The notes below the pieces were generated by a model, which worked only from the letters and a program-made list of their open reading frames with translations, made no database searches and had not been told where the DNA came from. The position numbers and the translations under genes were made by a program. From a candidate division FCPU426 bacterium (lineage in GTDB: Bacteria; Oederibacteriota; Muellerivitia; Muellerivitales; Muellerivitaceae), in the NCBI GenBank assembly GCA_963719085.1, contig CAVRAL010000001.1, forward strand, positions 116,373 to 180,372: a stretch of 64,000 nt of DNA, given 5' to 3'. How positions within the stretch are numbered: the first letter of the stretch is position 1; the number at the start of each line of letters is the position of its first letter. Below are positions 1 to 64,000 of this stretch, in pieces.

Positions 1-2
1 AG

Positions 3-593
3 GAGAGCGGCAAAGCGACCCATGTGACGGTTTTAGAGATGGGCCCCTGCGTGGTGATTCAAAAAAAGACTTTGGAGAACGACGGTTATCAATCCATTCA
101 ACTGGGTTACGCCGAACGTAAAGAAAAACACACGACCAAGGCCCAACAAGGCCATTTTAAAAAAGCCGGAGCCACTCCCAAGCGCGTTTTGAAAGAGTTT
201 CGGGTGGAAGACGCCAACGCGTTCCAAGTGGGACAAACTTTAACTGTTGAGAATTTCAAGGATGTCGCGTGGGTCGATGTGACCGGCGTCACCAAGGGCA
301 AGGGCTTCCAGGGTGTGGTTCGCCGCCATGGCTTTTCCGGCGGACGCAACTCCCATGGAAGCATGTTTCACCGCGCTCCCGGCGGTATCGGCGCCTCGTC
401 CGATCCGTCGCGCGTTTTCCCGGGGACCCGCATGCCGGGCCATATGGGGACTGATAAGAACACGATTTTAAACCTTCGCGTTGTGAAGGTGGATTCGGAA
501 AACAACCTGTTGTTCGTGAAGGGCGCCGTGCCCGGAGCCGATGGACAAATTATCACTGTCCGGCCGAGCGTGAAAAAGAAAGCCAAAAAGTAA
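3..593 (+). CDS. rplC: 50S ribosomal protein L3 (5'-truncated by window edge)
   Basis: VDVTGVTKGKGFQGVVRRHGF and SHGSMFHRAPGGIG motifs; frame open to window start. Confidence 0.98.
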   Translation, partial: ESGKATHVTVLEMGPCVVIQKKTLENDGYQSIQLGYAERKEKHTTKAQQGHFKKAGATPKRVLKEFRVEDANAFQVGQTLTVENFKDVAWVDVTGVTKGKGFQGVVRRHGFSGGRNSHGSMFHRAPGGIGASSDPSRVFPGTRMPGHMGTDKNTILNLRVVKVDSENNLLFVKGAVPGADGQIITVRPSVKKKAKK

Positions 594-605
594 AGGGTGA
601 CTAAA

Positions 606-1265
606 ATGCCGAAAGCAAACGTATACAATTCAACGGGTAAAGAGACCGGAACGATTGATCTGCCGGAAAACGTCTTCGGATTGAAGCCCCGGACCCATCA
701 TATTTGGCGGGGTGTGACGACTTATCTTTCCAACCAACGGTTGGGAACGGTCAATACCAAGACCAAAGGCGATGTTTCGGGCGGTGGTAAGAAGCCCTTT
801 AAACAAAAGGGAACCGGCAGCGCCCGTCAGGGTTCCAGCCGCGCGGTTCAGTATGTGGGTGGCGGTATCGCCCACGGTCCCAAGCCTCGGGATTACTCCT
901 TGGAATTACCCAAAAAGATGCGCCGCCAAGCTTTGGCCGAGTCCTTGTCTCAAAAGGCCTTGGAAGGCAAGGTCATGGTTATTGATGACATCCGGTTTGA
1001 CGCTCCCAAGACCAAAAGCGCCACCACCCTTTTGAAGGGTTTGGGCGTGGATGCCAAGAAGTGCTTGGTGGTTTTAAACGACTCCAACGCCGTGGTTTTG
1101 AAAAGCTTCCGCAACCTTCGCGGGGTGAAGGTTTTGTCCCGCGAGAACTTGAACATCTTCGAAGTCGTGAACCACGAAGTGGTGGTCTTGACCAAGGAAG
1201 CTCTCGAAAAAATCGGGATCATGAAGAAAGAAACTTCCGCTTCCGTTCAGGAGAAGAGCAAATGA
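606..1265 (+). CDS. rplD: 50S ribosomal protein L4
   Basis: VSGGGKKPFKQKGTGSARQGS motif; start ATG 606 (alternative GTG 597). Confidence 0.98.
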   Translation: MPKANVYNSTGKETGTIDLPENVFGLKPRTHHIWRGVTTYLSNQRLGTVNTKTKGDVSGGGKKPFKQKGTGSARQGSSRAVQYVGGGIAHGPKPRDYSLELPKKMRRQALAESLSQKALEGKVMVIDDIRFDAPKTKSATTLLKGLGVDAKKCLVVLNDSNAVVLKSFRNLRGVKVLSRENLNIFEVVNHEVVVLTKEALEKIGIMKKETSASVQEKSK

Positions 1266-1558
1266 AAAAAATACAAGACGTCATTGTCCGGCCACTGATC
1301 ACCGAGCGCAGCACCCGGTTGAAGGAACAAGGCAAGTATTCCTTTGAGGTTCACCCGAACGCCACCAAGCAAGAGATTCGTCAAGCGGTGGAGACGGTTT
1401 TCAAGAAGGAAAAAGTTGAAGTGGTGAAGGTCAACACGATTAATGTCCCGGGCAAGATCCGCCGGGTGGGTCGGAATGTTTCCAACGCCTATCGCTGGAA
1501 AAAGGCGATTGTGACCGTGAAGCCTGGTCAAAAAATTGAATTCTTTGAAGGGGCCTGA
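1262..1558 (+). CDS. rplW: 50S ribosomal protein L23
   Basis: [25 protein letters not shown]; ATGA overlap with rplD stop sets the start at 1262. Confidence 0.97.
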
Positions 1559-1560
1559 TT

Positions 1561-2394
1561 ATGCCAATTAAAAATTACAAACCCACGTCGCCGGGTCGCC
1601 GGGCCATGACCGCGATCACCGGGGAAAATTTGACCAAGAAGGCCCCGGAAAAGTCTTTGATGGAGCCCTTGAAGGGTTCGGGCGGACGCAATATGTACGG
1701 CCGCATCACCAGCCGTCACCGGGGCGCGGGGCATAAACGCCAATACCGCATCATCGATTTCACCCGTAACAAAAGGGCGATGCAGGGCACGGTCGTTTCC
1801 TTGGAATATGACCCCAACCGCTCTTGCCGGATCGCCCTTGTCCAATATTTGGACGGCGAAAAGAAATACATTTTGGCGCCTGAAGGGCTGCAAGTGGGCA
1901 ATCAGGTTATTTCGGGCGAAGGGGCCGACGTGAAACCGGGCCACGCGATGAAATTAAAAGACATTCCCTTTGGTTCCATGATTCATAACATTGAGCTTCG
2001 GCCGGGCAAGGGCGGTCAAATGGTTCGCTCCGCCGGCTCGGTGGCCCAGCTCATGGCGCGCGAAGGGGAGTACGCGACGATTAAGCTTCCTTCCGGCGAG
2101 ATGCGCAAGGTTCACATTGAGTGCACCGCTTCCATCGGACAGGTCGGCAATTTGGATCACTTCAACGTGAGCATCGGTAAAGCCGGGCGCATGCGTTGGA
2201 TGGGAGAACGTCCCCAGTCCCGCGGCGTGGTGACGCGGCCGGGCGACGGACATCCGATGGGTGGTGGTGAAGGCAAGAGCTCGGGCGGACGTCATCCGAC
2301 GACGCCTTGGGGTAAGCCGACTAAGGGTTACAAGACCCGCCAGAACAAGCTGACGGATAAATACATCGTTAAACGCCGCAAAACCGGTAAATAG
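1561..2394 (+). CDS. rplB: 50S ribosomal protein L2
   Basis: [38 protein letters not shown]. Confidence 0.99.
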
Positions 2395-2408
2395 GAAAGG
2401 GATTTTAA

Positions 2409-2696
2409 ATGGGACGATCGCTAAAAAAAGGCCCCTATGTGGTTGAGAAGCTTTTGAAGCTGGTTCAAAAAATGAACCGGGCCAATGACAAAAAAGTCGT
2501 CAAGACCTATGCCAGACGCTCCTCGGTTCATCCCGAAATGGTGGGACATACTTTCGCCATCCATAACGGAAAAAAGTTTATCCCGGTTTTCATCACTGAA
2601 AACATGGTGGGCCACAAGCTGGGGGAATTTTCCCCGACGCGTACTTTTAAAGCGCATGGCGCGGTGAAAACCGAAAAATCCATGCAGCTCAAGTAA
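2409..2696 (+). CDS. rpsS: 30S ribosomal protein S19
   Basis: [25 protein letters not shown]. Confidence 0.99.
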
Positions 2697-2710
2697 GGAA
2701 GGTTGATTTT

Positions 2711-3061
2711 ATGGAAGCACAGGCCATTTCTCGATTCACGCGATTGACTCCCCGGAAAGCCCGCCAAGTGGTGGAACTGATCCGCAAGAAGCCGGTCGCC
2801 GAAGCGCTTAACATTTTGGCTTTTACCAAGAAGAAGGCCGCGGGCGAAATCGCAAAGATTATCAAGGCGGCCGTGTCGAACGCCGGACAGAATTCCCGCG
2901 TGGACGTGGACAAGCTTCGGATCAAAAACGTCCAAGTGGATGGCGGTCCCATGCTTCAAAACGCGAAACGCTTTATCCCGCGGGCCATGGGACGGGCCAG
3001 CGCTATTCACCGCCGGACCAGCCACATTAAAGTGGTTGTGACCGACGAATCTAAAGCATAA
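2711..3061 (+). CDS. rplV: 50S ribosomal protein L22
   Basis: TPRKARQVVELIR, PRAMGRAS..RTSHI. Confidence 0.98.
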   Translation: MEAQAISRFTRLTPRKARQVVELIRKKPVAEALNILAFTKKKAAGEIAKIIKAAVSNAGQNSRVDVDKLRIKNVQVDGGPMLQNAKRFIPRAMGRASAIHRRTSHIKVVVTDESKA

Positions 3062-3079
3062 ATTTTTCGGAGGCTTCTT

Positions 3080-3814
3080 TTGGGACAGAAAATTAATCCA
3101 ATTGGATTCAGATTAGGCATCATTCGGGACTGGGACTCGCTGTGGTTCTCGGCGAAGAAAAAGATCTACACTGAAACCTTGTTGGAAGACATTCAGCTTC
3201 GCAAGTTCGTGAAAATGCACTTGAAACACGCCGGCGTGGCCCGCGTGGTTTTGAAGCGCAAAGGCGAGACGGTGGAAGTGGATATTTTCGCCTCCCGGCC
3301 CGGCATCGTGATCGGCAAAAAAGGCTCCGAAGTCGACAAACTCAAGGCGGAGCTCCAAAAGTTCACTAAGAAAGAAATTCGCATCAACATCAACGAGGAG
3401 AAGCACCCTGAAACAAACGCCCAATTGATCGCCGAAAGCGTGGCGAGCCAGTTGGAAAAACGCATCGCTTTCCGCCGGGCCATGAAAAAGTCGATTCAAA
3501 GCGCTTTGGATGGCGGAGCGAAGGGAATCAAGATCATGTGTTCCGGCCGTTTGGCCGGTTCTGAAATCGCACGGTCCGAATGGTATCGCGAAGGCCGGGT
3601 GCCGCTCCATACCTTGCGGGCCGATATTGATTACGGCTTGGCCGTTTCCAACACGACCTATGGAACCATCGGCGTGAAGTGCTGGGTCTTTAAGCGCGAG
3701 ATTTTTGAAGCCAAAGAAAAGCCTGAAGAAGTGAACGCCGCTAAAACAAAGCCTTCGAATCGCGAGCGTAACGAGCGTAAATCGACCGAATCCGGCGCGC
3801 CGGCCTCGGCTTAG
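3080..3814 (+). CDS. rpsC: 30S ribosomal protein S3
   Basis: TTG start; MGQKINPIGFRLG, GRVPLHTLRADIDY. Confidence 0.99.
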   Translation: MGQKINPIGFRLGIIRDWDSLWFSAKKKIYTETLLEDIQLRKFVKMHLKHAGVARVVLKRKGETVEVDIFASRPGIVIGKKGSEVDKLKAELQKFTKKEIRININEEKHPETNAQLIAESVASQLEKRIAFRRAMKKSIQSALDGGAKGIKIMCSGRLAGSEIARSEWYREGRVPLHTLRADIDYGLAVSNTTYGTIGVKCWVFKREIFEAKEKPEEVNAAKTKPSNRERNERKSTESGAPASA

Positions 3815-3839
3815 CCTCGTAACCATAAAGGACTAGACC

Positions 3840-4265
3840 ATGTTAATGCCGAAACGAGTGAAATACCGAAAGATGCAAAAAGGCCGGATGCGCGGAAAAT
3901 CCAAAAATGGGTTTACCTTCGCTTTCGGGGAATTCGCCTTGAAGTCGGAAGACGCGGCTTATGTCACCGACCGTCAAATTGAGGCGGCCCGTGTGGCGAT
4001 TAACCGTCATATGAAGCGCGTGGGAAAACTTTGGGTGCGTATTTTCCCGGATCGTCCGGTCACCAAAAAGCCGGCGGAAGTTCGTATGGGTGGCGGTAAG
4101 GGCGCCCTGGATCATTGGGCCGCCGTTGTGAAGCCGGGTCGTATCTTGTTTGAAGTTTCCGGAGCGCCGGAAAATGTTGTGCGGGAAGCGTTTCAATTAG
4201 CCTCGCATAAGCTCCCGGTGAAGACCAAGTGTTTATCCCGAGCCGATGTGGGAGGTATGTCATGA
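3840..4265 (+). CDS. rplP: 50S ribosomal protein L16
   Basis: [23 protein letters not shown]. Confidence 0.99.
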
Positions 4266-4462
4266 AATCCAAGGAAGTTCGCGAGTTTAATATTGATCAA
4301 TTGAAACAACAGCTTATTTCGAAAGAAGAAGAGTTGTTCAATTTGAAGATCCAGCTTTCGACGAAACAACTGGAAAACCCGATGAAGATCCGGGAAGCCC
4401 GCCGCCATGTGGCGCGGTTGAAGACGATTCTTCGTGAAAAAGAAAAAGGTACAAAAGCATAG
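4262..4462 (+). CDS. rpmC: 50S ribosomal protein L29
   Basis: [23 protein letters not shown]; ATGA overlap with rplP. Confidence 0.96.
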
Positions 4463-4592
4463 CATGGCGCTAAAAAATTTTTTTCATCGCCATGCTGACA
4501 GGCAGGGGTTTAAACGAGCCGCCGAAAACTTGGTTTCTTTTGATTGCGGCTCGTTCGTAAATAGGAAAAAGTCGTCAAAAACCGACTTTTTC
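4460..4592. repeat. three consecutive inverted repeats in the rpmC-rpsQ spacer
   Basis: AGCATGGCG/CGCCATGCT (4461-4496), AACGAGCCGC/GCGGCTCGTT (4513-4555), GAAAAAGTCG/CGACTTTTTC (4565-4592). Confidence 0.8.
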
Positions 4593-4614
4593 ACCATCTG
4601 TTAAGGAGCGTTTG

Positions 4615-4908
4615 ATGTCAGCTGAAACAAATACGAATCGAAAAGAACCCCGGACCAAAACCGCGGTTGTGGTTAGCCGCAAAATGGATAAGACGGCGGT
4701 GGTGTCCATCGAACGTTTGGTCAAGCACCCGCTTTACCAAAAACTGGTGCGCAAGCGCAGCAAGTTTAAGATCCACGACCCTAAGAATGAGACCCAGGCG
4801 GGGGATGTGGTTTTGATCGCGGAGACCCGGCCCATCAGCGCGGATAAGCATTGGAAGCTGGTGAAGATCTTGCGTAAAGCCGTTCAGGTTGAGGAGGCTA
4901 AATTATGA
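4615..4908 (+). CDS. rpsQ: 30S ribosomal protein S17
   Basis: [28 protein letters not shown]; SD AAGGAG upstream. Confidence 0.98.
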
Positions 4909-5273
4909 TCATGCCTCAAACCATGCTCAATGTGGCCGATAACAGCGGGGCCACGAGAATTATGTGTATCCATGTGCTGGGCGGAACCCGGCGCCGTTAC
5001 GCCGCTATCGGTGACGTGATTGTGGCGGCCGTGAAGGAAGCGATCCCGGGAGCGGGTGTGAAAAAGAGTGAAGTCGTGAAGGCGGTGGTGGTTCGTCAAC
5101 GCCGCGTTTTGGTCCGCCCGGACGGGTCCAGCATCCGTTTTGACGAAAACGCCGCGGTCATCATTAATGAGCAGATGGCTCCTCGCGGAACGCGCATCTT
5201 TGGACCGGTGACCCGTGAATTGCGTGATAAGAATTTTATGAAAATCATTTCGCTGGCGCCGGAGGTTTTGTAG
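4905..5273 (+). CDS. rplN: 50S ribosomal protein L14
   Basis: [32 protein letters not shown]. Confidence 0.99.
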
Positions 5274-5275
5274 AC

Positions 5276-5596
5276 ATGAAAGTTCATCGCGAAGACACAG
5301 TGATGGTTTTGACGGGCAAAGACAAAGGCAAAAAGGGGCGCGTGATCCGCGTTTTCCCGCAGCAAGAAAAAGTCTTGGTCGAGAAGGTCAATATGGCCAA
5401 ACGCCATACCCGGCCGACCCAGCAGTTGCCGCAGGGGGGCATTATCGAGAAGGAAATGCCGCTTCATGTTTCCAATGTTCAGTTGATTTGCCCGAAGTGT
5501 GGAAAGTCGACCCGGGTGGCCCATAAGATTCTGGCCAGCGGCCAAAAAAATCGCGCTTGTAAAAAGTGCGGCGAAATTATGGATAAGGAAAAATAA
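5276..5596 (+). CDS. rplX: 50S ribosomal protein L24
   Basis: KOW motif [10 protein letters not shown]; CPKC and CKKC near the C-terminus. Confidence 0.98.
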
Positions 5597-5597
5597 G

Positions 5598-6152
5598 ATG
5601 CCGACGAAGACGATTCTTAAAGAAAAGTATGTCAGCGAAATTGTTCCGGCTTTGATGAAAAAGTTCGAAATCAAGAACGCCATGCGCGTTCCTAAAGTCG
5701 AAAAAGTGGTTTTGAACGTTTGCGTGGGAAAAGCCGCCTCGGAAAACAACATTAAGCTTTTGGATATGGCCGCCGCGGAACTGGGCATGATCACGGGTCA
5801 AAAGCCGGCGATCACCCGCTCGAAGAAGGCGATCTCTAACTTCAAGCTTCGGGCCGACCAGCCTTTGGGCTGTAAGGTGACGCTTCGCGGGGACCGGATG
5901 TACCAGTTTCTGGAGCGCTTTTTTATGGTGGCGCTTCCCCGGATTCGGGACTTTCGTGGCGTCCCGACCCGTTCCTTTGATGGTCGCGGCAATTACACTC
6001 TGGGATTAAAAGAACAGATCATTTTCCCGGAAATTAATTTTGAGGACGTCCAATCCATTCATGGCATGGATATCACTTTCACGACGACGGCGAAGACGGA
6101 CGAGGAAGCCAAGGAGCTTTTGAAGTTGTTGGGAATGCCTTTTAGAAACTAG
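5598..6152 (+). CDS. rplE: 50S ribosomal protein L5
   Basis: [27 protein letters not shown]; start moved to ATG 5598. Confidence 0.99.
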
Positions 6153-6160
6153 GAGATTTC

Positions 6161-6346
6161 ATGGCGAAAAAAAGTTTGGTGAATAAGCAAAAAAAGACCC
6201 CGAAGTTTAAGGTTCGGGCCTATAGCCGCTGCCGGCTGTGCGGCCGTCCGAGGGCTTTTTTGAGGCGGTTTGGTATGTGCCGTATTTGTTTTAGAAACCT
6301 GGCGGGCGAGGGGAAAATCCCCGGCGTCGTCAAGGCCAGCTGGTAA
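6161..6346 (+). CDS. rpsN: 30S ribosomal protein S14, short Zn-binding (type Z) form
   Basis: 61 aa; CRLCGR..CRICFR; GVVKASW. Confidence 0.98.
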
Positions 6347-6359
6347 AGGGAGAATTTTT

Positions 6360-6761
6360 ATGTCTATGACCGATCCCATCGCGGATATGTTGACGCGGAT
6401 TCGCAACGCGAATCACGTCTATAAGGAAAAAGTGGACGTTCCTTTTTCCAAGTTGAAATTGGAAATCGCCCGGATCCTTTCGGAAGAAGGATTCATTAAG
6501 AACTACAAAGTGGTTGAGGATAAAACCAAGCCTTCCGCCATCCGCATTTCGATGAAATACGGGGAAAAGCGGGAGCGGGTGATCACCCATATCGGCCGCG
6601 TGAGTCGTTCGGGCCGCCGGGTTTATCGGGGCAAAGCCAGCATTCCCCGGGTCATTGGGGGATTGGGCGTGGCGATCTTGTCGACGTCCAAGGGCGTCTT
6701 GACCGATCAGCAGGCCCGTCAGCAAGGTGTGGGCGGCGAGGTTCTTTGTTTAATTCATTGA
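6360..6761 (+). CDS. rpsH: 30S ribosomal protein S8
   Basis: [27 protein letters not shown]. Confidence 0.99.
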
Positions 6762-6793
6762 TTTTGTTTATTAATTAAGTTGAGGGAGAAGTT

Positions 6794-7351
6794 ATGGCGC
6801 GCATTGCCAAAAAACCAATCGAACTACCGACCGGCGTTAAGGTGAAAACCGAAGGCCAAAAGGTCATGGTGGAAGGCCCTAAAGGCACTCTGAACCATGA
6901 AATGGTGGCTGGGATCAAGCTGGAAACCCAAGGGCAGCAGCTTTTGGTGTCGATCACCGGAAATGAGAAAAGCCTGAATTCGTTTCACGGATTGACCCGG
7001 GCTTTGATTAAAAATATGGTCCTCGGCGTGACTTCGGGTTTCGAGCGCAAACTGGAAATCCAAGGCGTCGGCTACCGCGCCACCATGGATAAAGGAAAGC
7101 TCAGCATGTCCCTGGGCTTCAGCCATCCGGTCGTGATGGAATTACCCAAGGGTGTCTCGGTGGATATCGAGAAACAAACCCTCTTAACCGTGAAGGGCGT
7201 CGATAAATATTTGGTCGGTGAGACCGCGGCCAAAATTCGCCGCGTGAAACCCCCTGAAGTTTACAAAGGAACGGGCATTCGCTATTTGGGCGAACAGGTC
7301 CGCAAGAAAGTCGGTAAAACCGGCGCCACCGGCAAAGCCGGCGGGAAATAA
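6794..7351 (+). CDS. rplF: 50S ribosomal protein L6
   Basis: GVGYRA, LGFSHPV, PPEVYKGTGIRY. Confidence 0.99.
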   Translation: MARIAKKPIELPTGVKVKTEGQKVMVEGPKGTLNHEMVAGIKLETQGQQLLVSITGNEKSLNSFHGLTRALIKNMVLGVTSGFERKLEIQGVGYRATMDKGKLSMSLGFSHPVVMELPKGVSVDIEKQTLLTVKGVDKYLVGETAAKIRRVKPPEVYKGTGIRYLGEQVRKKVGKTGATGKAGGK

Positions 7352-7360
7352 GGAGCCAAC

Positions 7361-7735
7361 ATGTCCATTCTCATCTCGCAGGTCCGTCGTAAAAAAAGAA
7401 TCAAGCGCCACGCCCGCATCCGAAAAACGGTCAAGGGATCGGCGATCCGTCCGCGTTTGGTGGTCAACCGTGGAGCCAAGAATATCGCGGTTCAATTGAT
7501 TGATGACGTGAAGGGCGCGACCTTGGCGGCGGCCTCCAGCTTTGACCAGACGCTACGCGGCAAGGTCAAGTACGGCGGTAATTTGGACGCGGCGAAGGCC
7601 GTTGGCGAGCAGATCGCCAAATTGGCCAAGGAAAAGGGAATCGAAAAAGCGGTATTTGATCGGGGCGGTTATTCGTTCCATGGAAGAATCAAGGCTTTGG
7701 CGGATGCGGCTCGCCAAGGCGGGCTTCAGTTTTAA
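7361..7735 (+). CDS. rplR: 50S ribosomal protein L18
   Basis: [26 protein letters not shown]. Confidence 0.99.
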
Positions 7736-7777
7736 AAGCCGGATAAGCACCAGCACCAAAAGGGAAAAAGGATTTTT

Positions 7778-8290
7778 ATGGCCATGATTGACTCGAGCAA
7801 GTTTGATCTGAAAGAAAAAGTGGTAAACATCAACCGCGTCGCCAAAGTGGTGAAGGGCGGACGCCGGTTCAGCTTTTCCGTTTTGGTGGTGGTCGGGGAC
7901 GGACATGGGCATGTGGGCGCCGGCACGGGTAAAGCCAGCGAGGTTCCGGACGCGATCCGCAAGGCCGTTGAGGACGCTAAGAAAAACCTGATCGAGGTTC
8001 CTTTGAAGTCGACCACGCTGTTTCATGAAATCGTGGGCGTGTTTAAAGCTTCCCGCGTGATGCTTCGCCCAGCCGCGCCGGGAACGGGAATCATCGCGGG
8101 CGGAGGCGTGCGGGCGGTTTGTGAGCTGGCCGGCATCCATGACGTTTTGACCAAATCCATCCGTTCGGACAATGTGTTCAACGTGGTGCAGGCGACCTTG
8201 ACGGGCCTCAGGGCTATTCGTTCGCCGGAAACCATCTCCAAGCTTCGGGGCAAATTAGTGGAAAGCTACGTGGGAGCGTCCAAATCATGA
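7778..8290 (+). CDS. rpsE: 30S ribosomal protein S5
   Basis: [25 protein letters not shown]. Confidence 0.99.
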
Positions 8291-8463
8291 GCGAAATTAA
8301 AATTCAACTGATCAAGAGCTTGAACGGGCGTTTGCCCCGTCATCGCCGGATCGCGGAAGCCTTGGGGCTCAATAAGATCCGCCAGACCGTGGTGAAGCCG
8401 GATACCCCGGTGATCCGCGGCATGGTTGAGAAAATCGGCTATTTAGTCGAAGTTAAAAAATAA
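8287..8463 (+). CDS. rpmD: 50S ribosomal protein L30 (not in ORF track)
   Basis: Manual translation [58 protein letters not shown]; canonical position between rpsE and rplO. Confidence 0.96.
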
Positions 8464-8483
8464 AGACATCGAGGACTATGGTT

Positions 8484-8921
8484 ATGAAGATGAATGAATT
8501 AAAACCAGCCCATGGCGCCGTTCGCCGCCGCAAAATCGTCGGAAAAGGCCCGGGCTCGGGACATGGAAAAACCTCTACCCGCGGTCATAAGGGTCAAAAT
8601 TCCCGCACCGGTGGCGGCGTTCGTTTGGGTTTTGAAGGCGGTCAAACACCGCTTTACCGCCGGATTCCGATTCGGGGTTTTAAAAGCCGCAACCTGGAAG
8701 TTCCCTCGGTCGTCAATTTGGATAAATTGTCCTTGTTTGACAACGGAACCGTGGTCACCCCGGTGGAGCTCAAAGCCAAGGGGTTGGTCCGCAATATTCA
8801 TCAAGTCAAAATCTTGGGAAAAGGCGAAATCAAGACCAAATTGACCGTCAAAGCCCACGCGTTCAGCGCCTCGGCCATTGAGAAAATCAAGGCCGCCGGT
8901 GGAATGACGGAGGTTTTGTAA
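8484..8921 (+). CDS. rplO: 50S ribosomal protein L15
   Basis: [30 protein letters not shown]. Confidence 0.99.
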
Positions 8922-10250
8922 GTGCTTTCGGCCTTCACCAACATCTTTCGAATCCCGGAACTTAAAAGCCGGGTTCTTTTCACCTTTATGATGCTTTTGG
9001 TTTACCGCGTGGGTTGTCATATCCCCACTCCGGGAGTCAACGCGGCGGCCCTGCAGAATTTCTTTTCTAATCAAAACGGCGGCATTTTGGGCTTCCTGAA
9101 TCTTTTCTCTGGCGGCGCTTTGCGGCAGTTCTCGATTTTCGCGCTGGGGGTCATGCCTTACATCAGCATGTCCATCATTTTGCAGCTGTTGACGGCGGTC
9201 ATCCCGACGCTGGAGAAATTATCCAAAGAAGGCGACGCGGGACGCCGCAAGATTACCCAATACACTCGGTATGGAACGGTTCTTCTTTGTATTGTTCAAG
9301 GAACCGGTTCGACCTATCTTTTGAAATCATTTAATGAAAACATTGTTTACCATTGGGGGTTGTCTTTCCAAATCATCACCGTCCTCACCTTGACCGCGGG
9401 AACCATCTTTATCATGTGGCTCGGGGAACAGATCACCGAGTACGGAATCGGAAACGGGATTTCTATCATCATCTTCGCCGGTATTGTGGCCAGCTTGCCG
9501 GGACAAATATTCAACACCTTTCGGCTTCTGCGTTTGGGCGAGGTGAATCTTTTTGGCGTGGTTTTCTTCGCGCTTTTCACGGTGGCCATGATCGCCTTCA
9601 TTGTCATTCTGCAGCAGGGCGCCCGGAAGATCCCGGTCCAATACGCGACCCGAGTGGTCGGGAAGCAAGTGTTTAAAGGCCAGTCCACCCAACTGCCCTT
9701 GAAGGTCGATTATTCCGGCGTGATCGCGGTGATTTTCTCCTCCTCGATCTTGGTTTTTCCGACTACGCTGGCCCGCTATCTGCAATCGGTGGCCCCCGAA
9801 GACGGATGGTTGTATGGGGTGATGGATTTCGTGACCCGGAACTTTTCACCCGGAGCCTTTATCTATTATGTTTTGTACTCCGCCTTGATCGTTTTCTTTT
9901 GCTACTTTTACACAGCGATCGCCTTTAACCCGACCGACTTGTCGGAAAACATGAAAAAGTACGGTGGGTTCATTCCCGGCATTCGGCCCGGGCAGCCGAC
10001 GGCCGAGTTTATTGATCGCACCTTGACTCGGATCACCATTTGGGGTGCTTTGGCGGTTTGTTGCGTGGCCGTTTTCCCGGATGTGCTGACCCGTCAATTG
10101 AAGATTCCTATTTATTTCGGCGGAACCTCTTTGTTGATCGTGGTGGGCGTGGGATTGGACACGATGAAGCAAATTGAGTCCCATCTATTGATGCGCCACT
10201 ATGACGGATTTATGAAAAAGGGCCGGTTGAAAGGGCGGAGCGCGTTTTAA
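8922..10250 (+). CDS. secY: preprotein translocase subunit SecY
   Basis: SIFALGVMPYI, WLGEQITEYGIGNG, FIPGIRPG, GGTSLLIVVGV. Confidence 0.99.
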   Translation: MLSAFTNIFRIPELKSRVLFTFMMLLVYRVGCHIPTPGVNAAALQNFFSNQNGGILGFLNLFSGGALRQFSIFALGVMPYISMSIILQLLTAVIPTLEKLSKEGDAGRRKITQYTRYGTVLLCIVQGTGSTYLLKSFNENIVYHWGLSFQIITVLTLTAGTIFIMWLGEQITEYGIGNGISIIIFAGIVASLPGQIFNTFRLLRLGEVNLFGVVFFALFTVAMIAFIVILQQGARKIPVQYATRVVGKQVFKGQSTQLPLKVDYSGVIAVIFSSSILVFPTTLARYLQSVAPEDGWLYGVMDFVTRNFSPGAFIYYVLYSALIVFFCYFYTAIAFNPTDLSENMKKYGGFIPGIRPGQPTAEFIDRTLTRITIWGALAVCCVAVFPDVLTRQLKIPIYFGGTSLLIVVGVGLDTMKQIESHLLMRHYDGFMKKGRLKGRSAF

Positions 10251-10906
10251 TGAGAACCATACTTTTAGGAGAACCGGGAGCGGGCAAGGGAACTTATTCG
10301 CTTGAATTGGTCAAACGCTATGGAATCCCCCAGATATCCACGGGCGATATGCTTCGCGCCGCTGTTCGGGCTGGAACCGCTTTGGGGTTAAAAGCCCAAG
10401 AATTCATGAAAAAGGGCGAATTGGTGCCGGATTCGGTCGTGATCGGCCTTATTCGGGAGCGCATTGCCCAGCCGGATGCCGCCAAAGGCTTTATTTTGGA
10501 CGGTTTTCCCCGCACGGTGCCCCAGGCCGTGAGCTTGGATGAAACCTTATCCGAATTGGGCATAAGCCTGTCTTCGGTGTTTAAAATTGAAGTCAGCCGG
10601 GAGACCTTGATCAAACGCCTGACCGGCCGGCGGGTTTGTAAGACTTGCGGAACTACCTATAACATTGATACCATGCGACCCCTTAAAGAGGGGATTTGTG
10701 ACAAGGATGGCGGCGAGCTGATCCAGCGTCCGGATGACATGCCGGCGACCATTGAAAACCGCTTGTCGGTTTACCATAAGGACACAGCGCCCCTCATCGA
10801 GTATTACGAGAAAAAGGGTTTGCTCCGCCGGGCGTCTTGTGAGGGTGAGTATGAGGATGTGATCGCTCGTATTTTCGCGGCTCTGGAAAAGGGTGCGGCC
10901 GTTTAG
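10250..10906 (+). CDS. adk: adenylate kinase with Zn-type lid
   Basis: GEPGAGKGT P-loop, LDGFPRT, CKTC..CDKD. Confidence 0.98.
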   Translation: MRTILLGEPGAGKGTYSLELVKRYGIPQISTGDMLRAAVRAGTALGLKAQEFMKKGELVPDSVVIGLIRERIAQPDAAKGFILDGFPRTVPQAVSLDETLSELGISLSSVFKIEVSRETLIKRLTGRRVCKTCGTTYNIDTMRPLKEGICDKDGGELIQRPDDMPATIENRLSVYHKDTAPLIEYYEKKGLLRRASCEGEYEDVIARIFAALEKGAAV

Positions 10907-11658
10907 TGATTACGATTAAGTCAAAAGACGAATTGCAGCTGATGCGAAAAAGCGGAAAAGTGGTCGGGGACGCGTTGGTTGAGTTGGGCCGGCGGATTAA
11001 GCCGGGCGTGACGACGGATGAGTTGGACCGGTTCGCTTTTGATTTTTTTAAGAAGAATGACTGTGTTCCGGCTTTTAAGGGATATCACGGCTACCCTTCG
11101 ACCATTTGTACTTCGGTCAATGACGAAGTGGTCCATGGAATTCCGGGCAAACGGGTGTTGAACGAAGGGGATGTGGTGGGGGTGGACATCGGGGCCTTCT
11201 ATAAAGGCTACTGTGGTGATTCCGCCAGAACTTTCGCGGTCGGGAAAATTAGCCCGGACGCTAAAAAGCTTCTGGAAGTTACCGCGAAAGCTTTAGATAA
11301 GGGTATCGAGCAGTGCCGGGTGGGAAACCGAATCTCGGATATCGGCCACGCGGTCCAGGAATATGTGGAGGCGTTCGGCTTTACGGTTGTCCGGGATTAT
11401 GTGGGACACGGGATCGGCCAGGCCATGCACGAGGAACCGCAGGTTCCGAATTACGGAAAGCCCCATCAGGGGCCGAAGATGGTGGAAGGGATGTGCCTGG
11501 CCTTGGAGCCGATGGTCAATATCGGTTCGGAAGAGGTTAGGGTTTTGGAAGACGGCTGGACGGTGGTGACGAAGGATGGGAAATGGTCCGCGCATTTTGA
11601 GGATACAGTGGCCATTTTGCCCGACGGCCCCGAAATATTGACGCGAGTTAACCCTTAA
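10906..11658 (+). CDS. map: methionine aminopeptidase type I
   Basis: [28 protein letters not shown]. Confidence 0.98.
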
Positions 11659-11675
11659 GGGTGGTGTGGAGGAGT

Positions 11676-11894
11676 ATGGCAAAGGAAGAAGCGATTTCGG
11701 TGGAAGGGGTGGTGATTGAAGCCCTCCCCAACGCAAGTTTTCGAGTGGAATTGGAAAACAAACACGTGGTTTTAGCCCACGTGTCGGGAAAAATGAGGAT
11801 GAATTTCATAAGAATTCTCCCCGGGGACCGGGTGACGGTCGAGTTATCGCCTTATGATTTAAGCCGGGGGCGTATTACGTACCGGTTCAAATAA
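11676..11894 (+). CDS. infA: translation initiation factor IF-1
   Basis: [33 protein letters not shown]. Confidence 0.99.
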
Positions 11895-11935
11895 GTTAAA
11901 ATTTTTTACGTTGGAAAGATAGGAAGGATAGAAAC

Positions 11936-12049
11936 ATGAAGGTTCGTTCGTCTGTAAAACCTATTTGCGCGAAATGCAAGATCATCCGCCGTAAGCGGGT
12001 CATCCGTGTGATTTGCACTAACCCGAAGCACAAACAACGCCAGGGATAA
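11936..12049 (+). CDS. rpmJ: 50S ribosomal protein L36 (Zn-binding form; not in ORF track)
   Basis: Manual translation [37 protein letters not shown]. Confidence 0.98.
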
Positions 12050-12062
12050 TTGAGGAGAATGT

Positions 12063-12443
12063 ATGGCTCGCATCGCAGGAATTGATTTGCCGAAAGAAAA
12101 AAGAATCGAAACGGCTTTGACCTATTTATTTGGAGTGGGGCTGACCCTGTCCAAAAAAATTCTGGTGAAGGCGGGGGTGAACCCGAGCGTCCGGGTGAAG
12201 AACCTAAAGGACGACGAGGTGGCCCGGATTCAAAACGCGATTAACAATGAGAACATCAAGGTCGAAGGCGACTTGCGCCGTGAAATCAGCATGAACATCA
12301 AGCGCCTGATCGATATTGGGACTTTCCGTGGCAGCCGCCATCGGAAAGGGTTGCCCGTCCGGGGCCAAAGAACCAAAACGAACGCCCGGACCCGCAAGGG
12401 CCCGCGCAAGACGGTGGGAAGCGGTCGTAAAAAAGAAGAATAA
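12063..12443 (+). CDS. rpsM: 30S ribosomal protein S13
   Basis: [28 protein letters not shown]. Confidence 0.99.
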
Positions 12444-12474
12444 AATTTAGAGAACAGATTTAAGGAGAAAAAGA

Positions 12475-12912
12475 GTGGCGGACGAAGTTAAGAAGAATGA
12501 ACCCAAGACGGAAGTGAAAGACGACAAGGCGGCCCCGTCGGCCGCGGCCAAAAAGGGAAAAAAAGCTCCCCGGAACGGCATTGTCCATGTTCAGTGCACC
12601 TTTAATAATACCTTGGTGACCGTGACCGACCCTAAAGGCAATGTTGTGACCTGGTCTTCGGCCGGATCCATGAACTTTAAGGGCAGTCGCAAATCAACCC
12701 CCTTCGCGGCCCAGATGGCTGCCGAGGCGGCGGGTAAAAAGGCCTTGGACGCGGGCATGAAGTCCGTTGAGGTTTACGTCAAGGGTCCGGGATCGGGCCG
12801 TGAAGCCGCGATCCGCGCCATTCAAACTTGTGGACTTCAAATTTCCTTAATCAAAGACGTTACACCTGTTCCCCATAATGGTTGCCGGCCGCCCAAGCGC
12901 CGGCGCGTATAA
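12475..12912 (+). CDS. rpsK: 30S ribosomal protein S11
   Basis: [31 protein letters not shown]. Confidence 0.99.
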
Positions 12913-12924
12913 AGGAGCCGATTC

Positions 12925-13545
12925 ATGAGTGTCCAAGCGGTTTGCCGTATCTGCCGTCGCGAAGGTATGAAGCTTTATTTGAAAGGAACCCGCTGCGAAA
13001 GCGAGAAGTGCGCTTTCGAGAGGCGCGGTTACGCTCCCGGCCAACACGGCCAAAAACGGCGCAAAGATACCGAGTACGGCCTTCAATTGCGTGAAAAACA
13101 AAAAGTCAAACGCATCTATGGAGTCTTGGAAAAACAATTCCGCCGTTATTTCTCCATCGCGTCCCGCACCAAGGGCGTGACGGGCGAAACCTTGCTCCAA
13201 TTGTTGGAGCAACGGTTGGATAACACGGTTTACCGCTTGGGCTTCGCCGAATCCCGGCGCCAGGCCCGCCAAGTGGTTCGCCACGGCATGGTGGTCGTCA
13301 ACGGAAAGAAAGTCGATATTCCTTCTTATACGTTGAAGGCCGGGGACAAAATTTCGATTCAGGATAGGTTCAAGGAGAACCCGGTCTTGAAGCGATCGGT
13401 GGAATCCTTGCAAAAGCGGGGCGTTCCGGAATGGCTGGAAGTGGACACAACCACCTTGTCGGGCAGCTTCAAAAAGGTACCGACGAAGGACGAGATCGCT
13501 CTGCCGGTTCAAGAACAGCTCATCGTCGAATTGTACTCAAAGTAA
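12925..13545 (+). CDS. rpsD: 30S ribosomal protein S4 (Cys-containing form)
   Basis: CRICRREG..C...[21 protein letters not shown]. Confidence 0.99.
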
Positions 13546-13572
13546 TAGGACTTATTTCAAGCGGGAGGCGTT

Positions 13573-14586
13573 ATGCAAATTGGAAATGTTCAGATTCCCA
13601 AGTTTTTAGATTATGAAAAGGAAAGCTTGTCGCCGACTTACGGCAAGTTCATCGCCGAGCCCTTTGAGCGCGGTTACGGCCAGTCCGTGGGTAATTCTTT
13701 GCGAAGGATTCTTTTGTCCTCGATTACGGGCGCCGCGGTGACCTCGGTGAAATTCGGGGGAGTTTCCCACGAATATTCCTCGATTCCGGGCGTGGTGGAA
13801 GACACCACGGAGATCATCCTGAATTTAAAAGAACTCAAGATCAAATTGTTCGGCAACGGCCCCAAGACCCTGCATTTGACCGTCAAGGGCGAGCGCAACG
13901 TGGTGGCCGCGGATATTAAAACCGACGCCGATGTTGAGATTCTGAACCCCCAATTGCATTTGGCGACCTTGACCGAGGATGACGCGGTTTTGGATGTTGA
14001 GATTGAGGTGGCGGAAGGCCGGGGTTATTCCCCTTCGGAGCGCAACAAGCGGGAAGGACAAGCGATCGGCGTGATGCCGGTGGACTCTATCTTCACCCCG
14101 GTTTCCCAGGTCAAGTATTCGGTGGAATCGGCCCGTATCGGCCAGGTCACGGATTATGACAAGCTGATCATTGAAATCTGGACCGACGGACGCATTCACC
14201 CCGAGGACGCCATGGCCCACGCGGCCAAGATCTTGCGCGACTCTCTGCAGATCTTTATCAACTTCGAGGAAGAGCCCGTCCAACAAGATGACTCCGTCAG
14301 CGAGGAAGAAGAGCGGCTTCGCGAGCTTTTGAGCGAAAGTGTGGAAGAATTGGAGTTGTCGGTTCGCTCCGCCAATTGCTTGAAGACGGCCAACATCAAG
14401 ACCATCGGGGATTTGGTCCGTAAGACCGAGTCCGATATGTTGAAGTACAAAAATTTTGGCCGCAAGTCCTTGAACGAAATCAAGGAAATCCTGAACGGCA
14501 TGGGCCTGTCCTTTGGAACCGATGTGGATGGGATTCTGGCCAAGGGAAAAACCGGCGTTGCCTCCCGAGTGGAAGTTAAAGTCTAA
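13573..14586 (+). CDS. rpoA: RNA polymerase alpha subunit
   Basis: EPFERGYG..GNSLRRILLSS, LELSVRSANCLK, NFGRKSLNEI. Confidence 0.99.
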   Translation: MQIGNVQIPKFLDYEKESLSPTYGKFIAEPFERGYGQSVGNSLRRILLSSITGAAVTSVKFGGVSHEYSSIPGVVEDTTEIILNLKELKIKLFGNGPKTLHLTVKGERNVVAADIKTDADVEILNPQLHLATLTEDDAVLDVEIEVAEGRGYSPSERNKREGQAIGVMPVDSIFTPVSQVKYSVESARIGQVTDYDKLIIEIWTDGRIHPEDAMAHAAKILRDSLQIFINFEEEPVQQDDSVSEEEERLRELLSESVEELELSVRSANCLKTANIKTIGDLVRKTESDMLKYKNFGRKSLNEIKEILNGMGLSFGTDVDGILAKGKTGVASRVEVKV

Positions 14587-14622
14587 TAAACCGCGATTTG
14601 ATCAGAAAGAAGAGGATTTATC

Positions 14623-15102
14623 ATGCGACACGCAGCACACCATGGCCGGTTGGGAGTTCAACCCGCTCACCGCAGGGCGATGATCCGCAATATGGTCACG
14701 TCCCTTTTGAAACACGAACGGATCCGTACGACCAAGACCCGGGCCAAGGAAGTGCGCCGTTACGCCGAGCAAATGGTCACTCTGGCTAAAAAAGACACGC
14801 TGGCCGCCAAGCGCCAGGTTTTGGGTTTTGTGCGGGAACGGGAAGTGGTGAACAAGCTTTTTAAAACCCTCATTTACCGTTACGCCGAACGCAAGGGAGG
14901 TTATACCCGCATCTTGAGGCTAGCTCCCCGCCCGGGCGATGGCGCGGACATGGTTTTCCTGGAATTGGTGGATCGGGCCGTGGCCGAAAAGGGCACCGAG
15001 CCGAAGAGCGATAAAAAAGCCAAGGGTGAAACGGCCGCTCCGGCGACTGAGGCCCCGGCCGAAGGCGCTAAGAAGAAAAAGGAAACGACCGCTTCCGTTT
15101 AA
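14623..15102 (+). CDS. rplQ: 50S ribosomal protein L17 with low-complexity C-terminal tail
   Basis: HRRAMIRNMVTSL, RKGGYTRI. Confidence 0.98.
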   Translation: MRHAAHHGRLGVQPAHRRAMIRNMVTSLLKHERIRTTKTRAKEVRRYAEQMVTLAKKDTLAAKRQVLGFVREREVVNKLFKTLIYRYAERKGGYTRILRLAPRPGDGADMVFLELVDRAVAEKGTEPKSDKKAKGETAAPATEAPAEGAKKKKETTASV

Positions 15103-15125
15103 GCTTTTGATTCACCCATCAAGCG

Positions 15126-15161
15126 AAAAGGCGGGCGTTTTCTTTTGACCTCGCCTTTTTT
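15126..15161 (+). terminator. probable intrinsic terminator of the ribosomal superoperon
   Basis: AAAAGGCG/CGCCTTTT stem plus T-run; loop is long. Confidence 0.55.
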
Positions 15162-15171
15162 CAAGCTTAAA

Positions 15172-15708
15172 ATGAGTCCACTTATGACCTCTTCCTCATT
15201 CCATTGGTTCAAGGTTCTTTCGCTCTCCATTTTGCTTTTATCGTTTTCAGCCGCCCGGCTTCACGCCCAATCCGACTTAGGCTTGGACGGCAGCCTGGAA
15301 TCCAACCACCAAACCCATTTTTACAAAGATCCTACCAAGGCTTTTTTGGTCAGCTTTTTCCCCGGGTTTCTTATCCATGGTTACGGGCATTTTTACGCCG
15401 AGGATAATTTAATGGGGACCGCGCTTCTAACCGGCGAAGTTCTCTCCCTAACTTCCATTGGAGCCGGATTGCTCATTAAGTCCGACACCACCACTTTTTC
15501 CGGGGGGATTTTAGGCGATTCGGCTAACGCCAACCAAGTCGGCAGCAACATGATTATTGGCGGCGTGATTCTTTTCGCCGTGACTTGGGTTGTGGATATG
15601 GCCCACGCGCCCACGGTGGCCGAGGAGTATAACCAAGAATTTAATCTCCAGCCGGTCGCGTCCTTAGAAAATAATCGGATGTCGCTCGCGTTAGCCTGCC
15701 GATTCTAG
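15172..15708 (+). CDS. hypothetical exported/membrane protein
   Basis: Signal-peptide-like N-terminus; KDPTKAFLVSFFPG..GYGHFYA segment resembling TM2-like proteins; hydrophobic helices; start uncertain. Confidence 0.65.
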   Translation: MSPLMTSSSFHWFKVLSLSILLLSFSAARLHAQSDLGLDGSLESNHQTHFYKDPTKAFLVSFFPGFLIHGYGHFYAEDNLMGTALLTGEVLSLTSIGAGLLIKSDTTTFSGGILGDSANANQVGSNMIIGGVILFAVTWVVDMAHAPTVAEEYNQEFNLQPVASLENNRMSLALACRF

Positions 15709-15790
15709 TTTTTTCCGCTTTTCCTTTCTTTCAGTTCACCTCTAGGTTCTTGTCCGATCCCCCGGTTAAAATAGCCTCAAGGAGTTACTC

Positions 15791-17218
15791 TTGAGGGATT
15801 TGCATATCATTCTGTATTTGGCGAGCCTTGTCTTTTCCCTCGTTACCGCGGGGCACGCGGTCCTTTATAAAAGGGATACGCGGGCGGCGCTGGGCTGGCT
15901 CGCGCTTTGTTTGCTGGTCCCTTGGATAGGCGGCGCGCTTTACTGGATATTCGGGGTTAATCGAGTCCAAACCCACGCGCAAGATCTTCATCGGCGTGGC
16001 CGTTGGAAATATTTAAAGGACGAAAGTTCCGGCTCGGTTAAAACCGCCGACTTAGAAGTTTCCGTACCCGCGTCTTTTGAACCCCTCCACCGTCTTTCCA
16101 CCGCGGTCACTCAGCGCCCCCTCTTAGCGGGAAATCAAGTGCGCTTGCTTCGCGATGGGGAAGAGGCCTATCCGGCCATGTTGGAGGCCATCGGCGCGGC
16201 CCGCGACTGGGTTTATCTTTCTACCTATATCTTTGACTCGGACGAAACGGGACGCCGGTTTGTCGCGGCGCTCTCCCAAGCCGTGGCTCGAGGCGTCCGG
16301 GTCCGGGTTTTGGTGGACGCTTTTGGCGCCCAGTATTCTTTTCCGCAGGTGTCGGGTTTATTGAAAAGGGCTCAAGTGCCATTCTCGAAATTCCTGCCTT
16401 TCTCCCTGTCACTGGACCGGTTTCACCCTAATTTAAGAAACCATCGAAAGATGCTTTTGGTGGATAACCGTATCGCCTTCACCGGCGGCATGAATATCGG
16501 GGACCGGCACCTGGCGCAAAAGCTTCCCCGCCAAGGACGGGTCAGCGACCTTCATTTCGCCTTGACCGGCCCGGTGACGCAGGAATTGCAGAATGTTTTT
16601 TTGGAGGATTGGTTTTTTTCCTCGGGCGAATCGATCGCGCCGGCGGCGGCGGCCGGTCCTATGTCCGGCGAGGTCTTGGCCCGGGTGGTGAGCAGCGGCC
16701 CAAATGAGGATTTTGAGAAACTCAGTTGGATTTTATTAGGCGCTTTGTCGGCGGCCCGTGAAAAAGTAAAAATTATCACGCCTTATTTCGTGCCCGACCG
16801 GGTGATGATATCCGCGTTAAACGCCGCGGCCTTGAGGGGCATCCGCGTGGAAATCATTCTGCCCCAAAAAAACAACCTACCTTTTGTGGGTTGGGCCAGC
16901 CGGGCGCTTCTGGGGGAAATGCTCGAAAAGGGCGTCCACTTTTATTATCAGCCGCCTCCCTTTGCCCATACCAAATTGATGGTGGTGGATGGCTATTATG
17001 GATTGATTGGCTCCAGTAATTGGGACGCCCGCAGTTTTAGGCTGAATTTTGAGTTGGATGTTGAAACTTACGGCTTGGATTTCGCGGGGGATTTGGAAGG
17101 CTATTTTCAAGCGGTTCAAGCCCGCGTGCGCCCGGTCACCCTCGAGGACCTTCGCCGGGATTCTTTCTTTTCCCGGTTTCGAAACGCTTTTTTCAACCTG
17201 TTTTCCCCTTATTTGTGA
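15791..17218 (+). CDS. cls: cardiolipin synthase (phospholipase D family)
   Basis: Two N-terminal TM helices; two HKD motifs (NHRKMLLVD, HTKLMVVD). Confidence 0.92.
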   Translation: MRDLHIILYLASLVFSLVTAGHAVLYKRDTRAALGWLALCLLVPWIGGALYWIFGVNRVQTHAQDLHRRGRWKYLKDESSGSVKTADLEVSVPASFEPLHRLSTAVTQRPLLAGNQVRLLRDGEEAYPAMLEAIGAARDWVYLSTYIFDSDETGRRFVAALSQAVARGVRVRVLVDAFGAQYSFPQVSGLLKRAQVPFSKFLPFSLSLDRFHPNLRNHRKMLLVDNRIAFTGGMNIGDRHLAQKLPRQGRVSDLHFALTGPVTQELQNVFLEDWFFSSGESIAPAAAAGPMSGEVLARVVSSGPNEDFEKLSWILLGALSAAREKVKIITPYFVPDRVMISALNAAALRGIRVEIILPQKNNLPFVGWASRALLGEMLEKGVHFYYQPPPFAHTKLMVVDGYYGLIGSSNWDARSFRLNFELDVETYGLDFAGDLEGYFQAVQARVRPVTLEDLRRDSFFSRFRNAFFNLFSPYL

Positions 17219-17284
17219 CCTTGGCATTGGGTTTGCCGGAACCCGTAAACGGGATTAAAATGTGTCTTTATGAAAGGGGGTCGT

Positions 17285-18808
17285 ATGAGACTTATTAAAT
17301 ATTTTCTAATGGTTTTTATATCTGGGATCGGCGGATTACTTCCGGTTTGGGCGGATTCCTTACAATCGTTAAACGCGGGAACGAGCCCCCGGGGCGTGGC
17401 CACGGGTCGCGTGATGGATCCTAAAGTCGAAGATCTCATCGTGGCTAATTTCGGATCGCCTACCTTTATCGGTCAAAATACCCCGGTTTCCCAGATGGAT
17501 CCAAGCCAATCCAACCTCCAAGTTTTTATTCCATCCGCTATGGGGCTGAAACTTTTCACCTCTTTCCAAACCGCGGCCGGTCCCCGGGGGGTGGCTGTTG
17601 GTGACCTCGACGGTTCGGGAATTCAATCGATTTTGGTGAGCGCCTATGACGCCCAAAAAATCCAGATTTTTCAGTGGCAGCATGGGCAGTTTCAAAATAT
17701 GGGGGAAGCACCCACATTGGCTCAACCAGTGGGGTTGGCGGTCGGGAAGACACGCTCCGGGGGCACCTTGTTCGCGGCGGTAGCCGATTATGGCGCCAAC
17801 AGCCTTTCCCTTTTCCCCATTGTCCAAGGCAAATTGGGCCCCCGGGTGGATATTCCGGTATCGGGAAGCCCGGTTCAGGTGGCCATTGGCGATTTCAACG
17901 GCGATGGGGAAAACGAGATCGCCGTGGCGGATTTGTCGGCCGATAAAGTGGAGATATTCAAAAAACCGGTTTCCTCAATCGATAGCGACTTGGCGGCTTA
18001 TAGCCTTTGCCAAACCTTGACCCTGGCGCCGGGGAGCTCACCCTCGGCTTTGGCCGCCGCCGATTTGAACGGGGACGGCCTTGTTGATTTAGTGGTTTCG
18101 GGCTTTCAGTCCAACAATCTTTCGGTTTTTCTCCAGCAAAAAGACGGCTCACTTTTCGCTTTGCCGCCTTTCACCACCACTGGCCTGCATCCCAATGGAT
18201 TGACGGTCGAGGATTTAAAAGGGGATGGAAAAAAAGAAATTATTGTGGCGAACCGCGACTCGGATTCCTTGGATGTCTTTGAATGGATGGGCGGGACTTT
18301 TCAATTGTTGGAAACCCTTCCGGTGGCCGCCGGTCCGGTGAGTTCTTTTGGGCCCGTGGAAGTGGCGGCGCTGGACACCCGAAACCAGGGTGTTTTGGAT
18401 TTAGCCGTCAGCCATATGCGGACCAACAGTGTGGAAATCCTGTCGCAGGGGTTGACCCTCGTGGGCGTTAGCCCCACGCCGACGGCGTCCGGCACCCCAT
18501 CGGTCGGTGTTGGAACCGGCTTTTCATCGCAGACCACCTTCGCGTTTCCTAATCCGAATTATGACGGGAAAGTGAGGTTCAGTTTTAATTTGACTTCATC
18601 GACCCGGGTGAGCCTGCAAGTTTTTGAGGTCACGGGACAATTGGTTTGGTCCAAAACCCTGGAGGCCTCACAGACCCAGGCGGGAACCAATTTGGTGAAT
18701 TGGGACGCGGTTAATGGGGCGGGACAGGCACTGGCCAGCGGCCTTTATGTTTACCGAATCAGCGCAGGTGGGCAAAGTGTCATTAAAAAGCTGGCCATCC
18801 TCCACTAA
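17285..18808 (+). CDS. secreted FG-GAP/VCBS-repeat protein with Thr/Pro linker and C-terminal FlgD-Ig/T9SS-CTD-like domain
   Basis: Signal peptide; repeated GDLDG/GDFNGDG/ADLNGDG/DLKGDG; SPTPTASGTP; FPNP..WD..G..LASGLYVYRI..KKLAILH. Confidence 0.85.
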   Translation: MRLIKYFLMVFISGIGGLLPVWADSLQSLNAGTSPRGVATGRVMDPKVEDLIVANFGSPTFIGQNTPVSQMDPSQSNLQVFIPSAMGLKLFTSFQTAAGPRGVAVGDLDGSGIQSILVSAYDAQKIQIFQWQHGQFQNMGEAPTLAQPVGLAVGKTRSGGTLFAAVADYGANSLSLFPIVQGKLGPRVDIPVSGSPVQVAIGDFNGDGENEIAVADLSADKVEIFKKPVSSIDSDLAAYSLCQTLTLAPGSSPSALAAADLNGDGLVDLVVSGFQSNNLSVFLQQKDGSLFALPPFTTTGLHPNGLTVEDLKGDGKKEIIVANRDSDSLDVFEWMGGTFQLLETLPVAAGPVSSFGPVEVAALDTRNQGVLDLAVSHMRTNSVEILSQGLTLVGVSPTPTASGTPSVGVGTGFSSQTTFAFPNPNYDGKVRFSFNLTSSTRVSLQVFEVTGQLVWSKTLEASQTQAGTNLVNWDAVNGAGQALASGLYVYRISAGGQSVIKKLAILH

Positions 18809-18835
18809 AGCTAAAGGATGGCCGGCTTGGATCGA

Positions 18836-19309
18836 TTAAGCGCTGGCCTTCACATCGCCCTTGGCGGCGTCGGTCGGCGGTTCGTTCGGTGAAAAGATTT
18901 GGTTGGAGTTCTTGTGGGAACCCTTGGTCAGCCGGTAACCGGCCGCTTCCAAGGCTTGTTTCCAACTTCCGTATTCCCGGCGCGCGGCCGAATAGAGGGC
19001 TAATCGGTCCCGGTAGGTTGTCAGCAGATTTTTCGAGCCGGCTTGTTGAATGGCTTCCAAAACCTCTTCCTTCGACCATTTGGTCAGTTTTTCGCGGCGA
19101 CGGGCCTTACCCGCTTCCAAAATATTGTCATAATCAATACCCGCGGCTTTGACGGCGTTGGACCAACTGGCGAAGTACCGGCGGGAACAAGAAGCCGTAA
19201 AAAGCGGTATGTAGTTCTTCGAGATATTGCTGGCCGAAATATCAACATTTTTAGCCTTTAAATCCTTAATCGTTTCGATGATTTTCTCTTTTGACCATTT
19301 CTGTTTCAT
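18836..19309 (-). CDS. protein with two homing-endonuclease-associated-type repeats (probable DNA-binding)
   Basis: Duplicated KWSKE.I/V....F/YxSWxxAxxAAG unit; SD GGAGAG upstream of ATG. Confidence 0.7.
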   Translation of the reverse strand: MKQKWSKEKIIETIKDLKAKNVDISASNISKNYIPLFTASCSRRYFASWSNAVKAAGIDYDNILEAGKARRREKLTKWSKEEVLEAIQQAGSKNLLTTYRDRLALYSAARREYGSWKQALEAAGYRLTKGSHKNSNQIFSPNEPPTDAAKGDVKASA

Positions 19310-20004
19310 GTTAACTCTCCCAAGTAGTTGCACCCTTTTGGTGAGGTGTTTATTAAACTTATAATATATTACGAAGGGTTATGATTCAATAGCATATATT
19401 ATGTCAATTCAATTTTTGTTAATATTTGTTGTTTTTAAGTATTATCAAATTTGATAGCTTTTCAAGGGCTTTGTAGTTTGGACGAGGCCAAAGCCGGAAA
19501 AAGGTCGTTTGAGAGCAGGGCGCATTTCAGCTTTGGACCGGTTTTGGGGGCATCGCTTTTGGCCTTCATTTTTGTTCTTAGAAATTAACGCGGAGTTCTC
19601 AAAATGAGCCGCGGAAAATGGACTCGGTCGCGGGGCGAGGTTTTTGGCATGATGTTTTTTCTATCCTTGGGTTTGTTCAAACAGGGAATCGGAAGGGCCT
19701 TTTTCGCTTACGTGCATTTGGATGACGGGCCCGAAATTTAAACCTGTTTTGGCGGTTCTGTTGAGGGGACGGTTTTTATCCGAACGATTGCCGCGACCTT
19801 GTTTTTGAAAGCGGCCCTGAGGGGTTTATAATTCTTGTCACGCTCAATCCTCGGGAAATTTATGTGCGGGGTTTTATGGGGCGATGTTATATTTGGGAGC
19901 TGTTGATTGGCCTTCGAGCCCTGGCCCGAAAAGAGATTTAACGGATGACACCGATTTTTTCCCTTTCGATTCTTAATCTTTCTTCTAAAAGACCCGATTA
20001 ATTT

Positions 20005-21927
20005 ATGGCCCTCTCCCTGGATCCTCAAGCGGAATGGTTGGAAACCGACGGTTTGGGCGGTTTCGCGTCCGGCACCGTCAACCAAATCCGCACCCGCCGA
20101 TATCACGCGCTTCTTTTGGCGGCCGCCCATCCGCCCGGCGACCGGTTTGTTTTAGTGAACGGCTTGGAAGTGGGGATCGAAACCGCTTCGGGCACTTACG
20201 CGCTTACCAGCCACCGCTATGATCCTGACGTGCTTTTTCCGGATGGCGTCAAGCGCCTTAAAGCTTTTGAGCCGGATCCCTGGCCGCGGTGGACTTTCAA
20301 GCTCGAGGACGGAACCGAGATCGAGCAGGAAATTTTTGTTAAAAAAGGCACGCCCCTGACGGCTATCCGCTGGGTGTTGAAGACGCCGGGAAAAAAGGCC
20401 ACCTTATCCGTCCGGCCCCTGATTTCGGGCCGGGACTATCATTCACTCCACCGCGAGAATGGTTTTTTCAAATTTTCACCGGTCACCCATGAGAACCAAG
20501 TCGAATGGAAGCCTTACCCGGGCGTGCCGGGAATCGTGGCTTATTTCAACGGGGCCTATTTTCAGGAACCCGAATGGTTTAAAAATTTCGCTTATACACG
20601 GGAAAAAGAACGGGGTTTGGATTACACCGAGGACCTGGCCGCGCCGGGCGTTTTTCGGTTTGACCTGGACCGTTCGGAAGCCATCCTGATTTTGACGACC
20701 TCGGAGCAAGGCGGAAACCTGCTGGACCCCGTGCCGGCCAATTATTTCCGAAAAATCGAAGAGGAAGAGCGCGTCAGGCGCCAAGCTTTCCCCACGCGTC
20801 TGCACCGATCGGCGGACGATTATTTGGTCCAACGGGACTACGGCAAGACCATCATGGCGGGTTATCCCTGGTTCATGGATTGGGGACGGGACGCCTTCAT
20901 CTCCATCCGCGGTTTGTGCCTGGCCACCGGCCGCTTGGAAGAGGCTTCCGCGATTCTTTTGGGATGGGCCGATAAGATTTCCCAAGGAATGCTTCCGAAC
21001 CGTTTTCCCGATCAGGGGGAATTGCCCGAGTATAATTCGGTCGACGCCTCGCTTTGGTACGTGATCGCGGTGGCGGAGCTGCTCAGGCGCCGGGGACCGG
21101 GCTTCCCCCAGGGGAACCGGATTAAATTAATGGATACGGTGGACGCGGTTCTGTCCTTTTACGCCAAAGGAACCCGTTATGGTATTCAAATGGACTCCGA
21201 TTTTCTTTTACAGGCGGGAGAGCCGGGTTCCCAATTGACTTGGATGGACGCCAAGGCCAATGGGGTTCCGGTCACGCCCCGCGTCGGAAAACCCGTGGAA
21301 GTCCAGGCCCTTTGGCTCAACGCCCTTTTTGCCATGCGGGATCGGTTTCCCCAATGGCATGAGCCGGCGGAAGAAGGACTTAAAAGTTTCCGATCCAAAT
21401 TTTGGAACGAGGCCGCCGGCTGCCTTTATGACGTGGTGGACGTCAACCATCAAAAAGACCAGAAAGACCCCGCGATTCGTCCCAACCAACTCTTGGCGGT
21501 CGGCGGGCTTCCCTTAAACCTTTTGCCGCTCGACCAAGCCCGGCGCGTGGTGGATCTGGCGGAGTCCCAGCTATGGACGCCTTCAGGAATAAGGTCGCTG
21601 TCTTTCAAAGACCCGGCTTATCAAAGCACCTATCAGGGCAACTCGCTTATCCGGGACGCCGCCTATCACCAGGGAACCGTTTGGCCTTGGCTGGCGGGTC
21701 CTTTTGTGGAGGCCTGGGTCCGGGTGCGCGGTGAGACGCAAGCGGCCAAGCGGGAGGCGCGCGAAAAATTTCTGGAGCCGCTTTTGATCCAGGGCCGGTC
21801 CTTCGGCTTGGCCCATTTGCCGGAGATCGCGGACGGTGAATCTCCTTTTACGCCCCGGGGTTGTCCCTTTCAAGCCTGGTCCGTGGGCGAAGCCCTCCGG
21901 TTAAGCGAGGAAGTTTTGCGCGGATAA
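20005..21927 (+). CDS. glycogen debranching enzyme / amylo-alpha-1,6-glucosidase (archaeal-type GDE_N + GDE_C)
   Basis: EWLETDGLGGFASGT, TRRYHALL, AGYPWFMDWGRD, QLTWMDAK, AYHQGTVWPW, GCPFQAWS. Confidence 0.92.
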   Translation: MALSLDPQAEWLETDGLGGFASGTVNQIRTRRYHALLLAAAHPPGDRFVLVNGLEVGIETASGTYALTSHRYDPDVLFPDGVKRLKAFEPDPWPRWTFKLEDGTEIEQEIFVKKGTPLTAIRWVLKTPGKKATLSVRPLISGRDYHSLHRENGFFKFSPVTHENQVEWKPYPGVPGIVAYFNGAYFQEPEWFKNFAYTREKERGLDYTEDLAAPGVFRFDLDRSEAILILTTSEQGGNLLDPVPANYFRKIEEEERVRRQAFPTRLHRSADDYLVQRDYGKTIMAGYPWFMDWGRDAFISIRGLCLATGRLEEASAILLGWADKISQGMLPNRFPDQGELPEYNSVDASLWYVIAVAELLRRRGPGFPQGNRIKLMDTVDAVLSFYAKGTRYGIQMDSDFLLQAGEPGSQLTWMDAKANGVPVTPRVGKPVEVQALWLNALFAMRDRFPQWHEPAEEGLKSFRSKFWNEAAGCLYDVVDVNHQKDQKDPAIRPNQLLAVGGLPLNLLPLDQARRVVDLAESQLWTPSGIRSLSFKDPAYQSTYQGNSLIRDAAYHQGTVWPWLAGPFVEAWVRVRGETQAAKREAREKFLEPLLIQGRSFGLAHLPEIADGESPFTPRGCPFQAWSVGEALRLSEEVLRG

Positions 21928-22016
21928 GGGAGCGGAAAGCCGTCTTTCTTGGTGAACTTGACACCGGGCTTCGTTAAAATCCATAGGCTTTTCAACCGAA
22001 CCGAAACGGGGCCTTC

Positions 22017-22727
22017 TTGGAAAAAATCAAAAACGGCGTTGAGATCGGATTATTCCTCGCATTGACCCTGGGCCTTTATCTTCTGATGGCCTTGACCCTG
22101 CCTTTCTTTCAGGAAGCCCACGGTTTATTGGTCATGACCGACTGGGCCGATATTTCCCGAAACGCCTCCATCCATACGCTCCTGTTTTTCTCGGCGGCCG
22201 CCTGCGCCATTTTGGGAACGCTTCTTTTAGAATGGATCCCCTCTTTGACGGCGAGCCTGATGGCCAACCTTTGGTCCGTGACTTATTTTTTCATCTGGAT
22301 TGACGCGGTTTTTTCCTTGTCCCTTCAAAGCCAGTCGTTGCGTTATCTTTGGGCTTTGGGATTGGGAGTTCTTTTTATTTATATTTTTTTCCTGCTTCTA
22401 CAAATTCGGGACGGGGCCATTGAAAAAGCAAAACCCGTGGAATGGAAGCCCAAGCTCGTCGGCCAGTGGCTTTGGGGTTGGATGGGGTTTTATTTCGGCT
22501 TGTCCTGCCTGATGACTTACGATTCCTTGTGGTTTTTGCCCTCCCGGATGGCCCTGGCGTTTGGCGCCATGGCCCTTTGCTTTTTCAATTACCTGTTGTG
22601 TCTTTTGTTGAAAAAAGGCGAGGGTCCGGAGGGGGCGGTCTTTTCCCTGGGGGGGCGCCGATTTTTCACGGCCTGGTTCACGCTATTAACCCTGGTGTGG
22701 GTGGCGGAGCGGTTTTTCGGGGTTTGA
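22017..22727 (+). CDS. hypothetical multi-pass membrane protein
   Basis: About 7 hydrophobic segments, TTG start. Confidence 0.65.
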   Translation: MEKIKNGVEIGLFLALTLGLYLLMALTLPFFQEAHGLLVMTDWADISRNASIHTLLFFSAAACAILGTLLLEWIPSLTASLMANLWSVTYFFIWIDAVFSLSLQSQSLRYLWALGLGVLFIYIFFLLLQIRDGAIEKAKPVEWKPKLVGQWLWGWMGFYFGLSCLMTYDSLWFLPSRMALAFGAMALCFFNYLLCLLLKKGEGPEGAVFSLGGRRFFTAWFTLLTLVWVAERFFGV

Positions 22728-22821
22728 CCTTTCGGGGATTTTTTGATGAAAGAGCCCCGGTTGAAATGGATGGTCCGGAGATGAAGGTCCGGCCGTGAAA
22801 CGCGGGTGAAACAGGGGACTG

Positions 22822-24876
22822 ATGGGTAAAAATGGGTTGTGCTTTTTTGGCGCCGCCGCCATTCTCGGATTGCTGGCTTATGGTCCTTTTGGCTGGAGCG
22901 TCAAAGTTTGGATTTTCATCCTTTTGACCCTAATCCTTTTTGGGGCGGCTTTCCTTTGGGTTCCCGCGGCGAAAGAGTCGGACGCAGAAAAATTTCTCTC
23001 CTCTGAAAAAGGTTTTCCCGCCCCTCCGATGGTCTTATTTTGGGTTTTGGCGGTGTTCGCCCTTTTCCTTCGTTTTTTTGATCTGACCGACTTTCACTTT
23101 TGGCCGACCGGGGATGAGGGGCTCAACGGCTTTCTCGCGCTCTCACTTTGCCGGCATTGGTCCTGGCATTTTTTTTACGCCGTGGGAGAACTTCCGCCGC
23201 TTTTAACTTGGCTGTTGGCCCTGGGTTATCGGCTTTCCACTTCGGCTTTTTTTGCCATTTGGTTTCCGCCAGCCCTTTTTTCCGCGCTGGCCTTGGGGGC
23301 GGGCTACGCGGCGGCGCGTCTTTTTTTTTCCAAAAGCCTGGCGACCCTCTTCGGAATTTTATTAGCGTTCAGCTTCTGGCCGTTGGACTCCGGGCGTTAT
23401 TGCCATCAAGGCATTTTGGTCCCCTTTTGGGAGCTCACTTGTTTTTATCTTTTCGGCCGATTCTTAAAGGCTTCCCAAGGGAATCGGGAAAAGTGGGCGC
23501 TTTTTTTAGGGCTTTGGACCGGATTGGGAACGCTGACCTTTCCGTCTTGGCTTTCGGTCCTTCTTTTAGCCATCCTCACCTTTTTACTGACGCAGGTCCG
23601 TGATTTTCAAAAGAACTTCAAGCCGATTTTGGTCTGGGGCCTGGGTTTGTCCTTGGGTGGGCTCCCTTTTGTCTTGGCAGTGCTTCGGGAGGGTTATGGC
23701 CACCACTTTTTGGACGCCTCGGCGGCCAGCGGTTGGTATTCGCCGGCGCATCAATGGATGACCCACGCGTCCTATCTGACCAGTTTCTTTTGGGGGACTG
23801 CGCCGGGAGGGGCTTCCTACGGTCCTTTTTGGGGTGGGATGCTTAATCCGATTTTGGGCGCTGGTTTTTTTCTGGGTTTTTTTGAGCTGCTCCGCTTGCG
23901 AAAGATATTTTTTTCGAAATGGTGGGTTTTGGCCGCGTTTTTTTGCTTTTTGCCCGGCTTGTTGGCCTCGGATTATGTGGAACTGAACCGGGTTCTTCAG
24001 GTGATGCCTTTGCTGCTCCTAATGGCCGCCTTCGGATTTCAACGGCTTTATTTGGATCTGGGCCGCCGGGCCTTGCCGGTAGTTTTGCTGCTGCTGGCCG
24101 CCTCTTTCGGTTTGGACATGATTCATTTGGCCAAGTCACGGACCCCGCTGGTGAAAACCGCTGACGCCAATTACGCGGCTTTCCAGATTTTGGAGGCTCA
24201 AAGGCTGAAGGAAGGGCCGGGGCTTATTTTCAGCGACTTTCTTCTTCTTTCGCATAATCACAGTCTTTCGGCGTGTGTTTATCCCTTCAACGCAGCGGTA
24301 AACTCGCGGCTCAACCCGGCCGCGGCTCGATGGGCCGCCGTGATCGTCAACCCCCACTATGAGCGGTTTCTGGCCGCCCGTTTTCCCGGTTCCAGTTGGG
24401 CGAAAACGCCCTTGGAAGACGGGGAAGGGGGATTGGTTGTGGGGATATTGCCCGTGACGGACGCCAACGAGGGGCTTTTCAGCCGGTGGAAAGAGGCCCA
24501 TGATTATTTCGGGACCTTAAATTTAGAGGCTGAACAGGTCGCCAACAGCCAGGCTGAATACCAGAAGACCCTGTCCCAATTGCCCGAAGGTTACGCCTGG
24601 GTCGCGGGAGATCCTTTCTTGGAATCCATCTATGGCGAGTGGCTGGCTCAATATCATTACGGCGCGGATTATTCAAAAAACATTGAAGTGTTGCGACGGG
24701 CCGTGACGCGGGGCTATCCCGCGGCGCACTTATATTTTAAGCTGGGCAATTTTCTGTGGGCGGACGGCAAAACGGGGGAAGCGAGGCGGGCTTACGCGCG
24801 ATCCCTGGCTTTGGATCCGGAAGAAACCGGGGCCGCCCAGGCCTTGGCCGGTCTTTCGGGGAATGGAAAATTTTAA
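22822..24876 (+). CDS. GT-C type (PMT/ArnT-like) membrane glycosyltransferase with C-terminal TPR
   Basis: LRFF..L....GDEG acidic loop, PPL motif, many TM helices, terminal TPR-like helices (LGNFL..G...EARRAY.RSLALDP). Confidence 0.75.
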   Translation: MGKNGLCFFGAAAILGLLAYGPFGWSVKVWIFILLTLILFGAAFLWVPAAKESDAEKFLSSEKGFPAPPMVLFWVLAVFALFLRFFDLTDFHFWPTGDEGLNGFLALSLCRHWSWHFFYAVGELPPLLTWLLALGYRLSTSAFFAIWFPPALFSALALGAGYAAARLFFSKSLATLFGILLAFSFWPLDSGRYCHQGILVPFWELTCFYLFGRFLKASQGNREKWALFLGLWTGLGTLTFPSWLSVLLLAILTFLLTQVRDFQKNFKPILVWGLGLSLGGLPFVLAVLREGYGHHFLDASAASGWYSPAHQWMTHASYLTSFFWGTAPGGASYGPFWGGMLNPILGAGFFLGFFELLRLRKIFFSKWWVLAAFFCFLPGLLASDYVELNRVLQVMPLLLLMAAFGFQRLYLDLGRRALPVVLLLLAASFGLDMIHLAKSRTPLVKTADANYAAFQILEAQRLKEGPGLIFSDFLLLSHNHSLSACVYPFNAAVNSRLNPAAARWAAVIVNPHYERFLAARFPGSSWAKTPLEDGEGGLVVGILPVTDANEGLFSRWKEAHDYFGTLNLEAEQVANSQAEYQKTLSQLPEGYAWVAGDPFLESIYGEWLAQYHYGADYSKNIEVLRRAVTRGYPAAHLYFKLGNFLWADGKTGEARRAYARSLALDPEETGAAQALAGLSGNGKF

Positions 24877-24955
24877 TTCAACCCAAGAGTCGGTTGTTTT
24901 ATGATGACAGCGAGAAGTTTATGATCCGTTGGTTATCTTTCAATTAGGAGTCTAT

Positions 24956-25657
24956 GTGAATGAAATCGCGGCTTCTTTTATTATTTTTTTCCTCCTGATT
25001 TTGGGTTTGTGCCGTTCCTGGCGGTATTTTTGGTGCACTTCCTACGACATCCTTCTCGTGCGTCAATTGGAACCCTGGTTTTGGTTCATTTTTCTTAACC
25101 TGGTTTTGAGCGTTTTCAGCAGTCATTTCGAGTTTTCTTATATTCCGCTGGCGGCTTTGCTTCAACTGGCGCTCAGTACCTGGTTCGCCATTTCGATGAA
25201 ATGGATCACCCTCGCCTGCTCCCATGAGCATGTGGTTGCCCAAAAGGTCTGGCTCGGTTCGGAACGGACGGTAAAATTTTGTTACCGTTGCGGCACGCGG
25301 ATGCCCGGAAGCGTGACGGCGACCGAATTAAAAGACTCTTCCTGGCAGCTTTATTTTTTCCAGATGCCGCCCCATCTTTTCGAGTACGCGATTTTCTGGG
25401 TAGCCCAGTCCATTATTTTTTTGGTCATCCTTTTCCTGGCCCTGCATGTCCTGAAGAAAAACGGTTTCAAGGAAGTGCTGGCCATGATCGCGGTGGTTTT
25501 GGTGGTGGCGGCGCCCGCGGGCCTTTATTATTGGAACCGGTTCAAACGGTATTTAATGGAATCCCGGGGTCATGTTTGGATGGACGAGTTCAAGCGGTCG
25601 TTTATTGTTTGGGCCCTGATTTTGGTGGGTCTTTTCGTTTTGCTGAAGATCGGCTGA
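24956..25657 (+). CDS. hypothetical membrane protein with internal Cys/His cluster
   Basis: About 6 TM segments; CSHEH..CYRCG; GTG start after AGGAG. Confidence 0.65.
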   Translation: MNEIAASFIIFFLLILGLCRSWRYFWCTSYDILLVRQLEPWFWFIFLNLVLSVFSSHFEFSYIPLAALLQLALSTWFAISMKWITLACSHEHVVAQKVWLGSERTVKFCYRCGTRMPGSVTATELKDSSWQLYFFQMPPHLFEYAIFWVAQSIIFLVILFLALHVLKKNGFKEVLAMIAVVLVVAAPAGLYYWNRFKRYLMESRGHVWMDEFKRSFIVWALILVGLFVLLKIG

Positions 25658-25660
25658 CTT

Positions 25661-26107
25661 TTGACCCCGCGCGAGGATTGGATCAGGGAAAACGCGAAGG
25701 AAAGGCGCCGTCTTGCGGCGCTGGTCACCCCCTTGACCGAAGAGGAGCTGGGACGGCTTTTGCCCAATGGTTGGACGGTGGCCGCGGCCTTGGTTCATCT
25801 GGCCTTTTGGGATCTTCGGCAAGTCACCCTTTTGAGGCGTTGGGTTGAGGAAGGGGTCAAACCCGGAAGCCTGGACGCTGAGGCCATCAATGAGCCCTTA
25901 AGCCTTTTGAGCGAGGCCATGCCCTTGGAAGCTTCCGTCGCCCTGGTTTTGGACGCGGCCGAAACCGTGGACCAGGCGGTGGAAAAACTTTCGCGAGAAC
26001 AGGTCGATCAATTGGTTGAGATGGGATTTGAAAGAAACCTTCAGCGCTTTTCACACCGCAAAAATCATTTGGATAAAATCGAGGAAGTTTTAGGCGAAAA
26101 AGCCTAA
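25661..26107 (+). CDS. DinB/MDMPI-like four-helix protein
   Basis: GWTVAAALVHLAFWD and C-terminal H...HLDKIE pattern. Confidence 0.75.
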   Translation: MTPREDWIRENAKERRRLAALVTPLTEEELGRLLPNGWTVAAALVHLAFWDLRQVTLLRRWVEEGVKPGSLDAEAINEPLSLLSEAMPLEASVALVLDAAETVDQAVEKLSREQVDQLVEMGFERNLQRFSHRKNHLDKIEEVLGEKA

Positions 26108-29100
26108 ATTCTTTGGCGCCGCAGGTCCAAAGTATGGGGGAAATCCTCGTTGGGCTCTTCCGGTGGCGCGCTGACCCGGCCGCTGACCCGGCTCACCGTC
26201 TCAAAACGGGCCTTCCAACGGCTTTCCGCCTCCTCGTCATTCACCGGCATGAGTTCGTAACTACGCCCGCCCGGGTGAAAGGTGTGGAGGATGCATCCGC
26301 CCAATGACAGCTGCCGCTCAGGATCGATCAGGTCTAATTCCAAAGTTTGAGTCGCGGGAATATCGGCGTAAAGGGACGTGGGCTGGTCCCAAGATTTGTA
26401 GCGAATCCCGGCCACCAGGACCCCCGGGGTTTGGGTGGGCCTTAAAGGCACCCGGCGGCCGTTGCAAGAAAGCACCAGATTGGGCGGCGCGTCCCTTAAG
26501 ATCACTTGGATTCTTTCGGTCGAGGCGTCAATGGCCCGGCTGACCGTGGCGCCCATGGCTTCCTCGCCTAAAACCGGCCAAGGCTCCAAGGCGGTGCGCA
26601 GTTCCAATTCCACCCCCTCGATGACTGTCCGGCCGCATAAGGGAAAGCGAAAATTGAAGTGGGCCCGGAACCACTCGGGGTCAAAAGGAAGCCCTTGCCG
26701 CCGTAAGTCATCCAAAACTTCGGTTAGGTCTTGCCACAGATACCAGGGAAGCATGAATCGGTCATTGAGCGCCGTGCCCCAGCGCACTAACTTATCCGGA
26801 AGCGAGGCCGGGTAAAGCCGCGCCACTAAGGCCCGCACTAAAAGCGTTTGAAGCAAGGCCATGCGGGGATGGGGCGCCATCTCGAAGGCCCGCAGTTCCA
26901 GCAACCCCTGGCGGCCGCGAGTGGAGCCGGGATCAAAAAGTTTATCGATGCAAAATTCGGTCCGGTGGGTATTGCCGCCCACATCCACCAACAAATGACG
27001 GAAAAGCCGGTCCAGACGCCAAAAGGGAACCTCGCCTTCGGGCGGAATCCGCCGCATGGCGTTTTCGAGTTCATACAAAGCGTCATGCCGGGCTTCGTCC
27101 GGCCGGGGCGCCTGGCTGGTGGGGCCCACGAAAAGCGACGCGAAAAAATAAGACAGGCTGGGATGTTTCTGCCAATAAGCGATCATGGCGGGGAGCAACC
27201 GGGGCTGGCGGAAGAAAGGGCTTTTTTCAGGAATTGAGGCGCCCATGACCAAATGGCTCCCGCCGCCCGAACCCACCGGCCTTCCATTGATGGTGAATTT
27301 GACGGCGGACAGCCCGATCTGCCGGGCTTCCTCATAAAGGATTTCAAGATTGGACTTCAACGAAGCCCAATCGGAAGAGGGGTGGATATTGACCTCTAAA
27401 ACCCCCGGATCGGGAGTGATGCGGAAATTAAGAAGCCGGGGATCGGCGGGCGGTTCGTAGCCTTCCAAGACCACGCTTAAGTGAAGCGCGGCGGCGGCGG
27501 TTTCGACCTGGGCCACCAGCTCCAAAAAGTTTTCCAAAAGCGAAAGCGGAGGCAGGAAAACATGAATTTTCCCATCCCGGATCTGGGTGCCCAGGGCGGT
27601 TCGAACCGCTCCCTTGGATTCATGGGCGTTTTTATCCGAAGCCGGTTTTGAAAAGCTGTTGAGCCTTTGGCGGGGCAAAAGCGGTTCGGGCTCCACAAAG
27701 GGATCCCGGGGAAAGGGCACGGGCTCCAAGGGTTTGTCCGAGAGGATGGTATCCAGGGGCAGGCGATAGCCTAGCGGTGAATCCCCGGGGATCAGGGTCA
27801 ATTGATCGGTCGTGAGTTTCCATTCTTCGCTCACCCAACCTTCTCGCGCGGAACTCCAAGTTAAGGGCAAAACCCAACCGGTGGGCGCGGGCACCACCGG
27901 CTCGGTTTTGGGAGGTTTGGCCGATTCTTTGGAATCCGGGTTCACGGCGGTGGCGGGACCGGATTTAACGGAGGCGGCCGCCGCGGCCGTCTTTACGGCG
28001 GGGCTTTCGTAAGCGGGGATGATCCGGGCCGTGGGCAATCCTAAATCCTGGGCCAGTTTGGCGAGCAGGCCCTGCGCCGCGTTGGCGTGCGCTTTTCCCG
28101 GAACCGAGGGGTCGGCCAAAAGGGATTCATTGATCCAAACCGGCTCGCCATCCCGGCGCCAAAAACTATTGAGCGACCAGCGGGGCAGCTCCTCGCCCCC
28201 GTACCATTTGCCTTGTCCGGTTTGGGCGAGGGAACCGGGTGAAAAATGTTTCCGGAGCCGGGAAAGCAGTTCCCAGCCTTTTTGAAGTTTTTGTTTGCCC
28301 AAGGCCCCGGTCTGCCATTGGACATCGTCCCGGTTATCCACCGACACGAAAGTAGGCTCGCCGCCCATGGTGAGGCCCACGCCTAAATCATTTAGGCGCT
28401 TATCCACGGTTCGGCCCAGTTCATCCACGGCTTTCCATTGGTCCTCCGTCAAGGGCTTGGTGGCCCGGGGCGGGTCCGCGATTCGGCAGATCGTCATGGT
28501 ATGTTCCAAAACGCTTTCACAGGCTTCCATTGTGCCGCTGATGGGCGCCGCGCTGACCGGGTGCGGCGTACAGCTTAACGGGATATGGCCTTCTCCCGCG
28601 AAGAGCCCCGAAGTGGGATCCAGCCCGATCCAACCGGCCCCCGGAATATAAGCTTCCACCCAGGCGTGCAGGTCGGTGAAGTCGGATTCCACTCCCGTGG
28701 GACCGGTGACCGGCTTTTCGTCCGCCACCAGTTGGATGAGATAACCGGAAGCGAAGCGCGCCGCGATTCCTAAATGCCGGAAAGTTTGACAAGCCAGCCA
28801 AGCCAGATCCCGGCAAGAGCCGCTGTTGAATTGAAGCGTTTGCTCGCAGGTTTGGACACCGGGTTCCAGGCGGACTAAGTAGCGGCTCTGCCGGTTGATG
28901 GCTTGATTGACGGTGGCCAAAAGGTCGATGGTATTGCGGTTTTGACGGCCGATTTCATTCACGAATTTTTGCAGGAGCGGTCCTGTTTCATCCAGCCTCA
29001 GGTAAGGAAGCAAATCTTCCGCCAGGGTCTTTTCATATTTAAAGGGAAAGTTGAGATAGTCGCTTTCAATAAAAAAGTCGAAGGGATTGATCCGCTCGAG

Positions 29101-29352
29101 CGAGGCCCTCAAACCCACCTTCACCTCGAATTCTTCCGTGGGTTCGGGGAAAACCACCCGGCCCAGGAAGTTGCCGAAAGGATCCTGCTGCCAATTGAGA
29201 AAATGGTTTTTGGGGGTGATGCTCAGCGAGTAAGACAATAGGGGGGTGCGGCAGTGGGCGGCGGGCTTGAGCCGGATCACTTGGGGGCCCAAGCGAACGG
29301 AACGATCATATCGATAGCGGGTAATGTGTTCTAAAAGGACTTGGGTCGCCAT
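26104..29352 (-). CDS. transglutaminase-like protein with C-terminal DUF2126 (putative amidoligase) region
   Basis: WQQDPFGN N-domain; triad GSCRD / DLHAW / LDPTSG; LTMGGEPTF, PDPGVLEVN, GNTHRTEFCIDKL, ELRAFEM. Confidence 0.9.
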   Translation of the reverse strand: MATQVLLEHITRYRYDRSVRLGPQVIRLKPAAHCRTPLLSYSLSITPKNHFLNWQQDPFGNFLGRVVFPEPTEEFEVKVGLRASLERINPFDFFIESDYLNFPFKYEKTLAEDLLPYLRLDETGPLLQKFVNEIGRQNRNTIDLLATVNQAINRQSRYLVRLEPGVQTCEQTLQFNSGSCRDLAWLACQTFRHLGIAARFASGYLIQLVADEKPVTGPTGVESDFTDLHAWVEAYIPGAGWIGLDPTSGLFAGEGHIPLSCTPHPVSAAPISGTMEACESVLEHTMTICRIADPPRATKPLTEDQWKAVDELGRTVDKRLNDLGVGLTMGGEPTFVSVDNRDDVQWQTGALGKQKLQKGWELLSRLRKHFSPGSLAQTGQGKWYGGEELPRWSLNSFWRRDGEPVWINESLLADPSVPGKAHANAAQGLLAKLAQDLGLPTARIIPAYESPAVKTAAAAASVKSGPATAVNPDSKESAKPPKTEPVVPAPTGWVLPLTWSSAREGWVSEEWKLTTDQLTLIPGDSPLGYRLPLDTILSDKPLEPVPFPRDPFVEPEPLLPRQRLNSFSKPASDKNAHESKGAVRTALGTQIRDGKIHVFLPPLSLLENFLELVAQVETAAAALHLSVVLEGYEPPADPRLLNFRITPDPGVLEVNIHPSSDWASLKSNLEILYEEARQIGLSAVKFTINGRPVGSGGGSHLVMGASIPEKSPFFRQPRLLPAMIAYWQKHPSLSYFFASLFVGPTSQAPRPDEARHDALYELENAMRRIPPEGEVPFWRLDRLFRHLLVDVGGNTHRTEFCIDKLFDPGSTRGRQGLLELRAFEMAPHPRMALLQTLLVRALVARLYPASLPDKLVRWGTALNDRFMLPWYLWQDLTEVLDDLRRQGLPFDPEWFRAHFNFRFPLCGRTVIEGVELELRTALEPWPVLGEEAMGATVSRAIDASTERIQVILRDAPPNLVLSCNGRRVPLRPTQTPGVLVAGIRYKSWDQPTSLYADIPATQTLELDLIDPERQLSLGGCILHTFHPGGRSYELMPVNDEEAESRWKARFETVSRVSGRVSAPPEEPNEDFPHTLDLRRQRI

Positions 29353-29408
29353 AATTTTTTTAATTATGAGGGGTTTGCGTAGGGCGTTTCAATAGGTAGA
29401 ATAGGTTT

Positions 29409-31193
29409 ATGTCCAACTTCTTCTCATTGTCATTCGACAATGTGGCTTCGCCTTCCTTAAGGTTGAAGGTTTCCCACCAGGGGGAATCGGCCACCGATTG
29501 GGGAATGGTCTGGTACGCCGGTGACGACGGCCCGGCCAGCCTGGTGCGGGGCTCCGCCGATGGGGCGGAGGACCTGAAAAGGGCGCTCACCGATTGGAAC
29601 CGTTTCCGCTCCGCCTCCTTTTTCGCCTTGTCCGGCGAGCGTCAGACCGGCAAAAACACCCCGCCTTTTCTGCGCAGCTACGGCGGACGCCAATTCGTCT
29701 TTATCTTCAGCGCCTCCTTGAAGGGCGATTTTAAAACCACCTTATCCCTGGGCGGCGATCCCAGCTTTGAGCCTTTGGGCTCCTCGGCCGCCGAACACGC
29801 CTTTTGCTGGCTTTTGCACCAGCTCTTTTTAAAACAAGCCCGCCGCCTGTCCGATGTTTCCTGGAACGATCTTCGCGCCTGGTTTGGCGAGATCAATAAC
29901 TTGGGGGAGTTGAACTGTGTGCTAAGCGACGGCAAGAACCAAGTGGCTTACCGGGACCGGGAGGGCCGGGGCAGTCTTTATGGTTTGCGCCGCCTGCCGC
30001 CCCATCCCGAAGGCCATCTGGAAAATGAGACGCTCGCCATGGATTTGGGCGACGCCCTGGACGCCAATCGAACCCTTTATCTTTTCTCAAATCAACCGCT
30101 TTCGAATGAGCCTTGGAACCTTTTAGAACCGGGTAGTCTAAGGGCGGTCCGCCGGGGCCGCTTGCTTTTTGACAGCGCCGCGGTGAACACGGAATTCAAC
30201 CCATCCTGGTCCCTGGTGGGGAATCAGGTTCAGCAAATGTCGCTGGTGGCGCCCGCCATGCCGCCGTCCCCGGTGAGACGGGGATTTGATAAGTGCGTGA
30301 TGAATGTGCTGCACGAGACCGTCTACCATTACCGCATGCCGGTGGAAAGGTCCCGGCATTTGATCCGCCTGAGGCCCACCCAGGACCGGTTCCAGGAACT
30401 TTTGGAATTTAACTTGAATCTTTCCATCGATGGACGCAAGCAGGAATTTCAGGATGTGTACGGCAACACGACCTTGGAATTGGAAGTGGACCGCTCTTTC
30501 ACCGAAATGGTGATCCGGGCGTCCTCGCGGGTGCGTTTGACCGAGGGGCCTACCCGTTGGCTGAACGCCAGCGGCCGCCGCGAGAACCTACCCTTGGTTT
30601 GGATGCCCGGCCAGCGTCAAATGATGCTGCCTTACCTTTTGCCGCCGGAGCTTCCGGAGGCGCAACTAAAAGAACTGACCGATTACGCCATGGGTTTCGC
30701 CCAGCGTAACGACATGGATCTTTTCGATACGATCTTGGATATCAACCAAACCCTTCACGACGATTACTCTTATGTGACCGGATCCACCACCAGTGAGACC
30801 ACGCCTTATGAGGTTTATTCCACCCGCCGGGGGGTTTGCCAGGATTTCTCCAATCTTTTCATCTGCATGGCCCGACTTTTGAATCTTCCGGCGCGCTACC
30901 GGGTGGGCTATATTTATACCGGCGGAAATTACGAGAATAAAATTTTGTCCGAGGCTTCGCACGCTTGGGTGGAACTTTATCTGCCTCAAAGCGGCTGGTG
31001 CGGGTTTGATCCCACCAACGGGACCGTGGTGGGGCTGGATCATGTGAGGGTCGCCTGCGGCCGCAATTTCCTCGACGCCACGCCGACCTCCGGAACCATC
31101 TTTAAAGGCGGCGGACCCGAAAGCCTGTCGGTGTCGGTGAAGATTGAGATGGAACCGCCGTCCCAGTTATCCTTTGAAAATTCCCCGGCTTGA
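29409..31193 (+). CDS. fusion of a class II glutamine amidotransferase-like (YafJ/EgtC-type) domain and a bacterial transglutaminase
   Basis: N-half WGMVWY, NTPPF, PLG...EHAFCWLL, NCVLSDG; C-half HETVYHY, DVYGN, GVCQDF, ASHAWVE, FDPTN. Confidence 0.8.
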   Translation: MSNFFSLSFDNVASPSLRLKVSHQGESATDWGMVWYAGDDGPASLVRGSADGAEDLKRALTDWNRFRSASFFALSGERQTGKNTPPFLRSYGGRQFVFIFSASLKGDFKTTLSLGGDPSFEPLGSSAAEHAFCWLLHQLFLKQARRLSDVSWNDLRAWFGEINNLGELNCVLSDGKNQVAYRDREGRGSLYGLRRLPPHPEGHLENETLAMDLGDALDANRTLYLFSNQPLSNEPWNLLEPGSLRAVRRGRLLFDSAAVNTEFNPSWSLVGNQVQQMSLVAPAMPPSPVRRGFDKCVMNVLHETVYHYRMPVERSRHLIRLRPTQDRFQELLEFNLNLSIDGRKQEFQDVYGNTTLELEVDRSFTEMVIRASSRVRLTEGPTRWLNASGRRENLPLVWMPGQRQMMLPYLLPPELPEAQLKELTDYAMGFAQRNDMDLFDTILDINQTLHDDYSYVTGSTTSETTPYEVYSTRRGVCQDFSNLFICMARLLNLPARYRVGYIYTGGNYENKILSEASHAWVELYLPQSGWCGFDPTNGTVVGLDHVRVACGRNFLDATPTSGTIFKGGGPESLSVSVKIEMEPPSQLSFENSPA

Positions 31194-31218
31194 CAATAAA
31201 AGCGGGGCGGAGTATATT
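31190..31218 (+). promoter_or_regulatory. sigma70 promoter of the ilv operon
   Basis: TTGACA-N17-TATATT directly upstream of the leader peptide. Confidence 0.8.
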
Positions 31219-31252
31219 CTCGCCACTAGCAGTTCAATTTTAGGAGATGACG

Positions 31253-31333
31253 ATGTCCTTCGGAATAGCGGCCAACCTACTTCTTTTAGTCGTATTAGTA
31301 GTAAGCTTGCGTCCGGAGGCGGTGCGCTCCTAA
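31253..31333 (+). CDS. ilv operon leader peptide (attenuator)
   Basis: AGGAG SD; MSFGIAANLLLLVVLVVSLRPEAVRS with 9 consecutive Leu/Val codons. Confidence 0.88.
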   Translation: MSFGIAANLLLLVVLVVSLRPEAVRS

Positions 31334-31345
31334 AGACGGCCAACA

Positions 31346-31390
31346 GGCCGCGGGGCCCGCTTCAGCGGGTCTTCGCGGCTTTTTTGTTTT
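31346..31390 (+). terminator. attenuator terminator hairpin
   Basis: GGCCGCGGGGCCCGC-TTCA-GCGGGTCTTCGCGGCT followed by T-tract, 12 nt after the leader stop. Confidence 0.88.
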
Positions 31391-31591
31391 AAGGCCCTGA
31401 TTTCCCGCCAAGCTTCGCAAAAACCCCGAAAAACAACTTGATTGAGCTGAAAGCCGCCTTTGAATGGGCTATTTGGCCTTTATTTCCACGGAATTAAAGG
31501 ATGAATAACCTCGAAAATGGCGGAAGTTATTGTAAAATCACACTCTTTCGCGTGGGCTAGGCCCCGTGAGCGAAACAGACAGGAGACGATT

Positions 31592-33361
31592 ATGGCCACG
31601 AAGTCCAAGCAGATGAAAACCGGAGCCCAAATGATTGTGGATATCCTCATTGATGAGGGTGTCACGATGGCTTGGGGCGTGACAGGCGGAGCGATCCTGC
31701 CCGTTTATGACGCCTTGTACCAAAGCGGGGACAAGATCAAACTTTTCGACACCCGCCATGAGCAAGGCGCGGTGCATATGGCCGAAGGCTACGCCAAGTC
31801 CACCGGCAAGGTGGGAGTTTGCGTGGTCACGTCCGGCCCCGGCGCCACCAACATCGTCACCGGTTTGGCCGACGCTTATATGGACTCGGTGCCCTTGGTG
31901 GCCATCACGGGCCAAGTGCCGACCGCGCTTATTGGAACCGATGGGTTTCAAGAAGCGGACGTGGTGGGCATCACCCGTTCCTGCACCAAGCACAATTACC
32001 TGGTGAAAAATATCCAGGAGCTGCCCCAAATCGTGCGCGACGCTTTTTTCATCGCCCGCACCGGAAGGCCGGGTCCGGTCTTGATCGACATCCCGAAGGA
32101 CATCGCCGCGGCCTCAGCCGAGGTGGAGATCCCGAAGAAGGCCTCGATTCCTTTGTCGAAGTTCGTGCCGACTCCGGATATAAGCCAAATCGATAAGATC
32201 GCCGAGCTTTTGAAGCACGCCAAGCGTCCCTTGATCTACGCCGGCGGCGGCGTCATTAACGCGGGGGCCTCGGAAGAACTTTATAAGTTCGCCCGCAAAA
32301 CCAACATCCCGGTGACCTTGACCCTGATGGGCCTGGGCGCTTATCCGGCCACCGACCGCCAGTTCATCGACATGTTGGGCATGCACGGTTCTTACCGCGC
32401 CAACATGGCCCTGACCTATTGCGATTTACTCATCGCCATCGGAAGCCGTTTCGACGACCGGGTGACGGGTAAACTGAGCGAGTTTTCGCCGAACTCGAAA
32501 AAGGTGCACATCGACGTGGACCCGACTTCCATCGGCAAAAACGTGAAGGTGGACGCCCACGTGCTGGGCGACATGAAGTTCATCCTCAAGGACCTGACCA
32601 AAAAGGCGGGCACGAAGGAATACGAAGCTTGGTACAACGAATTGGACGGCTGGAAGAGCAAGCATCCCTTGGCTTACAAGCAGGATCCCAAGGGAACGGT
32701 TTTGCCGCAGTTCGCCATCGATGAAATTTACCGTATCACCAAGGGCGACGCTTATGTGGCCACCGAAGTGGGCCAGCATCAGATGTGGGCGGCGCAATAT
32801 TACAAGTTCAACAAACCCCGCCGTTGGCTGACCTCGGGCGGTTTGGGAACCATGGGTTTTGGTTTTCCCGCGGCCATTGGCGCGGCCTTCGCCCATCCGA
32901 ACGCCACGGTGATTGACATCGCCGGCGACGGTAGTTTCCAGATGACGCTGCAGGAATTGGCCATCGTGAAGGAACACAACCTGAACGTGAAGACCATCGT
33001 CATCAATAACAAGTTCATGGGCATGGTCAAGCAATGGCAGGACTTGTTCTTTGACAAGCGTTACGCGGCCACCTCGATCCCCGCCCAGCCGGATTTCGTG
33101 AAATTGGCGGAGGCTTACGGCATCGCGGGTTACCGCGCCAATACGCCCAAGGAAACCACCCAGGTGCTGGAAGAGGCCCTGTTGAAAAAAGGCCCCTGCA
33201 TCGTGGATGTGGTGGTGGACGCCGAGGAGCATGTGTATCCCATGGTTCCGGCCGGCGGCGCGGTGAAGGACATCGTGCTTTCCAAAGCCCATCAGCTTGA
33301 GAAAATGATAGCCGCTAAAAACGACAAGGGTCCCAAGAAGCCGACCCAGGTCCACCTGTAA
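31592..33361 (+). CDS. ilvB: acetolactate synthase large subunit
   Basis: RHEQGAVHMAEGYA, TSGPGATN, TSGGLGTMG, GDGSFQM; start moved to ATG after AGGAG. Confidence 0.97.
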   Translation: MATKSKQMKTGAQMIVDILIDEGVTMAWGVTGGAILPVYDALYQSGDKIKLFDTRHEQGAVHMAEGYAKSTGKVGVCVVTSGPGATNIVTGLADAYMDSVPLVAITGQVPTALIGTDGFQEADVVGITRSCTKHNYLVKNIQELPQIVRDAFFIARTGRPGPVLIDIPKDIAAASAEVEIPKKASIPLSKFVPTPDISQIDKIAELLKHAKRPLIYAGGGVINAGASEELYKFARKTNIPVTLTLMGLGAYPATDRQFIDMLGMHGSYRANMALTYCDLLIAIGSRFDDRVTGKLSEFSPNSKKVHIDVDPTSIGKNVKVDAHVLGDMKFILKDLTKKAGTKEYEAWYNELDGWKSKHPLAYKQDPKGTVLPQFAIDEIYRITKGDAYVATEVGQHQMWAAQYYKFNKPRRWLTSGGLGTMGFGFPAAIGAAFAHPNATVIDIAGDGSFQMTLQELAIVKEHNLNVKTIVINNKFMGMVKQWQDLFFDKRYAATSIPAQPDFVKLAEAYGIAGYRANTPKETTQVLEEALLKKGPCIVDVVVDAEEHVYPMVPAGGAVKDIVLSKAHQLEKMIAAKNDKGPKKPTQVHL

Positions 33362-33384
33362 CCCTTAACAACGAAAGGTCAAAC

Positions 33385-33927
33385 ATGCGACATACTATTT
33401 CAGTTTTGGTGAACAACCACGCGGGCGTGTTGTCCCGCGTGTCCAACCTCTTCTCGGCCCGGGGCTATAACATCGACAGCTTGGTGGTCGGCGTGACCGA
33501 CAACCCGAAAGTTTCCCGCATCACCATCGTGGTGAAGGGCGACGAGCGGATCATCGACCAGGTGGAAAAACAGCTCAACAAGCTGATTGACGTCATCAAG
33601 GTGTTTGATTTGACGCACGACGATTTTATCGCCCGGGACCTGGCCTTGATCAAGGTGAAGGCCGAGGCGCACACCCGCAGCCAGGTGATGGAAATCGTCC
33701 AATGCTTTGACGGGAAGATCGTGGACGTGGCTTTGAAGAGTTTCATTATTGAGGTGACGGGCAAGGAAAGCAAAATCAACGCCATGGTGGAGCTTTTAAG
33801 CAACTATGGCATTTTGGAGCTGGTCCGAACGGGGGAAGTGGCCATTTCCCGCGGCAAGAAGGTGGCGGAAGAGGAAGGCTCGAAAGTGAAAGTGAAGGCG
33901 GGCAAAGCCGGCCAATCGAATCTGTAA
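33385..33927 (+). CDS. ilvN: acetolactate synthase small subunit
   Basis: ACT domain MRHTISVLVNNHAGVLSRV..RGYNIDSL. Confidence 0.97.
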   Translation: MRHTISVLVNNHAGVLSRVSNLFSARGYNIDSLVVGVTDNPKVSRITIVVKGDERIIDQVEKQLNKLIDVIKVFDLTHDDFIARDLALIKVKAEAHTRSQVMEIVQCFDGKIVDVALKSFIIEVTGKESKINAMVELLSNYGILELVRTGEVAISRGKKVAEEEGSKVKVKAGKAGQSNL

Positions 33928-33941
33928 AAATAAAGGAATTG

Positions 33942-34040
33942 AACCACAGAGTTAACGGAGTTACGCGGAGTTAAGAATAAAAAAAATTAGTAGAGAGCTG
34001 AAAATCTTTACTCGGTTCCCTCGGTGTAACTCTGTGTTTA
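33942..34040. repeat. intergenic hairpin element with tandem-unit arms (CACAGAG/CGGAG subtype)
   Basis: CACAGAGTT-AACGGAGTT-ACGCGGAGTT ... ACTCGGTTCCCTCGGTGTAACTCTGTG. Confidence 0.75.
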
Positions 34041-34089
34041 AGGTTTTTGCCGGAAGTTGAAACCGAAACAAAATTTCAAGGAGAAGCAA

Positions 34090-35085
34090 ATGCCGAAGAT
34101 TTACTACGAACAAGACGCCGATTTAAACGCGCTTAAGGGGAAGACCATCGCCGTCATCGGTTATGGCAATCAAGGCCGCAACCAAGCCCTGAATCTGAAG
34201 GATTCGGGAATCACGGTCATCATTGGCGCGCGCTCGGAAAAGACCAAGGCCCAAGCCAAGGCGGACGGCATCCCGGCTTATGACGCCAAGGAAGCGGCGG
34301 CCAAGGCCGACATCATCCAGATCTTGATCCAGGATGACCTGCAGGGAAGCCTCTATAAAAACGACATCCTGCCGGGCCTGAAGGCCGGGAAGGCCATCAT
34401 GTTCTCGCACGGCTTCAATATCCACTTCGGCCAGATCCTGCCCCCGGCGGACATCGACGTGTTCATGATCGCTCCCAAGGGTCCGGGCCATTTGGTGCGC
34501 ACCACTTACGTGGAAGGCAAAGGCGTTCCGGCGCTGGTCGCCATCCATCAAAACGCCACGGGCAACGCCTTGAAACTGGCTTTGGCCTATGGAAAAGCCA
34601 TCGGCGCCAGCCGCGCGGGTGTTTTGGAGACGACCTTTAAAGAAGAGACGGAGACCGACTTGTTCGGCGAGCAAGTGGTTTTGTGCGGCGGATTGTCCGA
34701 ACTCATCCGCTCCGGTTTCGAGACCTTGGTCAACGCGGGCTATCAGCCTGAGGTGGCCTATTTCGAGTGCCTGCACGAAGTGAAGCTGATCGTGGATCTT
34801 ATTTATGAGAAGGGCATCACGGGCATGCGCGACGCCATCTCCACGACCGCCAAGTACGGGGATATCACCCGCGGCCGCCGCATCGTGACCGAGCAGACGC
34901 GCGCCGAGATGCGCCGGATCTTGAGCGAAATTCAGACGGGCCTTTTCGCCCGGGAATTCGTCTTGGAAAACCAGGCCAATCGACCCGTGTACAATTCGGT
35001 GTTGAAGATCGATTCCGAGCATCTGATCGAAAAAGTCGGCAAACAAGTGCGCAGCATGTTCAGCTGGCTGAAAGATAAAAAGTAA
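34090..35085 (+). CDS. ilvC: ketol-acid reductoisomerase
   Basis: [28 protein letters not shown]. Confidence 0.98.
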
Positions 35086-35093
35086 AGTTAAAG

Positions 35094-35127
35094 ACCGGGC
35101 TGGGCCCTAAGGCCCAGCCGGTTTTTT
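35094..35127 (+). terminator. intrinsic terminator after ilvC
   Basis: CTGGGCC-CTAA-GGCCCAG stem plus T-run. Confidence 0.8.
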
Positions 35128-35138
35128 GAAGGGATAAC

Positions 35139-35819
35139 ATGAGACTGCCATTTATGAAGGAAACCTGGAGCATGGTCCTGCCGACTTTGGCGGCGGCCGC
35201 GGCCTTTTTTGTTTTGGCCTGCCTGAAGCCTTTTTGGCTGTGGGCGGCGCTGGGTTTGGTGGTCCTTGTTTTGGCCCTGCTCATGTTGAATTTTTTCAGG
35301 GATTTCGAGAGACGGCCGGCCGCCGTACCGGGACCGCGGGAAGTTTTGAGCCCGGCGGACGGTAAGATCGTGGTTCTCAAGAAAACCGTGGAAAAGTTCC
35401 ACATGAAGAAGCCCATGATCCATATCGCCATATTCATGAATCCGCTGAACAACCATGTCCAACGGATGCCTTTTGACGGCAAGGTGGTGAAGAAGGTTTA
35501 TCACCCCGGCGAGTTTTTGGCCGCTTATGACGACAAGGCGGACCTGGTGAATGAACAGGCCCACTTGGTTTTGGAGCTGGATAAGAAAAAAGGCATGAAG
35601 GCCAAACCCCGGGTCGTGGTCAAACAAATCGCCGGGCTTCTGTGCCGCCGGGTTAAAACCGATCCCAAACCGGGCGCGCGTTTGAAACGGGGACAGCGTT
35701 TTGGCCGGATTCTTTTGGGATCACGGGTCGATTTGTTTTTGCCGGTCGGGTTTAAGGCCGCGGTTAAAAATGGCGACCAGGTTCGGGCTGGTTTGACCGT
35801 GCTGGGAGAATTGTCATGA
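35139..35819 (+). CDS. psd: phosphatidylserine decarboxylase proenzyme
   Basis: FFRD, SPADGK, QIAG, LGSRVD self-cleavage motif. Confidence 0.93.
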   Translation: MRLPFMKETWSMVLPTLAAAAAFFVLACLKPFWLWAALGLVVLVLALLMLNFFRDFERRPAAVPGPREVLSPADGKIVVLKKTVEKFHMKKPMIHIAIFMNPLNNHVQRMPFDGKVVKKVYHPGEFLAAYDDKADLVNEQAHLVLELDKKKGMKAKPRVVVKQIAGLLCRRVKTDPKPGARLKRGQRFGRILLGSRVDLFLPVGFKAAVKNGDQVRAGLTVLGELS

Positions 35820-36679
35820 GCGCGATGAAGGCCAAGCCCAGCCAAGCCAAGCAAAACGCCAATTCGCGTTTGCGCAAATCCATTTACCTGCTGCCCAATC
35901 TCTTGACCGCCGCCAATATGGTGTTCGGTATCCTGTCGATTACTTATTCCATTCAGGATTCACTGACCTTGATGGCGTCGGACAACAGCTCGATTTTGCC
36001 CTTTGTGCTGCCGGCCAAACTGATCTTGGTCTCGATCTTTTTGGATTTCATGGATGGCCGGGTGGCGCGCGCCACCGGCACCACCAGTAAGTTCGGGATG
36101 GAATTTGACAGCCTGTCGGATCTGATCAGCTTCGGCATGGCGCCGGCAATCCTCATTTATCTGTCGGTCCTGCGCTACCTTTCGGTGTGGGGAATCGCGA
36201 TCACCATCTTTTACGTGGTCTGCGCGGCGATCCGCCTGGCCCGTTTCAATGTCCAATCCCAAGTCGAGGAAAAGGACCACTTTACCGGATTGCCCAGCCC
36301 CGCGGCGGCCGGACTTTTGGCCAGTTACGTGCTTTTGTCCCGTTGGGCCGGTTGGTACGGCAAGGGCGTCATCTTGAACAAGGTGATGGGTTGGTATGAG
36401 GAAAACATCAGCTTGTGGGAACAAACCATTATCCCGGTGATGACCGTGGTGATCGCTTTGGTCATGATCTCCACCATCGCTTATCCCAGCCTTAAAAAAT
36501 GGAAGCGCGAAACCATTAAGCCCATTACGCTGGGTATTGTGGCGCTCATGATTTTTTGCCTGGTTTACGTGTACGAATTCACCGCCTTCGCCCTTTTGGC
36601 TTTTTATCTGCTGTGGGGCATTTTCCGCATGTTCACGCGTAAAGGCGCCGAGCGATTACGACCCAAACCGACGTCGTAG
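35816..36679 (+). CDS. pssA: CDP-diacylglycerol--serine O-phosphatidyltransferase
   Basis: LPNLLT, DFMDGRVAR..FGMEFDSLSD, RLARFN, FTGLPSP. Confidence 0.95.
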   Translation: MSAMKAKPSQAKQNANSRLRKSIYLLPNLLTAANMVFGILSITYSIQDSLTLMASDNSSILPFVLPAKLILVSIFLDFMDGRVARATGTTSKFGMEFDSLSDLISFGMAPAILIYLSVLRYLSVWGIAITIFYVVCAAIRLARFNVQSQVEEKDHFTGLPSPAAAGLLASYVLLSRWAGWYGKGVILNKVMGWYEENISLWEQTIIPVMTVVIALVMISTIAYPSLKKWKRETIKPITLGIVALMIFCLVYVYEFTAFALLAFYLLWGIFRMFTRKGAERLRPKPTS

Positions 36680-36720
36680 GACCGGCTAAGGCCGTTTGAA
36701 GTTTGAAAGAACCAAACCCG

Positions 36721-36817
36721 CTGTTCACCACCAAGGCACAAAGACACCAAGAAAATCTTGGGGAAATGACATCAAAAAAATTGCCGTCCTTGGCGCCTTA
36801 GTGTCTTGGTGGTGAAA
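36721..36817. repeat. intergenic hairpin element with tandem-unit arms (CACCAAG subtype)
   Basis: TTCACCACCAAGGCACAAAGACACCAAG ... CTTGGCGCCTTAGTGTCTTGGTGGTGAA. Confidence 0.85.
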
Positions 36818-36857
36818 ATAATTATCCTCTGATTTTTATTGAGTAAAGGAAAAAAAC

Positions 36858-38462
36858 ATGAAGACCCAAAAACCCAAAGTAGCAAAAACCCCGGAGACCG
36901 TTAAAAGTGAACGCGTTTTTATTTTTGACACCACCCTGCGCGATGGGGAGCAGGCGCCGGGTGCCAGCTTGAACACCGACGAAAAACTGAAGATCGCCGC
37001 CCAATTGGAAAAACTGGGAGTGGATATTATCGAGGCCGGATTCGCGGCTTCGTCCCCCGGTGATTTCGAGGCGGTGGAAAAAGTCTCCAAACTGGTCAAA
37101 AAATCCATCGTGGCCAGTCTGTGCCGGGCTTTGAAAAAAGATATCGACGCCGCCGCCAAGGCGCTGAAGAACGCCAAGCGGGGCCGCATCCACATTTTCA
37201 TTTCCTCGTCCGACATCCATTTGAAGCACATTTTCCGCAAGACCCGGGAAGAGGCTTTGGAGGCCGCCGTGGAAGCGGTCAAATACGCCCGGAAATTTTC
37301 CGACGACATCGAGTTTTCCGCCCAGGACGCGTCACGGTCGGATCTGGGATACCTGTGCCAGATGATGGAGGCGGTCATCAAGGCCGGCGCCAAAACCATC
37401 AATATGCCCGACACCGTGGGCTACACGATCCCTGAGGAATACGCCCGGATGGTAACGGTGGTGAAAAACCGCGTGCCCAACATCGACAAGGCGGTCATTT
37501 CGGTCCATTGCCACAATGATTTGGGCCTGGGGGTCGCTAATTCGATCTCCGCCATCCAAGCGGGCGCCCGCCAAGTGGAATGCACCATCAACGGGATCGG
37601 GGAGCGCGCGGGCAACGCGAGTCTGGAAGAAATCGTGATGGCCTTGAAGACCCGGTCGGACAAGTATCCCTTTTCCACCGGCATCAAGACGACCGAGATC
37701 TATAAAACCAGCCGCCTGGTCTCGAGCCTGACCGGTTTTATTTTGCAGCCCAACAAGGCGATCGTCGGCAACAACGCCTTCGCCCATGAGAGCGGCATCC
37801 ACCAGGACGGCATGCTCAAATACCGACAGACCTACGAGATCATGACGCCGCAGGAAATCGGTGTTCCGGAGAGCCGGCTGGTTTTGGGCAAACACTCGGG
37901 CCGCCACGCTTTCGGCAAGCGGATTGAGGACCTGGGCTACAACCTGTCCCAAGAGGCCGTCGAGGTCGTCTTCAATAAATTCAAAGACCTGGCGGATAAG
38001 AAAAAGAGCGTCTATGACGAGGACATCGAGGCCTTGATCGAGGAAAAACTCGAGACCGCGTCCGAGCATTATCAATTGACTTATCTGCATACCTCGGCGG
38101 GAAGCACGGCCATCCCGACGGCCACCCTGAAAGTGAAAAAGGGCGATGTGGAAACGCAGGAAGCGGCCACCGGCGACGGTCCCGTGGACGCGGTGTTCAA
38201 TGCCATTGACCGGGCGACAGGTTTTAAGGGAAAGCTGGAAAACTATTCCCTCAAGGCCCTCACCCAAGGCCGGGACGCCCAGGGCGAAGTGACGGTCACG
38301 GTGGCCGTCAATGGCGACGAGGCCAATGGCCGGGGTGTTTCCACCGACGTCATCGAGGCTTCCGCCAAGGCCTACTTGAACGGCATCAACAAGCTTTTAT
38401 TCAAGCACAAGACCAAAAGCGTGAAGGCGGCCTTTGAGGCGATGAAGGGTTTGAAACTTTAA
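36858..38462 (+). CDS. leuA: 2-isopropylmalate synthase
   Basis: FDTTLRDGEQ, HCHNDLG, GIGERAGN, HESGIHQDG, C-terminal regulatory domain. Confidence 0.98.
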   Translation: MKTQKPKVAKTPETVKSERVFIFDTTLRDGEQAPGASLNTDEKLKIAAQLEKLGVDIIEAGFAASSPGDFEAVEKVSKLVKKSIVASLCRALKKDIDAAAKALKNAKRGRIHIFISSSDIHLKHIFRKTREEALEAAVEAVKYARKFSDDIEFSAQDASRSDLGYLCQMMEAVIKAGAKTINMPDTVGYTIPEEYARMVTVVKNRVPNIDKAVISVHCHNDLGLGVANSISAIQAGARQVECTINGIGERAGNASLEEIVMALKTRSDKYPFSTGIKTTEIYKTSRLVSSLTGFILQPNKAIVGNNAFAHESGIHQDGMLKYRQTYEIMTPQEIGVPESRLVLGKHSGRHAFGKRIEDLGYNLSQEAVEVVFNKFKDLADKKKSVYDEDIEALIEEKLETASEHYQLTYLHTSAGSTAIPTATLKVKKGDVETQEAATGDGPVDAVFNAIDRATGFKGKLENYSLKALTQGRDAQGEVTVTVAVNGDEANGRGVSTDVIEASAKAYLNGINKLLFKHKTKSVKAAFEAMKGLKL

Positions 38463-38490
38463 GGCGGCAGTTTCGTCAAATCTATGAAAG

Positions 38491-38520
38491 AAAGGCCCGC
38501 CCGTCTGGAGCGGGCCTTTT
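38491..38520 (+). terminator. hairpin/terminator after leuA
   Basis: AAAGGCCCGC/GCGGGCCTTTT. Confidence 0.7.
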
Positions 38521-38541
38521 AATTACGGCAAGGGGTTTTGA

Positions 38542-39612
38542 ATGAAATTCCACATCGTTGTGTTGGCTGGAGACGGCATCGGGCCTGAAATCTGTGAGGA
38601 ATCGAAAAAAGTTCTCAACCGCGTTGGGGAAATCTTCGGCCACGAGTTCGAATATGAGCCCCAAGACGCGGGCGGCGCGGCCATCGACAAATACGACACG
38701 CCATTGCCGGACCATACCCTCAAGGCCTGCCTGGCGGCCCAAGCGGTTTTGAAGGCACCCATGGGCGGTCCTAAATGGGACAAGCTCGAGAATAAAAAAC
38801 GCCCGGAAGCAGGTATTTTGGGCCTTCGCAAAGGGCTCGACCTTTACGCGAATCTTCGGCCGGTCAAGCTTTTCAAAGCCCTGGAAGGGGCTTCTACTTT
38901 GAAGCCGGAAGTCATTTCGGGCGTGGATATGCTGATTGTGCGTGAGCTTATTTCGGGCATCTACTTCGGCGAGCCCCGGGGAATCCACGGCGAAGGAAAA
39001 GATCGTTACGGAGTGAACACCGAAATTTACCGAACTCCCGAGGTGGAACGCATTGTGACCCTGGCTTTTGATTTGGCCCGGCTTCGCCGCAAAAAAGTCA
39101 CCAGCGTGGATAAATTTAACGTGTTGGAATCGTCGAGGCTTTGGCATGACGTGGCCGAGGAAGTATCCAAAGGCTATCCGGACGTCGCCTTCGAGCATCA
39201 GATCGTGGACAACGCGGCCATGCAGCTTATCCTCAAACCCAAATCTTTTGACGTGATGGTGACCACCAATATGTTCGGGGATATTCTTTCCGACGAGGCT
39301 TCCATGTTGACCGGGTCTTTGGGGATGCTGCCTTCAGCCTCATTGGGTGGTAATGTGGGACTTTACGAGCCGTCCCACGGGTCCGCGCCCGATATCGCGG
39401 GAACCGGCAAAGCCAACCCCTTGGCGATGATCCTCTCGACCGCGATGATGATGAAATATAGTTTTCATCTTCAAAAAGAATCCGACGCCATTGAATCCGC
39501 GGTGGAGAAGGTGCTAGATAAGGGACTCCGGACGTCCGATCTGGCGACCGGAAGTGAAAAAACCGTTTCGTGCCAGCAAATGGGCGCGGCGGTTGTGGCC
39601 GAGCTTAAGTAA
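38542..39612 (+). CDS. leuB: 3-isopropylmalate dehydrogenase
   Basis: [30 protein letters not shown]. Confidence 0.98.
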
Positions 39613-39624
39613 CGGAGACTATTT

Positions 39625-40305
39625 TTGAAACGGTTCGTTTTAAATCCTAAAATCTTTGCTCTTGGATATTTCTTGGGCGGGTTTTTATTTTGGGCGCCTT
39701 CCCAAGCCGCGGCGCAGGCCACTCCCATGGCTAGTGTCCTAGGACCCCGGGCGACCGAAGTTACCCAAGCCTTATTGGCGGCCCGCACGCCGACCCCGAC
39801 GCTTTTGCCGGCTCCGACGGTGACCCCGGTGGCGGTATCCACGGCCTCACGAGGCGCTGCTATTCCTACGGTTACCCCGACGGGAACCTTGACGCCGGTC
39901 TTTATGGGAACCGCGACCGCCACCGCGACGATCACTAGAACCAGAACGGTGACACCCACCGGAACCCCAACCGCCACCGGCACCCCCACCCCCACCCCGG
40001 GCGTCTTTCATTTTAAGATTTCACCCCACCCGGTCCAAGGCTCGCTCCACTTTGAGTGGGGGGCCAATATGCAGTCCCAGGAAGTGGATTTGATTGTTTA
40101 TACCAGCAGTTTCCGGCCGGTGCGGCGGTTCATTTTTTCGCCGGATAACCGGGTGGATTTTCTAATCCCGGGTGTCCATGAGTTTATTTGGAATGGGTTG
40201 GATGAGCAGAATCGGCCCCTTGTTCCGGGAACCTATCTTTGTTTTATCGACGTGAAGGTCCGTAAGTCCAGTTATGAGGCCAGCGGGGATTTCACCACCC
40301 CGTAA
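39625..40305 (+). CDS. exported Thr/Pro-rich protein with C-terminal FlgD-Ig-like domain
   Basis: Signal peptide, long TPT/TAT tract, WNGLDEQNRPLVPGTY. Confidence 0.75.
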   Translation: MKRFVLNPKIFALGYFLGGFLFWAPSQAAAQATPMASVLGPRATEVTQALLAARTPTPTLLPAPTVTPVAVSTASRGAAIPTVTPTGTLTPVFMGTATATATITRTRTVTPTGTPTATGTPTPTPGVFHFKISPHPVQGSLHFEWGANMQSQEVDLIVYTSSFRPVRRFIFSPDNRVDFLIPGVHEFIWNGLDEQNRPLVPGTYLCFIDVKVRKSSYEASGDFTTP

Positions 40306-40379
40306 ATGGGGGAGAATATGCTATTATTTCCCTCCCTAAAAAGGGGCGATTCAAACAAGCTTTGAGGGTTAAGAACCAA

Positions 40380-41459
40380 ATGAAAAAGAAAAAAGTAGCC
40401 GTTATCGGCGCCACCGGCGTGGCGGGCCAGCAATTTTTGGCTTCCTTGGCCGGGCATCCCTTTTTTGAAGTTACCGCTTTGGCCGCTTCCGAGCGGTCGG
40501 CGGGGAAGACTTTCGAAAAAGCCATCACGGACGCCTCCGGCGCGTTCCGCTGGTATTGCCAAGAGCCCTTGTCGCCGGATTTCGCCAAACTCAACGTACA
40601 GGACGCCTCCAAACTGGACGCCACCACGGTGGATCTGATTTTTACCGCCGTGGAATCGGACGCGGCGAAAGAACTGGAACCGCGTTACGCCAAAACGACC
40701 CCCGTGGTCTCGACGGCCTCCGCTTTTCGTTATGAGAAGGACGTTCCCATTTTTATTCCGGGCGTGAACCTGGACCATGACCGGTTGATCCCGATCCAAA
40801 AAAAGAACCGGGGCTGGAAAGGTTTCGTGACCCCGGTACCCAATTGCACCACGATGGGATTGGCCATGACCTTGAAGCCGCTCTATGAGGCCTTCGGGGT
40901 AAAGCAAGTTTTGATGACCTCCATGCAGGCGTTGTCCGGCGCGGGCCGTTCGCCCGGCGTCATCGGCATGGATATTTTGGATAATGTGGTTCCTTATATC
41001 CCCAAAGAAGAGGAAAAAGTGGAGTCCGAAACCCAGAAAATTTTGGGGAAGTTTGTGGGTGAGGGAATTGAGTCCGCGGTTTTCCCGGTCTCGGCGACCT
41101 GCACCCGGGTGCCGGTGATGGAAGCCCATACGGAAGCCGTTTATGTTTCCTTGGGCCGGGCGGCCTCCGTGGAAGAAGTAAAAGAAGTCTTGAGAAGTTT
41201 CGGGAAAGATTTTACCGCCCAAGGTTTTCCTTCGGCGCCTTCCCGCTTAATTGATGTCAGTGAGGACCCTTACCGTCCCCAGCCGAGGCTTGACCGGGAC
41301 CGGGAAGGCGGCATGTTGACGAGCGTGGGCCGGGTCCGTTTGGATCACGCGCTGGCCAACGGGATTAAGTATATGGTGGTTTCCCATAACACCAAAATGG
41401 GCGCGGCCAAGGGCGGAATGCTGGTGGCTGAGTATCTCGTGAAGCAGGGGCATATCTGA
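40380..41459 (+). CDS. asd: aspartate-semialdehyde dehydrogenase (archaeal/fungal-like type)
   Basis: GATGVAGQ, PNCTT, QALSGAG, SHNTKMGAA. Confidence 0.95.
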   Translation: MKKKKVAVIGATGVAGQQFLASLAGHPFFEVTALAASERSAGKTFEKAITDASGAFRWYCQEPLSPDFAKLNVQDASKLDATTVDLIFTAVESDAAKELEPRYAKTTPVVSTASAFRYEKDVPIFIPGVNLDHDRLIPIQKKNRGWKGFVTPVPNCTTMGLAMTLKPLYEAFGVKQVLMTSMQALSGAGRSPGVIGMDILDNVVPYIPKEEEKVESETQKILGKFVGEGIESAVFPVSATCTRVPVMEAHTEAVYVSLGRAASVEEVKEVLRSFGKDFTAQGFPSAPSRLIDVSEDPYRPQPRLDRDREGGMLTSVGRVRLDHALANGIKYMVVSHNTKMGAAKGGMLVAEYLVKQGHI

Positions 41460-41467
41460 TGTCTTGA

Positions 41468-41550
41468 AACAATGATATCGGCTGATGAAGGATGATGTTT
41501 TGAAACTGAGATTTGTCCTTATATCAGTACCAATCAGCTTTATCATTGTT
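41468..41550. repeat. intergenic hairpin element with tandem-unit arms (CTGAT subtype)
   Basis: AACAATGAT-ATCGGCTGAT-GAAGGATGAT ... ATCAGTACCA-ATCAGCTTT-ATCATTGTT. Confidence 0.75.
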
Positions 41551-41587
41551 GACTTGTTTAAATTCAGACACTTTTAGGAGGCTTCAA

Positions 41588-42100
41588 ATGCAAGAACGCA
41601 AGGGTGTGATCACGTTTAAGGGCGGACCGTTGACTTTGCTGGGACCTGAAATCAAGGTGGGGGATACCGCGCCTTCTTTTAAACTTTTGAACAATGGCTT
41701 GGCCGAAGTCAGCCTGGACCAATACAAGGGCAAAACCCTTATCCTGTCGGTGGCGCCGTCGCTCGATACCCAGGTTTGCGCTATTCAAACGCGCCGCTTC
41801 AACAAAGAAATCTCCACTTTGCCGGCGGGTGTTGAGGTTTTGACCATCACGGCGGACCTGCCTTTCGCCCAAGGCCGCTTTTGCGGGGCTGAGGGAATCA
41901 CGATCACGACCTTGTCCGATCATCGCGATATGTCTTTCGGCGACGCGTACGGCACCCATATCAAGGAATTGCGTTTGGAAGCCCGGTCGATTTTCGTGAT
42001 CGGCAAAGACGGCAAGGTGAAGTATGTCGAAATCGTCAAAGAAGTGACCGACCAACCGGATTACGACAAAGCTTTGGCGGCGGCGAAGGCGAACATTTAA
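41588..42100 (+). CDS. tpx: thiol peroxidase
   Basis: PSLDTQVC, DLPFAQGRFC, PDYD. Confidence 0.97.
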   Translation: MQERKGVITFKGGPLTLLGPEIKVGDTAPSFKLLNNGLAEVSLDQYKGKTLILSVAPSLDTQVCAIQTRRFNKEISTLPAGVEVLTITADLPFAQGRFCGAEGITITTLSDHRDMSFGDAYGTHIKELRLEARSIFVIGKDGKVKYVEIVKEVTDQPDYDKALAAAKANI

Positions 42101-42107
42101 TAGGAAA

Positions 42108-42215
42108 ATTTCACCGCCAAGACGCCAAGTTCGCCAAGGAAGACAAAACAAAATAAGATTTTAGATGTCTTTTTCTTAGGTTTTCTTGGCGCACTTGGCG
42201 TCTTGGCGGTAAATT
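42108..42215. repeat. intergenic hairpin element with tandem-unit arms (CGCCAAG subtype)
   Basis: ACCGCCAAG-ACGCCAAG-TTCGCCAAG ... CTTGGCGCA-CTTGGCGT-CTTGGCGGT. Confidence 0.88.
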
Positions 42216-42260
42216 AGGTTCGGTTTATTTCAACACTCTTTCAGGTGGTATGCTTCCGAC

Positions 42261-44507
42261 ATGATTATTTCGGCCCTTCTCTTTTTCTTCACTTTTTTCT
42301 TCTATTTGCGCACCCATTGCGCTTCTTTCAACATCAACGACTCGGGCGAAACCATCATGGTTTGCGACCTTTTAACCGTCGGCCATTCGCCGGGCTATCC
42401 GCTCCACGCCCTTTGGGGCCGGGTTTTTTGCTTGTTGCCCATGGGACAGCCCATGTTCCGAGTGACCCTTTGTTCCATGTTCACCGGCGCCGTCGCGGTG
42501 GTGATTCTTTATTGGACCTTGAAGCTGGTTCTCAAGGAACATCTTTATAGCGGGGGCAAGCTGATCGATAACGACCCTTCGGGCGTGCGGGTCAGCCAAT
42601 GGCTTTATGAGTGGCCCGCCATTTTTGGAAGCTTGTGTTTCGCTTTTTCCTACCAGCATTGGTTCCAGGTGGGCGGCTGTAAGGGCGGCATTTACGCGCT
42701 GAACACTTTCTTCTCGCTCATGATGCTTTTCTTGGTTTTCAAATTACGGGAACAAGGCTGGTTTATCCGGTCCTTTTACCTGATGGGTTATTTTTTCAGC
42801 CTGGGGCTGGCCCACCATTGGCCCAGCTCCGGGGTTTTGGTGCCTTGTCTTTTCTGGCTCCTCATCAACAGCCAAAACCGGGTGCCGGTTCCCGCGTTTT
42901 TGAGGTTGCTGGTCAATCCGGTGGCCATCTTCACCGTGCTTTTGGTTTTTATGGGTTCTTTTTTAATCACCGGCTCCAATTTAATCTTGGGCCTGGCGTT
43001 CACCTCGCTGTTCGTGGTTTCTTACACGGCCATCCGTATTTTTGGCCTGACCCATTACCTGCGCTTCTTTACTTTTTCCGTGATCGGCGTGACCCCTTAT
43101 CTTTATCTGACCTTCCGGTCCATCCACGCCCCCATCGTCAATTGGTGGAATCCCGACAACTTCGACCGGCTCTGGGGGACCATTATCCGCAAGGGCTATC
43201 AGGACATTGGGGAAAAGCGGGGCTGGGAAACCTTTCACCGCAATTTCATGCGCTTTTGGTTCCACGCGCACAATCAATTCGGCGACATCTTCACCTTCCT
43301 CGTCTTCGCGCTGGCTTTGTGGGGGCTTTATTGGCTTTGGAAAAAACAACGGGCTAACGCCATTGGTTTCGTGCTTTTCGCCTTCGCCGTTTTCGCCGCC
43401 GTGCTTCTTTTCCCCAATCCACTGGAAGGCTACCAGTGGACGCTGGACAACTTTTTCACCCCCGTATTTCTCATTTTCTCGATCCTGGCCGCCGCGGGGA
43501 TGGCCAGCTTGATCCAGTTCGCCTTCAACCACTGGACCGATATTAGGGCCCGGGGCGCCATCGGCGGATTTTGCCTGGGACTGGCCTTTTTACCGATGGA
43601 GCTCAACTATCACGCCGATGACCAAAGCCGTTACGTAAGCGCCTATGATTACGGCGTCAACATGCTCAAAAGCGTCAACCGCAACGCGGTCATTTTTTGC
43701 AACGGGGATATCGACATCCTGCCCCTTTGGTACATGCAATACGTGCTGGGCAAAAGGCCCGAGGTGGTCAGCTTCACCATGCAGTTGATCCCTTACGATT
43801 GGTACCGGAATCCTTTAATGAAAAGATCGCCCTTCCTTTATGTGCCCGTGGGCCAGGATGTGCGCCCCGAGACCGTGGTGCAGGACATGATCAACGCCCA
43901 TTCCGGGGAGAAGTCATTTTATTACACGAACATTTTCACGGCCGAATGGATGCGCAATAACAATCCCTCCATTCCTGAGGGCTTCATGTGGCGCATGACC
44001 AACAGCAAGGATCTGAATTATCCCTTTGATTCCAACCGCTTGAATGGCTATTGGTCCACCTACCGGCTGCGGGACATGGACGCGCCGGAGCGGGGTTATT
44101 GGGATGAGTACACGGACGTCATGAAGGACTCTTACGGCATCGGCTACGATTTCACCGGCTATTTCGGTTACATGAATAAATTGCCCCAGTTGGCGCTGTG
44201 GAGTTTCGGCAACGCCTTGCGCTACCGCCAGCCCCAAACCCTTTCGCGCATTTACATGATGCTGGGTGAGACCTACTTGATGACGAACAACGGCGGGGGC
44301 GCCATGCCTTGTTACGAGGAAGTCTTGCGGCGGGAACCGAATAATCCTTTCGCCATGGCCCGGATCGGGAAATGTTATTTCCTCATGAAAGACTTGGCCA
44401 ACGCCGAACAGGCGTACCGGGCTTCGCTGGCCGTGAATCCCCAGCAGAAGGAAGCTTTGGACGGCCTGGAAGAACTCGGTAACCTGGAGAAAAAGGCCGG
44501 AAAGTAG
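42261..44507 (+). CDS. DUF2723 (TMEM260-like) GT-C membrane protein with C-terminal TPR
   Basis: DSGE..L.VGHSPGYPL, GLAHH, FCNGD.D..PLWYMQYV.G.RPEV; terminal TPR repeats. Confidence 0.85.
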   Translation: MIISALLFFFTFFFYLRTHCASFNINDSGETIMVCDLLTVGHSPGYPLHALWGRVFCLLPMGQPMFRVTLCSMFTGAVAVVILYWTLKLVLKEHLYSGGKLIDNDPSGVRVSQWLYEWPAIFGSLCFAFSYQHWFQVGGCKGGIYALNTFFSLMMLFLVFKLREQGWFIRSFYLMGYFFSLGLAHHWPSSGVLVPCLFWLLINSQNRVPVPAFLRLLVNPVAIFTVLLVFMGSFLITGSNLILGLAFTSLFVVSYTAIRIFGLTHYLRFFTFSVIGVTPYLYLTFRSIHAPIVNWWNPDNFDRLWGTIIRKGYQDIGEKRGWETFHRNFMRFWFHAHNQFGDIFTFLVFALALWGLYWLWKKQRANAIGFVLFAFAVFAAVLLFPNPLEGYQWTLDNFFTPVFLIFSILAAAGMASLIQFAFNHWTDIRARGAIGGFCLGLAFLPMELNYHADDQSRYVSAYDYGVNMLKSVNRNAVIFCNGDIDILPLWYMQYVLGKRPEVVSFTMQLIPYDWYRNPLMKRSPFLYVPVGQDVRPETVVQDMINAHSGEKSFYYTNIFTAEWMRNNNPSIPEGFMWRMTNSKDLNYPFDSNRLNGYWSTYRLRDMDAPERGYWDEYTDVMKDSYGIGYDFTGYFGYMNKLPQLALWSFGNALRYRQPQTLSRIYMMLGETYLMTNNGGGAMPCYEEVLRREPNNPFAMARIGKCYFLMKDLANAEQAYRASLAVNPQQKEALDGLEELGNLEKKAGK

Positions 44508-44511
44508 TTTC

Positions 44512-45303
44512 GTGGGATCCCGTAACCTTCAACTCATTGTGCAGTATGACGGCACCCCCTACGCGGGCTGGCAAAAGCAAAGGGGTTTGGAAACCGTCCA
44601 GGGAACGCTGGAAGAGCGGCTTTCCGAAATCGCCGGGCATCCGGTGGATCTTTTAGTGGCGGGCCGCACCGACGCGGGCGTCCACGCCCTGGGACAAACC
44701 GCCAACTTTCACACCCACTCCTCCATGCCGGTCAAGCAAGTCCAAGAGGTCGTCAACCGGCTTTTGCCCCACAGCGTCCGCGTGGCTAGGGTACGGGAAG
44801 TTCCCGCCGCTTTTCACGCCACTTATCACGCTTCCGCCAAGCTTTACCGCTATGTCATCCGCAATCATCCGGACTACACGGTTTTCGACCGGCATTTTTA
44901 CCACCATGTGCGCCGGACTTTGGATGTTTCCCTCATGCAAAAAGCCGCCCATCAGTTTGAGGGAAGCCACGATTTCACTTCCTTCCGGGGTGTCCTGGGC
45001 CGGCACGCGAACCCGGTCCGGGTGATGAAAAAGATCCGGGTGACCCGCAAGGGTTCGGATGTTTATTTGGATTACCTGGGCCACTCCTTTTTACACCAGA
45101 TGGTGCGCATCCTCAGCGGGACGCTGGTCTACGCCGGTTGGGAAAAACTCAAGCCCGAGGACATGCGGATGATTCTGGACGCCAAGGACCGGATGAAAGC
45201 CGGGCCCACCCTTCCGCCCACCGGCCTTTTTTTGATGAAGGTTTTTTATCCGAAAACTTTTCCACCCGTGCGCAATCGCCGCGGAGCCGGGCCGGAAGAA
45301 TGA
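44512..45303 (+). CDS. truA: tRNA pseudouridine(38-40) synthase
   Basis: YDGTPYAGWQ, AGRTDAGVHA, FLHQMVR. Confidence 0.97.
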   Translation: MGSRNLQLIVQYDGTPYAGWQKQRGLETVQGTLEERLSEIAGHPVDLLVAGRTDAGVHALGQTANFHTHSSMPVKQVQEVVNRLLPHSVRVARVREVPAAFHATYHASAKLYRYVIRNHPDYTVFDRHFYHHVRRTLDVSLMQKAAHQFEGSHDFTSFRGVLGRHANPVRVMKKIRVTRKGSDVYLDYLGHSFLHQMVRILSGTLVYAGWEKLKPEDMRMILDAKDRMKAGPTLPPTGLFLMKVFYPKTFPPVRNRRGAGPEE

Positions 45304-45842
45304 GTCTTTTAAGGCTGGGCGGTTTGGGGCTTTTATTAAGCGTCTTTGTTTTTTGGCAGGACCCCGTGATGGACTTTAGGCTTCATCACCCCGAATTGAT
45401 CGGCCGGTTGATCCTTCTTTATGGGTTTCCCTGGCTCATCGGCGTCACGCTCTTGGCATTGGGGCCCGACTTGTTTATCCTGGAAAACGTTTGGAGGGGC
45501 TGGCTCTTAGGGACCTTCTGGTTTTGCGGCCTGCCTTGGCTCTTGGTGTGGTGTTTCCTTTGGTCCCGATTGGTTTCCCCCGGTCATTGGCAAGTGTTGA
45601 CTTTGGCGGACGGTTTGGGAATTGGTTGTGCTTTGGCTTTAGGGCTGGCGGGATGGATGAGCGTGGAGGGCCGTGAAAGCCGAATTTGGTTTTCGCGCGC
45701 TTTTGGCTGGATTGTTTTTTACGAGTCTGTCTTGAATCTTTTTTTACAGCCTGGTCTCTGGTTTTTGGCCTTTTCCGCCTGCGGCGCGGGATTGATTTTA
45801 TGGGCGACATTCGCCCCACGAAGGATCAGCGATGGCTTATGA
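45300..45842 (+). CDS. hypothetical membrane protein
   Basis: ATGA-coupled to truA stop; multiple hydrophobic helices. Confidence 0.6.
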   Translation: MSLLRLGGLGLLLSVFVFWQDPVMDFRLHHPELIGRLILLYGFPWLIGVTLLALGPDLFILENVWRGWLLGTFWFCGLPWLLVWCFLWSRLVSPGHWQVLTLADGLGIGCALALGLAGWMSVEGRESRIWFSRAFGWIVFYESVLNLFLQPGLWFLAFSACGAGLILWATFAPRRISDGL

Positions 45843-47280
45843 ATCCCTGGACGCCTTTATCGAGTTTCTTGAGAAAAAAGGCGAACTTGTCCGCGTCAAA
45901 GAAGAAGTCGATCCAGTCCTTGAAGTCACCGCCATCGTGGATAAAGTCTCCAAGTCGCCGGAGGGGGGCAAAGCCCTTCTTTTTGAGAAACCCAAAGGCA
46001 GCGCTTACCCGCTTTTGATCAACGCGTTTGGCTCGACCCGCCGCATGGCCTGGGCGCTCGGCGTGGGGAATCTGGAAGAGCACGCCCAGGCGATCCGGGA
46101 GCTGCTTGACCTGAAACCGCCCAAGGGTTTGATGGACAAAATTAAGTTCCTTCCCAAATTGGCGGAAGTGGCTAAATTCCCACCGGTGGAAATTTCCAAA
46201 GGCGCCTGCCAGGAAGTCGTTGAAAAAGATCCGGACCTCCACACCTTACCGATCTTGAAATGCTGGCCCGAGGATGGCGGCCGCTTTATTACCTTGCCCT
46301 TGGTTTACACGAAGGACCCCGAAACGGGCGTCGGCAATATCGGCATGTACCGCCTGCAGATCCATGATTCCAAATCCACCGGCATGCATTGGCAGGTGCA
46401 TCATGGGGGGGCGGGGCACCATCGCAAGGCGGAGAAAATGGGGAAGCGGCTCGAGGTGGCGGTGGCCATTGGAGGCGACCCGGCCCTGACTTACGCGGCG
46501 ACAGCGCCTTTGCCCGAAGGCATTGATGAGCTTTTATTCGCCGGTTTTTTGAGAAAAAAACCCGTGGAATTGGTGAAGTGCAAGACGGTTGATTTATGGG
46601 TGCACGCCGACGCGGACTTTGTTTTGGAAGGCTACGTGGAGCCGGGCGAGCGCAAGCGGGAAGGCCCCTTCGGCGACCATACGGGCTATTACAGTTTGGC
46701 CGACGACTATCCGGTTTTCCATGTCACCGCCCTGACCCACCGGAAAAAACCGGTTTACCTGACCACGATTGTGGGCAAACCCCCGATGGAAGACGGTTAT
46801 TTGGGTAAAGCCACCGAGCGTTTGTTTCTTCCGCTGCTTCAAAAAGTTTTGCCGGAAATTGTCGACATGGACATGCCGGTCGAGGGGATTTTCCATAATT
46901 TGGTGATTGTTTCCATCGATAAACAATATCCCCAACAGGCCCGCAAGGTCATGTTCGCCCTCTGGGGGCTGGGCCAGATGATGCTCAATAAAATCCTCGT
47001 CGTGGTGGATAAGGATACGGATGTGCATAACTACGGTCAGGTGCTTTGGCGGGTGGGCAATTGCATGGACGCCAAACGGGATACCTTGATTGTGGACGGG
47101 CCTTTGGATGTGCTGGACCACGCCTCGCCCCAATGGGGCTGGGGCGGCAAGATCGGCATCGACGCCACCCGCAAATGGAAAGAAGAGGGGTTTAACCGGG
47201 AATGGCCGGACGAATTAACGATGGACCCGAAGGTCCAGGAGAAGGTTTTGCCGATCCTTAAAAAATACGGTTTCCTTTAA
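45832..47280 (+). CDS. UbiD-family decarboxylase (menaquinone biosynthesis type)
   Basis: DGGRFITLP, NIGMYR, EGPFGDHTGYY, ERLFLP, GIDAT. Confidence 0.95.
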   Translation: MAYESLDAFIEFLEKKGELVRVKEEVDPVLEVTAIVDKVSKSPEGGKALLFEKPKGSAYPLLINAFGSTRRMAWALGVGNLEEHAQAIRELLDLKPPKGLMDKIKFLPKLAEVAKFPPVEISKGACQEVVEKDPDLHTLPILKCWPEDGGRFITLPLVYTKDPETGVGNIGMYRLQIHDSKSTGMHWQVHHGGAGHHRKAEKMGKRLEVAVAIGGDPALTYAATAPLPEGIDELLFAGFLRKKPVELVKCKTVDLWVHADADFVLEGYVEPGERKREGPFGDHTGYYSLADDYPVFHVTALTHRKKPVYLTTIVGKPPMEDGYLGKATERLFLPLLQKVLPEIVDMDMPVEGIFHNLVIVSIDKQYPQQARKVMFALWGLGQMMLNKILVVVDKDTDVHNYGQVLWRVGNCMDAKRDTLIVDGPLDVLDHASPQWGWGGKIGIDATRKWKEEGFNREWPDELTMDPKVQEKVLPILKKYGFL

Positions 47281-47399
47281 GCGGAAACCGTCTGCCTAAA
47301 CGTAACCTGGATTTTCCATTGATTATTTGCTTCGCCCCGCCTCTTTTTCTAAACTCCAACCAGACCTAAATTGAATCAAAGGATTGGAAGGAGACAGTT

Positions 47400-47750
47400 A
47401 TGGCATTGACAAAAGAGCAGGTTTTAAAGGAATTGAAAGCCGATCATGTGGTGATTTTGAATGTTTTGCCTGAAGCGGAGTATCGAAAGCTCCACATCAA
47501 AGGCTCCCGAAACCTCCCGTTGGGAGAGGACTCCGGCGCCTTTCTCGACGCCGTCGAGGAACAATTCGGACGGGGTAAGTTGTTCATCACTTATTGCGCC
47601 GGACCGAGTTGTTCCGCCGGTCCCCACGCGGCAAAGCTTCTGAATGAAAATGGATTCAAGGCCGAGGATTATCCCGGTGGTATCGAGGAATGGCATGACA
47701 ATGGATTGCCGGTGGAAGGAAGCATGGAAGAAGTTCCATTGAAGGCTTAA
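47400..47750 (+). CDS. rhodanese-like domain protein
   Basis: HIKGSRNLP, YCAGPSC, GGIEEW. Confidence 0.88.
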   Translation: MALTKEQVLKELKADHVVILNVLPEAEYRKLHIKGSRNLPLGEDSGAFLDAVEEQFGRGKLFITYCAGPSCSAGPHAAKLLNENGFKAEDYPGGIEEWHDNGLPVEGSMEEVPLKA

Positions 47751-47779
47751 TTTTCAGGGTTTTAATAAAGTTTTAAAGT

Positions 47780-47820
47780 AAAGGCCTGTTTTCCTAGGGG
47801 AAGGCGGGCCTTTTTATTTT
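47780..47820 (+). terminator. intrinsic terminator
   Basis: AAAGGCCTGTTTTCC/GGAAGGCGGGCCTTT plus T-rich tail. Confidence 0.75.
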
Positions 47821-47876
47821 GATTAAAATTGGTTATAAAAGTCCCTCGGCCGCATACCCAAAGACCAAGGAATGCC

Positions 47877-48560
47877 ATGAGCCAAACCATCCAGCAGATG
47901 TTTTCCCGCATTGCCCCGACCTATGACCAGGCCAATCACGCCCTGTCCTTCAATAAAGACATTCAGTGGCGTAAAGATGCGGTAAGCCAAGCGGCCCAAG
48001 ACGGCTTCAAGCCCCGTCTGGTTCTGGATCTTTGCGCGGGTACGGGGGATTTCGCGCTGGCGGTAAAGGAACAATGGCCCGAGGCCAAGGTCGCGCTGGC
48101 CGATTTCGCCAAGCCCATGTTGGTCTTGGCCAAACAAAAAGCGGGAACCAGCTTTGATTACTTGGAGGCGGACGCCTTGAAACTGCCTTTCCAAGATTTT
48201 TCTTTCGATTTGGTGGTTTGCGGTTTCGGGGTCCGGAACCTGGACTCGGTGGAAGCGGGGCTCAAAGAAATCGCCCGGGTCTTGAAGCCCGGCGGCAAGG
48301 CCGTGATCCTTGAGTTTTTTAAACCCACGGGCTTTTTGGCCAAACTGGCCTATACCTTTTATGTGGGGACGATTCTTCCGATGCGGGGCGGCGCCATTTC
48401 CAAGGATAAAGCCGCTTACGAGTATCTGCAAAAGTCCTCCAAGCAATTTTTGTCCTTGAACGATTTCAAAGCGATCTTGGAAAAAAACGGGTTTAAGGAT
48501 GTCATGGTTAAGAGCCAAACGATGGGTGTGGCGGCTAGTTTGGTGGCGGTAAGGAAGTAA
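47877..48560 (+). CDS. UbiE/MenG-family quinone methyltransferase
   Basis: MFSRIAPTYD..N..LS, VLDLCAGTGD, FGVRN, RVLKPGG. Confidence 0.93.
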   Translation: MSQTIQQMFSRIAPTYDQANHALSFNKDIQWRKDAVSQAAQDGFKPRLVLDLCAGTGDFALAVKEQWPEAKVALADFAKPMLVLAKQKAGTSFDYLEADALKLPFQDFSFDLVVCGFGVRNLDSVEAGLKEIARVLKPGGKAVILEFFKPTGFLAKLAYTFYVGTILPMRGGAISKDKAAYEYLQKSSKQFLSLNDFKAILEKNGFKDVMVKSQTMGVAASLVAVRK

Positions 48561-48671
48561 GTGACGGCAACTTTATTAACCGTCATTGCGACGCGGCAAT
48601 CTCAGTTTGTGGGTTGTTTTTGGAGGTGACGTCTTAATTCCACAAATTCAAAATGGGAAGATAAAGGAAAT

Positions 48672-49247
48672 ATGAAAAAAATATTTATCGCTGTCACCGG
48701 GGCTTCCGGCACACTCTATGCCCGGCGCTTCTTCCAGCACCTTCCCTATGACGATTGGGAAGTGCATGCTTGCGTGTCATCATCCGCCCGAATCGTGGCT
48801 TCGCATGAAGGGGGATTGAACCTGCCGCCGCACGTCAAAGAGTGGGATGAGAAAGACCTGACGGCTCCCGTGGCCAGCGGCTCCAACAAATTCGAGGCCA
48901 TGGTGGCGGTGCCTTGTTCCACGGCGACTTTAGGCAAGCTGGCCCATGGGATCGCCGATAACCTGATCACCCGGGCGGGCGAGGTTTTTTTAAAGGAACG
49001 CCGGAGGCTCATCCTGGTCCAACGGGAAACGCCCCTGTCGCTGATCCAGATCAAAAACATGGAACTCTTGACCTTGGCGGGCGCCCATCTGATTCCGGCC
49101 AACCCGAGCTTTTACGGACAACCCAAAACGATCGAGGATTTGGCCGATACGGTGATTGCCCGGGTTTACGACCACGCCGGGATCCAGGCTGAGGTCGCCA
49201 AACGCTGGCGGGCCGAGGAAGCCCGTAAGCTTCCGAACGAAAAATAA
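48672..49247 (+). CDS. ubiX: UbiX-family flavin prenyltransferase
   Basis: VTGASG, APVASGS, PCS, LKERRRL..RETPL. Confidence 0.95.
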   Translation: MKKIFIAVTGASGTLYARRFFQHLPYDDWEVHACVSSSARIVASHEGGLNLPPHVKEWDEKDLTAPVASGSNKFEAMVAVPCSTATLGKLAHGIADNLITRAGEVFLKERRRLILVQRETPLSLIQIKNMELLTLAGAHLIPANPSFYGQPKTIEDLADTVIARVYDHAGIQAEVAKRWRAEEARKLPNEK

Positions 49248-49301
49248 GTTAAAAAACAAAGCCGCCGGGGGTGCCTTGGGGGCGGGCTTTTGAATATAAT
49301 C

Positions 49302-49453
49302 TCCCCGCTTCGCCCAAAGGCGAAAAGCGCTGCGCCGGGCAGGTCCGGCTTCGTTTAAAGCCAAAAACCGATGTGTTAGATATAGCTCGTAGAGTCCAGG
49401 GAATATAACGCTGTACGTGACGGGCATGCCCGGCGTAGCGCAGCGAAGACGGG
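49302..49453. repeat. inverted pair of GC-rich REP-like palindromes
   Basis: TGCCCGGCGCAGCGC..GCGAAGCGGG on the - strand (~49302-49343) and TGCCCGGCGTAGCGCAGCGAAGACGGG on the + strand (~49427-49453). Confidence 0.6.
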
Positions 49454-49464
49454 AAAGGGAAGAA

Positions 49465-50334
49465 ATGCTCAAGCAACTCAAAGACTGGTCCAACCTGATT
49501 GTTTTGTCCCATTCGGTTTTCGCCCTGCCTTTCGCTTTGGCGAGCCTTTTGGTGGCGACCCGTCATCAACCTTCCGGGCATCTGACCTTGCTGGTTATTT
49601 TGGCCATGTTTTTCGCCCGCACCGCCGCGATGGCCTACAACCGGGTCGTGGACGCGGATATGGACGCCTTAAATCCCCGGACCCAGAACCGGGAAATCCC
49701 CTCAGGCAAAATTTCAAAGATACACGTTTTGATATTGACCTGGCTGTCCGCCGCCGGCTTTTTGGCCGCCTGTTATTTCATTGGGGGATTGGCGTTTAAA
49801 TTGTCACCGCTGGCTCTTTTCATCATCTTTTTTTATTCCCAAACCAAGCGCTATACCTGGCTTTGTCACCTGGTCTTAGGGCTGGCTTTGGGGCTGGCGC
49901 CCATGGGGGCTTGGATCGCCGCCCGGGGAACGATTGACGCCGCGCCCTTTTTTCTTTTACTGGGTGTGCTTTGTTTCGTGGCGGGCTTTGACATTCTTTA
50001 CGCCATCAAGGACGTGGCCTTTGACAAAACCCATGGGCTTCATTCCTGGCCGGAGCGTTGGGGCATTCGCTCCAGTTTGAGGGCGTCTCGAATTCTGCAT
50101 TTCGCCATGTTGGGATTTCTGGCCGGTTTCGGGGTTCTGGCGCAGTTAAGCCCCATTTATATTTACGGGCTTACCTTGATCGGCGTTTTCCTGATTTATC
50201 AGCATTCGAGAATTTTCACCTATGAACGGGACCGTAAAAGCGGGGAGTTCGTCCTGCCCATCGACGTTTTGAGCTTGAACGGATGGGTTTCGGTTATTTT
50301 CCTCGTCATCGTGGGAGCGAGCCTATGGTTTTAA
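49465..50334 (+). CDS. UbiA-family polyprenyltransferase (MqnP-like)
   Basis: HSVFALPFA, ARTAAMAYNRVVDADMDALNPRT, GFDILYA..D. Confidence 0.94.
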   Translation: MLKQLKDWSNLIVLSHSVFALPFALASLLVATRHQPSGHLTLLVILAMFFARTAAMAYNRVVDADMDALNPRTQNREIPSGKISKIHVLILTWLSAAGFLAACYFIGGLAFKLSPLALFIIFFYSQTKRYTWLCHLVLGLALGLAPMGAWIAARGTIDAAPFFLLLGVLCFVAGFDILYAIKDVAFDKTHGLHSWPERWGIRSSLRASRILHFAMLGFLAGFGVLAQLSPIYIYGLTLIGVFLIYQHSRIFTYERDRKSGEFVLPIDVLSLNGWVSVIFLVIVGASLWF

Positions 50335-51446
50335 AGAAATCCATCCAACAGTCGCCGATCCGGGACCTTTACGAAAAGGTCGAGGCGGGAACCCGTATTA
50401 CGGACGCGGACGCCTTGCGTCTTTTCGAGACCAATGATCTTTACACCCTGGGCGCCATGGCCAATCTGGTCCGCGAGCGCAAAAACGGCAATAACACCTA
50501 CTACAACATCAACCGCCACATCGATTACACCAATGTTTGTTCCACGTCCTGTAAGTTTTGCGCCTTCTCCCGCTTTGAGGGGGAAGAAGGGGCTTTTGAG
50601 TTCACCCACCAACAGATCGTCCAAAAGGCCAAAGAGGCGGTTGAGAAGGAACACATCACCGAGCTTCACATCGTGGGCGGGCTTCACCCGACTTATGAGC
50701 TGGAATGGTACGAGCAAATGCTGAGCCTGTTGAAAAAGAACGTCCCCACCGTGCATTTGAAATGTTTCACGGGCGTTGAGATTAATTTTTTCGCCGATAA
50801 ATACAATATGAGCTACGAGCAGATATTGACCCGTTTAAAGGCCGCGGGATTGGACTCCATGCCCGGCGGCGGCGCCGAGATTTTTCATCCCGAGGTCCGC
50901 GAGGAAATTTGCCCCGAGAAGGCCACCGCGGACCAATGGATCGCGGTTCACCGTACGGCCCATAAGCTGGGCCTCAAGACCAACGCCACCATGCTTTACG
51001 GCCATATTGAGAAATACCACCACCGCGTGGACCATATGAGGCGCCTGCGGGAGCTGCAGGATGAAACCGGCGGGTTCCAGACCTTTATCCCCCTGGCCTT
51101 TCACCCCGACCATACGGCCATGGATCATTTCGCGCGGCCCAGCGGCATGGAAGACTTGAAGACCCTGGCGATCGGCCGGGTTTACCTGGATAATTTCCCT
51201 CATATCAAAGCCTACTGGATCATGCTGGGCATCCGGTTGGCGCAGTTGTCGCTTTCCTATGGGGTGGATGACGTGGATGGAACCGTGATTGAGGAAAAGA
51301 TTTACCACATGGCCGGCGCCGATACGCCGGAGATTATGACGGTCGAGGCTTTGCGGGCCGTGATTCGGGAAGCGGGCCGGATGCCCGTGGAACGGGACAC
51401 GCTTTATCGGGAACTGAAGCCCATGCCGGAAACGGCTGTAGTCTAA
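50325..51446 (+). CDS. mqnE: aminofutalosine synthase (radical SAM)
   Basis: CxxxCxxC, PGGGAEIF, TMLYGHIE, HIKAYWIM, IYHMAG. Confidence 0.92.
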   Translation: MVLKKSIQQSPIRDLYEKVEAGTRITDADALRLFETNDLYTLGAMANLVRERKNGNNTYYNINRHIDYTNVCSTSCKFCAFSRFEGEEGAFEFTHQQIVQKAKEAVEKEHITELHIVGGLHPTYELEWYEQMLSLLKKNVPTVHLKCFTGVEINFFADKYNMSYEQILTRLKAAGLDSMPGGGAEIFHPEVREEICPEKATADQWIAVHRTAHKLGLKTNATMLYGHIEKYHHRVDHMRRLRELQDETGGFQTFIPLAFHPDHTAMDHFARPSGMEDLKTLAIGRVYLDNFPHIKAYWIMLGIRLAQLSLSYGVDDVDGTVIEEKIYHMAGADTPEIMTVEALRAVIREAGRMPVERDTLYRELKPMPETAVV

Positions 51447-51451
51447 AAGGC

Positions 51452-51545
51452 TTTTACCGCCAAGACGCCAAGGAAGTCTTTTGGGGAAAAAATAATCGAC
51501 GTTCAAAGTTTTTCTTGGTGTCTTTGTGTCTTGGTGGTGAACAGG
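51452..51545. repeat. intergenic hairpin element with chimeric arms (CGCCAAG left, CACCAAG-type right)
   Basis: TTTACCGCCAAGACGCCAAGG ... CTTGGTGTCTTTGTGTCTTGGTGGTGAACAG. Confidence 0.85.
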
Positions 51546-51582
51546 TGTAGGTGATTACTTTAATCTGCTCAAAGAGGAAATT

Positions 51583-52437
51583 ATGTCTGAAACAACCCTA
51601 ACACCGCCCCCCGCTGATTCCACCGTGCCGGCCGCGGCCCCGGTTGTCGTTGAAGCCCCTCCCGCTAGAAAAAATGTCCGGTCCCGAAAAATCGGAGTGG
51701 TGCCATTCTTAAACGCCCAGCCCCTGATTTGGGGTTTGGCCCAGATCCATCAATTATCCCAAGTGGCGCCCAACGCCATGGGGAAGGCTTTAAAAGAAGG
51801 GTCGCTCGACATCGCTTTGGCTCCCATCGCGGCCAGCTTTCTCAATCCTGAACTGGTGATCGTTCCCGCGGGAGCCATCGGCTCCAAGGGCGCGGTTAAA
51901 AGCGTGAGGCTATTAGTCAATGGCGCACCCCAATCCATCCGCCGCTTGTTCGTGGATGACCGCTCTCAAACGTCCGTGCTGCTGTCCCGTTTAATCCTGA
52001 AGCGCTGGTTTGGCGTGAAGGATTTGGAGGTGAAGCCCGTGGACATGAAAAGCTTTCACCCCGGCCAGACCAAGCCCTGGGAAGCGACCCTGGAATTCGG
52101 GGACAAGGCCCTGACCGCGGCTCCCTCGGGCATGACGGTACTTGATTTAGGGGAAGAATGGTCCCGTTATACGGGCCAGCCTTTTGTCTTCGCTGTTTGG
52201 ATGGCGCGAAATCAGGAAATCGCGGCGGAGTTGAAGGAACAGTTGGAAGAAGCGAAAGCCCAGGGGCTCCAGCACCTGGAAGAAATCACCAATCAATATC
52301 AAGGGATCTGGCAGTTCAAACGCGTGGACGCCAAGGCCTACTTGGAAAAAAGCATCGATTATAACTATGGCCCGGCCGAGCAACAGGGCCACGCTGAATT
52401 TCAGCGGCTATTAAAAGAAGAGGGGCTCCTATCATGA
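51583..52437 (+). CDS. mqnA: chorismate dehydratase
   Basis: VPFLNAQPL, GAVKSV, SQTS, DLGEEW...TG.PFVFAVW; lies between mqnE and mqnC. Confidence 0.9.
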   Translation: MSETTLTPPPADSTVPAAAPVVVEAPPARKNVRSRKIGVVPFLNAQPLIWGLAQIHQLSQVAPNAMGKALKEGSLDIALAPIAASFLNPELVIVPAGAIGSKGAVKSVRLLVNGAPQSIRRLFVDDRSQTSVLLSRLILKRWFGVKDLEVKPVDMKSFHPGQTKPWEATLEFGDKALTAAPSGMTVLDLGEEWSRYTGQPFVFAVWMARNQEIAAELKEQLEEAKAQGLQHLEEITNQYQGIWQFKRVDAKAYLEKSIDYNYGPAEQQGHAEFQRLLKEEGLLS

Positions 52438-53507
52438 CCACGGCTTCCCTGGAAACGCTGCAAGAAAAAATTCTCGACGGCCATGTGGTGAACCGGCAGG
52501 AAGCGCTGGAACTTTACCAGCAATCCAGCTTGAACGACTTGGGATCCATCGCCGACACGCTGAAGGTGCGGTCCCGGGGCGATAAGATCGCCACTTATTT
52601 GATCGACCGCAACATCAATTACACCAATGTTTGCGTGACGGTTTGCAAATTTTGCGCTTTTTACCGGGAGCCCGGCCATAACGAGGGTTACGTCCATGAG
52701 GCCGACAAGATTCTGCATAAAATCGCCGAGGCCAAGGAAAAGGGCTGTACCCAGATTCTTTTGCAAGGCGGGCACCATCCGGACCTGACGCTGGACTGGT
52801 ACCTGAACATGCTCTCCAAGATTAAAACCACCCATCCGGACGTCACCCTGCACGCTTTTTCGCCCTCGGAATTGGTCCATTTCGCCGAGACTTTCCGGAT
52901 GCCGGTAAAAGAAATTTTGATCAAGTTCCGCGAGGCGGGCATGGATTCCATGCCGGGCGGCGGGGCTGAGATTTTGGTCGACCGGGTCCGCAAAGAAATC
53001 GCGCCGCTCAAGGCCTCCACGGACGAATGGTTGAACGTGATGCGGGACCTGCACGCGCTGGGCATGAAATCAACCGCCACCATGATGTTCGGCCACGTGG
53101 AAACCGTGGAAGAACGGGTGGAGCATATTTTCAGGGTCCGCGAGGTGCAGGAAGAAACCGGCGGCTTTTTAGGGTTCATTCCCTGGCTTTACCAGCCGGG
53201 CAACGAAAGCTTGGGGCTCAAGAGCGCCAGCGGCATGGAATATTTAAAAACCCTGGCCTTGGCCCGGGTGATTTTGAACCACTGCCTGCCGAACCTTCAG
53301 GCTTCCTGGGTGACGCCGGGCAAAAAGATCGGCCAATTGGGCCTCAAATACGGCGCCAACGATTTGGGAAGCATCATGTTGGAGGAAAACGTGGTCGCGT
53401 CCACGGGCTTGCGGTACCTGATGAGCGTTGAGGAAATGCGCCGCCTGATCACCGAAATGGGTTATGAACCGCACCAGCGGGATACTTTTTATAACCTGGT
53501 GAACTAA
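52434..53507 (+). CDS. mqnC: cyclic dehypoxanthinyl futalosine synthase (radical SAM)
   Basis: DRNINYTNVC..C.FC, LLQGGHHP, TATMMFGH, QASWVT, GS.MLEENVV. Confidence 0.93.
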   Translation: MTTASLETLQEKILDGHVVNRQEALELYQQSSLNDLGSIADTLKVRSRGDKIATYLIDRNINYTNVCVTVCKFCAFYREPGHNEGYVHEADKILHKIAEAKEKGCTQILLQGGHHPDLTLDWYLNMLSKIKTTHPDVTLHAFSPSELVHFAETFRMPVKEILIKFREAGMDSMPGGGAEILVDRVRKEIAPLKASTDEWLNVMRDLHALGMKSTATMMFGHVETVEERVEHIFRVREVQEETGGFLGFIPWLYQPGNESLGLKSASGMEYLKTLALARVILNHCLPNLQASWVTPGKKIGQLGLKYGANDLGSIMLEENVVASTGLRYLMSVEEMRRLITEMGYEPHQRDTFYNLVN

Positions 53508-53511
53508 GGCC

Positions 53512-53898
53512 ATGAAAATCCGGGGCGTCGACCTCATCGCCTTCCATGTGGCGGACCTCAACGAGGGGACCCGTTATTACGAGAACCTGGGATTTCAAGT
53601 TCAGTTTAGATCCAATGAACTGGGCGTCACGGTTTTCCTTTTGGGGACGGATTTTCCCAAACTGCTGGTGACCACCGAGCCTCCGCCCGTTCCCGGGAAG
53701 GGAACCTCCCGGCTTTGGTTGGAGGTGGAGGATGTCACGGCCTTGCTGCCCGAGTTGAAAGCCAAAACCGCCCAGTTCGTCCGGGAGCCCCTGCTCATCG
53801 CCACGGGTTGGCTCGTTGAGACCGCGGATCCCTGGGGCAACGTGATGAGCTTTCGCGACTACACCGCCCAACCCGATTACGGCCGCCCGAAGAAGTAA
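53512..53898 (+). CDS. VOC/glyoxalase-family protein
   Basis: IAFHVADL....YY..LGF; DPWGN. Confidence 0.85.
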   Translation: MKIRGVDLIAFHVADLNEGTRYYENLGFQVQFRSNELGVTVFLLGTDFPKLLVTTEPPPVPGKGTSRLWLEVEDVTALLPELKAKTAQFVREPLLIATGWLVETADPWGNVMSFRDYTAQPDYGRPKK

Positions 53899-53909
53899 AC
53901 GAAAACGAA

Positions 53910-53989
53910 TGAAACAATGATGAAAACTGATAACGGCTGATATTTTAAACATGAGAAATCAGCCGTTATCAGTCCATGGCAATGTTTCA
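53910..53989. repeat. intergenic hairpin element with tandem-unit arms (CTGAT subtype)
   Basis: Perfect 16-bp ACTGATAACGGCTGAT/ATCAGCCGTTATCAGT plus outer TGAAACA/TGTTTCA; shares AACAATGAT with the 41468 copy. Confidence 0.8.
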
Positions 53990-54044
53990 AATGATTTTTT
54001 CAGCGCGAAGGGAATGATTTTAAAATGAAAAAGGAAAAAAATAC

Positions 54045-54437
54045 GTGAAAGATTACAACGAAAGCCACGCCAAATCCGGGATCAAGATCAAGCTGCCCAT
54101 CGTGGAAACTTTTCCCAACCAATATCCGGGCTATACCATCCGCATCGAGATTCCCGAATACACGGCGGTCTGCCCGAAAACCGGCCTGCCCGACTTTGGA
54201 ACCATTATTTTGGAATACGAGCCCGTGAAGAGTGTTCTGGAACTCAAGTCACTCAAGGGCTATATCCTGGCCTACCGCAATATCGGTATCTTTTATGAGA
54301 ACGCGGTGAACCGCATGCTCCGGGATTTCACCTCGGCCGCCAAGCCCAAATGGTGCCGGGTCACCGGCGTTTTCGCCACCCGGGGCGGCATGCATTCCAC
54401 CATTACGGCTACTTCCGGCCGAGTCCCGAAGGCTTAA
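54045..54437 (+). CDS. queF: NADPH-dependent 7-cyano-7-deazaguanine reductase
   Basis: PEYTAVCPKTGLPDFG, ELKSLKGY, RGGM. Confidence 0.95.
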   Translation: MKDYNESHAKSGIKIKLPIVETFPNQYPGYTIRIEIPEYTAVCPKTGLPDFGTIILEYEPVKSVLELKSLKGYILAYRNIGIFYENAVNRMLRDFTSAAKPKWCRVTGVFATRGGMHSTITATSGRVPKA

Positions 54438-54495
54438 TCGGCCGCAGCCCCCTAAGGGCTGGCTCGAGCGTCTAAACCCTCAAGGTACGCCTTTT

Positions 54496-54553
54496 CCCAA
54501 GCCGAGCTTGGACCATGCCCAAGCCGAGCTTGGACCCCACAGCCCAAGCTGAG
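54496..54553. repeat. tandem palindromic direct repeat
   Basis: CCCAAGCCGAGCTTGGACC twice plus partial CCCAAGCTGAG. Confidence 0.75.
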
Positions 54554-54673
54554 GGATGGTGTCTGGGATGAGGCCCGGTCTGCGACCAGGCCCCAAGTTT
54601 TACTTTAAATGAACATGAAGCTTTTTTTGTTTTGTGTATAATCCCCCCCAACTTTCGCAAGGAGCAACCCAAG

Positions 54674-55572
54674 ATGGCAATCAAGACCGAATGGACCACG
54701 GATACCTTTGGCCATGTTTATAAAGGCCGTTCCCTTTACCGGGGCCAGACCCCTTTCCAGTCCATGGAGATTTTCGAGAACGAGACTTTCGGAACCCTAT
54801 TGTTTCTGGACGGCAAGATCCAGATCAGCCGCGGCGATGAGAACCGCTACCACCAATACCTGGTCTCGGCGCCGCTTTTAGCGCATAAAAACCCTGAAAG
54901 CATCTGCATCATCGGCGGCGGGGATTGTTTCGCCATCGAGGAAGCGGTCAAGTTTAAGGGGTTGAAGCGGATTTTGATGGTGGAGATCGACAAGGGTGTG
55001 GTGGATTTTTGCCGCAAGCACTATCCCGAGATTGAGAAATGCCTGAAGGACAAACGGGTTGAGATTATTTACGAGGACGCCCGCAAGTGGCTGGAGAATA
55101 AGCCCGAGACTTTCGACGTGCTTATCATCGACCTCACCGAGCCCCACGGGCCGTCCAAGATGCTTTACACGCAGGAATTTTATAAAACTTGTAAAGGGAA
55201 GCTGAATCCCAAGGGCCTGATCGCGATCCATACGGACAACTATTATTTGTTCCCCGAATCCTTCGCCACCATCTATAAAACCTTCCACTCGGTTTTTCCC
55301 AATATCCTCACCGCCCGGGTGGACATGCCTTGCTTTGGGATGGGATGGACCTACCGGATGGCGTCATCCGCCCCGATCTCGATCAAAACGATGGAGTCCA
55401 ACATTCAAAAAATGAGAAAGAAGGGCGTTACGTTTGACTATTTAACGCCGTCTCTTTTTTGGTCCAGCCGACGAACGAGGAACTGAAGGTTTTGAAAACC
55501 AAAGGACGGCTCTCGACGGACCGAAAGCCCTACGATAAATTCGAGAAGATGAAGGAATACGTGACGAAGTAG
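54674..55572 (+). CDS. speE: polyamine aminopropyltransferase (spermidine synthase-like) with apparent frameshift in T6 at 55455-55460
   Basis: FGTLLFLDG, IIGGGD, MVEID, IIDLTEP; in-frame stop at 55486, but adding one T gives ..FLVQPTNEELKVLKTKGRLSTDRKPY..VTK stop 55572. Confidence 0.85.
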
Positions 55573-55747
55573 AAACATCGAAGGCAATTGGCATTGATGA
55601 ACGCGGGTTTTAAGGTCGAAAAATCAGAGATTGAGGGAAGTCATCGGCATTTATCCGCGTGCGCGCCGCTCTTCCATATAGGAGTTAAGAGAGAGCGGCA
55701 TTGTCCCGGGACTCCTTAACTTCTCGTGGGGTCCCGGGGCATCATTG

Positions 55748-57061
55748 CTAAATTTTGTTCGCGCTTAATCCCCGCAGGTAGGTTTCCACGTCCCGGTAGA
55801 TGTTGTCGACGTCTAACACCTCAAAACATCTTACCTTTTGGCAGGTCTTGGCCATCTTGTTGACGCACGTAATATTGCGGCAGGGGCTTTCGGAGACATA
55901 GGTCCTCGAAATAACGTCCTGGTTCGCCGGCGGAAACAAGGGGTCGGTGGAGTCGTATCCCGACATCCGGGGCGGGGTGGCGCCGAAGACCGAAATCACG
56001 AAAGTTTTATTCCGGAATTTAACATTTCCCGACTTGGAGACTTTCCGGGCGGCCGCCATATGCAGGGGCCCTGTGTCGCCGGAGAGAAAAACGTCGGTAA
56101 AGTCGATGAGGGCGCAATAGCCGTCGATTGAAAGTCCCGTGGGGACGATAACCACCTTCTTTTTCTCGTCCTCGCTCAAACCTTCCCAAAGCCGCTTTTC
56201 AATATCTTTGGCCGTGAAGGCTGCTCCCAATAAAACCGACAGATCCATTTGCGCGAAATGCTTTAGGATCGCCAATTGATAATCAAAGGGGATGCGGGTG
56301 AAGGGGGAAGCGGTGTCGGGGTTCAGGAAAAAGATGGGTTTATCCAAAGCGATCCCGTTGGACTTCAAAAAGTCCTTGGCTTCCTCAAAGGATTTATCCG
56401 AAAGGGTCAAGGGAACGCCGGTAAAGGCGTCGGTTCTTTGGGGTTTTCCAAGGCTTGAAAGCAATTTGTGGGGAAATTCGTAGGATTGAAACAAAAAGTG
56501 ATTGATCCCGGTCTGGTCGATGTCGTTGCGCACCAATTGGGGAGCCACGGTCATAAAATTCATGATGGCTTGGCCTTCGGGAAAAAGGCGGCTGTTTTCG
56601 AAAAAGGGACTGCAATTAAAGCAAAGGTCATAGTGGTTTTCCGCCACCAGTTTTTGCACTTCCGCCACATCGGCCGCGTTGGGATAGGGCGCTCCCGTAA
56701 AGACCGGATAAAGGTTGGAAATGTCGGGATTTCCCTCAATCAAGCAGGCGATCGACTTTTTAATGACGTAGTCGATCCGGGCGGTGGGGAAAAAGTCGCG
56801 GAAGGCGCTGACGGCGGCCTGCATCATGATGGCGTCGCCGATATGGACGTCGGGGATGACGAGAATTCGCTCGAATTTTTTAACTTTTTGGATGGCCTGA
56901 AGGTTTTTCCTCAGGGTGTGGTTGACCAAAAGCCGGTTACCCACGATGGGCGTCAAGGTATGGTTAAAAAACCAGGCCCCTGATCGGGGAAACCAAGTGG
57001 TGACCAGGCTGGTGAGGTGAAACAGGGTCTTCTGCAGCTTGTTGTCGAGCATTGTTCCCAT
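55748..57061 (-). CDS. glycosyltransferase family 9 (heptosyltransferase-like)
   Basis: HIGDAIM, SGDTGPLHMAAA, ISVFGAT, PCRNITC. Confidence 0.88.
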   Translation of the reverse strand: MGTMLDNKLQKTLFHLTSLVTTWFPRSGAWFFNHTLTPIVGNRLLVNHTLRKNLQAIQKVKKFERILVIPDVHIGDAIMMQAAVSAFRDFFPTARIDYVIKKSIACLIEGNPDISNLYPVFTGAPYPNAADVAEVQKLVAENHYDLCFNCSPFFENSRLFPEGQAIMNFMTVAPQLVRNDIDQTGINHFLFQSYEFPHKLLSSLGKPQRTDAFTGVPLTLSDKSFEEAKDFLKSNGIALDKPIFFLNPDTASPFTRIPFDYQLAILKHFAQMDLSVLLGAAFTAKDIEKRLWEGLSEDEKKKVVIVPTGLSIDGYCALIDFTDVFLSGDTGPLHMAAARKVSKSGNVKFRNKTFVISVFGATPPRMSGYDSTDPLFPPANQDVISRTYVSESPCRNITCVNKMAKTCQKVRCFEVLDVDNIYRDVETYLRGLSANKI

Positions 57062-57182
57062 GGGTTAAAAAGATGAAAGTCGACGGCTATTATCCCATTC
57101 CCCCTGCCGGGGTCAAGACTGGCTGGACAAGGTTCTGCGATTCCTTTTGAATCGACCCTTGAATTGCGTGTACCCTAGTCTT

Positions 57183-58430
57183 ATGCAACCACGTTTGGTT
57201 TTATTCGCCAAAACCCTTTTAACTTTGGACCGCTCGAAACCCATCGAGGATGGTTTTGTGCTGGTTCAAGGCAGCCGGATCCTGCAAGTGGGACGCCGGA
57301 AGGATTTTTATTCCCAGCCGCCGGTTCGCGCCCTGGATCTGGGCGACACGATTCTTTTGCCCGGCCTCATCAACGCCCATTGCCACTTGGACTTTACCGC
57401 CTTCAAGGGAAAGGTTCCTTTTAAGGGAAGCTTCCGCGAGTGGCTGAGGGAGATGGCGGGCAAGAGCCGGCTGGCCACAACGGCCGATTTTCACAAGTCG
57501 GTCAAATCCGGGATCCAGGAAAGCCTGGCCCATGGCACGACAACGCTTTGCGACATTTCCACCAGTGGGGAAAGTTTTAAATTGCTTCCCAAGTCGGGCC
57601 TGCGGGCCTTCGCTTTTTTGGAGCTTTTGGATGTGGCCCAGCCCAAGCCGGACGCGGTTTGGAAAAGCTTCCAAGAACGGATGAAGCGTTTGACTTCCGG
57701 GCTCCCGGATTCGGAAACATTCCGCTGGGGCATCGGCCCCCACACGCCTTTCACCGTTTCCAAGGAACTTCTTCTTTTGGCGGGCCGATACGTGGGCTCG
57801 CGGGCCCATTGTTTGACCACCCTGCATGTGGCGGAAAGCCGGGAAGAGTCCGTTTTTTTTAAGCGGGGAAAAGGCCCGATGGCGGATCGCATCAAGGTTT
57901 TAAACCCCGATTGGAACCTTCCCCACGGCACCACGCCGGTTCAATACTTAAACGAGTGCGGCTGGCTTCCTAAATTGGACCTGGCGGTCCATCTCAACGA
58001 AGTAGTGGAAAAGGACTTAAGGCTTCTGGCCAAGAACCGGGTAAGCGTTGTTCACTGCCCGGGGAGCCACGACTTTTTTAACCATTCCCGGTTTAAATTT
58101 GAAAAAATGCGCCGCTTGGGGATTCGAGTCTGCCTGGGGACGGATAGCTTGGCCAGCAACCGGTCTTTGTCCCTGTTCCGTGAAATGAGGCTTTTTCAAG
58201 GCGCGCACCCCAAGGTGGGTGCCGAGGAGATCCTTTCCATGGTGACGGTTAAACCGGCGCAGGCCTTAGGGGAGGGCCGTACCTTAGGGAGGATAAAACC
58301 GGGCTATTTCGCCGATCTCATCGGCATTCCGGCCCCGCGGCGGGGTCAAAAAGACCCCTATCAAGCCGTGATTCAAAACCAACGCCCCGTCACTTTTTCC
58401 ATGATTCATGGCCGCTTAAGGCTCCGCTAA
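57183..58430 (+). CDS. metal-dependent amidohydrolase, possibly aminodeoxyfutalosine deaminase
   Basis: LPGLINAHCHL, PHTPFTV, HVAES.EE, LGTDSLASN; near mqn genes (specificity inferred). Confidence 0.8.
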   Translation: MQPRLVLFAKTLLTLDRSKPIEDGFVLVQGSRILQVGRRKDFYSQPPVRALDLGDTILLPGLINAHCHLDFTAFKGKVPFKGSFREWLREMAGKSRLATTADFHKSVKSGIQESLAHGTTTLCDISTSGESFKLLPKSGLRAFAFLELLDVAQPKPDAVWKSFQERMKRLTSGLPDSETFRWGIGPHTPFTVSKELLLLAGRYVGSRAHCLTTLHVAESREESVFFKRGKGPMADRIKVLNPDWNLPHGTTPVQYLNECGWLPKLDLAVHLNEVVEKDLRLLAKNRVSVVHCPGSHDFFNHSRFKFEKMRRLGIRVCLGTDSLASNRSLSLFREMRLFQGAHPKVGAEEILSMVTVKPAQALGEGRTLGRIKPGYFADLIGIPAPRRGQKDPYQAVIQNQRPVTFSMIHGRLRLR

Positions 58431-58633
58431 AGGGCCCCTCTATTCCCTTATTTGGCCTATTTCTGGGATTTACCCAGTTAACTCCCTAAATCCATAAACC
58501 CCTTTAAATTAGGCCCTAAAAACTCACAGAAAGCTCCCTTTAAATAGCCTTAAATTTTTGGTCTAAAAGTCTTAAATAATCATTAAGTATGATGGAATGG
58601 AAGATAAAGAGTTACGTTTGTATACCCCATTGC

Positions 58634-58661
58634 TTGACATCAAAATACCTGTAATTATAAT
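58634..58661 (+). promoter_or_regulatory. consensus sigma70 promoter inside the element
   Basis: TTGACA-N16-TATAAT upstream of the 65-aa ORF. Confidence 0.75.
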
Positions 58662-58754
58662 GCCTGTTCTTTGACTCAGGCCAATTTTGGCATTTAGAAG
58701 TAACCTTTAATTTTTAATCTATAAAACAATCTGTTTAAGATTCTGGAGCTAAAC

Positions 58755-58952
58755 ATGAACGAAAAAGAACAGTTAGATCAAATCCAAAGTGAACTCAAAG
58801 CTCGTGGAGTTAAGGATGTGAAGTTTTTTGTTTCTACCACCGGAGAAGCTTCTACGAATAAAGTTGCCGCTGCTGCCGCAACTTTTCTTAGAGCAATCTT
58901 GGACGGAAAACGAACTCTCAAGAAAGAATTTGGGAGCAATAAATCCAAATAA
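58755..58952 (+). CDS. small hypothetical protein (65 aa)
   Basis: GGAG SD, upstream promoter, downstream terminator. Confidence 0.75.
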   Translation: MNEKEQLDQIQSELKARGVKDVKFFVSTTGEASTNKVAAAAATFLRAILDGKRTLKKEFGSNKSK

Positions 58953-58977
58953 GTTAGAACCCGTATCCTTGATATTG

Positions 58978-59010
58978 ATGGGCTCTTAAATGTAAGAGCC
59001 CATTTTTTTT
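58978..59010 (+). terminator. intrinsic terminator between orf65 and the IrrE-like gene
   Basis: ATGGGCTCTTA-AATG-TAAGAGCCCAT followed by T-run. Confidence 0.8.
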
Positions 59011-59038
59011 GTTTAAAATACCGTATTTGGGGCGTCCT

Positions 59039-59674
59039 ATGAGACAGATTACCTATCGACATTTAAAAATTTGTTTAGAAAAAGCAAAGGAGATGTTCGA
59101 TAAATATCAAACCTGGGGAGATGGCGATCCTGGGTTCGAGAGAAATGTCGATGTTTTGGGTAGTGTTTGCGCCCGGGATTTAGAGGAAAGCATTCGTGTC
59201 TATGACGTTGAAGCTGTGCCGGAAGAGTTAAAAGAACTATGCGGTGGCTTGTGCTTAGTGATCGAAGATGGAAGTTATGAAATTAATTTACATCCGGCGC
59301 TCAATCCCTGCTGGCAACGATTCATTTTATGTAAGGAACTCTTCCAAGTTGTTTTGGACGGCCAAGAGTATAGAAGCGTAAATTTGTATGCTCACCTAGA
59401 ACAGCTGATTCAAATAATGCCGGGGGACGGGGATGACGATAGTATTTATCTTCCGGGCGTTTCTGAGTTGATGGCTGAAATAGCTGCAATGGAATTTTTA
59501 TTTCCATATTCTGAACGGTTAAAAATCAAATCTCAAAAAAGTATAAATTTGTTAGACGTTGCAACCAAATATCGGATTCCTCAAAAGTTTGTTGCCATTT
59601 ATCTTTCGGACGCTTATATGGGTTTTCTAAATCCCGATTCAGATGATTTGAAAGTTGCTGAAAGCTCGGTATAG
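59039..59674 (+). CDS. ImmA/IrrE (peptidase M78)-like protein with degenerate Zn motif
   Basis: INL..LN.CWQRFILCKELFQ at the RFTxAHExxH position; E..AE.AA.E.LFP; C-terminal HTH-like DVATKYRIP. Confidence 0.7.
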   Translation: MRQITYRHLKICLEKAKEMFDKYQTWGDGDPGFERNVDVLGSVCARDLEESIRVYDVEAVPEELKELCGGLCLVIEDGSYEINLHPALNPCWQRFILCKELFQVVLDGQEYRSVNLYAHLEQLIQIMPGDGDDDSIYLPGVSELMAEIAAMEFLFPYSERLKIKSQKSINLLDVATKYRIPQKFVAIYLSDAYMGFLNPDSDDLKVAESSV

Positions 59675-59718
59675 ATTATCTGTAGACTTGTTGTCTTAGG
59701 GCTAAAGCCCCCCCGAAG

Positions 59719-59925
59719 TCATTTAAAAAACTCCCCAAAATCGACTTTCAAATAATCGGCTATTTTCTCCAAAACCGGGATAGTTGGTATCCTTTTGCCG
59801 TTAAGGTAATTGTGGATAGTGGCTTTTGATATTCCCGCCCCGAAAGCTACCTTCTCAGAGCTTTGGCCGCTGTTCACAATCATTCTTCTTAGGTTTTTAA
59901 CTGCTTTTTTCGCATAGTTTGACAT
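59719..59925 (-). CDS. Xre/Cro-C1 helix-turn-helix regulator
   Basis: EKVAFGAGISKATIHNYLNGKRIPTIPVLEKIADYLKV. Confidence 0.92.
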   Translation of the reverse strand: MSNYAKKAVKNLRRMIVNSGQSSEKVAFGAGISKATIHNYLNGKRIPTIPVLEKIADYLKVDFGEFFK

Positions 59926-59959
59926 GCCAAAAACTATAGATTTTTGTCTTGCCTTATAC

Positions 59960-59994
59960 GTTCACCCTTGTAAACTTTGTTTACGTTCGTAAAC
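59960..59994. promoter_or_regulatory. two tandem 16-bp palindromic operator candidates
   Basis: GTTCAC-CCTT-GTAAAC (59960-59975) and GTTTAC-GTTC-GTAAAC (59979-59994) in the divergent xre/lipoprotein spacer. Confidence 0.65.
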
Positions 59995-60012
59995 CACTTG
60001 AATAGGCTAAAC

Positions 60013-60564
60013 ATGGGCAAATATATAGTAGTCCTAATACTATCCCTTATTGGCTCACTACCTTTAGCTTGTAGCATAGACCATCCGGTACCATCTGCAC
60101 CTCAAACCGTAGCTACGAGTACATACACACCAACAACCACTCCAACCACGACTACGACACCCACACCTACCTCTATCTACACGATGATTCCGGTTACAAT
60201 CGTTGCCAATTCTCAATATCCAACTACAAGTGAACCCAGCTACAGCGCCATACTTTTATGGGGGTCTTGCCCCGGCGGAACAGGCTTATGTCTTAGTGGG
60301 TCTGTATCTTTGGGGCTGTCTTCGAATTACCAAGCAACTACGGTCGTTTCGATACCACAAGGACAATTTACCTACATTCAAGTTAATGAAGCCTATTCAC
60401 TCCCGGTAAATTATACTTTTGGAAACACATTGGAACTGATTGTAACCCAACCTAACGTTTCTCCTGTTACGAGTTACGGAAGTCCCGTTACTTCCGGTTC
60501 TGATGTTGCCGATGATGCTGACATTGATACGAATGTGGGCAGTTCCGCCTCATCAGTTAAATAA
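60013..60564 (+). CDS. putative lipoprotein with Thr/Pro linker
   Basis: MGKYIVVLILSLIGSLPLA-C lipobox-like; TPTTTPTTTTTPTPT. Confidence 0.75.
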   Translation: MGKYIVVLILSLIGSLPLACSIDHPVPSAPQTVATSTYTPTTTPTTTTTPTPTSIYTMIPVTIVANSQYPTTSEPSYSAILLWGSCPGGTGLCLSGSVSLGLSSNYQATTVVSIPQGQFTYIQVNEAYSLPVNYTFGNTLELIVTQPNVSPVTSYGSPVTSGSDVADDADIDTNVGSSASSVK

Positions 60565-60577
60565 AAGGAGTTTGAAA

Positions 60578-60832
60578 ATGGCAACCTTCTTTATTTGTTA
60601 TGACCTCGCGCAAAAAGATGAAGATTATTACGAAGACCTATTCAAAGATTTGAAAAGTCTAGGTGCCAAACGAGTTCAAGAATCGGTTTGGGCTCTTAAA
60701 TCTGACCAAAGAACCTCGGAAATTTTCGATGCTCTAAAAGGCAATTTCCCGGATGATAACGATAGGCTTTTAGTTGGAAACATAGACGGATGGAGTAGTC
60801 GCCATTCGATGTATAACATCAAAGACATTTGA
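60578..60832 (+). CDS. stand-alone Cas2/VapD-like ferredoxin-fold protein (84 aa)
   Basis: AAGGAG SD; ICYDL..L...G..RVQESVW..DRLLV pattern. Confidence 0.75.
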   Translation: MATFFICYDLAQKDEDYYEDLFKDLKSLGAKRVQESVWALKSDQRTSEIFDALKGNFPDDNDRLLVGNIDGWSSRHSMYNIKDI

Positions 60833-60997
60833 TTACTCATCCTCGGAGCTTTGATATTGAGGGATACCTGGAGGGGTAATAAGACTACTTTCGAATTTGA
60901 CCGTTTCGAGAGATTTGCGCATTACCTCCAGGGCTTTCCATTCTTCCTTTGACTCAGGTTCAAATTTTAAACCGCCGTTGTACCAGTACACTCTCAT
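60833..60997 (-). CDS. micro-ORF (54 aa), third gene of the transposase transcript
   Basis: Manual translation MRVYWYNGGLKFEPESKEEWKALEVMRKSLETVKFESSLITPPGIPQYQSSEDE; ATGA overlap with the upstream ORF. Confidence 0.55.
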   Translation of the reverse strand: MRVYWYNGGLKFEPESKEEWKALEVMRKSLETVKFESSLITPPGIPQYQSSEDE

Positions 60998-61104
60998 TTT
61001 TTTGTATCCTTCTTTTTCTTTTTGGGTTCCTTGTTTCCGAATTTCAAAATCGCATCCAAAACCTTGTTTAACTTTTCTAATTCCTCTTTAACTTTTTTGG
61101 TCAT
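60994..61104 (-). CDS. basic micro-ORF (36 aa) coupled to the transposase
   Basis: Manual translation MTKKVKEELEKLNKVLDAILKFGNKEPKKKKKDTKK; ATGA overlap with the transposase stop. Confidence 0.6.
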   Translation of the reverse strand: MTKKVKEELEKLNKVLDAILKFGNKEPKKKKKDTKK

Positions 61105-62024
61105 TCTTGCGCCCCGATCAGACGCTTGTAGGTAAGCCGCTTGCCAATGGAAGAATCAAGAAGACTGGCTAAACGTTCCATGCTAGTCCTGGTAACGTTG
61201 CCGTCGCTAAGACGAAATGCAAATTCATTTACGTATCGAGAAAGGTGTTTCTTGGAGGCGTGGTGATAGACTCCATTCAAACCACGCTTCATAACTGCCC
61301 AAACGCTTTCAATTCCGTTGGTAGTTACGTCGCCACGAACATACTCTTCTTTTTCGTGATTGATTTTCTCAATCGTGTATTGGCTCTTGAGATATTTGTA
61401 TCCTGGGAATTGATCGGTATTCAAAATTGAACCCGCTTCAATATTTTTGGTAATGGTTTCAAATCGTTCTTTGGCGTTGATTTCATCAACCACTACGCCT
61501 TTAGTACGGCCTTTGCGTTCCCGCATTCCAACAACAATTGTTTTTCCGATAGAACCACCACCATGAATCCTTTTACTTTGATGCTTGTTTGCTTCAAGGC
61601 CACCAACATAAGTTTCATCAATCTCAACAGTGCCACTTAAAAGTAGGGAAGGATCACCAGCACATGCTTCTCTAATACGACTCAAAAGAAACCAAGCCGT
61701 TGTTTGAGTGACTCCGATTTCTTTAGACAGTTGCATTGATGAAACGCCTTTCCTTGAAGTCACTAGGAGGTACATTGCAAACAACCATTTATTTAATGGA
61801 ACGTGAGACCGCTCAAAGAGGGTGCCAGTTCTCACAGTGAAATCAACCAAACAGGCATTACAGTGGTAGTAGCCACGCTTACGGATGCCAATGCGTTTAG
61901 TCTCCGAACAGCACGGGCAAATAGGTCCATTTGGCCATCTGCGGGCCTCAATATGCTTCCTCGCTGCCTCTTCGTCTGGAAACATCTCCATAAGCTTGTA
62001 AGCGCTAATCGCTGTGTTTTTCAT
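61101..62024 (-). CDS. IS1595-family DDE transposase
   Basis: Zn ribbon (CPCC..CNAC), HTH, VEIDETYVGG, TD, TNGIESVW, YVNEF.FR. Confidence 0.96.
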   Translation of the reverse strand: MKNTAISAYKLMEMFPDEEAARKHIEARRWPNGPICPCCSETKRIGIRKRGYYHCNACLVDFTVRTGTLFERSHVPLNKWLFAMYLLVTSRKGVSSMQLSKEIGVTQTTAWFLLSRIREACAGDPSLLLSGTVEIDETYVGGLEANKHQSKRIHGGGSIGKTIVVGMRERKGRTKGVVVDEINAKERFETITKNIEAGSILNTDQFPGYKYLKSQYTIEKINHEKEEYVRGDVTTNGIESVWAVMKRGLNGVYHHASKKHLSRYVNEFAFRLSDGNVTRTSMERLASLLDSSIGKRLTYKRLIGAQE

Positions 62025-62052
62025 ATCTTCTCCTAGCTAAGTCATTAAAATC

Positions 62053-62158
62053 ATTGTGGCGGTCCGGAGCTTTATTAACGGTTCTGGTGACGTTAATAAG
62101 TGCCAATCCGATGACGGACTAAAGACCCCGAGGAAAGGCCCTCCGCAACCGCCACAAT
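62053..62158 (-). ncRNA. candidate structured RNA (four-way junction) in the transposase leader
   Basis: 11-bp outer stem, 5-bp inner stem and three arms; G-U pairs work only on the minus strand. Confidence 0.55.
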
Positions 62159-62281
62159 CATTCCCCGACTTCGATAAATGCCTTCCAAATGCCTCTAAAA
62201 ACCCTAAAAATTTGGCCTTAATCCGGCTCCAAAACCCGCTCAAATTAGGGAGTTAACTGGGTTATTCCCCTATTTCTGTTC

Positions 62282-62309
62282 TTGACAGGTCCATTAAAAA
62301 CCATATAAT
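62282..62309 (+). promoter_or_regulatory. sigma70 promoter of rplM-rpsI
   Basis: TTGACA-N16-TATAAT. Confidence 0.85.
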
Positions 62310-62352
62310 TCAGGCCCTTGTATCTCTATTAGACAGAAACGAAGGTAATGCT

Positions 62353-62802
62353 ATGACGCTTCAAAAGACTTATCTCCCCACCGTCAAGGACATCAACCGT
62401 AAATGGTGGCTTGTCGACGCGAAGGATCAGGTGCTGGGCCGTTTAATTTCCCGTGTGGCCGCCGTGTTGCGTGGAAAGCACAAAACGACCTTTACGCCGC
62501 ATTTGGAAAACGGTGATCATGTGGTGATCATCAACGCCGACAAGATCGTGCTCACGGGACGCAAGTGGGAAACCAAATCCCATCACCGCACCTCGGGCCG
62601 TCCGGGCGGATTGTCCACCGAAACCTACAAGGTGCTTCGCACCTCGAAGCCTGAGCGCATTTTGGAATACGCCATCAAGGGCATGCTGCCCAAGACCTCC
62701 CAGGGGGCGAAGATGTTCACCCGGGTTAAGATTTACGCGGGCGAAACCCATCCCCACGAAAGCCAAGTTCCGCAAGTTCTCGATTTCGCATCTAAAAAGT
62801 AA
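62353..62802 (+). CDS. rplM: 50S ribosomal protein L13
   Basis: WWLVDA..LGRL, LRGKHK..FTPH..GD, KGMLPK. Confidence 0.99.
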   Translation: MTLQKTYLPTVKDINRKWWLVDAKDQVLGRLISRVAAVLRGKHKTTFTPHLENGDHVVIINADKIVLTGRKWETKSHHRTSGRPGGLSTETYKVLRTSKPERILEYAIKGMLPKTSQGAKMFTRVKIYAGETHPHESQVPQVLDFASKK

Positions 62803-62815
62803 GGAGACTTAACCA

Positions 62816-63211
62816 GTGCCAGCCGCTAAGGAACAATTTATCGCCACGGGCCGCCGGAAAACTTCCGTCGCCCGAGTTACGTTGAAACCCGGAAAGGGCC
62901 AATTCGTGGTCAACGGATTGCCGGTGGAAAAGTTTTTCCCCGACCAGAAACAAGCGGTTCTTCGCTCTCCTTTGGAGACGGTGACGGCTTTGAACAAATA
63001 TGATGTGTTCGTCAACGTGAACGGCGGCGGCGTGACGGGTCAAGCCGAAGCCATCCGCCACGGCATCGCGCGGGCCTTGTTGAAAATTGACTCCGAGATG
63101 CGCAAGCCCTTGAAGGTGGCCGGGATGCTCACCCGCGATCCCCGCATGGTGGAACGCAAAAAGTACGGGCGCAAGAAGGCCCGCCGCCGCTTCCAATTCT
63201 CGAAGCGTTAA
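62816..63211 (+). CDS. rpsI: 30S ribosomal protein S9
   Basis: [30 protein letters not shown]. Confidence 0.99.
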
Positions 63212-63226
63212 TTCGAAAAGCTTTCC

Positions 63227-63260
63227 AATCCCATCTCCCGCAAGGGGGGTGGGATTTTTT
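63227..63260 (+). terminator. intrinsic terminator after rpsI
   Basis: AATCCCATCTCCC-GCAA-GGGGGGTGGGATT plus T-run. Confidence 0.88.
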
Positions 63261-63287
63261 GTTTCTAGGCGTTTCCGACAATCTTGA

Positions 63288-63360
63288 AACACGGAGTGGC
63301 ACAGAGTTTCTCAGAGTAAGACTCTCAAGAGTTTGACTTTAACTCTGTTCATTCTGTGTT
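63288..63360. repeat. intergenic hairpin element with tandem-unit arms (CACAGAG subtype)
   Basis: AACACGGAGT-GGCACAGAGT-TTCTCAGAGT ... ACTCTGTTCATTCTGTGTT. Confidence 0.65.
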
Positions 63361-63374
63361 GAAAAGGATTTGGT

Positions 63375-63812
63375 TTGACCCACAAGCCTCAACAAACCCC
63401 CAAGCTGGCAGTGAACGCGTTGGTCTTCAACAGCCAAGGGGAAGTGCTTTTGGCCAAGCGGACGGACAACGGCCTTTGGTGCATTCCGGGCGGCCACGTG
63501 GACCTGGGCGAGACTTTGGCGCAGGCTTGCGTCCGGGAATTGTTCGAGGAAACCGGGTTGAAGGCGGACGTGGTCCGCTTGGTCGGCGTCTATTCGGATC
63601 CACAAAACTCCCTGCATATCGCCCAGGGGCCCGAATGGCATACGGTGCGGGTATCCTTTTTGTGCGAGATTACCGGTGGTACAATAACTTCCAGCGATGA
63701 AACCAGCGAGATCCGGTATTTCTCCACGGGGAAATTGCCGCCTCTCATTACCGATCACGCTTTGCGGATTCAGGACGGCCTTCAAGCCAAGTCCGCGGCT
63801 GTCATCGGTTGA
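63375..63812 (+). CDS. NUDIX hydrolase
   Basis: Nudix box GGHVDLGETLAQACVRELFEETGL. Confidence 0.93.
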   Translation: MTHKPQQTPKLAVNALVFNSQGEVLLAKRTDNGLWCIPGGHVDLGETLAQACVRELFEETGLKADVVRLVGVYSDPQNSLHIAQGPEWHTVRVSFLCEITGGTITSSDETSEIRYFSTGKLPPLITDHALRIQDGLQAKSAAVIG

Positions 63813-63860
63813 AAAACTAGTTTTTAAATTTGAATCATTTAATAACCTGTGAGGCTCCCC

Positions 63861-64000
63861 ATGCCAATTCGACGCAAAGTAAAAGCCAAAGCCAAATCGA
63901 AAAAAGAGCACCGTAAGGGCTCCCGTGATTTCACGAAAGTGAAGGGACCGGCCAATAACAACCCCTTTATCGCCAATGAATTCCGCGAGCACGATGAGAA
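63861..64000 (+). CDS. partial ORF running off the window end, function unknown
   Basis: GAGG SD, ATG at 63861, open to 64000 (MPIRRKVKAKAKSKKEH...). Confidence 0.5.
   Translation, partial: MPIRRKVKAKAKSKKEHRKGSRDFTKVKGPANNNPFIANEFREHDE

Follow-up and report, generated by a model that had tools for sequence, protein, structure and literature searches.

An IS1595-family transporter IS whose passengers probably form separately circulating blocks

Positions 58465-62269 of the window (the whole 64,000-nucleotide stretch of a candidate division FCPU426 genome that was analysed) are a single transposition unit of 3805 bp, a transporter IS (tIS) of the IS1595 family, which is a known kind of element. 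This assignment follows from its inverted ends, the 8-bp duplication around it, a complete IS1595 transposase, low G+C content, its single copy and the existence of an empty site in a genome of the same genus. What it carries is probably a set of at least three self-contained passenger blocks, each with its own signals and each derived from accessory or regulatory DNA of prophages and integrative elements; these blocks would work independently, not as one switch. Two of the blocks are conserved yet uncharacterised.

Ends, target site and sister elements

The left inverted repeat (GGGATTTACCCAGTTAACTCCCTAA, 58465-58489, plus strand, 25 nt) is complementary to the right one (62245-62269, minus strand) at 23 of 25 positions (92%), and two identical 8-bp copies of CTATTTCT, in direct reading, bracket the pair at 58457-58464 and 62270-62277. 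The DDE transposase (61101-62024, minus strand) is complete at 307 aa, scoring 185.8 bits against NCBIfam NF033547 (cut-off 75) and matching PF12762 (4.1e-40, covering positions 2-151 of 153) and PF12760 (1.5e-12), and its closest relatives are only 54-63% identical. Its leader is predicted to fold into a branched stem (62040-62165, minus strand) with 15-nt closing arms (62049-62063 and 62148-62162) that are 93% complementary; the fold is modest (z -1.97) and the stem has no Rfam match. G+C content is 0.33-0.46 within the element versus 0.54-0.58 in the flanks, and the element is present once in the 3.04-Mb genome, its site being the spacer that separates an amidohydrolase gene from the rplM-rpsI promoter. 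In a genome of the same genus (G001) both flanks match on one contig with 7 bases between them, and a word related to CTATTTCT occurs there once; another 15 genomes from the family have 147-629 bases between the matched flank pieces, showing that these too are without the 3.8-kb insert. The initial annotation had read from the ends, the duplication and the transposase an intact IS1595 element that had transposed together with its passengers, and had proposed looking for an empty site in relatives: both the reading and the search are borne out. One DDE transposase recognises both GGGAnTTA...TTAACTCC ends and carried the whole 3.8 kb, with its passengers, to this site, where 8 bp of target were duplicated.

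It is highly improbable that a plain IS of ~1.2 kb landed beside an older islet of low G+C and that the outer left end matches by chance. The transposase does lie at one far end of the element, and there is no second copy to prove movement of the whole unit, but the duplication brackets the full 3805 bp, the entire segment is missing from the empty site in G001, and no second end-like sequence within the element was reported in the inverted-repeat listing. In addition, four sister elements hold cargo within the same kind of ends. These delimited elements (1683, 2024, 2779 and 5379 bp), the outcome of a suggested collection of elements sharing the repeats, have the end type GGGAnTTAnnnnnTTAACTCC, an 8-bp duplication each and cargo that differs between them. 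The same end type is found on MITE-like pairs in this bacterial family, and the end motif is present in 26 of the 99 genomes of the phylum and 15 of the 30 of the family, against 0-2 matches per genome for a control pattern. Sister cargo includes functional-looking D12 methyltransferases and restriction-modification genes, and a second tIS with the same end type, in another genome (G019), carries a Cas2-like gene of family phrog_1090 next to its right end. Because related tIS carry restriction-modification genes, an addiction or defence role is plausible, by analogy, for the present cargo.

orf65 and the M78-like protein

The first block begins with a predicted sigma-70-type promoter (TTGACA-16-TATAAT, 58634-58661, plus strand) that matches the consensus at 12 of 12 positions, upstream of orf65 (58755-58952, plus strand), whose 65-aa product belongs to a family that has no name and shares the motif L..RGxxDVKFFF (alignment A3). 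A predicted intrinsic terminator (58977-59014, plus strand; a hairpin with 12-bp stem and 4-nt loop at 58977-59004, then a T-run) lies between orf65 and the gene of an M78/ImmA-IrrE-like protein of 211 aa (59039-59674, plus strand), the start of which, ATG 59039, was picked by the N-termini of homologues. Over the whole region promoter-like sites (5 versus 8.1 by shuffling) and terminator-like sites (2 versus 4.1) are not above expectation, and it is only the quality and placement of these two signals that count, not the site totals.

The orf65 family comprises 194 clusters (E<=1e-3), all labelled 'hypothetical' and none with a Pfam family. The gene lies upstream of an M78-like gene in 11 of the 13 metagenome loci with upstream DNA (the exceptions being L106 and L108), and across these loci the pair has no other conserved neighbour. 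Four of six viral contigs having upstream DNA also carry the pair, orf65 being missing in the two most distant viral matches; there the pair is located at the extreme ends of viral contigs of ~41-42 kb, or else has integrase, terminase or tail genes as neighbours. In the phylum, the M78-like family occurs in one of 99 genomes, the element's own (G000). Folding covered 9 of the intergenic regions between the two genes, one from the window and the others from 8 of the 11 loci that carry both; all 9 have, at the same place, a GC-rich hairpin followed by a U-run, and the sequences are unrelated. It is thus orf65, not XRE, that the M78-like gene has as its conserved partner, and gene order by itself suggests that the two proteins may be in contact. 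The strong promoter would drive orf65 and the terminator would pass only read-through to the M78-like gene, which would set a high ratio of orf65 to M78-like protein, as in toxin-antitoxin-like pairs. In the type III system ToxIN, a terminator sets the ratio between the partners.

The M78-like copy is a weak match to PF06114 (E 0.0036, 17.5 bits, under the cut-off of 22), a model that matches 14 of 17 members of its family (best 6.7e-08). K99 and E100 are invariant in alignment A2: where canonical members have HExxH the family has KExxH (KELFH), which hhalign places, in a weak match (E 0.065), onto FHELGH of a phage metalloprotease. The element's copy reads KELFQ and has therefore lost both His of the motif, the second of which is kept by most of the family. 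Given this loss of zinc-binding His, we infer that the protein would act by binding rather than by cleaving.

XRE repressor, lipoprotein and Cas2-like protein

The XRE-family HTH repressor gene (59719-59925, minus strand; 68 aa; PF01381, 1.4e-11) is convergent with the M78-like gene, 45 bp away, and divergent from the gene of a secreted or lipoprotein-like protein (60013-60564, plus strand; 183 aa). Putative operators, GTAAAC-N3-GTTTAC-N4-GTAAAC and a TACGTTC direct repeat (59955-59996), occupy the region between the latter two. The lipoprotein has a signal peptide ending in ...PLAC, a Thr/Pro-rich linker and a C-terminal domain without family; no Pfam, PHROG, NCBIfam or PADLOC family matches it, and within the phylum it has no detectable relative, only weak matches (<=24 bits) that cover its signal peptide and linker. 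The closest relative of the XRE protein, 85% identical (pN 0.084 versus pS 0.87), is encoded in genome G013, where this second block (repressor, operators and divergent lipoprotein gene) stands alone in an integrative island with primase, methylase, Mrr-like and integrase genes. The GTAAAC/GTTTAC repeats are kept there, with a 10-bp insertion, and a 193-aa Thr/Ser-rich lipoprotein, divergent from the repressor, is the positional analogue of ours. Judging from these repeats, XRE would bind the operators and repress both its own gene and the divergent lipoprotein/Cas2-like operon.

The standalone Cas2-like protein (60578-60832, plus strand; 84 aa), the third block, is encoded 13 nt 3' of the lipoprotein gene and its gene is preceded by AAGGAG. 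It passes the cut-offs of PF09827 (29.3 bits versus 23.8) and TIGR01573 (25.9 versus 24.5) and matches phrog_1090 at 1.5e-13; its family has 214 representative clusters at E<=1e-3, in which Y8 is invariant and D9, the Cas2 catalytic Asp, is present in at least 90%, and the closest solved structures are Cas2 proteins. Comparison with genome G009, which has this block alone, gives a dN/dS of 0.20, indicating purifying selection, as do the pN and pS values of the XRE gene. Cas1 is absent from the element's genome. Enterococcus phage phiFL1A has a family member in its lysogeny region, where ImmA, XRE and integrase genes are the neighbours; others lie near the ImmA/XRE/integrase lysogeny module of Bacillus phage phi4B1 and on Vibrio and Klebsiella plasmids. 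The protein may thus be a small nuclease serving the mobile element, in addiction, exclusion or defence, and not in CRISPR adaptation.

Could all this be one damage-inducible switch, as the initial annotation proposed from the ImmA/IrrE-like and Xre pair? The M78-like protein would then sense damage or infection, inactivate XRE and induce the lipoprotein-Cas2-like operon as effector, much as ImmA/ImmR or CapP/CapH would. It is true that the M78-like and XRE genes are close neighbours and that XRE sits on operators facing that operon; moreover, a functional link between M78-like, XRE and Cas2-like proteins is possible since they are adjacent here and phiFL1A and phi4B1 group ImmA, XRE and Cas2-like genes in one region. 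Several observations nevertheless make the switch quite unlikely: (i), the metal site is lost in KELFQ and altered to KExxH in the whole family; (ii), the M78-like gene keeps company with orf65, and the 57 neighbouring ORFs scanned contain no HTH family; (iii), the G013 repressor has no M78 neighbour; (iv), CapP and RmrA models fail to match the M78-like copy; and (v), the M78-like and XRE genes are convergent, hence not co-transcribed. Because the evidence for the switch fails and the blocks have different partners, we read the cargo as a mosaic, its blocks circulating separately, rather than as one system.

The cargo as a whole and its closest known systems

Five of the seven passenger ORFs first proposed are supported (orf65, M78-like, XRE, lipoprotein and Cas2-like), and all five are intact; the other two are doubtful. 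The frame of orf54 (60833-60997, minus strand, convergent with the Cas2-like gene) is open here, but in G009, the sole homologous copy of this DNA block (68% conserved), ACG replaces ATG and there is an in-frame TGA. The Lys-rich orf36 (60994-61104, minus strand), which overlaps the transposase stop, is absent from G009 and without relatives, and neither ORF matches a Pfam, PADLOC, PHROG or NCBIfam family. The suggested PADLOC run returned no system for the cargo, only generic HTH and Cas2 matches, and the gene combination was not found together elsewhere in the species-representative genomes and collections searched, so that co-occurrence, another proposed check, came out for single blocks and not for the set. 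The combination therefore matches no described system, as had been supposed, a conclusion that the searches support; the idea of one multi-gene module gives way to blocks found separately elsewhere.

It is unlikely that these passengers are inert, a decaying scrap of prophage or integrative-element control DNA trapped between IS ends and useless to element and host. The lost second His, the two doubtful ORFs, the single copy of the element and the fact that, in a collection of 15 billion proteins clustered at 90% identity, every cargo protein found is a singleton would fit such decay, but the supported ORFs are intact, the predicted promoter, terminator and operators announced at the outset are retained, and sister tIS bear functional-looking cargo such as D12 methyltransferases. 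Purifying selection against relatives points the same way, although it reflects the long-term history of the blocks and not the element's own copy.

Among known systems, the mosaic we favour compares first with other tIS of the IS1595 family, reportedly described by Siguier, Gagnevin and Chandler in 2009; subgroup names in this family include ISNwi1+/ISPna2+. Like them, the element is a few kb long, encodes one DDE transposase whose N-terminus bears a zinc ribbon, has short inverted ends that enclose passenger genes, and is flanked by an 8-bp duplication. The tIS concept is present in the accessible parts of the TnCentral preprint and the ISsaga paper. The present element differs in that the nearest relatives of its transposase are 54-63% identical and that the exact element and cargo were not found elsewhere among the sequences searched. 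ImmA/ImmR (of ICEBs1), IrrE/DdrO and CapP/CapH are protease-repressor switches, and the element resembles them in that it is mobile and has adjacent genes for an M78-fold and an XRE-type HTH protein. In contrast to these switches, it has KELFQ in place of HExxH, its M78-like protein has as conserved partner a 65-aa protein that is not of the HTH type, the two genes being separated by a terminator, and its convergent XRE has a conserved partner of its own, the divergent lipoprotein gene; of 17 members of the M78-like family, just 2 are matched by the CapP model (E 0.01). As far as the accessible sources describe CRISPR Cas2 and standalone Cas2/VapD-fold nucleases, the Cas2-like protein is akin to both in its Cas2 domain, above Pfam and TIGRFAM cut-offs, and its conserved N-terminal Y-D motif. 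It departs from CRISPR Cas2 in the lack of Cas1 in its genome and in a family of ~82-90 aa that resides in phage lysogeny regions, plasmids and tIS, and from VapD in that no VapX-like antitoxin partner was identified, the convergent orf54 being doubtful. ImmA is summarised in the accessible part of PMC10440598, which also treats RosmerTA (RmrT/RmrA) and the hub that the ImmA domain forms in networks of type II toxin-antitoxin systems. The element's M78-like protein is unlike RmrA in having no N-terminal HTH and no intact zinc site (RmrA models give 0 matches to it and match 1 of 17 family members, E 0.026), and the conserved intrinsic terminator between the genes is a feature for which that part of the source has no mention in NetFlax. 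The likeness to RosmerTA, to the extent that the same source describes it, lies in the layout: a two-gene cassette of a small variable protein and an M78-domain protein, carried by prophages and other mobile elements.

An IS1595 transporter element upstream of rplM

The segment at 58465-62269 is a mobile unit whose gene pairs, together with their signals, are conserved. It is bounded by 25-nt terminal inverted repeats (GGGATTTACCCAGTTAACTCCCTAA and GGGAATAACCCAGTTAACTCCCTAA, 23/25 matching) and flanked on both sides by the 8-bp target-site duplication CTATTTCT (58457-58464 and 62270-62277), which encloses all 3805 bp; the element has a G+C content of 0.33-0.46, lower than the 0.54-0.58 of its flanks. 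The transposase (61101-62024, minus strand, 307 aa) is complete, scoring 185.8 bits against NCBIfam NF033547 (cut-off 75) and matching PF12762 (4.1e-40, positions 2-151 of 153) and the zinc ribbon PF12760 (1.5e-12). An ISXO2/IS1595-type DDE transposase with an N-terminal zinc ribbon is thus combined with terminal inverted repeats and an 8-bp duplication, the length made by the IS1595 family, and the passengers lie inside the ends and moved with the transposase as a single unit. An IS that has one transposase and encloses passenger genes between its ends is called a transporter IS (tIS); the element is an IS1595 tIS, so that the intact element described in the initial annotation is borne out. 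This kind of element is already known (the ISsaga paper refers to Siguier et al. 2009 for it) and the present one is a textbook-type example added to the list; what is new here is an IS1595 tIS with uncharacterised cargo.

The empty site, which the initial annotation had suggested seeking in relatives, is found in G001, a genome of the same genus: the left and right flank matches lie 7 bases apart on one contig, the entire segment is absent, and in the alignment the amidohydrolase stop codon directly joins the rplM promoter, with one copy of a word related to CTATTTCT. In 15 further genomes of the family the matched flank pieces are 147-629 bases apart on one contig; in another (G011) the flanks are on separate contigs, and in G015 they are separated by a 3.2-kb gap occupied by a different, IS1-family element. 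Because the flanks lie close together in G001 and in the 15 further genomes, the 3805 bp represent a single insertion after the split from G001. The element is present once in the source genome (3.04 Mb, 99% complete). The insertion had been called recent; it does postdate that split, and "recent" holds only in this relative sense, given a flank identity of 71-83% between G001 and the source genome. Contigs of two soil metagenome runs of one study span both junctions at 100% identity and contain no empty-site joint; these runs are possibly the source sample and therefore do not count as independent support. A third sequencing run yielded short transposase pieces only, and the runs listed as containing the element included no RNA run.

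The insertion site has features of its own. The rplM-rpsI promoter (62282-62309) is a 12/12 consensus, TTGACA-16-TATAAT, and its -35 lies 12 bases from the right end of the element, so that DNA upstream of about -47 of this essential ribosomal-protein operon promoter was replaced by the insertion. In G015, which belongs to another genus of the family, the different element in the same amidohydrolase-rplM spacer measures 2.5 kb (locus L134, G015:C5:6500-11000, about 875-3385); it encodes an IS1-family transposase (PF03400, 2e-08) together with additional ORFs, and its inverted ends are 21 nt long (95%). Elements may have landed in this spacer repeatedly. At the right end, the transposase leader is unusually long (220 bp) and could fold into a branched structure (62040-62165, minus strand) that is closed by 15-nt arms and stops some 12 nt short of the ribosome-binding site; its predicted fold has a z-score of -1.97 only and no Rfam match, and Rfam likewise returned nothing at E<=1 across 58300-62450.

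The nearest transposases are only 54-63% identical, but the elements encoding them carry ends of the same type. Neither homologous cargo nor identical ends were found in 77 contig loci holding transposase relatives, and a literature search on IS1595 subgroup names (ISNwi1, ISPna2, ISNha5 and others) gave nothing specific. Collecting elements with the same kind of ends and comparing their cargo, as had been proposed, delimited four sister tIS, all with 8-bp duplications (one 7/8) and with differing cargo: (i), a 2024-bp element in G012, duplication ATAGTTTC / ATAGTTTT (7/8), with a 212-aa membrane protein; (ii), a 2779-bp element in G023, duplication TAATTTTA, with a D12 adenine methyltransferase (PF02086, 1.2e-37) and a 263-aa protein; (iii), a 1683-bp element in a Bryobacteraceae MAG, duplication CAAATTTG, with one small ORF; and (iv), a 5379-bp element in G019 (contig G019:C30; locus L114, 1467-6845), duplication AAAATTTT, with near-perfect ends of ~36 nt and a cargo of two D12 adenine methyltransferases, a DUF7226/PD-(D/E)XK-like protein, two membrane proteins and a Cas2-like gene of family phrog_1090 adjoining the right end. 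The methyltransferases and the DUF7226/PD-(D/E)XK-like protein of the G019 element are likely a restriction-modification system. Across the five delimited elements, restriction-modification-type genes occur in two and a standalone Cas2-like nuclease in two.

Allowing one mismatch, the end motif GGGAnTTAnnnnnTTAACTCC was detected in 26 of 99 phylum genomes and 15 of 30 family genomes, against 0-2 hits per genome for a control pattern, which places the element in a tIS group at home in its bacterial family. Its occurrences include MITE-like pairs about 100-280 bp apart. Such head-to-head pairs were seen in eight genomes (G012, G064, G013, G069, G005, G073, G015 and G072), and G012 has five pairs 88 bp apart; these close pairs look like MITE-type derivatives of the IS group. 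The group as a whole illustrates how, in a little-studied phylum, an element with one transposase can shuffle and carry small defence/addiction blocks.

A conserved gene pair with an internal terminator

The first block of cargo (58634-59674) runs from a 12/12 consensus promoter through orf65 (58755-58952, plus strand, 65 aa) and a strong intrinsic terminator (58977-59014) to a gene for a 211-aa ImmA/IrrE-like protein, hereafter M78-like (59039-59674, plus strand). The window copy of the M78-like protein reaches 17.5 bits against PF06114, under the cut-off of 22; among 17 aligned relatives, 14 match PF06114 at E<=0.01 (best 6.7e-08), and the ESM Atlas feature look-alikes of a stored relative are IrrE-like clusters. 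In contrast to the canonical H-E-x-x-H, the family has K-E-L-F-H and the window copy K-E-L-F-Q, which thus lacks the zinc-binding and catalytic motif with both of its metal-binding histidines; a weak hhalign match (E 0.065) sets the motif on FHELGH of a phage metalloprotease. Among solved structures, nothing matched the M78-like profile at E<=1, and the protein has no match in the plasmid and phage collections; within the phylum, the family is confined to the source genome (1/99).

What is conserved around this gene is orf65. The relatives come from 17 metagenome loci, 13 of which retain upstream DNA, and a relative of orf65 stands directly upstream in 11 of these 13; no other neighbour is conserved among them, and no HTH family was found among the 57 neighbour ORFs scanned. 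Of 6 viral contigs that extend upstream, 4 likewise carry the pair (one of them is identical to the contig of a metagenome locus); the other two, which lack orf65, are the most distant, partial M78-like matches. Two adjacent genes are thus kept across contexts, as in type II/III toxin-antitoxin pairs, and so is the signal between them: a GC-rich hairpin followed by a U-run separates orf65 from the M78-like gene in 9/9 folded intergenic regions (that of the window plus those from 8 of the 11 pair-bearing loci), the sequences themselves being unrelated. The orf65 family (motif DVKFFF) comprises 194 clusters at E<=1e-3, all "hypothetical" and outside any Pfam family, and its named members are mostly from Xanthomonadales and Pseudomonas; orf65 has no entry in the ESM Atlas, and a stored relative gave no look-alike above 0.81. 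On viral contigs of ~41-42 kb the pair occupies the very ends; elsewhere its neighbours include integrase, terminase, tail, SRAP or AAA-ATPase genes. An unnamed conserved unit, in which a 65-aa protein is followed by an intrinsic terminator and then by a KExxH M78-like protein, recurs at prophage ends and in integrative elements.

Two further observations concern this block. An SRAP gene (SOS-response-associated peptidase, PF02586) adjoins or lies near the pair in two unrelated loci (L093, 3390-4451; L126, 5577-6242). The left arm of the terminator, TGGGCTCTTAAAT (13 nt, 58979-58991), is repeated exactly at 60689-60701 within the Cas2-like coding region of the element, so that the right arm is 12/13 complementary to the Cas2-like mRNA; by our rough estimate, chance would give about 0.1 such 13-mers in 3.8 kb.

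Through the terminator, the M78-like protein would be made in much smaller amounts than orf65. Many toxin-antitoxin pairs need an imbalance between their partners, and type III ToxIN loci use a terminator in the same way. The zinc-less M78 domain, for its part, could act by binding.

The XRE-lipoprotein and Cas2-like blocks

In the second block (59719-60564), XRE68, an HTH protein of 68 aa (59719-59925, minus strand; PF01381, 1.4e-11), is divergent from a 183-aa lipoprotein (60013-60564, plus strand) with a signal peptide and a Thr/Pro-rich linker. The same arrangement is found in G013, where an XRE protein 85% identical to XRE68 is likewise divergent from a Thr/Ser-rich lipoprotein gene and where the GTAAAC/GTTTAC repeats of the intergenic region (operator-like, 59955-59996 in the window) are kept. 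Similarity between the two lipoproteins is confined to the signal and linker parts, and the C-terminal domain has no true relative in the phylum, giving low-complexity hits only. XRE68 may repress its own gene and the lipoprotein-Cas2-like operon through these operators. The G013 pair lies inside an integrative island (locus L012, G013:C3:319000-331000, about 2299-8869) that also encodes a methyltransferase, a 705-aa primase-helicase, an Mrr-like nuclease and a truncated tyrosine recombinase; an island of this type is the likely kind of source for the second block.

The third block (60578-61104) begins 13 nt downstream of the lipoprotein gene with an 84-aa Cas2-like gene (60578-60832, plus strand), followed by orf54 (60833-60997) and orf36 (60994-61104), both on the minus strand. 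The Cas2-like protein carries a Cas2 domain (PF09827, 29.3 bits, cut-off 23.8; TIGR01573, 25.9 bits, cut-off 24.5), fits phrog_1090 better still (1.5e-13), and has Cas2 proteins as its best solved relatives; its family comprises 214 representative clusters at E<=1e-3, in which Y8 and D9 are kept. A role in CRISPR adaptation would call for Cas1 and an adjoining array: Cas1 (PF01867) was found nowhere in the 99%-complete source genome, and the element holds no cas gene beside this standalone one. A copy in G009 is 62% identical, with a dN/dS of 0.20; in the same genome the ATG of orf54 is replaced by ACG and its frame is interrupted by a TGA, which makes orf54, and with it the Lys-rich orf36, doubtful as genes.

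Relatives of the Cas2-like protein are found in the lysogeny region of Enterococcus phage phiFL1A (order int, ImmA, XRE, gp04, gp05), near an int/metalloprotease/XRE module in Bacillus phage phi4B1, on Vibrio plasmids beside a RelE/Phd pair and a Tn3 transposase, on a 4.1-kb Klebsiella plasmid, and at the right end of the G019 tIS. In phiFL1A (L116, 4001-4437), the Cas2-like gp05 is convergent with the 53-aa gp04 and overlaps it by 4 nt, the layout of the Cas2-like gene and orf54 in the window. A role of orf54 as an antitoxin-like partner of the Cas2-like protein was considered and dropped, given the broken frame in G009 and the absence of similarity to gp04. Another phrog_1090 gene occurs in a low-G+C island of G064 (locus L115, G064:C12:126000-139000, about 5500-11900), behind a membrane protein and an 802-aa protein and with a PIN/AbrB-type toxin-antitoxin pair alongside, these labels being read off the sequences with no family search behind them. 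A literature search on standalone or prophage Cas2 with ImmA found nothing specific. The occurrence of phrog_1090 in phage lysogeny regions, on plasmids and in two IS1595 tIS points to a role of the Cas2 fold on mobile elements outside CRISPR; the Cas2-like protein could be a small nuclease serving the mobile element.

A probable mosaic cargo and its closest known systems

The initial annotation had read the passengers as a multi-gene module. They are indeed uncharacterised and moved as one unit; the part that finds no support is their unity as a system. The three blocks are found apart, in G013 (second block), in G009 (third block) and in metagenomes and phages, and searches of the phylum's 99 genomes and of other collections never turned them up together; those cargo proteins present in a 15-billion-protein collection are, every one, singletons at 90% identity. 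Since the blocks recur separately, since orf65 and not an HTH protein is the partner of the M78-like gene, and since PADLOC identified nothing specific, the cargo is probably a mosaic, its accessory blocks being independent of one another and of the kind found at prophage ends and in lysogeny/immunity regions. ImmA, XRE and Cas2-like genes are nevertheless co-located in two phages, phiFL1A and phi4B1, and a functional link among the M78-like, XRE and Cas2-like proteins is therefore possible, if unproven.

The cargo is not a recognised defence system. PADLOC, run as a check for a match to a described system, returned no family for the M78-like protein, the lipoprotein, orf54, orf36 or the transposase, and for the remaining cargo generic HTH and Cas2 hits and a weak Csx1 hit for orf65 (E 0.019); no PADLOC model matched the orf65 family, and in the M78-like family CapP matched 2/17 members at E 0.01 and RmrA 1/17 at E 0.026, neither convincingly. 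The suggestion that an ImmA/IrrE protein and an Xre repressor form a switch is not supported and seems unlikely here: ImmA/ImmR-type pairs have a conserved, co-transcribed HTH repressor, whereas here the XRE gene is convergent with the M78-like gene, orf65 is the only conserved neighbour, and the metal-binding histidines are absent (KELFQ). No protein-model match places the cargo in RosmerTA, CapH-CapP or the other PADLOC systems. A bolder proposal, which we regard as unlikely, would make tIS with GGGAnTTA...TTAACTCC ends specialised addiction/defence carriers, and orf65-terminator-M78(KExxH) a new Rosmer-like toxin-antitoxin/abortive-infection family in which the zinc-less M78 protein would be a non-catalytic sensor or antitoxin, its dose set by the internal terminator. 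RosmerTA-like systems, in which the ImmA protease domain is described as a hub antitoxin domain in the NetFlax paper (PMC10440598), are by analogy the closest to the first block, and the orf65-terminator-M78-like cassette may extend the network of ImmA-domain toxin-antitoxin and defence systems.
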